Source: Bugula neritina (taxonomy: Eukaryota; Animalia; Bryozoa). Taken from it: a stretch of DNA of 64,000 bases. Numbering within the stretch: the stretch's first letter is position 1; the number at the start of each line of letters is the position of its first letter. The DNA lies in the NCBI GenBank assembly GCA_964035545.1, contig OZ037771.1:14445133-14509132 (forward strand), given 5' to 3'. Below the pieces are notes generated by a model that was not told the origin of the DNA, ran no database searches, and worked only from the letters and a program-made list of their open reading frames with translations. Positions 1-64,000 of this stretch are shown here, in pieces. The translations under genes were made by a program, and so were the position numbers.

Positions 1-135
1 GATAGAAAATATATTCCCTTAGTCAACCAGTATTTAGAGTAAATATTTATAGAATTTGCTAAACATTTTACAATCTTTTCACTTGATCTCTAATATGTAT
101 GATGGCTAAAAATACAAAGTGATTGTTAATATCAC

Positions 136-1165
136 AACAACAATGCCATGTGACACTACAACAATGCCTTGTGACACTGCAACAATGCCATGTGACACTA
201 CAACAATGTCATGTGACATTACAACAATGCCCTGTGACACTACAACAATGCCCTGTGACACTGCAACAATGCCCTGTGACACAACAACAATGCCATGTGA
301 CACTACAACAATGTATTGTGACACTACAACAATGCCATGTGACACTACAACAATGCCATGTGACACTACAACAATGCCATGTGACACTACAACAATGCCA
401 TGTGACACTACAACAATGCCATGTGACACTACAACAATGCCATGTGACACTACAACAATACCCTGTGACACTGCAACAATGCCCTGTGACACTACAACAA
501 TGCCATGTGACACTACAACAATGTATTGTGACACGACAACAATGCCATGTGACACTACAACAATGCCATGTGACACTACAACAATGCCATGTGACACTAC
601 AACAATGCCCTGTGACACTGCAACAATGTATTGTGACACGACAACAATGCCATGTGACACTACAACAATGCCCTGTGACACTACAACAATGCCCTGTGAC
701 ACTACAACAATGCCATGTGAAACTACAACAATGCCCTGTGACACTACAACAATGCCATGTGACACTACAACAATGCCATGTGACACTACAACAATGCCCT
801 GTGACACTGCAACAATGCCCTGTGACACTACAACAATGCCATGTGACACTACAACAATGCCATGTGACACTACAACAATGCCATGTGACACTACAACAAT
901 GCCATGTGACACTACAACAATGCCAGGTGACCCTACAACAATGCCCTGTGACACTACAACAATGTATTGTGACACTACAACAATGCCCTGTGACACTACA
1001 ACAATGCCCTGTGACACTACAACAATGCCCTGTGACACTACAACAATGCCAGGTGACACTACAACAATGCCCTGTGACACTACAACAATGCCATGTGACA
1101 CTACAACAATGCCATGTGACACTACAACAATGCCATGTGACACTACAACAATGCCATGTGACACC
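136..1165. repeat. 21-bp intronic minisatellite (ACAACAATGCCATGTGACACT)n, about 49 units
   Basis: Directly visible tandem array ending about 20 nt before the acceptor at 1181-1183. It explains the three 350-aa repetitive ORFs. Confidence 0.97.
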
Positions 1166-1183
1166 ATGTTATCTTGTTGCTAG

Positions 1184-3974
1184 GTAACGGACTCTGAATT
1201 TGAAGACATCCTGATGAGTCTTTCAGAAGCTTCTAGAGTGACGTTCTTTCAGAAAGCAGTTGAATGTTCGCTGCCGTGTCTACTGCTGACTACAATGGTG
1301 GTGACCGTAGCGATAACTTTCTCCTTATGGTTCCTGGTTGTTGGTGAGTAGAAAGAGTTATATGTAGAAAGGATTATCTGTAGAAAAGGTCAACTGTAAA
1401 AAGGGTTATATGTAGAAAGGGTTATCTGTAGAAAGGGTTATATTATGTAGGAATGATTATATGTAAAAAAAGGTTACCTGTAGAAAGGGTCAACTGTAAA
1501 AAGGGTTATCTGTAGAAAGGGTTATATGTAGAAAGGATTATCTGTAGAAAGGGTTATATTATGTAGGAAGGATTATATGTAGAAAAAGTCAACTGTAGAA
1601 AGGATTATCTGTAGGATGTCTTAGCTGCAGAAAGGGTAATGTGTAGAGTGGAGTAACAGTAAAATGAGTTTCTTCTGCAGAAAGGGTCAACTGTAGAAAG
1701 AATTATATTATGTAGAAAGGGTTAACTGTAGAAAGGGCTACCAGTAGAAATGGTTACCATTAGAAGGGTTTAGTTGTAGACTAGGTAGTTTGTAGAATAT
1801 GTTACATGTAAAGTGCTTAAAGTTACACTATATGGCTATAGAAATAATCGTTAGCCAATGCGTCTCTTTATATGACAATGTGTTGCAGGTGCTCTAAAAC
1901 ATCACCCACATTTATATGACAATGTGTTGCAGGTGCTCTAAATTATCACCAATATTTATATAACAATGTGTTGCAGGTGCTCTAAAACATCACAAGGCTG
2001 AAGATGGGAATATCTCAGGCAGCATATTTTGGAGTTTTATGATCTTAGTATTCTTTATACCTGCCGTCACTGCTCTAGTAATGGTGGCCATTCTAATACA
2101 TCTAGTTAATTATGTAAGTTTCTTTACAATATACTTCTACAATTTTATGTTGTCATGCTTTAATATATAGTATGTAATAGTATATGGTATATCATGCTTT
2201 AATGTACTATATTATACAATATCATAATATTTTATATGATATTATGGTATATTATTATCTTAGATTGCCCAAAATTATTTCACATAATATTATGTTATAC
2301 AATGTATAGCCTACAGCATATTATGTTATGTTACAATGCATCATACTCTATTATTATATAGTATATTATATCATTTTATATTATTTATAGTATCTCATAT
2401 GATTTTATGCAATATGCTATTTATATTATAATAGATATGTTATACACTGTTGTGCTACACTATAGCATATTTTTTTATACGAAACAATGTCGTATTTTAC
2501 TATGTATTATGATAATACAGTATATTATACACTTTTATAATTCTTTTACCATGGCACTAAAAATAAACATTGGAGTATTTTTCAAAAAAAGTTATAATTT
2601 TTTGCAATTTTATTAAATTTATCTTACAGAAATATTTGAAATACAGAATTAAAATAGAAGAATTAAACAAAAGATTTAGAGAGACAAATTTAGTGTTGCA
2701 CTGTCGGAGAGCGTACTGGGCATGCTCGGGAAAGATTCAGCTTTACTTCATTTACTATAACTTTGAACTGTGTCAGGTGAGGCATACTAGATAACTATAT
2801 ACTAAAGAAATTCCATGCTAGCGTTTACCGGAGAGAGCACGACTCTTATGTATGACACAGTATTTTAACATTCACCAAGTTTTGTATAAAAATCAGAGCA
2901 AAATAGTTATTGTAACAATTAAATAAATTAACTTTTTTTATTTGAAAAACTTTTTTTTAAATTACTATAATTTACTGAATATTTATTAAAAAATAATGTG
3001 CAATATAATATTTATTATAGCAAACTCTGTATTGTCACGTACATGATGATATGAGTAGAATGAATGGAACAGCTACAAGCAAGTCAAGTCTGTTTGGTAA
3101 TGGAGAGAGCACAACTCTAAAGCTTGATAAAATAATGGTGAGCAGCTAGTTGTGTTTTTACTTCTTGTTTATATTTGTGCACTTCCTTTACGTCAAACAG
3201 GAAATGCCACTCATGACCCAATTCTTTTCATTTCCTTTCTAACTTTCAATTTGTATTTTCTTATTTCAATGTTGTTATTCCGTTTCTGCTCTACAGTATA
3301 AAATAATTAGTAGATAATATTCAATATGGAGCATGATATGTAAACTAAGATATAACATAGATTATAACATGTATAGTTGGTATGTGATACAATGTTGGGA
3401 GGTTTCACTGTAGAAACGGGTCAACACACTGACTAAGAAGTTTGAGTGGGAATATTTTGAAGCTCTCACTAAAGATAAACTGCCTCCAGTGGAAGAGAAA
3501 GACCACAGAAAAAAGGTAAAACTAAAATTGTTTAATAGAAATTATTAAAACTGTTGGCAAATGAATTTGCTTTAAGAAGATGTACTACTGGTAGCTTTAA
3601 TTAAATTAAAAATGATGTACTGTTACAGTATGTGGGCATCAACAATCTTCCTCGGCTTTGTTTAAATTTTAATCTAAACAGTATTTGTACATGTCTTAAA
3701 AGCTAAAGACTAGAAAATAGGACGACGATCTAACTGTAAATGTTGTTGATTATCATACTAAGCTATCTTGCAGGGCATGTGCTTCTGTCAGTACGTACTT
3801 CACAGAGAGATGGACAACTCCCCGACTTCTGTAGTCGAAGCTGTCAAGGGGAGATTCTCCTCGATGAAAAAGAATGCCTTCCGTAAAAGTCATCGTAGGA
3901 AGTCTCAGGGCTATGGGTCAAGGGTATATTTGGCACCGTATAGCAATAGAAATGGATTCGCTAATTTTGTTTAG
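1184..3974 (+). CDS. TMEM268: TMEM268-like two-pass membrane protein, 3' part (5' exons lie upstream of the window)
   Basis: Phase-consistent GT-AG exons 1184-1343, 1977-2113, 2630-2776, 3021-3137, 3414-3515, 3774-3974 (stop). Two hydrophobic segments, then KIQLYFIYYNFELC (recalled TMEM268 IQLWFVYFDLENC) and a C-terminal H-x(4-5)-CxCQ motif (HRKKGMCFCQYV). Family assignment is from recalled motifs, not a search. Confidence 0.75.
1345..1800. repeat. Degenerate ~19-22 bp repeat (TGTAGAAAGGGTTAT...) starting at the donor site
   Basis: Repeated GTAGAAAGG core from the GTGAGTAGAAAG donor onward. Confidence 0.8.
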
Positions 3975-5710
3975 TGGTCGAAATGGATTCGCTAACTTGG
4001 TGTAACAACATAATGGATTCACTAGTTTTGTGTAGCTTGTTGCACAAAAGATAATTCTTAGATAATTTCTCTATTTGAAATATCATTCAGTTAGTATTTC
4101 TTATAAACATTTTCTGGTAATATCCATTCCATTATCAGTAGAAACTCAAATTCTCACCAAATCTCATTCTTTTATTTTCATTCGCTATTCTATTGCGGAA
4201 TATAGTTTTATTTTGTAGATAATTTTTAAATTTGAGAATATCTATATTTTTAACACGCTTGTAAATAATATTTTCATATATTGCTAATATTTTCTCTACA
4301 AAACAAATCATAGCTTTTACTACAAGCTTGTAGAATTAGTGTACATACTTTGTTTTGATAATGATGAATAAATATATGGGAGAATCTCAAAAGAATAATA
4401 GCACATCTTTTCAATTTTTCTCTAAAAAGTGACACCATTTAAATAAAAGCATTACTTTTATAAAAGCAACCTGTATTAGTTTAATTAAATCAGTTTATTT
4501 AACATATTTATAGTTACTCAAGTTGTTGGAACATTTCTTCACTAATGTTTTATGAAACTATCCTTCCGGAACATTTTTATAGCACCAGTATAGAAGTTAC
4601 ATAACTACTGATACACAGGAGAAGTTTGTTGATAAGCTAAACCCACTGACGCACAATTCTGGGAATGACAATATGGTTATCAGTGAAAGCAGCCATTACT
4701 GTTCCATTGCATTATAGGCAGAACTTTGCTCATCACTGAAACAATAGATTCACGCATGCTGGCTGTGATATGCCTGACGCTGTTACCATCACTAGTAAAT
4801 TTTTTTTTCATATCTAATAAATATAATATTATACATATTAAAACTCATTACTAGAATAATGATCTTATGCAAGAAGTCAAAAGTGGTTTTGTGAATGTAT
4901 ATTTTAATAAATAGATTCAGTTTTTTTAAAACAGTGACACAGCTTTAATATTGTGGGCATAAAAGACTTTAACTTAATAGTTGTTTCTATAACATCTATT
5001 ATACTAAGATGATATATATATAAATATATTATACAAGCAGCGTATGATATTATACCAGTATAAAATACATTGTACAACCATAGCATTTAATATCATGTAC
5101 AAACAAAACATATATTATGCTGAGATGACGTATATTATACAGGCAACATATGGTGTTATACTAGCAGGAAATGCATTGTACAAACATAATGTGCATTATG
5201 CAAATATAAAATATATCAAACAAACAAAGCATATATTTGCGAATAGACAACTTTTCAACAATTAATTCCAGAACTATAATTAGAAGGTTTAAATAATAAT
5301 TAATTACAATAAATGCCAATGAACAATATATCTGTCATTCTAGTCTACAATTTTAAAGTTTCGTTCAGAAGATTTATAGAAAAAAAATTCTAAAGCAGTC
5401 TGCGTGTTCTACACTTAACATGTTCTACACTTTACATGTTCTACAGCTTAGATGCTCTACAGTTAAGATGGTTTACAGTCTACGTGTTCTATAGTTAAAG
5501 GAAGGTGAAATTTAGGGACAAATTCATTAGTCAACAGCACATCATGCATGGCATACGATTTTATCTCAAAGTTTGTCAGATATCTGAGAAGCGTGGAAAA
5601 CTTCAGATGTTTTAGACTAAGTTTTTATTCTCACAAAATAGAAAGGGAGTGTTATCTAAGAAGACGGTATTTACCTTTGTAAACTCTTAAGAGAACCTCA
5701 ACTAAGTGAG

Positions 5711-5762
5711 TATAAAAGGAGTGGACAGAGACTCTAAGCTTCACTCTTGTAGTCGGAATAGA
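5711..5762 (+). promoter_or_regulatory. TATA box, initiator and short non-coding exon 1 of precursor gene 1
   Basis: TATAAAA at 5711, TCACTC initiator about 30 nt downstream, donor GTAAGT at 5763. Same arrangement in genes 2 and 3. Confidence 0.8.
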
Positions 5763-5969
5763 GTAAGTATATTACTGTCTTATATTCATACACTACTCTA
5801 CTCTAGACAGTGTTTTACTGTTCTGTGATATTACTATTATATCTTATAGCTTGAATTAAAAGATTTTTACTTATTATAATTTATGTGATCTAAGACAATA
5901 AGTGTTTAAAGACTGCAAAGTTTTTCACTCTAACACTTTAGTATTTGTTGACAGGAAAACAACTGAACC

Positions 5970-8494
5970 ATGAAGGTTGCCGTAGTCATCCTCGCTGTTG
6001 CAATTGTTGGAGCATTTGCTCAAGACACCACCACCCCTTCTGGGCCACCACCATTCGTGTGCACCAGCAGCAACTCCTTTGTCTGCACAGTAAGTAACTC
6101 CACAAACAATTTATTTTTACATGTAGTTAGTTTAGATTGTTGAGGAACTATTATTAAAATTACTAATCAAAATTGCATGTTTTGAAACTTAAAACATGAA
6201 ACATGTAACATACATTAGATAAACGTTTTATTATATAAATATTAAATCGTGCAAACATTATAGTATTTCATTATAGTATAATACTAATGTACAGTTTTAT
6301 TTTCACGTCAACAGCGTAAATAAAAACGTTTTCAACTAATAAATGCTCTTCTACTCATTTTCCTCAAGTATATGTATAAGTAAAGTTAACAAATCACACT
6401 TTCCTGTTGAAAGTTACTGATGTATGTATCTCTTTTTAGACTTAGCCGATTCAATTTAGTTTTGTTTATAGAAAATGTTTGTAGTATGTTATTTATTATA
6501 AAAACAATTACACAAAATTGTAGTTCCAGAAACTGGGACATAGCATCAAGTATCACGCTAAAAAATTGGGATCAAAACTTTCTGATGTGGGCGGCTCTAT
6601 CTTAGGCGCCACCATCGATCAAGGAAAGAACCTTTTGGCCAACGGTGCCCAAGGCAAGTACATGCATAGACTAGTATATATAAATTGTGCATAAAACGCA
6701 AGTATACTTGGACATCAATGCAAGAATAATTTTACTGTCAATTTTCACTTTCTGAAGTCGCAACACCATGACAGCTGCATCTCGCTGACTTTGATTGGTA
6801 AACTTATTACACTTCTCTTGCTAGCTGTTCTTTCTATTAACATTCAGTTTATTTTATTAGCTGTGCTTGGAACTGTTCTGGAACATCTCAACAAGGAAGG
6901 TCTTGTAGGAAAGAGAGAACAAAGCTCTTTCCTCAGCAAAGTTAGAGACCACGTCAAGAATGGCTTTGACAAGCTCAAACAGGTGAAACTTAATGACACT
7001 TTTGCAGTCTATAACAGCAAAATTATTCTGATTACTTTAAATTTGTAATTTTATGACAATGGTTTTAAATGAACCGCCCAAAGCGTACAAATTAACCGTT
7101 TACTCGTTGCAGATCAAAGAAGGTCTACACACAGCCTTCAAGAATGCCGTTGACAAGCTTCACAGCAAATTGGTCGATGTTGCAGCACTCAAGAACATTG
7201 ATGACGATGCTGACAAAGCAGTTGATGATGCCGTAGGTCAGTCGGTTTGTCAAGCGTAATGAGCAAATTAAGATATTTTGTTCTTGTTAAGAAAGACAAC
7301 TCTAACATCAAATAATTTTGCAGATGAGTTCAACAAGGAAGGTAACAAAGGAAGATTCGCCATGGCCAAGGCTATTGCTGGTAAAATCAGGGATATCTTC
7401 AAAGCTGGTATGGACAAACTGAGAGAGAGATTCGGTAAGAAGGTTGAGGAGAGAGCTATCTTTGGATTCGACTCTCTTTCTGATGCCTGGGAGAAAGCTA
7501 AGGGACATTTGAGCAACCTCGGTGGTGCCATTGCTGATACCTTCAAGCCTCATATCGATTCTCTCAAACAGGTATGCCTTCTTAATTTTAATTTAAATTC
7601 ATTGTTGCTTTTCAAAAAGAGCAGTCGGTGCGTTGATTTTCTTTTGAGTTAAAGAGCTTTCTTGATAACCAAATGCCAATTTTTGAATTCAGTAAAAATT
7701 TTTTAAAATTTGATCAAACTAGCACATCACTAATAAAAATACACACTCACTTTGATTGATTTCAGGGTGTTAGTGCACTCGGAGACCAAGTCAAGGCTCA
7801 TGCTGGAAACATTGCTGGAAAACTTAAAGAATCATTCGATGGTCTGAAGGGCAAACTGTCTGGACACATTGACACCCTCAAAGGTCACGCTGCCACTCTT
7901 GGATCCCACGCTACCAACGCACTCAAAGCTCTTGGAGAGGCTGTCGCTGGCATCACCCGTAAGTGCAGACACCTTGAACTCTACTCTGAGTAGAGATGTT
8001 AGGTTTATAAAAGTTGCTTTACTTTTCACCTAAACTACTTTCTCACTACCTCAAAACTTTAATGAAAACTGTTGTCCTATACCTGGTGACTTACATCTTA
8101 GCTTGTGATTTACTTATTAGCTAGTAACTTACCTATTAGTTAGTGACTTATAATTTATTAGTTAGTTACTTAATTATTAGCTAGTAACTTATATAATTTA
8201 TTGGTTATTTACTTACATATTAGTTAACTACTCACATATTATTTATTAATTTGCCTAATAGCCAGTGACTTACCTATTAGCTAGTGATTTACCCATCAGC
8301 TACTCAGTCAGCTGTACTTACTTCTTCAGTTATTTGTGAACAAGTTGAAATATAATCATTATTCTGTTGAATATTTGTTTTATACAGAGCAAGTGGCTAG
8401 CAACATCTCTGGAACCGCCAGCGATGCAGTCAAGACCGTAGTTGATGCTGCCGGAGTTGTCAGCAACCACGTCGGAGATGCTGTTGCAAACTAA
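5970..8494 (+). CDS. Secreted amphipathic-helix multi-peptide precursor, gene 1 (347 aa)
   Basis: Coding exons 5970-6089, 6524-6653 (GC donor), 6861-6982, 7113-7236, 7324-7571, 7766-7958, 8388-8494 give 1044 nt with no internal stop. Signal peptide MKVAVVILAVAIVGAFA, C-x7-C pair, GKR and GKK-VEER sites, AATAAA at 8544. Exon sizes are shared with genes 2 and 3. Confidence 0.92.
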
Positions 8495-10095
8495 ATCTAA
8501 AATTATCAAATTTTTGTGAACATCTTAAGTATTGAGATCTGACAATAAAATATTCCTATAACATAAAGTATACCTTCAACTTACTAACTTATTTATTCTT
8601 TTGCCTATTGTATTATTGAGTATAATATAGTAAGTAGCAACTTAAAGACTTCAACAACTCTCTCTATAAAGCTATATTCAGCACATTGTGGGAAAGGCTT
8701 ATAATACAAGATATTTTTTCATAAACACTAAAATTAAAGTTTGCCAAACACTGCTAAGCTTTTAGGTGTGTCAAATATTCAAAACACACCCCCAGCATGG
8801 TATTTTTATAATATAAATATGCTCATAAGAAATGTCTTGCTATATTCAATATCTAGTAGTTTAAGGAATCACTCAAGCAAAGATACAAATAAGAATAGAT
8901 TATACAATGGAATTCCTGTGTTTTATAGAGTGGGATCCTAGCAAATTCATTAATTAACCTTTATTTGGGGTTGGTTTGACAGGCAGCTAGGTGACTAAAT
9001 TCTCATTTTGTAATGCTAAGCAAACTGTTGCAGTAACCATTAATTAGTATCAGCAGGTTAATAAAAATGATGACCCACTAAAATAATTAGACTAACTCAA
9101 GAACCGCAGCTACAATCAACTAGTTTTATAAAAGTCATAATAATATTATATGAATAATTAATGCAACACTAATCTATGTAAAACTAATTTGTTTCCCCAA
9201 TCTTAATTCTTGTAAGACAGTTAGCCAATCACATGAGGTTACCTTGCAGCTAATCTACTAAATACTATAAGCCATATCACATTACAGAAATAGGTTATTA
9301 TCACATAATGTATTGCTCTATATATATTACAGAAAACAATATTGGATGTTTGGTGCTATAGTTGCAAGCTTCAAGCTTTACTAGAGTTCTTAAAATCCCA
9401 CACAGCTCTGCTGCAAGCATGTGACAACACCATAAGTCACACCCACCACGAATAGCAAGAGCAATGAAGTCTAAGGAAATAAAATGAAATAAAATATATA
9501 AGTTTTATTCAGTCATTAGATGTAAAATTTCCAAAAAGATATTTATACTATACATAGAATACCCTTACTACAGTATAGATGCAAATACTTGTAGGTATAC
9601 ATATAATATAAGGATAACAAAAACATGAACATAAATACAATGCACATAAATACAATCTAAAGATACATAAAGAACACATGCTACAAATATGGATGCCTTA
9701 TAATATAAAAAATAGATGCATGTGTAATAAAGAACCAAAATATCTGTTATATGAAAACCAGATTTTGTTACTGACAGTTGTGAGCAATCCAACAATGAGC
9801 AAATAACTTCTAACATAATCAAACTGCCTCAATTTTTGTCATAGTATTATTTGGCATTAATTTATAGCTTTAGCTAAAAGCAGTGTTCTAACTGCATACA
9901 TTATTATTTAAAAAGCCAACGCTCCACTAATATCAAAGCAATTGCTCTAATTTTTACAACTATTCCTCTAACTTGAACACAGGTTTTTTAAACAACAGTC
10001 AGTCACATGACAGTCACATGTCAGTCACATGACAGTCACGTGATATTAGTAGTAGTTTTAGTTTTGTTACTGGCCAGTTTTAGCAACATTACATA

Positions 10096-10851
10096 CACAG
10101 GATAGTTAAGGGCATCCTCACTAAGAATATCATAAATTTCTCTCAAAATGTAGTTCAGGTTCTTGAATAATATTGCTCTGCGGGTGGCATGCGTGTTGCC
10201 TACTTGTAAATGTTTAGCCTAAGATTAAACTACAACCAATAAGCAGCAACCTTCGTTAGGGCTGCGTAATCTATCAACATTCCATTATGGGTGCTACATA
10301 AACAAAGTACAAAGCGAGCTATTCATTATAGCCTGCCAGCTAGCTAGCCTGTAATTATTATGTAGGCGCCAATATCTTCTCATCCCTACGTGCTCAGTGA
10401 AGCGTGAAGTGCTGCGCGCTGCTAGTTTCTTATGAGAAAATATGGCATTTTCAGTGTATAAATCACCAATTTATGAGCAATCTAGCAGAGTTATTGAAAA
10501 AAGAAAAAAAGTTACACTGGAGAAATATCTCAGGATTCCAGCAGTGCAATTTTTATTCAGATATCATGCTTTGCTGCTGAGATATTTTACTGGTACTGAA
10601 AAGTCAGCTTTTCAGGCAAAATTGGCCAAAATTCGGCAGTTTTTTGTCTATAACTTCGCAAAAAAAATGAAAATTGAAATTTCCAAAAAACTTACACTGG
10701 AGAATAAGAAGATCTACAACATAGTTTTTAAATTTTGACTCTAGCACAATTAGGTGAGATTTTATTTTACTGGTACTGAATTCTTATATGATTACAATGC
10801 AAACCTCAGCAAGGCAGTTGCAGCTAAAAGGTTGCCCTTAACTATCCTGTG
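10096..10851. mobile_element. 756-bp non-autonomous Tc1/mariner-type MITE
   Basis: Perfect 19-bp TIRs CACAGGATAGTTAAGGGCA / TGCCCTTAACTATCCTGTG and TA target duplication. The empty site CATTACA-TA-ACTATGGCAG is present in the duplicate at about 16711-16730. Confidence 0.9.
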
Positions 10852-11573
10852 TAACTTTGGCAGCTGAGCTCTGCTAAATAAGTCTAGTTTAAACTTTTGT
10901 ACCATCTTGATAGGGTCAACTTTGGTGATGCAGCACCAACTTGTCTAACATGAACACCTATCTGCTGCAAATCAAACTGTAAGAGAGAGGTTGAAAACTA
11001 GGCCATATACGAGCACCTTATGTGAACAGAATAGTTTTATGTTATGTACTAAGTGTGCTTTTAGCTGCTCTTGCATTGTTCAAGTTGTACTATAACTTTC
11101 AACACCATAATGATATCTTTTGATGCTTTAAATGGAATGTTGATTATTGTTTCTTTTTAAAGCAGTTTTTTTTCAGGACTACTTTCTATAGGCTTATAGC
11201 AATATGATTTTTGTAGAATATTGTTGCAATGTAATATTTTATCACTGCAAGGAGAAATCAAGCATAGCTGAAAGCTTTTGCTTTCCCGTTTGGGAGCCGA
11301 ACCCGTTGATATATAACCCCAAAGCTGTTTATACAACTCTAAGGTTACATATAATATTATTATACCTTTAAGGCCACCTATATACTTCCAAGGTTGCATA
11401 ATGTACATATACCTTAAAACCCACATCATAGCGCTAAAGATAAATATATATTACATATAATACAACTGCAAATCATTTTGTAACTCATTTGTTACCTGTA
11501 TAACTTTCAGATAAACAGAGCCCTGGTTTAATTTTATACTGGCGTATTGTGGATAAGGTAGTTAACTCAACAG

Positions 11574-11737
11574 CACTGCGTTTCCATTATCGCATTATGC
11601 GAATGGATTTTTTCATTCGGCTAATGGAAACAGTTACATCGGATGAAACCGCAACTATAAGGTAATGCAAACCACAAACCACAAATAATCCGTACGAAGC
11701 ATTCATTCGCATTATGCGCAGTCATGGAAACGCACTG
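11574..11737. mobile_element. 164-bp PIF/Harbinger-type MITE
   Basis: Imperfect ~35-bp TIRs (CACTGCGTTTCCAT... / ...ATGGAAACGCACTG) and 3-bp CAG target duplication. Empty site CTCAA-CAG-GTGT at about 17464-17475. Confidence 0.85.
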
Positions 11738-12289
11738 CAGGTGTCTGTGACTTTTGTAAAGGAAGTGTCTTTTGGCATCAATATTGCTTGACTTAAGTGC
11801 TGACAGATATGATAGCAGTAGTGTGGTTGACTATTACATACAACTGTGCTAAGTAATACTAAACCATTGATATCAATTGAGTTGCCAAAAGCAATTCACT
11901 TCGGTGAAGTCATTTTAACAGTGCAAATGTTCTACCGATTACAAAAGAAATTTCAATTTCAATAGTCATTTTGATTGAGACTTTTTGTTTCATAAAATTT
12001 GTTTCTATACTTCAAGTATTAAACACAGTAAAATGAAGATAATAGATCACGTGGAATAGACACATGGCAAGCTAAAACGTTGTCCTTATTTGCGTCAATC
12101 TACAGATAACCGACTGAGAGAAACTGCAGATGGCGTAGCGATGTTCCTGTGCTGCTAGGGGCCGGATACTAACTGTTGTTGAGTTACATAGACAGGTGCA
12201 ACATTCACATAGCCTAGAAGGTAAAGGGTGGTGACTGAAAAGACCCCATATGTTTTGACAGACTCCTGATAGAACCTCAACTAAGAGAG

Positions 12290-12341
12290 TATAAAAGGAG
12301 TGGACAGGGACTCTAAGCTTCACTCTTGTAGTCGGAATAAA
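12290..12341 (+). promoter_or_regulatory. TATA box, initiator and non-coding exon 1 of precursor gene 2
   Basis: TATAAAA at 12290, TCACTC initiator, donor GTAAGT at 12342. Confidence 0.8.
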
Positions 12342-12548
12342 GTAAGTACATCACTGTCTTATATTCATACACTACTCTACTCTAGGCAGTGTTTTACTGT
12401 TCTGTAGTATAACTATTATATCTTATAGATTGATTAAAGGATTTTTTACTCATCATAATTTGTGGGATCTAAGACAATAAGTGTTTGAAGACTGCAAGGT
12501 TTTTCACCTTAACAGTTTAGTATTTGTTGGCAGGAAAACAACTGAACC

Positions 12549-14963
12549 ATGAAGGTTGCCGTAGTCATCCTCGCTGTTGCTATTGTTGGAGCTTTTGCTC
12601 AGGAATCTGCAGATTCTGGAGTACCAGAATTCGTGTGCACCAGCAGTAACTCTTTTGTCTGCACAGTAAGTAACTCTACAAGCAATTTATCTTTACATAT
12701 ATATTATTTAGTTTAGTTTAGTTTAGGTTGTTGAGGAACCAACATTCAAATTACTAATCAAAATTGCAAGTTTTAAAGCCTAAAATTTGAAACACGTAAC
12801 ATACATTAGATAATCTTTTTATCATATAAATATTAAATCATGCAAACATTATAGTATTGTATTATAGTACAGTACCTACTAATGTACAGTTTTACTTTCA
12901 CATCAACAGAATAAATAAAAACGTTTTCAACTAGTAAATGCTCCTCTACTCATTTTCCTCAAGTAGGTTTAACAATTACAAAAAATTGTAGTTCCAGAAA
13001 CTGGGACATAGCATCAAGTATCACGCTAAAAAATTGGGATCAAAACTTTCTGATGTGGGCGGCTCCATCTTAGGCGCCACCATCGATCAAGGAAAGAACC
13101 TTTTGGCCAACGGTGCCCAAGGCAAGTACATGCATAAACTAGTAAATATAAATTGTGCATAAAAAGCAAGTATACTTGGACATCAATGCAAGAATAATTT
13201 TACTGTCAATATTCACTCTCTGAAGTCGTAACACCATGACAGCTGCATCTCACTGACCTTGATTGGTAAACTTATTACACTTCTCTTGCTAGCTATTCTT
13301 TCTATTAACATTCAGTTTATTTTATTAGCTGTGCTTGGAACCGTTCTGGAACATCTCAACAAGGAGGGTCTCGTAGGAAAGAGAGAACAAAGCTCTTTCC
13401 TCAGCAAAGTTAGAGACCATGTCAAGAATGGGTTTGACAAGCTCAAACAGGTGAAACTTAATGACACTTTTGCAGTCTATAACAGCAAAATTATTCTGAT
13501 GACTTTAAATTTGTAATTTGATGACAATGGCTTGAAATGAACCGCCCAAAGCGTACAAATTCACCGTTTACTCGTTGCAGATCAAAGAAGGTCTACACAC
13601 AGCCTTCAAGAACGCAGTTGACAGGCTCCACAGCAAATTGGTCGATGTTGCAGCACTCAAGAACATTGATGACGATGCTGACAAAGCAGTTGATGATGCC
13701 GTAGGTCAGTCAGTTTGTCAAGCATAATGAGCAAATTAAAATATTTTGTTCTTGTTAAGAAGGACAACTCTAACATCAAATAATTTTGCAGATGAGTTCA
13801 ACAAGGAAGGTAACAAAGGAAGATTCGCCATGGCCAAGGCTATTGCTGGTAAAATCAGGGATATCTTCAAGGCTGGTATGGATAAACTGAGAGAGAGATT
13901 CGGTAAGAAGGTTGAGGAGAGAGCTATCTTTGGATTCGACTCTCTTTCTGATGCCTGGGAGAAAGCTAAGGGACATTTGAGCAACCTCGGTGGTGCCATT
14001 GCTGATACCTTCAAGCCTCATATCGATTCTCTCAAACAGGTATGCCTTCTTAATTTTAATTTAAATTCATTGTTGCTTTTCAAAAAGAACAGTCGATGCG
14101 TTGATTTTCTTTTGAGTTAAAGAGCTTTCTTGATAACCAAATGCCAATTTTTGAATTCAGTAAATTTTTTTTAAAATTTGATCAAACTAGCACATCACTA
14201 ATAAAAATACACACTCATTTTGATTGATTTCAGGGTGTTAGTGCACTCGGAGACCAAGTCAAGGCTCATGCTGGAAACATTGCTGGAAAACTTAAAGAAT
14301 CATTCGATGGTCTGAAGGGCAAACTGTCTGGACACATTGACACCCTCAAAGGTCACGCTGCCACTCTTGGATCCCACGCTACCAACGCTCTCAAAGCTCT
14401 TGGAGAGGCTGTCGCTGGCATCACCCGTAAGTGCAGACACCTTGAATTCTACTCTGAGTAGAGATGTTAGGTTTATAAAAGTTGCTTTACTTTTCACCTA
14501 AACTACTTTCTCACTACCTCAAAACTTTAATGAAAACTGTTGTCCTATACCTGGTGACTTACATCTTAGCTTGTGATTTACTTATTAGCTAGTAACTTAC
14601 CTATTAAGTTAGTGACTTATAATTCATTAGTTAGTTACTTAATTATTAGCTAGTAACTTATATAATTTATTGGTTATTTACTTACATATTAGTTAACTAC
14701 TCACATATTATTTATTGATTTGCCTAATAGCCAGTGACTTACCTATTAGCTAGTGATTTACCCATCAGCTACTCAGTCAGCTGTACTTACTTCTTCAGTT
14801 ATTTGTGAACAAGTTGAAATATAATCATTATTCTGTTGAATATTTGTTTTATACAGAGCAAGTGGCTAGCAACATCTCTGGAACCGCCAGCGATGCCGTC
14901 AAGACCGTAGTTGATGCTGCCGGAGTTGTCAGCAACCACGTCGGAGATGCTGTCGCAAACTAA
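12549..14963 (+). CDS. Secreted amphipathic-helix multi-peptide precursor, gene 2 (346 aa, chimeric)
   Basis: Coding exons 12549-12665, 12992-13121 (GC donor), 13329-13450, 13581-13704, 13792-14039, 14234-14426, 14857-14963 give an intact 1041-nt frame. N-terminus resembles gene 3; the remainder resembles gene 1. Confidence 0.92.
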
Positions 14964-17900
14964 ATCTAAAATTATCAAATTTTTGTGAACATCTTAAGTA
15001 TTGAGATCTGACAATAAAATATTCCTATAACATAAAGTATACCTTCAAGTTGTTATCTTATTGATTCTTTTGCCTATTGTATTATTGAGTATAATATAGT
15101 AAGTAGCAACTTAAAGACTTCAACAACTCTCTCTATAAAGCTATATTCAGCACATTGTGGGAAAGGCTTATAATACAAGATATTTTTTCATAAACACTAA
15201 AATTAAAGTTTGCCAAACACTGCTAAGCTTTTAGGTGTATCAAATATTCAAAACACACCCCCAGCATGGTATTTTTATAATATAAATATGCTCATAAGAA
15301 AATATGTCTTGCTATATTCAACATCTAGTAGTTTAAGGAATCACTCAAGCAAAGATAGAAATAAGAATAGATTATACAACGGAATCCCTGTGTTTTATAG
15401 AGTGGGATCTTAGCAAACTCATTAATTAACCTTTATTTGGGGTTTGAGAGACAGCTACCGGAGGTGACTAAGCTCTCATTTTGTAATGCTAAGCAAACTG
15501 TTGATGACAAACCAAAATAATTAGACTAACTCAAGAACAGCTACAATGAGTTGCTTGTGTTGATAGCATACCTTTAAAAATTTTCCTATTAGCTATAAGC
15601 TATGTTTTGTTTTACATTTTCTTTCACAATATTTCTAGAAAAAGCTTTTACCAAGCATTGCCAGTGTAAATCTGTTTTTTCCAAGATATATGTTTCACAA
15701 ATTTAAAAATACTTGTTTATTATAGACCAATAAACTAATTTTATAAAAGTCATATAAGTAGATGAATAATTAATGCAACGCTAATCTATGTAAAACTAAT
15801 TTGTTTCCCAATCTTAATGCTTGAAGGGCAATTCGCCAATCACATGAAGTTACCTTGCAGCTAATCTACTAAATACTATAAGCTATATCACATTCCAGAG
15901 ATAGGACTAGAGGTTATTATGACATAATGCATTGCTCTGTAAATATTACAGAAAAATTTTTGGATGTTTGGTGCTATAGTTGCAAGCTTCAAGCTTTACT
16001 AGAGTTCTTAAAATCATGTGACAGCACTATGAGTCACACCCATCACAAATAGCAAGAGCAATGAAGTCTAAGAAAATAAAATAAAATTAAATATAAAAGT
16101 TTTATACAGTCATCATATGTAAAATTTCCAAAAAGATATTCATACTACATAGAATATCCTTACAACAGTATAGATGCAAATACTTGTAGGTATTATACAT
16201 ATAATATAAGGATAACAAAAACATGAACATAAATACAATGCACATAAATACAATCTAAAGATACAAAAGGAACACATATACTACAAATATGGATGCATTA
16301 TAATATAAAAAATAGATGCATGTGTAATAAAGAATCAAAATATCTGTTATATGAAAACTAGATTTTGTTACTGACAGTTGTGAGCAATCCAACAATGAGC
16401 AAATAACTCCTAACATATTCAAACTGCCTCAATTATTGTCGTAGTATTATTTGGCATTAATTTATAGCTTTAGCTAAAAGCAGTGTTCTAACTGCATACA
16501 TTATTATTTAAAAAGCCACCGCTCCACTAATATCAAAGCAATTGCTCTACTTTTTACAACTATTCCTCTAACTTGAACACAGGTTTTTTAAACAACACTC
16601 AGTCACATGACAGTCACATGACAGTTACATGACAGTCACATGACAGTCACGTGACAGTCACGTGATATTAGTAGTAGTTTTAGTTTTGTTACTGGCCACA
16701 GTTGCAGCAACATTACATAACTATGGCAGCTGAGCTCTGCTAAATAAGTCTAGTGTATTTCTCTCTGTAATAGAACACTCTTGTACCATCTTGAGAGGTT
16801 TAACTTTGGTGATGCAGCACTAACTTGTCTAACAGGAAACATGAACACCTATCTACTGTAAATCAAACTGTAAGAGAGAGGTTGAAAAGTAGGCCATATA
16901 GGAGCACCCTATGTGAACAGAATAGTTTTATGCTCATAAAGCTACTAATTAGTGTGCTTTTAGCTGTTTTTGCATTCTTCAAGTTGTACTATAACTTTCA
17001 ACACCGTAATGATATTTTTTGATGCTTTAAATGGAATGTTGATTATTCTTTCTTTATAAAACAGTTTTTTTCAGAAATACTTTCTATAGGCTTGTAGCAA
17101 ATATGATTTTTGCAAATTTTTGTTGCAATATAAAATCTTATCACTGCAAAGAGAAATCAAGCATAGCTGAAAGCTTTTGCTTTCCCATTTTTGGGAGCCG
17201 AACCCGTTGATATATAACCCCAAAGCTGCATATACAACTCTAAGGTTACATATATTATTATACCTTTAAGGCCACCTATATACTTTTAAAGTTGCATAAT
17301 ATACTTATACCTTCAAACCCACATCATAGCACTAAAGATAAATATATATTACATATAATACAATTGCAAACCATTTTGTAACTCATTTGTTACCTGTATA
17401 ATTTTCAGATAAACAGAGCCCTGGTTTGATTTTATACTGGTGTATTGTAGATAAGGTAGTTAACTCAACAGGTGTAGTGACTTTTGTAAATTATGTGTCT
17501 TTTGGCATCAATATTGCCTGACTTAAGTGCTGACAGATATAATAGCAGTAGTGTGGTTGACTATTACATACAACTGTGCTAAGTAATACTAAACCATTAA
17601 TATCAGTTGAGTTGCAAAAAGCAATTTACCTCGGTGAAGTAATTTTAACAGAGAAAGTGTCATGACAGTCAATTTGATTGCTTCTTTTTTGTTTCATAAA
17701 ACTTGTTTCTATACTTCAATTATTACACACAGTAAAATGAAGGTAATAGATCACGTGGAATAGACACATGGCAAGCTTAAACGTTGTCCTTATTTGCGTC
17801 AATCTACAGATAACTGACTGAGAGAAACTGCAGATGGCGTAGCGATGTTCTTGTGCTGCTAGAGACCGGATGCTAACTGTTGTTGAGTTACACAGACAGG

Positions 17901-17992
17901 TGCAACATTCACATAGCCTAGAAGGTAAAGGGTGGTGACTGAAGAGACCCCATATGTTTGACAGATTCCTTATAGAACCTCAACTAATAGAG

Positions 17993-18044
17993 TATAAAAG
18001 GAGTGGACAGGGACTCTAAGCTTCACTCTTGTAGTCGGAATAAA
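17993..18044 (+). promoter_or_regulatory. TATA box, initiator and non-coding exon 1 of precursor gene 3
   Basis: TATAAAA at 17993, TCACTC initiator, donor GTAAGT at 18045. Confidence 0.8.
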
Positions 18045-18251
18045 GTAAGTACATTACTGTCTTATATTCATACACTACTCTACTCTAGGCAGTGTTTTAC
18101 TGTTCTGTAGTATAACTATTATATCTTATAGCTTGATTAAAGGATTTTTTACTCATCATAATTTGTGTGATCTAAGACAATAAGTGTTTGAAGACTGCAA
18201 AGTTTTTCACCCTAACAGTTTAGTATTTGTTGACAGGAAAACAACTGAACC

Positions 18252-20463
18252 ATGAAGGTTGCCGTAGTCATCCTCGCTGTCGCTATTGTTGGAGCTTTTG
18301 CTCAGGAATCTGCAGATTCTGGAGTACCAGATTTCGTGTGCACCAGCAGTAACGCCTTTGTGTGCAAGGTTTGTTATATTTGCATATTTTCATTCTCTAG
18401 TCCTTCAATCACAGAAGTGTTCAGTAGAATTAAAAATTCTTAAGTTTGTTGATTATTGTTGAAATAATTTCATCAAGCTTCATTAAATTTATCATGATGC
18501 TATATACTAGACACCTTTGAAACAATGACCTTTACAAAATATTTGCTTTAAATGAACAGTTGCAAGAAGTTGGACACCACATCAAGTACCATGCTACAAA
18601 GCTAGGAAGTCAACTTGGGAAAGTTGGAAGTGCTGTTTTGGGAAGTGCTATTGACCAAGGAAAAACTCTTTTGGCCAACGGGGCTCAAGGTGAGTAAAAC
18701 CATTTAAACAAATAAAATAAAGCTAATTTCACAAGGAGGAAATAAACCATGTTTTAATAATCAGCACTAATTAATGTGCAATTTAAATGTGAAGTATATA
18801 AATAATTAGGCTACAATATGAAAGGCATTACAAGTGTGTAGTAGTATATAAAGTGAAACAGATTAAACAATAGAAGTTGTATTCATGTCACAAGGTTTAA
18901 TTATAACAACATGATGCAACTGCCATATACATTGGTACTTTATAAACAAAGTTGACTAGAAAATTTATAATTTATTCGGTTTTACTAAATAGAATCAATC
19001 AATTCAATTCACAACATGCTATATGTTCGGTTTTATTATTTATATTTTAGCTGTGCTTGGAACCGTTCTGGAACATCTCAACAAGGAGGGTCTTGTAGGA
19101 AAGAGAGAAGAAAGCTCTTTCCTCAGCAAAGTTAAAGAGCACCTTCAAGCTGGATCGGGTCTACTTAATAAGGTAAACAAAGTCACATGACCACATAAAG
19201 TCACATGACCGCTATTATGTCAAGTTGCTTGCTTTTAACTTTGAAGAGACTCATATTATAATTAACAATTTCTAACAGAAAAAGTTCGCTTGCAAATTTA
19301 TGGAGTTATTTCATAAATTTCGCATATTGTTAGATCAAAGAAGATCTTCACGCTGCATTCAAGAAAGCAGCCCAACAAATTACCGGCAAGATCGCTGACT
19401 TGTCAGCACTCAAGAAAGTTGATCAGGATGCTGTCAAGGAGATCGACGCTGCCATTGGTATGTAACCTCTTGATTCCTTACTAATAGCCATCACGTAAAG
19501 ATGATTCAAACGACATCAAGTTTTCAAATATTCTTGACATTGGGAGCAATGGAAAGATATTTGCTAAGAATTTATTACTCCAACATTAAATAAAAAAGTA
19601 TATTGATCTTGTAAAGAGTGAACGACTCTAACATCAAATAATTTTGCAGATGAGTTCAACAAGAAAGGTAACAAAGGAAGATACGCCATGGCTAAGGCTA
19701 TTACTGGTAAAATCAGGGATATTTTCGAGGCTGGTATGGACAAACTGAGAGAGAGATTCGGTAAGAAGGTTGAGGAGAGAGCTATCTTTGGATTCGACTC
19801 TCTTTCTGATGCCTTTGAGAAAGCTAAGGGACATTTGAGCAACCTCGGTGGTGCCATTGCTGATACCTTCAAGCCTCATATCGATTCTCTCAAGCAGGTG
19901 CGTGGTCAGATACAAGCAATGAATTTATGCATAACACTGTAAGCTGGTGACTCAGCTGTAAAGGCTACCACTACTATACCGTAGCAAAGTTGCAAACATG
20001 TTAAAAAAAACTTTTTGCTATGACATTGTTCAAAACTTTTGTGTGGAAGGTATTAGAGCATCAACTAAATAGAATAACATCATTTTCAAACTGAAACTTA
20101 CAGGGAATTGCATCTCTTGGAGATCAAGCCAAAACCCACGCTGGAAACCTTGTTAACGCTGCAAAGGATTCTTTCAATGACCTCAAAACAAAGCTTGCTG
20201 GTCATGTCGACACCCTTAAAGGTCATGCTGCCACTCTCGGAACTCACGCTACCGATGCCCTCAACGCCTTGAAGGCAGCCGTTTCTGGCATCGCGAGTAA
20301 GTCCCGAGACGTTCTCTGAACAGATCATTACAAACCTTTCTTGAATTTTGATATCAAATATCTTATAATTATTCAACTCGGCTAATTTTGTTTTTTAGGG
20401 GAAGTTGCCAGTAACGTTGCCGATACCGTTAAAGATGCTGTCAGCGATGTTGTCTCCAACTAA
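18252..20463 (+). CDS. Secreted amphipathic-helix multi-peptide precursor, gene 3 (332 aa)
   Basis: Coding exons 18252-18368, 18560-18689, 19051-19172, 19334-19457, 19650-19897, 20104-20296, 20399-20463 give 999 nt. All introns GT-AG, same phases as genes 1 and 2, AATAAA at 20529. Confidence 0.92.
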
Positions 20464-23400
20464 CTTAGTCATGCTGCCAAGTTATGAAAAAACATTATTT
20501 ATGTAACAACAGAGATATCTAATTTACCAATAAAACATACGAATATCTCAACAGTGTGTTTGTTGCTTTTAATGATCTGTAGCTTTTGTAGCATAATCTA
20601 TAGCTCAATGATTGAATATTGTTAAGAGCGCAGTGATTGCATAATATAATCTAGTAAAGGAAGTGATGCCAGTAGATCGCTTCAAAAATGAAAATTAAAT
20701 GATATAAAATGGTAGTTAATGTAAACAAAGTCAAGCTTTAAAAAATCATTTGTTCCTAAAAAACTAATGTTTTGCAGAAACGCAACAATAAGCATGCGTC
20801 TTCACCTTTTATTAAAATGAGAAATCTTCTTAAGCACAAAATATGAAAACAGGATGTCATAAGAAAGCATAGCATTGTCTCTAAATAGAATGCAGATATC
20901 AATTTATTGAAGTAGCTATTTAGCTTTGAAAATATTCATGTCTCTATTTCTTTACATCATTTGTCATCTTCTATCCCTATTGTACAAAACCTGTTGCAAC
21001 ACAAAATGTCTGTAAATTATAAATATGATAATCAGCGCAGCAATGTATGTTAGAAATATCTTTCATAGTGCAATCAGATTATCTTCAAATTTGATTATTT
21101 TTAATAAAATTGTATATTATGTGTCATTCTTTCAATATTTGGAAATGAAATGTTTTTGCAGCGACTTTTGTTGAAGTATTGAAACAAATTTTAATTAATA
21201 TAGTTGAAACACTTGTCTAAAGTAAGTCTAAAATCATACTTGATACTTTTAGTATTATAATAATTCATTAAATTATAACATGAATAAAATAAAATAATTA
21301 TGTTAAACACTTTGTCACGATTTTCTTATTTATTATAAAGATAAAATTAAACTGAGAAAACATTAATTTTAGCCATTTATACATTTAAAAAAATTAAAAG
21401 AATTGTAGCATGTTCAAATGTTAAAGGAGATAATATAACACAAAAGATAGTTTAAAATCATATATCAATAATGAAGTATGACATGATAATATAACATATT
21501 ATAATATAACAACAATATAACGTATTGCACTATATAACGTTGTATAAGAAAAAATAAAATATTGTAACAATATGAGGTAAAAGATTATAAAAATATAATT
21601 CATAATAAAATAAAACATAGCCCAACAATATATTACAATAAAATAACATAACACCGCAATATAACATAAAGTATTTTAAGCCTGGTATTTTATTTAAAAA
21701 GCATTAAAAGCACCAAATATAATTCTAATAAAAACTTTGCATGAATGAATGCTCTTACAGTTGTGGGTTTAGAAACATACAACTCAATGTATATTTTAGC
21801 ATTATTTAATAATACATAATATTGCTTAAAATTGTTAGGCATCAAGAGTTACTAAGCCTTAACTGAGAGAGTAGCATAACAAGTGTGTAGTCACAAAAAT
21901 AATGTTAACTGCAAAGAAGCCTAAAGGTATTTTGAAAAAGTCTAAAGTAGTGTGAAGGGGTTAAAGGGGTGTGCCAAGGACCGTATATATAGCAATCAAG
22001 TGTTTCAAAGGGGTATTAAATCAGTGGATACAGGTAAACGTGGTGCAAAGGAATACAAAGTGGCATAAAGGAAAACAAAAAGTTACAAAAAAATGAAGAA
22101 GTACAAATATATTGTATAGGACTATTAAGTTTTATTATCAAACTACAATTGTTGAAACTTTACATAAGCTGGGAAAGCTTTCCTTAATGCATGATAGCTT
22201 TTCACATATCATCACAGCTATGCCAGCTATAATGTGCTTTTTCCACATTCATTATGGCTACTACACAAAAGGTAGTAACGGTTTTTGACTAGTATAAGAA
22301 CCCAGCATTTTTCACTTATCCACACACTTGCGTCTCACTCTTGCAACTTGCAACTTATGATATAACCTTTTTCACATTGCCATTTTTTTCAGCCTGCTAC
22401 AATAAATATTTTTATACACTTAAAACACAATTTACGCCTTTTAAAAAATAAATCAGTTTTTTGAAAAACAGAAATTCGTATAATGAATATCTATAACGGT
22501 TTACTTCTACCAATAGCTCTAGTGGCTTTAACAGAGTACCATGAGAATAGCTGCAGCAGGTTGTTTACGTTACATAATATCCTGCAACTAGCCTTAAAAT
22601 AGAACGGAAAGGGAAGATAGTAAAGTATTTATCAGTGACTACATTCAGTGAACAACCATATGTTAATCTATGATAACAAAAAGGTAGCAACAACACATCA
22701 ATATAGTGTAGAATATTGTAGAGCAATATAGAACATATTATTCCTAAAGAGCATTCTTTAACACTATAAAACAGTGAAAAACATCATAGAAAATTATAGA
22801 ACAAGATATAACAATATAGACCAATAATAAAAACTATAAAATGCTTTAGAACAGCATAGACAACTATAGAAAAATGTAGACCGTTATAAAGTACTATAGA
22901 ATAATCTAGAACAGCATAGAACAGTTTATAGATAACTCTTATGCAATCATAAAAGTTCTAATCATGTTTAAAATCTGTAAAAGATCTATTCTATCATACA
23001 TTTGTTTTTTAAGTTAATTTCCCTCCTCGAAAGTTTGCTTTCACCAACTTTCAGAAGAAAGTTAATGGATGGTTTAGTTGACAAAAATGTTATAGTGTCA
23101 CATTACTATCATATGTGGCTTGGGACAGGCTGCTTGGGTTTAGCAAGCATTGACGTCATCATATTATATGGCCATACATAGCGTGACAGGAAATCTGACG
23201 ATTCCCATAGCCCTCAGCTAGTGTGAGCCTACTATACTAGCAACTTAAGCAAACAATTCTAATCAACTAATTTAGTTACACAATTTACAAAAATAAAATT
23301 TCTCACATGTATCAAAAGCTGATTACGTGACATACTTTCAAAAAACCACAGTTGAAAGTTGCCTTTAGTGCCGATAACCCAAGGTTTGCTGGTTGAATTT

Positions 23401-23507
23401 AAAGTTGTAACATTTCTTTTTGATAATGTATATTTAATTTTGGCAATATTAGAAACAGTTAGTAGAAAGTTCAGTTTGATTTAATTATGTTTTTATTTTT
23501 ATTGTAG

Positions 23508-26500
23508 ATGAAGGTGTTAGGGACTTTGCTAGTTGTGGTAGTCTTGTTTAACGTGTGTCATGGTGGAACACTCACTGACAAGTTTAAAGAAATTGGAGAC
23601 AACCTTAAACAGACTGGAACCGAAATAAAGAATAAACTGACGGGCATTACTCAATCTCTGGGAATTGTTGCTAAAAGCAAACTAAAAAGCTTGGCTTCAC
23701 AGAGTTTACAGGGTTAGTATGTCCTTCGTACATTGTACTGCTTCAATTTCTTTCATTGTATGTATATCTGTATGATGAATTTGTAGTTGCAGTTTGCGTT
23801 AAGTTATGATTGTGGTAGTTTCATTCAATGCAATTGTCTCCAAATACCAAAAGAAAAATCTATTGCATAATTCCAGCAGTGAAAACAGGTGTTATATTGT
23901 ATTTGATTTAGACCTCATTTCATTTCCGTTATTTTCCACTCTTGACGAGTTATTGAAACTTGCATATGTGTATATACTGTATTAACAAGAATGTAGCATT
24001 ATTGAAGTATACAGTTCATTTCAAATTTAGCCCCGTTGTGTAATTCTAACTGTTGTTTGAAAAATTGAGTTTGCATTGTTGCACTTGATTACGTTCTGCT
24101 AACAACAGATTTGATGTAGAATTTAGATCAAACTTTCTTATTTTTAAGTAATTATCAAGCAGCAGCAGCAATATCCTAATTATATCTATATGAACTACTT
24201 ATTGTTTAGTCAATATTAAAGTATATGACGTCAGTTGGTACTTTTTGGCAGCTTTGGCCGGTGCTGTTATAACTAGCTTCAAGGGGTTTGACCTTGGCGA
24301 AATACTATTTGGAAAGCGAGAGTTGGGTGCCGTACAGTACTTCAGGCAGCTGGTAAGTGTCAGTAACTACTATAAAATGCCAACAATCAACTGTAGGGTG
24401 TCAGCAATAAACAATCATAATAGATGACTATTTCTTTGCTATATGACAAATAGAGAAACACAATCATAATATGAAAATTTAAATCGAATGGACAGAATTA
24501 TCTTCTATCTATAAATTAAAGATTGGCATTTCTCTGAATTAATTTACTCTGTAAAGCTTGTAATATGCGTCTAATGCAAATAATATAAGATCTAATTAAT
24601 CATGATATAATAAACTCCTACAGTGGAAAAGAGTTTAAGTTATCATTTTCAGGCAGCACAGGTGAAAGAGACTCTAGATAAAGTATTCAAGAAGACATTC
24701 GATAGATTCAGCAGCGTCATCAAGAGTTTGGGTCAGCAAAAATCCACGAAGCAGCTGCATTCTGAACTGGCAGAGATTGCTGGTAAGTTTAGTTATTGAT
24801 GTAAATGCAGTAGATGGAACAAGTTGTATAAAATATTTAAATTAATATATTCTTATTATATCTAATTATATCTAAATATAACGCATAAAATCTATCTAAA
24901 ATATCATAACTTAAAAGTAAAGTAAACAATCCAAATGATTATAAACTAAGAATCTAAAGCAGCGATTAAAAGGACTAATAGTTTTATATAATGCTATATT
25001 TCTGTCTTAGAACTGCATTGAAAACAAAAAATACTATACAATCTTTCCTTATAATAGTGCAATATTTGTAATATATTATATATGTAATGTATATAGCATT
25101 CAATATACGTAATGTGTATACTATATAATATATATAATATTTATAATATAATATAATATGATATACATGTTATGTAATATGTATAGTACACAAGATATGC
25201 AATATATGTATATTATAGATCATATATTATATGTAATATGTATAATATAATATAATATACTATATACATATACATATTATGTAATATGTGTAGTACATAG
25301 GATATGTAACATGTATAATATTATGTAACTGCAGTTTTAAGTTGTGTCGCACACTATTATGTTTTAATACAACACTGCTTGGCCAATTAGAGTAAACAAG
25401 TTTACTTTACAGGCCAGGCTTTACTTAGCAAAGTTTAGCAGACTACAGGTATACCTGTAAGCAAGGTGTGTTTGTAGCCTTCTAGAAATGGAGGTAACTT
25501 TGATAACTGAATCTTTGTCACATTTGACAACGATATGCTAATTAGTCTTAGCAGCTTATTTCAAAATATGATTCATCACTTTGACTATATCTCAAAGTAT
25601 ATGCTTGTATTTAAACATTAGTTTGTCTCATATTATGACTGTTGGTATGATAGTATAGTGGTATATATCTATTTCATTAAACTGTAATGCAACTCTCTCT
25701 ACTTGTTACAACAGATGACCATGAGCTGGCAGCAAGAAGCATTGTTGGAGATACCCTTAACACTGGAATAAACTTTATCAAGAATGCTTACCAGAAACTC
25801 AAGGTAAATTTCAGTAGATAAAAAGAAGTTAAATTTTCATCAAATCAACAATAAATATGTACTTTAAGCTATTAGTTAGTGGAGCCTGAAACAACCTCAC
25901 ATGCTAATTAATTTTAAGCCACAAAAACTAAAATTTAGCTGAATTTCTAATAAAACTTCCTTGAGCCTGGTTAAGGGCACTTCACAAGAACGTCTCTTCT
26001 CGTCAACTACTTGATAGTTCCACAGCCAACTTATCTTACGTTTGCTTAGAGCATGTTACCGTTTAGACTGGTAAAGCATACTAGCAACTACAGCTTTCTA
26101 ATCAGAATAAAAGCTAATTTAATATAAGTTCTCCAATATTCTTGTAGTTTGTTTGACACGTTGTAAAAGGAGTTGTATTACTTCTGTTGGAAATACCGTT
26201 AGCTATTTATAGCTTTGCAATGTTGATGACAGTCAATTACACATATTAGTAATTAATTTGCTGACTTTCTTCATTTTTGCATGCAGCCTGAACTTGCAAA
26301 ACTTGAAGCAATTTTTTATAATCATCTTAAGAGAAAAAAATGTTTTTATGTTTTCTTCTAGGACTTTCTTGGAAGTAAGACTAAAATAGCAGACCCTGTA
26401 ATGATCAGCAAAAGAGGTTTACTCACCGATGCCTGGGACAGTCTGATGGGCAGACTAAACACACTCAAAGAGCAGTTCCAGCCACACTATGCTAAGACCA

Positions 26501-27521
26501 GCGAAGTAAGAACTACTCTCTGGTTGCTATCAGTTATCAACAATCAAAACTACCTTTAGTTTATGACAAAATAAATATAATTCATGAAGGTTTCATTGAT
26601 GGAAAACACAGCTAAGTCTAGTATAAAGGTTTTAACTTCATTGCTGAAGAAATCTGTTGTTGTAGATCACACAGAACGTGGCTGCAGCTCTGAAACACTA
26701 CGGAGGGAAGTTTCTAGAAGACGCCAAGGAAGGGGCAGCTGACAAGGTGACATAATAATGACTAATAATTTATTCTAGTAATAGTCATAGTAGTCAGTTC
26801 TATTGAAATCTGGTGAACCTACTTTAGTAAAGTCACATCACGAAATTTTATAGGTCAAGTCTCGGGTGCATTTCATTACATAATCTCTTCAACTTGAGCA
26901 AACTTGAACTCACTATTAATTTAACATAAAGTTACTACTAGAAACCATATTCAGTAAATGTAACAGCCAATCACATTTTATTTTCATGGGGCATTAAAAC
27001 ACTTAAATAATATCATCGTACAAAACTATATTGTAATTATATGATAAAATAATATATAATCTATATTATGATAATATATTGCATATTATATTATTATTAT
27101 TTGACAGTGGAATTGCTGTTAAGTTAAAACTTGTATCTTATACTGAAAGAGAATTACTTTCTACCATGATGATTATACATTTATTCTACTCTTCCTTTCT
27201 AACATTTTTGAGTTTATAAATAAATACATATTTGTTAATTTGAGTTGCACTGTTTATATCTCAAGTGCCTTTAGGTAATATGCCTTTATATAATATATAT
27301 TGCTGTAACGTCATTAAACAAGAATGTTTTATTTTCATACCAACTTTCTGACAGACAGCTCTCCACGCTGCCTGTAAATTAGGTATGTCTTTTAGATGAA
27401 CCAAACCCTGGGATACCTGAAAGACCGTCTCCATGAGCACTTGGCTGATGCTAAAGATACGTTTATTTCCCTTAAAGACCACGTGACTGACGCAGTACAA
27501 GACTGGGTCTCCCCCAACTAA
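23508..27521 (+). CDS. Divergent member of the same precursor family, gene 4 (291 aa)
   Basis: Coding exons 23508-23712, 24252-24352, 24653-24782, 25715-25803, 26362-26505, 26666-26746, 27396-27521 give an open 876-nt frame. Signal peptide MKVLGTLLVVVVLFNVCHG, LFGKR and SKR-GLLTDAW...FQPH (compare DAW...FKPH in gene 1), and two shared phase-1 intron positions. Confidence 0.85.
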
Positions 27522-28727
27522 ATAATGTAAGCACCGATAAAATTTAAGCTACGCATCCTAATTGATAAAATTTTCGATAGAAATCCGAACTAAGAGTTCT
27601 TAAAATTTTATAACTCCAACATTTTAATGCAGATTTCATCTTTTAAAATGTCTTACATATTGTGTCAAAGTTCGATTTGCGTCATTATAAAGTCTGAAGA
27701 CCATTTATTTCAACAACTTTAACAATTCCTTAACGAAATAATTTTTCTGCTTTTAGGTCAAGAGTTGAATCTAAGTACGTCAAGATGTAACACAATTAAA
27801 ACTTCAATTAGATATTTGAGGAGGAATAAATAATTATCTTTGCTGGAGTTTGCAAAATCTAAATGCAAATAAATACAAAGATTTGATAAAAGCTAATGTC
27901 ATTTTCATATTATATTTACTTTTTATAGAGGTCAACATATTACAGTTCATACGCATTTACGACCATAAATAGTAGGATAATTCTAACATTTAAATATCAT
28001 AAACTATGCAATAGCATCAATAACAATGAAGTTTGATTCACATTTGCAATATTATAGACACGTAACTTATAGTTATAAAAGGAGTGGTTTGACAACCAAT
28101 AAAATGAAAATTCCGGGTTAAATATCTTTAAGAAATAAAAGAAGTTTATAGATATCAAAACACTATTGCATAGTGATTGCTGCTGAATACAGCAAAAGGA
28201 ATCCCAGGCATTGTAAATTAAAGGAACACAATACTTATAATTTCCTAGTATTGAAAAAGTAGTAATTATTGGAATAAAAATGGTAGACATCAAAGAGAAT
28301 AATATAAAATAAAATATTGTCAGACAACCTGATTGGTGTTTATAAAACCATCAAATAAAGATTTAGTTAAAGCACCTTAAATGGAGATATATAGAACCAC
28401 AGAGTTATTATAGTGAGATAGCAAAATATCCAACACAAAGTTAGTTTGAAATAAACATAAGTTAAAAAGTTTGGTTTAAACTTGAGAAAATTGAAAGACT
28501 TGTGCGTAGTTCAATTTCGATACATTGCAACATTGAAATGGTAGAGTAGAAAGACTCGAGTGTTGAAAGCTATAAGAAAACAGAGAGCTAGGCCAGCCAA
28601 TACATTCAATATATCAAACATGTCAGCCAATGGGAATGAGAATACATGATCTGTACTGGTAGCTCCTGAGACAAGCTAAATAGCTATTGAACTAGTAATG
28701 AATGAACCAATAATATAGCAGGTAACA

Positions 28728-31700
28728 TTAGCTGTTATCCTCTCCGTCATCTGGCTCTTCTAAAACCCGGTGTTTCTTGCGACGTCTGCACGGTGGAAAT
28801 ACTGAGTGACATGTGACAATGTTCATCTTTTCAGCACCTACAGTGTGAGAGTATAGAGTCAGTATAGAGTCAGTATACAGTCAGTATACAGTCAGTACAT
28901 AGTCAGTATACAGTCAGTATAGAGTCAGTATACAGTCAGTATGTAGTCAGTATATAGTCAGTATACAGGCAGTATATAGTCAGTATATAGTCAGTATATA
29001 GTCAGTATATAGTCAGTATGTAGTCAGTATATAGTCAGTATACAGTCAGTATACAGTCAGTATACAGTCAGTATACAGTCAGTATACAGTCAGTATACAG
29101 TCAGTAACTTATAAACTAAGATCTCACATTCACTACAAGATACGGGGAGGGGGAGTACGCCCGCATATTACACACAGTTAGAGCCAACATATTAGTAAGC
29201 TTACTTTCTAAAGAGTCTGGCAAGGGTCTGTTCATTGTCTCTGGCAAAAAGAGCGCTGCCAGAAAGCCGACAGCGCCGGCAGCAGAGAAGATGATGTACG
29301 GCATTATTTCCCACACAGGAACCTGTAATATAGGATCTAGATTGCTAAAGAAAAGGCATAATACCTCATCTTAAGTTGCGTTTATATCTCTGCTGAAAAA
29401 ATACCGAGTTTCAGTCAATATCGGTTGTCGGGGTACCTCTTTATAGTCAAACTTAAAATCGTTGAAATCAAATTGATGCGAGAAGCTTACCATCAAAAAG
29501 TGAAATCTGACTAGCCTGATCGCTATTTGATGCCCTTTGAAAACGCCGTGAATTAGTGAAGTTGACAGCATAAAAGCGATAATTGAGAAGGCGTAGGTGA
29601 TGTAATTATGAACACACAAATCCGTCATCTAATCGCCAAGTAACGATATTTACAAGAAGTTATTACTCCTTTTGAGTATTATTCTGAAATCAGCCGATTA
29701 AGTTATCACAGTACAAAAATTTTTATGAGTGGCTTTTACAATGCACTGCAACTCGGAGAAATTTCAACCCGACCAAATTGAATAATTCTGAGTGAAAATT
29801 GTGAAGGTATAAAGGCAACTTTATTCTATCAGTATTACAGAGAGAGTATCACACTAAGCAGCTGGTCTCTTCAGGGTTGTTGGTTACTGCTGAGAAGTTA
29901 CTAGAAGGTATATCACAGGATAAAAATGTGACTCGTGTTGGAATACGAAGAGAACTGTTGAATGGTAACACAAAATAAATACCGTTGATGGGACGAATGC
30001 AGCCACCGCACCAGCCAACCTGGCCAAACCGGATCCAGTGCCTAAGGCTAAGGTTCTAGTCTACAGAATAGAGACTGTTACATAAATACATGACTATGTC
30101 AAGGTTGTTTGGATATATCTCACACATTAATACATATTTTTTATATAACTTTGAAATAAACCATTTTATGGAAAGAAAGCATCTTAAAAACCTCTTTGAA
30201 GGTAAAACTCATGTTAGTGTATGCGAGTTAATCTAAATACTATGTAAAGTTGAGAGAGTAGATAACTCTGAAATATAGTTCAGAGTGAATCTTACAGTTG
30301 GCGTATTAGCTAATTGCTTTAAATCAACAAGAATAAAATTGATCTATTCTGAAAAAAGGTGGAATTAAAACTAAAGTTTTGATTGCTATGGCCATCACAG
30401 TTTTGAGGAGTGGATATATACTAACCTGGGTGGGGTAGAGCTCAGTGGTGGATATATAAATGAAACTGAACCCCGGACTCACGACAAACTTTCCGAGCAT
30501 GGCAAGTATGATGGTAGCCCAGTACGAGCCTGCAATCATAGTTACAAGTGATGGAGCTGAATCGAATTTATTTCCTAGAGGAAAACTAAATGAAGAAAAG
30601 CGTAACAACACTTTTTGACGGGTAGGCAACTTCAAAGATATTAGAAATCCTACACTAAAGCAATTTATCAAGGAAATAGCAATCTGCATAGCGTCCCGAG
30701 TTTGAATCTCATGAATTAAACTTACCAAGTAGTCACACGCTACAACATAGCATAAAGTAAACAAAACTCACCTTGAGCGAAGCATATAGCCAACATGGAG
30801 AGAGTAGCAATGAGAAAAGAAAGGAGGATGGCTCGACGCCGCCCTATCTTTATCACCCAGATAGCAAGAAAATTTGCTACCAGCTCTACGGCACCGAGAA
30901 TTGCGTTATTGACGTAGATGGAACCTTGGAGATTACCTGAAGAGAATTAATATTACAGTGAAACTTCTTTTGTTTTCGTTTCAAGTACCAAATACAAAAT
31001 GTCTCCTCGTGAAATGTGGCCGAAGTATCAGAAGTTGTCCCCACAATGTGGGTACTGATGCCTGCTTTGTTTAACTCATCTAGCAACCAAATGCAAGTGC
31101 AAAGTCCTGAATATTGAGAGAAAAAAAAACAAAAACACTTTAGGATTTATTCTCAAAAATGTTTCTTAGTATGACAGCTGCATCTATCTCGCTACCCTGT
31201 CAGCAACTATGGGATAATTTGTGTAATGTATTGTACCTGCCCCCCTGTACCCTCCACCCCTTGCACCGGGCCCCTGTACCCTACACCCCTTGTACCTGCT
31301 ACTTTGTACTGCGTTTAGTGCAGTGTTGAACAGATCTAGCTCTCCAAATTGAGTAATTTGTGCAAATATTACACAAAATATTTACAGTTGGGTGGATACA
31401 TCAACCATATAACAAGTGCTGCTATACACTGGATAGTAGAGGGAGAATAAAGGTCACTCACCTACGTTATAAGACATACCAAAGTATTCCAAGGATATCA
31501 TAAACCATAACAATAAACAAACAACTCCCAACTTTCTAAGATTTGGTGTTTTAAATAGATCCAGTGTAGAGTGACTTTGGTGTTGCTGTAATTGAGAGTA
31601 CAAACTGCAGTGAGAAGATAAGTCTTGATAGATGGAGCTACTGAAGTGATAACATGTATATATCTAATTAAAAAGCTGAAAATATAAATGTTACGGTTTT

Positions 31701-34700
31701 CCTAAATTCAGGGAGCAGCCATAGTCTAGGGGTTAGAGCGTTTGCCTGGTAAACACAAGGTCATGGGTTCGAGCCCAGTCAAAGGCTATTGGTGATGTTA
31801 GGAAGAGCATCCAGTCATAATTGCTCCTGTGCCTCATTTATATAAGTTCTTAACACGCTTTAACAAAAACCCTTTCCATCAGGGGTTTTTCACAGGGATA
31901 GCGACTATAAACTACCGTGAGTTTTTTTCCTAAATTCATCTATCAGCAGAAAATGTAAAAATATATCAAAATTTAAATATGTGAAATATTTGAGATGGAC
32001 AAGAAATACCTTGAATATTTTTCATTTTTTTAGGAAACATTTTCTGAAATATTCAATTTTTTTAGCATTTGTTGCCGATAATTTAAATGTAGTGAATCAT
32101 ATAATATAATATGTACTAACACATTAGTAATAGTCTGGTAATAGTGGATGTAAGAACCTGACCGATTATAATATGACACTACATTGACACTAGTAGTAAG
32201 GTGACACTATATGACACTACATTGACACTAGTAGTAAGGTGACACTATATGACACATTGACACTACATTGACACTAGTAGTAAGGTGACACTATATGACA
32301 CTACATTGACATTAGTAGTAAGGTGACACTATATGACACTACATTGGCACTAGTAGTAAGGTGGAACTCACAGCAATATTTAACACTATTTTGACATCAG
32401 AAGGCAAGTGCTTCTTATTGATTCTAGCTGAGGTCCTAAAATAGTTCATCGCCTTTTCGGTTTTACCCCGCATCATTAGCCATCTGGGAGACTCGGGCAT
32501 GAAGCTAATCAGTTGTAAAGAGTAAATTACTTACAGGAAACATGTACTGAGTAGCAATAGCAGTAGTTACTTACAGCATACACTTACACTATACATTTAC
32601 AGTATACACTTACAGTATACACTTACAGTATACACTTACAGTATACACTTACAGTATACACTTACAGTATACACTTACGGTGCATACGTGAGATAGAAGA
32701 GGTGTACACGTACAGTATACAGTATATAATACAGAGTTATATACTTACAATACATAGGTGAGATACAGTATATAATACAGTTATATACTTACAATACATA
32801 GGTGAGATAGAGTATATAATACAGTTATATACTTACAATACATAGGTGAGATAGAGTATATAATACAGAGTTATATACTTATAATACATAGGTGAGGTAG
32901 AGTATATAATACAGAGTTATATACTTACAATACATAGGTGAGATAGAGTATATGTGACAGAGCTATATATAGCTGAAATCTTCTCCAGTTAGGGTCAAGG
33001 TAGAATATAACACCAGTGAGAATGTAGGCTATAGAGTAAGTATTGTCCGAGAGGAGTCCTAACAGCCCCCGATCTTTTGGACGAGCAAACTCTGCAGCTG
33101 AAAGAGACAACAACTTCCCATTCGTCAAATAAATAAAAATCGAACAATGAAGCGTAAACAATGAAATTTCAATACATTTTCAGCTTTTCAGTGTCATTGG
33201 AATTTGGAGTTATATTCTCTTTCTGAAAAATATCAATCAGTGACATCTCAAAGTTGGGCAAATGATAGGAGCAGATAATTTTCGCTTAGGTTATTCTGCA
33301 AACACAGACTACAAAAATACAAATCCCAACTATAAAAATTCAATCCAAAAATAAAAAAAGAAATTTGAATTTTATTCTCCGTTGCAAACTTACCTAACTT
33401 ACCTTACTGGACAATTATTTCTAACAAGTAGATTTCTGATATATATTCTGTTTATTTTATTTCTAATGTTGACTTCATTTACACAATCTCAAAGTCAGAA
33501 GAAAAAATATTTTATTTATTAAGCTTATTCAAATCAAATCCAGTTTGAGAATTTCAGCAAATAATTTTGACAACACAATTTTCCATTTTTCTCAAATCAT
33601 TCATTCATTCATTGCATTTGTAAGACACTTTCTCACAAAATTATCACTGGGGGTGCCTCAACACTTAATGATAGCCAATGCAGCCCACTCGAATAGAACC
33701 TACTCCATTGTCATACTAACAAGAAGACAATTTTGACTTCTATAAACAAGAGTTAATTGACAACTCACCCAGGATGTAGGCGGAGTTCCTGGTACCAGCC
33801 ACGCCCATACCAATGAAGAATCTTAGCGCTACAAATAGCTCGTAGTTAGGGCTGTAGGCAGCGCCTACAGAGGCAGCAAGTGTGAGCAGCGCTGATATGA
33901 GAAGCAGCAGTCTTCTACCAAACCTAGCAGATGTACAGACAGACTTTAGCGAGCTGGTTATACATAGGCAGACAACTTCTGATAATTTCATGTATTATAT
34001 ACTTGACTAGTACTTTTATTGCATTATTGTAACACTGGAGGCTTATGGCTTTCAACTAATATTATGCTTTGTATAAAATATATACTGCTTTTTTGTATGA
34101 AGAGAGAAATGTAAAGATATCATTTAACCTCGAGTAATCTACTAGTGAATGACACCTTTGCTGATAATTTTCCAGCTGCTTCCACTTTCAGTTAATGCAA
34201 AATGTGTTATATTTCAGCATTTCATTTCGAATTTCAAACTTTTGAAAATTTCAAAATGATAAATTAATTTATAATTTAATTCCCAACTTACCAGTTTAGC
34301 TATTAACTTACTTATTCAGCTACTAACTCACTAATTTAGCTATTAAATTATTCATTCTGCTACTAACTCACTAATTTAGCTACTACCGTACCCTTTTAGT
34401 TACAAACACCAAATTAGTAACCAACTTATATATACTTCTGTCTATACACCTATGTAATTGTGATATAATTAGTGAAATCAATTGAAAAAACTGATTGAAA
34501 TGCATACATACAAACAACCACCTGCGCTCACCTGTCAGCCAAATCTCCTAGTATAATACATCCTGTGAAGAAACCCAGCATGTAGATGGTAGATGCCAAG
34601 TCTATCAGGTACTCTTTGTTGCATGTCAAGTTCCACTACAGCATGTCAAGCAAAGTGTCAACAGGTGCTTCAAAGTGAGATCACATGACAGAATATACTG

Positions 34701-36800
34701 TGTTACTCATGCTTGCTGTGGCCATAAGTCACATGCTAATTGCTATGTGAACATATTTACTTAATTTACTACCCACTGAATATTATCATTGTCAACACAT
34801 TGTATAAAATTATACTGGCTAATATTTCTAGTGAAGTGTTACAGGACAAGTGAAACCAAATACTTTTTACATTTAATTAAATTAAATTTCACAATTAAAT
34901 ACTTTTTAATTTTTTCTTCATTCTCTGCATTTTTGTTAAATTCCTAATCAGAATAAAGGTTTTAGCGATTATTTCTGCAGTCTGTGAACTGTATGTAATT
35001 ATTAGGCAATGCTCAACTTTGTGAAATATATTATATTATTATACAATCTTCTGGGTGGCAGCTGATCATGTGACTTTTTGAGCCAATAATACTGCAGCAC
35101 AATCGGCATGAATTAAGAGCGCTAAATTAAAGCCTACAGTGAGTAGAAAGAAATGAAACAATTGGGTACAATGCTAAAGCATGCTATGCTGTGACCTTAC
35201 TATAACACACCTATCAAAGTCATGTTGGAGCAGGTAAATATAATACTGAATAATGCAAGCTATCCACTCTTACTAGAATGTTAAATACTACTAGTTTATA
35301 CCACATCAATTTAACAATGTCACCAGATACAGCTTATAAAACTAAATACTCGGTAAACTAACAAATCACAAGAATGTTTGGTTGTCTTTGTTAACATCCT
35401 TGTTAAATATTTTTCAAGGATATGCAAAGGGAGCAGCCATGGTCTAGGCCCTAGGGGTTAGAGAGTTGGATTTAGTAAACCAGAGTCATGGGTTCGATCC
35501 CCAGCAAAGGCCAATGGTGATGTTAGGAAGAGTATCCAGTCATAATTACTCCTGTGCTACATATGAATAAGTCCTTAGCCACCTTTAATATAACCTCTCC
35601 AGCAGGGATAGTGACTATAAAGTTGTGTGAGTATTTATATTATATACGTAGCTTAATATTGCATAAATATTAATTCATACCAAAAAAATAATATAAAAGC
35701 ATGGCTTCACAGAAAGAATAGTATAGCCACGCACCTCATAGTTGACGGTGGAGTTAAAGACGGTTCTGTTATACACCCACTTCGTACACTTTATGGAAGT
35801 CATGCTATGTGTACTGCCATTGCTGTAGATTGTAGAAGTGTTGTACGTACATTTCCCTGTCGGCAAACAAAATGGTGACTCATCACAAATCAAAATGGTA
35901 GCAAACTACTGCAATTAAAAGAAAGTGTTTTACGTCAGCATACAATAACACAAAACATCTCATTCTGGTATATCATAAAGTTGATATGTTTTCTGGATTT
36001 TGTTATACATTTAATAATCTATATATTGCCTGTTCCCAACTTAAAATGATCAAATTGAAATTAATTTTTTTCTGACGCAAAAAAGAAATTAAGCAAGTAA
36101 TAAAATGAGTCCTATGAAATTCCCTGCTAGACTTACTATTGTTACCATAGAATAGCTTGAGTTCTAAAACTGACACTGAATAGAGGCTACATACTATACT
36201 AATACTGAGTAACACCCACCAGGGAAGTAGAGAGTGGTGTGGTTGTCGGCTGACGTAGTATTGCCAGGGGTGGCACAGACATGACCCCCTTGACCCCCCT
36301 CAAACACCATAGACATGTTGTTAAATCCACAAGACATGGCCACAAGGAAGAGGAAAACTGCAACAGAAAAAAAGATTCAAAGTTTCTAGCTCATGCTCAT
36401 AATTCCCAGGCTCTCTACTCCAACACAGCAGTGTGCCATAATTCTACCTTTTTTCCCAAAGAACAGGAGTAAGAGCTGATAAATGAGCTACTCACACCAC
36501 AGGACATACTGGTATCGCCCGATCCCCACTCTGGAAACTGCGTCATCAAACTGCCAGATGACTTGAGACGAGGAACTGACATCGGTGGAGGTTGTAAGGT
36601 CAGTGATGTCACTGCTGTCGGCAGCAGTCTTGTCATTCTCTTCACTGGCCAGTAGCGGCTCTCGGTCTAAGATAGGAAAAACCAACTCCCAAATTCTCAC
36701 AATCGCAATCTAATAATATGGCTTTACATAAAACTAATACAAATTCAGAAAACAAACAAATAATTAAAATATTTATTAAAATACCTGTAATATCTGTCAT
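28728..36800 (-). CDS. SLC22: SLC22-family organic cation transporter-like MFS protein (about 568 aa)
   Basis: 14 exons: 36785-36800, 36496-36666, 36220-36357, 35735-35856, 34532-34635, 33769-33923, 32929-33097, 32372-32504, 31462-31585, 30772-30936, 30426-30529, 29983-30060, 29205-29322, 28728-28837, total 1707 nt. Motifs WNLTC, GDLADRFGRR, PESPRWL, DLFKTPNLRK, ELYPT, LPET. The symbol is family-level only and the start codon is the least certain part. Confidence 0.93.
28850..29106. repeat. 10-bp minisatellite (GTCAGTATA[C/T]A)n
   Basis: Visible array next to the last SLC22 acceptor. Confidence 0.95.
29371..29823. mobile_element. Possible degraded MITE in an SLC22 intron
   Basis: Imperfect terminal inverted repeats TTAAGTTGCGTTTATATCTC / AAGGTATAAAGGCAACTTTA (16 of 20 match). 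Similar end motifs near 23355 and 40339. Confidence 0.4.
31711..31924 (+). mobile_element. tRNA-derived SINE with 14-bp target site duplication
   Basis: A-box-like TAGTCTAGGGGTTAGAGCG, B box GGGTTCGAGCCC, flanked by TTTTCCTAAATTCA at 31697-31710 and 31925-31938. A second copy lies at 35429. Confidence 0.85.
32175..32362. repeat. ~38-bp tandem repeat (GACACTACATTGACACTAGTAGTAAGGTGACACTATAT)
   Basis: About five units adjoining the SLC22 donor at 32371. Confidence 0.9.
32575..32950. repeat. 14-bp array plus a 44-46 bp array containing the SLC22 exon end and donor
   Basis: (ACTTACAGTATAC)n at about 32575-32680. TACTTACAATACATAGGTGAGATAGAGTATA... is repeated five times, the last copy being the real junction at 32928/32929. 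Confidence 0.9.
35429..35630 (+). mobile_element. Second, more diverged copy of the tRNA-derived SINE
   Basis: Colinear with 31711-31924: GGGAGCAGCCAT...GGGTTCGATCCC...GGTGATGTTAGGAAGAG...CAGGGATAGTGACTATAAA. Confidence 0.82.
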
Positions 36801-38601
36801 TGTATAAGCCAATTTTCTTGCTGAATTCAAACTCGTATGTTACAAGCAGACTTACGGTGGAATATCCATTATATTATCTTGAATGATAACCTTTCTAACA
36901 GAAACCAGATGGAATACAGAGTGTCAACAATCAATCTACACAAAGTTCATAAAAATACAACTAGAATGAAATAACGTGCCAATCAAAGTTCATGTTACAT
37001 AGAATAAAGGTCAACTTCATAGAGCAAGGTTGAAGGTGAATCATCAACTCAAACTATCCCCTAAAACAATGGTCTAATATGAAGTGATGAAAAAACTACT
37101 GAACTTGTGTGGTTAGCTACGTACATAAAACTTTCAATGCAAAACATATATAAACATCATGATGAAATTATAATATTTTTTTTAGTTCAACTAAAATGGC
37201 TTTCATGCTCAATTATGGTCAGATTTAATATTCACATATAATAAAAATAGAGATAGTAACACTGGTAGCCTAAGTTTTTTAATTTTATTATTAAATTTTG
37301 GTTTAGGAGCGTGTTGAAACTCTTACGAGAACATAACTTCTTATGCTACATTTATAATCTAAAACACAAGATTTTTTCAATTTCTTCATTACTTTACCTA
37401 CCTCTGTCTATAGGAGAAAACTTATATGTTTGTACTCATGTTTCATTCTTATTATATATTCTATGCAGAATATGATACGCTCTGTCACTATGTTATTGAA
37501 AGTTACATGAACAGAGCTAGAATCAGAATGAAGGCAACTTATCAATTTAAATTACAACTTACTAAGTTAGTAATTACATATAATCAAGGAAAAATTATTT
37601 TATACTATAACTAATTACTGATGCTGTAATAGATTACAACTACCAGTATAAGATAGAAACTATACCAATATGCTTAATTTATACTTGTATAAATTTATAT
37701 TAATTATAATATACTTGTAAATTATCACTATAGTAGTATCAATAGTACTTATTAAGTTATACCTATAATAAATATTAACCTAACTTTTCAAGTCTAACTT
37801 ATTGTTTCAAACAGTAAAAGTAAAACTAATTGATCAATTATCAATCATTCAATGCAAGTAATCAAACTGAAAGTTAAAGTTAGTAACTATCAGTAACTAT
37901 CAGTGTTACTGTAAGTTACACTTGTAAGACTAGAACTAGAAGAGTTACACCTTGACTCAGTCATACTCAGTAAGGAGTTAGAATAAGACTTAATTTCAAA
38001 GTTTCGACTTACTGATACTTACTGTTAAATTCAATGTTACTCATAATTTTAGTGTTAGTAAATCAAAATGTAACTAAGAGTACTAGCTAATACTTTAACC
38101 ACTATTACTATTAGCATTACTAGCTCTAAGGACAAAGGTAAGACTAAGCAGGTACTACTACCACTAGTACTAGTAATACTACTAGCACAAATTGAAATAG
38201 TAGTACTAGTAGTAGTAGTAGTACTACTACTAGTAGTACTAGTACTACTGGTACTAGTAGTATGACTATTACTATGTCTATTAGTATTAGTACCAGAGTA
38301 TTACTATTACTATTTAGTATTACTATGTCTATTGATATTAGTATTACTATTAGTATTACTATTAGTATTACTATTAGTATTAGCCATTATGATTATGATT
38401 ATCACTAGGCCTAGCACTAGCTTTATTAATAGTACTTAACCTTAAAGTAGTACTACTACTTTAAGGTTAAGTTTACCCATTAACGCTAACGGTTCTCAAC
38501 CTTTACATCTTAAACATCTCAGTTTATAGTCTACAAATTTAGCAAAACTGGAAACACTGAACTAAAAATTTTCTAATTCACTGACAGGAAAAGTTTTTGA
38601 G

Positions 38602-38752
38602 AAAGAATGGTTCTATAAGCAGCTCCAAGTTGGAAGTGACTGAGTGCAGTAGTTTGTAGTTTTCAAGGTTTTAATAGAATCCACACTAAAGAATTTTCGA
38701 ACTACTGTACTCAGTCACCCCAACATTGGAGCTTCTTATAAAACTATCCTTT
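38602..38752. mobile_element. ~150-bp foldback element or MITE
   Basis: ~55-bp imperfect inverted arms (...CTATAAGCAGCTCCAAGTTGGAAGTGACTGAGTGCAGTAGTT / AACTACTGTACTCAGTCACCCCAACATTGGAGCTTCTTATA...). The right end is CCTTTAA. Confidence 0.6.
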
Positions 38753-40083
38753 AAAAAATCGTCACGCAAAGCTTTGAACCTCACAGTGTAGTAGGCGGAG
38801 CTTGTTTGTTTACAAAATATTAACCTGAAACTCCCCTACATTCAACGCTAGGGATATCCAGTATTTTGTTGAGAGAGGTTATTATTCAGCTGGTTAGATC
38901 AAATAATATTTTTGAAAGCACAACGCCACATTCAGCGAATACCTTTTTTTTGAAGAGCAAATGTATGTTTTTCTAAATCTAATACTACTGATATTGATAG
39001 TGATAGTGATGAAGATTAAATTTAATATTATTTATCTTATAGTTATTAAAACTATTACTATTAGTATTACTATTAGTATTACTATTAGTATTACAGATTA
39101 CTTATTTATATTTAGTTTTTGATGAGTAATAAATATAATTTGACAATTTTTTACTAATTACTTCAACTTGAACTTGAAACTCAATATAAAAGTAAATGCT
39201 ATGACGATGGTTATAATTACTACAATATCAATATGAATATAAAATTCAATATCAAAATGATAATGAATATCCTCTTACTTCTTACTGTTACTATTAAAAA
39301 TGTAAGGTATAATTATAGACCTAAATATACTAAATTTAGCATATTTATATAAATATATAATTATATTCCTGTACAGTTGAGTTATCCTAGTCATAGGTAT
39401 GCTCACAGTATGGGTGTTACATGTACTATCAGCATGAATATGACTATACCTATAACTTGTAGGAATAGAGTTGACATATGGTTATACTTTCAAAAAGAGA
39501 AACACAAATATAAACAATAACTCAATAGCCAATAACTAGAAGTTATTGACTATTGAGTTATTATTTGTGTTGGTATTAAACTGCTTGTATAGCTCTATAG
39601 TCTGTAAGTGTGACTGTTACGGTTGATATGACTATAAGTATTAGTTACACCAATGTCATTGTTACTAATATTATAATTAATAGTATTACTTACTTTTGGA
39701 CTATTAGTTTAGTATCACTGCACATAGTTAGGTAATACTGTCACTTATGTTCATAACTGTAACTGAGTATCTTTTATAGTTACAACTCAAAGTATCCCAC
39801 TTTGAATCTCGATGATAAATAAATTATAAACACCAGGTGACTAGCTGTGCTGCTACTTGCGCAACATTAACTTTGAATCTGAATCTCACAACTACCTAAT
39901 ATAAGTTATTAGGGCAATAGGGTAACTCCACCAACTACAATGTTAATTTCGAAACTATGTCATTAGGGTCAAAGTATACGATAATTTAATAAATAAATTA
40001 TAATAAGTTTCCGTTCACATGGAATTCATTTTGCATCACTTTCATTATATTTCTGTTTATTCACTGTATGATTCATTAATTAA

Positions 40084-48398
<8,315 letters not shown>

Positions 48399-48477
48399 AG
48401 GTCATGTTAATGTAATTCTCAGTGTACTACATACACTTTTACAAGTGGTTGTCTGCAATAAATGTACTTTTTGTGTC

Positions 48478-48815
48478 AGAGGGTGTCATATTTGTCATGT
48501 TATAAGGTATCTGAAAGTGTGTCATATTTGACATGTTAGCAGGTGCCTGAAAGTGTGTCATACTTGGCATGCTAGCAGGTGTCTGCAAGTGTGTCATACT
48601 TGACATGCTAGCAGGTGCCTGAAAGCGTGTCATATTTGACATGTTAGCAGGTGCCTAAAAGTGTGTCATATTTGACATGTTAGCAGGTGCCTGGAAGTGT
48701 GTCATATTTGACATGTTAGCAGGTGTCTGCAAGTGTGTCATACTCGACACCCTAGCAGGTGCCTGAAAGGGTGTCATACTTGACACGCTAGCAGGTGTCT
48801 GCAAGTGTATTATGT
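48478..48815. repeat. 36-bp minisatellite downstream of the TMEM144 stop codon
   Basis: About nine units of GTGTGTCATATTTGACATGTTAGCAGGTGCCTGAAA. Confidence 0.93.
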
Positions 48816-51343
48816 TTGTCAACTGGTTTTCTTTCTGTAACTTTTGTCCAACAGATACTTATAATTGGGTTTCTAAATTTTCTATGCAAATAGTAAAAAT
48901 ATTTTTGCAAATATGCAGTTTATTTCAAAGTCTGCTCAAATTCACCTTCAAATAGCAGTAACAACAAATGGCCATTAAAAGTCTGCACAGATGTATTATA
49001 ATTTCTTTATTTTATTTATGTAGTAATTTATTAAGTGTATTGTTTGTTCTATCATACCAGATATTTATTTGAGGCGAGACAAATTAGCAGCTATAATGCT
49101 TAATGGTCCAGGACTAGTATTACTATGGACACCTCAATTAATAATGTTTCAATGAGTGCAATTTTTTTGCACCCCATACAATTTCACTTTATCCAAGATA
49201 TATTGCTAACTGTATATACTTTATACGAAATATGTTTGTAACATTTGGTTCAATTCTGTTGGTAGTTTATACCTTATTCTATGTTTAATTTTTGTTCTGC
49301 TCAATTCTTGCGATAGTCTTGTTTAAAAAGTATATTTTTGAAAAATTACTTTTTATATTCTCTTTGTTCTTGTATTGTTTTGGGCAATAAAATTGTTTTT
49401 GTAACCTAAAAGTATGTATCAGATATTTTTCAAAGTGTCACATGACTATAAAGGATCTAGAGTTATTCTCTAAACACCTGTAAACCATTGCAATCTGTAT
49501 GTGTTCAGTAGTTGGGAACCAAAAATTATTATTTAATTTTCGTTAATTACTTTTGACTACATGTTTTGTGTTCTTCAATAACTATACGATATAATCTAGA
49601 CTCTAGAGTACTTCAAATTAAAACAAAAATACTGTTTAGAATAAAGTGCAATTACCTATATAACTTATTATAGGTCTAAAAATGTGAAAGAGAATTATAA
49701 TCCAACAAAAATTATATTGAAATTGAAAAGCATACAAAATGAACTATTTGATACTTATATTTAATACAATAAGTTAGATATATAAGTCCATGTATTGGCA
49801 GAGCAACTAGCAAATGTATACTGGCCTGCAGTATGTATAGACAGCCATTTCATTATGGGAAATGTTTCAAGCGAATCAACAATTGAACTGGAACTCATCT
49901 TTCATTATACTAGTTTACTGTTCACGCTTCAGTGGCTCAATAATACCATATCAAGGAGGATAACCCTTAAATGCACTTTGCACTAGTCAGTATTAGCAGT
50001 ATCTGCATATGATTGTTGAAACATTGCCTAACACACTATGCGCAATATTTTAGCAAATATCAAACTTATTATAAATGATTATGCTAGAAAATATAAATAA
50101 TATTGTACTACCTAGCGGCGATAGTTATTGCAGGTTTTATGACTATATTGTTTTTATTACAATACTCATGTTATTCTATACAAATTAGAAAAATGATGAG
50201 TTATTTGACAAGAAACAGTGTCGATTGATAATTTTGAATTTCCCTAAACCCTTCATCTTTGAATTTCTATTCCTCTCTCCAGTTAAGACAGAAAGAAGTA
50301 GGTACAGTAATGGATAAGTTGAGAATAGCTTGCTTATGTAAATGTAGCAAAAGAAGTTATGCTCTCATGAGAATTTCATCCCTTCCTCCCCCCCCACAAC
50401 CAGAAAGCATTGAAAAATTAAAGAACTTAGATGATTACATTTTCTCTGAAACTGACCTACATAAATGACGTTCAGGAACTGTGTCTAACCAGATATATAG
50501 TATATAATATATACAATAGCACCCAACTAATTTCATAAATGGTCAATGTCAAGTAATAGACTTTTCCTAAATTACTATTGAATCAACAGTTTGTGCCTTA
50601 CTTCACGTGTAAACATGTAATGCATTTACATATCATTTGAGAGACACTTTTGATGCCTGACAATGAATTACACCATCAGACAAGCATATTATATCTCTAA
50701 AAGTTGAAATGCAATATTGCATCATTTCATTATTGAGGTTATAATAATGAAATAATACATTATATTATTGTATAAGTTCAAGTTTTATTACAGTTTTGAA
50801 ACTTTATTGTTGTTGGTTAAGCCAGTTTTATTTATTAGTACTTAATTTACTGCAATTATTTGAACTATAAATATACTATAGTAGCTATATTATACACTGA
50901 GCTATATATACATGTATATAGTAGTAGTATTATACACACAGCTATATATAATACTAGTTATATTATATTATATTGAGCTATATATAGTAGTAGCTATATT
51001 ATACACTAAGCTATTATATATAGTGGTATTATACACTGAGCTATTATATATAGTAGTAGCTACATTATATTAAATACTGATATTCCTACAGTAGTGTCTA
51101 TATACAGTAGTGTACTGAGCAGTATACAGTAGTGTACTGAGCAGTATACAGTAGTACTATCTATTCAATGTCATACAGGGGCTTATATTTCTTTTGTTGA
51201 CATACACAATACCCAGCCTATTAATCTATACTTCTCTATACAATAAAGTTTCTTCTGTGTGTAGCACGTTTACTGGTTCATTCATTCACCCAGTTGCTCT
51301 CAATATGTGCCGATAGTAAATCTCGCAAGTGGATCACCAAGTC

Positions 51344-60401
<9,058 letters not shown>

Positions 60402-61769
60402 TGCTGTGTTACTCGAAAGTTTTAGATTTACCTGCAAGAAAACCAGCTTTGTGTTAATGTACAGGTTTGGTGAGACTATTTATGACTTTGAGGTGGTGGC
60501 TATTCAATTTTATTACCGATGAATTTGTGAACAGATTGTCTGGCAAAGAGAATATTACTTATTGAAGTGACTATGCTGACTTTCAAATCCGCTGACTTTT
60601 TATAAGCATGGCTCACCTTGTTTTTGTTGGGGTGGGGCGGGCGCTGAAAAGCTTAAACAAAGCTTTAAAACTTTGTCAATAAAGTCTATAAACTTAGCTC
60701 ATCTAAGAGTTTTTGTTAGAGAATAAACTTACACCCATAGAAGAATTTAATCTTAACCGATAATTGCAGCAGCAAAAACATGGAAGAAAATTGTAAAGGT
60801 AGAAAATCGGAGTCAACGCAACTCTTATGTATTGCCCTTAGCAAGACTGCCAGCAAATATATCTTCTCATTGTTTGATTTATTACCTCTATGTACCAAAA
60901 CAAGTCTTTATAACAAATATGCATTGTAATATAATTATTCTATCGTGAAAAAAAGTTACGAATAAACTTATGTAATTGAAAATCTTATCTGTTAGAGTTT
61001 ATAATTTATACGTGAAGCCTTTAATTCACTTGATCAAAAATTTTGAAAACTGCTTCACTAAAACTACGAACTTTGCTGGAATTTGGACTCACTAGGAATA
61101 TCTAGTAAAGTGCAATATCTCAGCTGACTATTGCATCGTGTTTTCAGTTCATTCAACGTCTGCAGCACTTTCTATGCTTGTAAGATTAATATCACTTGCA
61201 TATTTATGTAAATAAAACATGCAAGCCTAATGAAAGCTGCAGTGGCTGCAACAGTAATATCTGCGTATATATTTTACCTCTTGTATTTGCAGTTATTACT
61301 CATTACTATAAACTACTCCCTCGAACCTTAGTTTAATTATCTTAATTATTACTGATCTTGTAGGTCAACTCCTTTTATGGTGCATGGATAAATATGCAAC
61401 AGGGGTAGCAACTAATCTTAAAATTTTTATTCTTGCTTTTTCATAAGATATTTTTACATTTCCCTTGGTTTAATTTTTTAATCTGCAATAAAATAAATAT
61501 ATATATACAATTTCTTTACAATATAATATAAAATAGCTTTGTTATTTCATTTAAAAAATGTAATCAGTTACTTAGCTTCTCGCTTCCATAAATAGACCAA
61601 TCACTGATCAGGTAGCACTCGTAGCAGAAGGCCATCAATGAAAGCTTATAGTCGGCCTATAATTGATAGAGCACTTGCTGGGATCTGCCACACTTGTGTT
61701 GAAGTTATCCAGGGATAAGGCTGTTGGGAAGTTACTTTCACATCTAAACATCAATATCCAGCACACAAA

Positions 61770-62159
61770 ATGGTAAGCAAAATATTCTATCATACTTTAG
61801 AGTGGCTAAAGCATTAAGTTATAGCAATAGCAGCAACAAAAGACAGCTTCCATTAATTGTATCTCGTTTTCTACATGATTTACACTTAAATCTAGTTTTA
61901 GTTTACAATACTTGTTATTTACTGGTCCTATGGTTGTAGTAAATAAAACTGTGTGACCTAATTTATATTGATCTCTTCTACTTCCTGTTTTCTGAACGAA
62001 TTATTTAACAAAACATTGTGCTTCCATAAATAGCTGGTTTTGAAGTTGACATACATTGCCAATAAATACATCTTCCTTTTTATACATATATGTAGATGCC
62101 TTGTTTATTTACTGTACTTGTATATTTGTAGGCCAAGCTTTCGTCAGATGAAATTGAAG
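61770..62159 (+). CDS. Myosin essential light chain (EF-hand family), first two coding exons; gene continues past the window
   Basis: AAAATG|GTAAGC (ATG-only coding exon, 61770-61772) and a 28-nt exon 62132-62159 with strong splice sites give M-AKLSSDEIE. This resembles molluscan ELC PKLSQDEIDD and the ATG plus ~28-nt exon layout of MYL6 and calmodulin-family genes. Only ten codons are available. Confidence 0.7.
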
Positions 62160-62399
62160 GTAAGTTTGATGGACATAGAGAACTAGTAGTTATCCCCCTT
62201 GAACATCACTGTAGGTTCTAGTCACAGCTTTATTTACTTTGTTTAAAATGCTTCTAGTTCTTAAAAAGCTTGAATTTTACGTGAAACAGAATTGAGTTTC
62301 CTGTAAAATGGTTATCTATGCATATGGTTTATAATAGCACATACAGTTTATAATAGCACAATGCAATGGCATTGTCTAATAGCACTTTGCTATTTCGTA

Positions 62400-62635
62400 C
62401 TGTGCTATTATACTCTATATATGCTATTATAAACTACATGCTATTTTAAACTATATGCAGGTTTAAAATATATGCTATTATAAATTATATGCTATTATAA
62501 ATTACATGCTATTATAAATGATATGCTATGATAAACTATATGCTATTATAAATGATATGCTATTATGAATGATATGCTATTATAAATGATATGCTATTAT
62601 GAATGATATGCTATCATAAACTATATGCTATTATG
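62400..62635. repeat. 19-bp degenerate repeat (TATGCTATTATAAATGATA)n
   Basis: Directly visible. Confidence 0.85.
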
Positions 62636-63159
62636 TAAATTATATATTACACTGCTCTATTAAAGAAGCTGTGTATTCTAAATAGGTTCAGTGATTTATC
62701 AACAGTATTTTACTTTGCTGGATAAATATTGAAAGGTATTTGCACAGTATCAGATTGCATGGTTCCACCTTGATGATCATACTACATGAGTAGAGGTCGT
62801 GTAATGATTATACTATGCAGTAGAGATCAGGGTCGGAAGAAAGCCAGTCAGTGGGTGCTGCAGGATTCCAACTGCCTGCATATCCTCAGCTAATTAACTG
62901 TAGCTGCTGCGGGCTGCAATACACCGGCCCATTCACTAATACCTCATGCATTGTACAGCACTAATTCATTACCTGCAAGTAATTAGATGTGAATGCTGCC
63001 TAATTAGTTGATGTATGCTAAGAGTATGCTGCTACAAGGTGTTAGGCAGGGGTGGGTAGTTACCCTTCCCTAGCACCTCGTATTCTACAGAGCTATGGCA
63101 TTCTCAGCAATTGTCTTATAATATACTGCATCTAATACTCTAAATATATTGTGTTTATT

Positions 63160-63471
<312 letters not shown>

Positions 63472-63667
63472 GCTATATAATATTTGCGTATTATTAGTGA
63501 TGTATACATGTTATGCAGAGTTCTATGCTGAGTACAATTAAGCAGAGGATTATGGGTATTAAATATCTCCCAGAATATTTGCAAGGAGTGGAGTGTATTA
63601 CATACAGTATACCTAGTATTCCTTAGATTATAAATATGCAGTGTTTACACACTTGAGCTAAGCTATT

Positions 63668-63677
63668 CCATATATGG
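63668..63677. promoter_or_regulatory. Perfect CArG box (SRF site) CCATATATGG in the putative myosin light chain intron 2
   Basis: Matches CC(A/T)6GG. An E-box CAGCTG lies about 20 nt downstream. Function is inferred from the muscle-gene context. Confidence 0.5.
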
Positions 63678-64000
63678 AACATGCCTGCACATAACAACAG
63701 CTGCTATGCTGGAAACTTGCAGGCTCTTCTATCATGGAAGTTTCAATTGTAAATCATTTAAGCAAGGGCATCTCTTATAGAAATAATAGCTGCCGAAATA
63801 AACATGAAAGCAGCCTTACCAAAAAGGAAAGTTTATCTCATATGCTGAAAATATTCAAAAGAGCATTTAAAAGAAAGTCTGCCATTGGTTGTTAAATTAT
63901 TAATTGACCAATAAAAGTCTAAGCTACTACACAGTTTTTTTCAACAACTGATTTATTTAAAAAAATATTAGGCTAACCAAAGATCTTTAATTTGCTTGTA

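Follow-up and report, generated by a model that had tools for sequence, protein, structure and literature searches.

A tandem gene cluster in the bryozoan Bugula neritina predicted to encode secreted precursors of amphipathic helical modules

Genes, promoters and transcripts

The window (the whole stretch of 64,000 nucleotides analysed here, from Bugula neritina contig OZ037771.1) contains four tandem genes, g1 to g4, all on the forward strand and each with seven coding exons that stay in open frame throughout. The coding sequence of g1 (5970-8494; 347 aa) consists of exons 5970-6089, 6524-6653, 6861-6982, 7113-7236, 7324-7571, 7766-7958 and 8388-8494, a model that agrees with full-length transcript homologues; its second intron is of the GC-AG type, with the donor at 6654. 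Gene 2 (12290-14963; 346 aa) begins with a TATA box at 12290, has coding exons 12549-12665, 12992-13121, 13329-13450, 13581-13704, 13792-14039, 14234-14426 and 14857-14963, and encodes a GKR site at 13376. Gene 3 (17993-20463; 332 aa), with its TATA box at 17993, has coding exons 18252-18368, 18560-18689, 19051-19172, 19334-19457, 19650-19897, 20104-20296 and 20399-20463, and its GKR lies at 19098. In RNA contigs of one run (X1), which end at 20541, the g3 exons are joined across all six coding introns. In a second run (X2) the contigs cover the g3 exons and the first coding exon of g4, with the introns left uncovered. A preliminary description of this DNA had proposed four intact tandem genes, and the open frames of all four, together with the RNA-joined introns of g3, bear this out.

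The fourth gene (coding sequence 23508-27521; 291 aa) is far more divergent. Its exons, 23508-23712, 24252-24352, 24653-24782, 25715-25803, 26362-26505, 26666-26746 and 27396-27521, encode GKR (24311), AAR (25729) and SKR (26407), the sites that the preliminary description had listed, and a shortened last module. The residues which that description quoted from g1 are likewise present in g1. The g1 protein is 98% identical to that of g2; the corresponding figures are 72-74% for g3 and 26-30% for g4. On sequence comparison g4 is nevertheless a true distant homologue, because it scores 78 bits against the family HMM (maximum 10.7 for shuffled and 12.2 for reversed sequences) and has three introns identical to those of the family in position and phase. 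Its second exon starts at the acceptor kept in the draft genome, 24252; a longer version starting at 24210 is not conserved and was rejected. Also rejected was the idea that g1 and g2 are an assembly duplicate: their 5' ends are only 87% identical, their spacers differ, and an independent genome has four annotated copies.

The first three genes share a putative promoter element. The sequence TATAAAAG occurs at 5711, 12290 and 17993, each time with an initiator-like TCACTC 32 nt downstream, in line with the TATA/initiator promoters claimed earlier for these genes. In g1 the TATA box (5711-5718) is followed by an initiator-like start at about 5743 and a donor GT at 5763, and a short 5' non-coding exon is predicted from this arrangement (5711-5762 in all). 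AATAAA signals lie at 8544, 15013 and 20529. A candidate g4 promoter at 22150-22430 was discarded, as the RNA contigs there represent a repeat with unrelated flanks. One earlier argument for high expression, a preference for codons ending in C or G, does not survive comparison with the adjoining SLC22 gene: GC3s is 0.43-0.48 in the cluster vs 0.50 in that gene, and NNC/NNT usage does not distinguish them (p=0.5).

The wider family and its processing sites

A fifth paralogue was located on another contig (C3), and searches of bryozoan and plankton transcripts brought the number of full-length members to 36, with identity down to about 30%. These divide into subfamilies A, B and C plus a distant branch (L066/L067), and even mixed environmental RNA yields full-length assemblies of their transcripts. 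Database queries were single exons, returned database proteins or alignments of those (one alignment combined P0038 with two exons of the C3 paralogue, each entered as a row of its own), while joined models were analysed locally only. Pfam searches with single exons gave nothing above cut-off, NCBIfam searches gave scattered bacterial matches only, a literature search found no description of the precursor family, and a paper on the Bugulina zooid transcriptome does not mention it. Databases list the sequences as 'hypothetical' or under automatic names that mislead, among them 'apolipoprotein A-I-like', which NCBI attaches to Watersipora orthologues.

All full-length homologues begin with a hydrophobic, signal-peptide-like N-terminus; in g1 this was assigned by inspection to residues 1-17 (5970-6020), ending in A-F-A before Gln18. 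The first processing site (6908-6916 in g1) is GKR in 34 of 36 members, with one GRR and one GNR. In g1 the last site consists of GKK and a VEER spacer (7434-7454), and here a monobasic (E/D)R interchanges with KR among members, 21 of the 36 homologues having KR. Gly100 and Arg102 of the first site and Arg209 at the end of the last are three of only four invariant columns other than Met in an alignment of 34 sequences. Such sites are also far more frequent than chance would provide: GKR occurs 0.94 times per sequence in subfamily A vs 0.06 in shuffles, and KR 2.92 times in subfamily B vs 0.46, where 79% of all Arg falls in KR sites and the last module is almost free of Arg. The register of the apolar helix face shifts variably across the sites, which therefore do not lie within one continuous helix. 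The genome also encodes convertase P-domain and Cu-monooxygenase genes.

None of the 36 members departs from Gly and Arg in the first site or from Arg ahead of the last module, so that convertases very likely cut the precursor. The conservation of basic sites in homologues, proposed earlier as a check on the secreted multi-module precursor, thus holds for the first and last sites down to about 30% identity. Two details of that proposal held in part. The first site stands, with its invariant amidation Gly, but KGR is specific to Bugula (homologues have KK|GF in 12 of 18 cases and KS or KM in 3 of 18). Likewise, amidation had been suggested for several modules; the Gly of the first is invariant, but just 11 of 18 members have that of the third.

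If the name given to the Watersipora orthologues were taken at face value, the protein would be an ordinary uncut apolipoprotein-like molecule in which basic pairs are incidental, and its high Lys content (12%) would seem to fit. It is difficult to see, however, how incidental pairs could remain invariant at 30% identity and occur up to 40-fold above chance in proteins that have almost no Arg outside them. The relevant Pfam score is also low (33 vs a cut-off of 90), and we regard this reading as highly improbable.

The modules and the families that they resemble

The sites delimit four modules, here numbered as in g1. M1 (6021-6907; residues 18-99) is an 82-aa, 8.5-kDa piece with a Cys31/Cys39 pair and a net charge of +2, predicted to be amidated. 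M2 (6917-7349; about 71 aa) has a mildly cationic amphipathic N-terminal part and an acidic C-terminal part (-6). M3 (7350-7433) is a cationic amphipathic helix of 26-28 aa with a charge of +4/+5 (+1 to +5 in the subfamily). M4 (7455-8491; 138 aa, 13.8 kDa) is near neutral and is the best-conserved, apolipoprotein-like module. It has no Cys, one conserved Pro (Pro makes up 1% of residues overall) and a near-invariant His stripe with a spacing of 11/7/7. M1 and M3 of subfamily B are alike; the other modules are dissimilar.

In all modules Lys lies at the polar/apolar boundary, 60-120 degrees from the apolar face, and Asp/Glu in the middle of the polar face, at 150-180 degrees, which is the class A layout, and M4 has an 11/3 hydrophobic period with a peak at 98.5 degrees (p<0.001 vs shuffles) and negligible heptad power. 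Selection on the family, judged from its alignments, is purifying: most modules that align cleanly have a dN/dS of 0-0.2. Draft-genome indels break the ungapped comparison for M1 of g2/g3 and for M3 of g4, whose values were therefore set aside. The AF2 model of M4 has five helices at low confidence (pLDDT 61), and that of the full-length precursor reaches pLDDT 33. Fold searches with the weak M4 model returned generic bundles (best Z 10.9), with apolipophorin-III absent from the best 50 rows; the top Foldseek row, which falls short of significance (E 0.06), was a five-helix bundle of a fungus that binds fatty acids.

The family lies below the cut-offs of the apolipoprotein, apolipophorin-III, perilipin and antimicrobial peptide models, in keeping with the earlier remark that no named family could be recognised. 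For PF01442 (apolipoprotein A1/A4/E), P0023 scores 33 bits against 90 (best E 2.9e-8). Class A helices with an 11-mer period are present, but the Pro-punctuated tandem 22-mers of that family were not found. PF07464 (apolipophorin-III) gives 21 bits for P0023 against 36.3 (best member E 1.1e-6), and PF03036 (perilipin) 18.5 against 33 (best E 2e-4). Profiles of M4 match apoA-IV (E 4.7e-10) and apoA-I (E 1e-4), matches that are generic in that designed bundles and phage tape-measure proteins score as well. Like apoA-I, A-IV and E and insect apolipophorin-III, then, these proteins appear to be secreted, near-neutral chains of class A 11/3 helices, and M4 resembles apolipophorin-III in size. Unlike exchangeable apolipoproteins, they are polyproteins with invariant convertase and amidation sites, a His stripe and seven coding exons. 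Perilipins, LEA proteins and synucleins share the 11-mer amphipathic repeats, but perilipins and synucleins are cytosolic and uncut, whereas the present proteins have processing sites behind a signal-peptide-like N-terminus. A precedent for cleavage and lipid binding together is the nematode ABA-1/NPA group, secreted polyproteins cut at basic sites into helical lipid-binding units of about 14 kDa. Pfam gave no match to that group, which repeats one disulfide-bonded unit of about 130 aa between furin-type sites, while the Bugula precursor has unlike modules and amidation signals.

An 11/3 period is also that of right-handed coiled coils. Perhaps, then, the modules form a secreted material or surfactant, soluble in acid granules and assembling at seawater pH into hendecad coiled coils or films with His-metal cross-links, for use as adhesive, mucus or cuticle. 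The His stripe, the composition rich in Ala, Gly, Leu and Lys, and the apparent abundance in RNA contigs are all consistent with this. Short amidated pieces would be unusual for fibres, however, the class A Lys/Glu layout suits lipid surfaces, and there is no richness in Tyr/DOPA, Cys or phospho-Ser; we consider a structural role improbable.

A hormone or granin-like precursor, whose modules serve as signals or granule-packing chaperones in neuroendocrine cells, is less probable still. KR and GKR are used as in the predicted B. neritina neuropeptide precursors (PMC4990251), and M2 contains an acidic stretch. On the other hand, modules of about 28-140 aa without a repeated short motif are not what such precursors would lead one to expect, and Pfam searches matched no neuropeptide family. 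The family is also absent from the 11 precursors of that list, whose transcripts are rare and fragmented, while its own transcripts assemble full length.

Lipid binding versus host defence

Linear helical antimicrobial peptides are released from precursors such as those of frog magainin, PGLa and CPF and of spider latarcin and cupiennin. The Bugula precursors share with these a signal peptide, GKR and acidic-X-X-R sites, amidation signals and tandem genes, and the EER/DDR spacer looks similar to motifs at which spider and frog precursors are processed. The main rival to lipid binding is a host-defence polyprotein whose helices permeabilise the membranes of microbes or foulers; M3 would act as a typical cationic peptide, and the modules rich in His would become active at low pH. 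In subfamily A, M3 has the size and charge of such a peptide, with 28-30 aa, a median of +3 and a hydrophobic moment that reaches 0.46-0.60, and it weakly matches an aurein-like Pfam model (15.8 bits vs a cut-off of 20.6; 3 of 16 members, best E 0.014). An invariant amidation Gly would fit, as would tandem copies that have changed in number and exchanged 5' exons, and a sessile animal exposed to fouling.

The charges, however, do not support the cationic membrane-lytic cocktail of the preliminary description. Median net charges in subfamily A are -0.5 (M1), -2 (M2), +3 (M3) and -1.5 (M4), those of subfamily B modules are 0 to +1.5, and those of L066/L067 range from -6 to +2. Thus three of the four modules are neutral or acidic, and the only clearly cationic one is the 26-30 aa M3 of subfamily A; the others have 38-143 aa and medians of -2 to +1.5. 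M3, the only module of antimicrobial type, has flanking sites that are just partly conserved. Subfamily C lacks its site, and the L066/L067 branch retains sites and M4 with no clearly cationic module. Selection is strongly purifying rather than diversifying, the core module is non-cationic, low net charge would be a poor design at seawater salt, and no antimicrobial peptide appeared among PDB matches to M3 profiles or above Pfam cut-offs. Host defence as the main role is possible but, on balance, unlikely.

The lipid-binder alternative of the earlier description fits better than the cocktail, although it is not an alternative to cleavage but compatible with it. The released modules probably bind lipid surfaces, and the reading that we prefer, held with about even confidence, is a processed secretory polyprotein that liberates such helices. 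After removal of the signal peptide, prohormone convertases would cleave at the GKR that comes first and at the (K/E/D)R that comes last, most members being cut at one middle site as well. M1 would be trimmed by carboxypeptidase and amidated by PAM, as its invariant sites and established chemistry suggest. The three or four helical modules so released, mostly zwitterionic class A, would lie on lipid surfaces with no need for a net charge, as in exchangeable apolipoproteins. The conserved core, M4, would be an apolipophorin-III-like helical bundle of about 14 kDa that opens onto lipid, and the His stripe at the edge of its apolar face could make the opening respond to metal or to the change in pH between an acid granule and the seawater or coelomic fluid. 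The modules would most likely serve to bind, emulsify or carry lipids, or other hydrophobic substances, in bulk in the colony and the larva, and in subfamily A the short cationic M3 may also act against microbes as a side activity. Against the lipid-surface reading, it is bioactive granule peptides rather than lipid carriers that are typically amidated at the C-terminus, and some lytic and structural peptides have class A helices too.

Exchangeable apolipoproteins are known from vertebrates and insects; our literature search found no account of a bryozoan one, nor of a bryozoan helical defence peptide. New here are the enlarged cluster, the divergent g4 and the numbers that speak against a cocktail of cationic peptides only. 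We suggest, as a speculation clearly more doubtful than plausible, an undescribed class of secretory polyproteins, probably spread more widely among lophotrochozoans. Its precursors would each combine an apolipophorin-like lipid carrier, switched through histidine by pH or metal, with amidated helices that act on membranes. Such a polyprotein would be a candidate for the exchangeable lipoprotein that takes lipid from zooid to zooid and into larvae, and would double as surface defence. The family is expressed and conserved, and the predicted products of 8.5, about 12 and 13.8 kDa, with a 3 kDa cationic peptide, offer targets for mass spectrometry and assay. A positive outcome would identify either the lipid carrier of a colonial animal whose zooids share nutrients, or membrane-active peptides of new origin, from a major fouling species.

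A spliced gene cluster and its neighbourhood

When gene models are built by splicing at canonical sites, four open frames with seven coding exons each are recovered in tandem on the forward strand: g1 (5970-8494, 347 aa), g2 (12549-14963, 346 aa), g3 (18252-20463, 332 aa) and g4 (23508-27521, 291 aa). All six coding introns of g3 are joined by RNA contigs of one run (X1), with a contig end just past the g3 poly(A) signal, and contigs of a second run (X2) span g3 exons and coding exon 1 of g4, the introns not being covered. The cluster, which the preliminary description had seen only after splicing, is real. Intron 2 of both g1 and g2 is of the GC-AG type, and public Bugula models retain part of it for that reason. 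Sequence elements of the promoters proposed for genes 1-3 are likewise present, with a TATA box 32 nt upstream of an initiator-like element in each, and AATAAA lies 50-65 nt past the stop in all three. The accompanying claim of a preference for C/G-ending codons fails, however, as GC3s is 0.43-0.48 versus 0.50 in the neighbouring SLC22 transporter.

A short dispersed repeat upstream of g4 (22150-22430) holds a TATA-like and an initiator-like stretch, and recurs with unrelated flanks in RNA contigs of several runs. The cluster follows the 3' exons of another forward-strand gene (1200-4000) and meets, tail to tail with g4, an SLC22/MFS-type transporter of at least 13 exons (28700-36700, reverse strand). 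Beyond it, on the forward strand, lie exons of a TMEM144-family transporter (from about 40100; Pfam E 4e-15) and of a GALNT-like glycosyltransferase (55800-60400; Glyco_transf_7C). A 20-bp satellite of about 168 copies and extreme GC skew occupies 43429-46795, and many further minisatellites fill introns.

The nearest named proteins are the hypothetical proteins EB796_016838-016841 of a separate B. neritina draft assembly, in which gene order matches and the same SLC22/MFS-type gene follows g4. Identity between draft and window is only about 82-88% across long stretches, so the window probably comes from a sibling type within the B. neritina complex. Copies of the g1-3 type number four in the draft and three in the window. 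From intron 1 on, g1 and g2 share 97% identity, against 87% in exon 1, and exon 1 of the draft's g3 orthologue is g1-like, both of which point to unequal crossing-over or conversion. The diverged g4 is a true homologue: it scores 78 bits on the family HMM (best shuffle 10.7, reversed 12.2) and shares column and phase of three introns with g1. Elsewhere in the 216-Mb genome, a fifth paralogue (G000:C3:11206869-11209933; L009 3870-6934; 310 aa) has a TATA box of its own and sites that read GKR, KR and GKR; it differs from draft EB796_007172 much more in its N-terminal than in its C-terminal half. A search of the genome for further paralogues found none.

Family membership

A single exon query led to a Watersipora subatra orthologue, automatically named apolipoprotein A-I-like, which seeded the wider database searches; these ran without the spliced models, which entered local computation only. 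The result is 31 full-length relatives of 280-354 aa. A tree that adds the five genome models resolves subfamilies A (g1-3), B (which takes in the fifth paralogue) and C; a well-supported branch sets each of these apart from the rest, and the branch leading to g4 is long. Named members come from Bugula and Watersipora only. The others are full-length environmental RNA transcripts, including ones from red-algal samples (a Gracilaria set and a Laurencia run) and from MERC, a plankton catalogue; these sources suggest that both epiphytic colonies and larvae express the family. Scanning metagenomes brought in a far branch (L066 and L067, JGI Ga0314713 contigs; 30-35% identity, 165-171 bits) whose sites read GKR, KR and RR, whose modules are acidic and whose last module is His-striped.

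That no named family applies holds. Pfam Apolipoprotein (33 bits, cut-off 90), ApoLp-III (21, cut-off 36) and Perilipin (18, cut-off 33) were all rejected, as was an aurein-like model approached below cut-off by helical module M3 in 3 of 16 members. The profile of the last module, M4, matches apoA-IV at E 4.7e-10; designed bundles and tape-measure proteins match too, so the resemblance comes from periodicity rather than descent. An AlphaFold model of M4 has five helices at low pLDDT (61), and fold searches return generic bundles, the first in Foldseek being a fungal fatty-acid-binding bundle at a non-significant E of 0.06. A literature search found no description of the family, and an in silico B. 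neritina neuropeptide survey does not include it (PMC4990251); within the literature searchable here it is undescribed.

Predicted processing sites

Among 34 non-redundant sequences only four columns other than Met are invariant (g1 numbering): Gly100 and Arg102 in the first site, Arg209 before M4, and Pro241. The first predicted cleavage site is conserved in homologues, reading GKR in 34 of 36; at the last, 21 sequences have KR and 15 have (E/D/A)R, and almost every subfamily B member has GKR there. That subfamily averages 2.92 KR per sequence versus 0.46 after shuffling, and 79% of its Arg lies inside KR, though Lys outnumbers Arg tenfold. Conservation is weaker at the middle site, which is KR in every B sequence, mostly KK|GF in A and AAR in g4, and which C lacks; KGR at this position is confined to Bugula. 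A Gly follows M3 in 11 of 18 subfamily A sequences. The apolar-face register jumps by varying amounts across sites, as fits linkers.

GKR directs convertase cutting, then basic trimming and amidation, and the same steps are predicted here; convertase P-domain and copper monooxygenase genes are present in the genome. Copper type II monooxygenase (DBH/MOXD/PAM-like) loci number at least a dozen on contigs C3, C4, C5 and C9, several in tandem groups, a possible expansion. A hormone or granin, as another kind of precursor, seems decidedly improbable, and an apolipoprotein that acts uncut still more so.

Helical modules and candidate function

Every module is amphipathic (mean moment 0.32-0.46) and shows the class A charge pattern known from exchangeable apolipoproteins: measured from the apolar face, Lys clusters at 60-150 degrees and Asp/Glu at 150-180 degrees. 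M4, common to all branches and 62-73% identical on average inside subfamilies, shows sharp hydrophobic periodicity peaking at 98.5 degrees (3.65 residues, 11/3; p<0.001), almost no heptad signal, and near-invariant His spaced 11, 7, 7 on one edge of the apolar face. In subfamily B, M1 and M3 look alike, hinting at internal duplication.

We propose that the precursor would be packed into secretory granules and cut at two or three sites, that the freed helices would coat lipid or other hydrophobic surfaces, and that M4 would act as a carrier that binds reversibly, perhaps with its own histidines as the switch; the chances of this scheme seem evenly balanced. It would work most like a hybrid of known systems: frog and spider multi-peptide precursors in processing, apoLp-III in helix type, and nematode polyprotein allergens in being cut and then binding lipid. 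The architecture has precedents, and the function is a sequence-based proposal. Self-assembly into an adhesive or surfactant appears improbable.

The chief rival, a mainly antimicrobial cocktail, draws on the amidation signal and on M3, but looks rather unlikely given module charge. Median net charges of M1-M4 are -0.5, -2, +3 and -1.5 in subfamily A, +0.5, +0.5, +1.5 and 0 in B, and about -1 in C; the far branch is acidic (L066: -2, -2, +1, -6). Of the membrane-active cocktail originally suggested, the amphipathic helices and a cationic M3 in A stand, while the other A modules and L066 do not fit. The selection pattern also opposes it: comparing the two Bugula genomes gives dN/dS of 0.0-0.2 in M3 and M4 of both g2 and g3, in M2 of g2, and in M1, M2 and M4 of g4 (0.46 for M2 of g3), low values that point to conservation rather than an arms race. 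The two roles, lipid handling and defence, are compatible, since apoLp-III serves both. In one subfamily B group (P0066-P0071), the N-terminal part of M2 is Trp- and Lys-rich with net charge +5 to +6, more like an antimicrobial peptide than in Bugula, a possible lineage-specific shift towards membrane activity.
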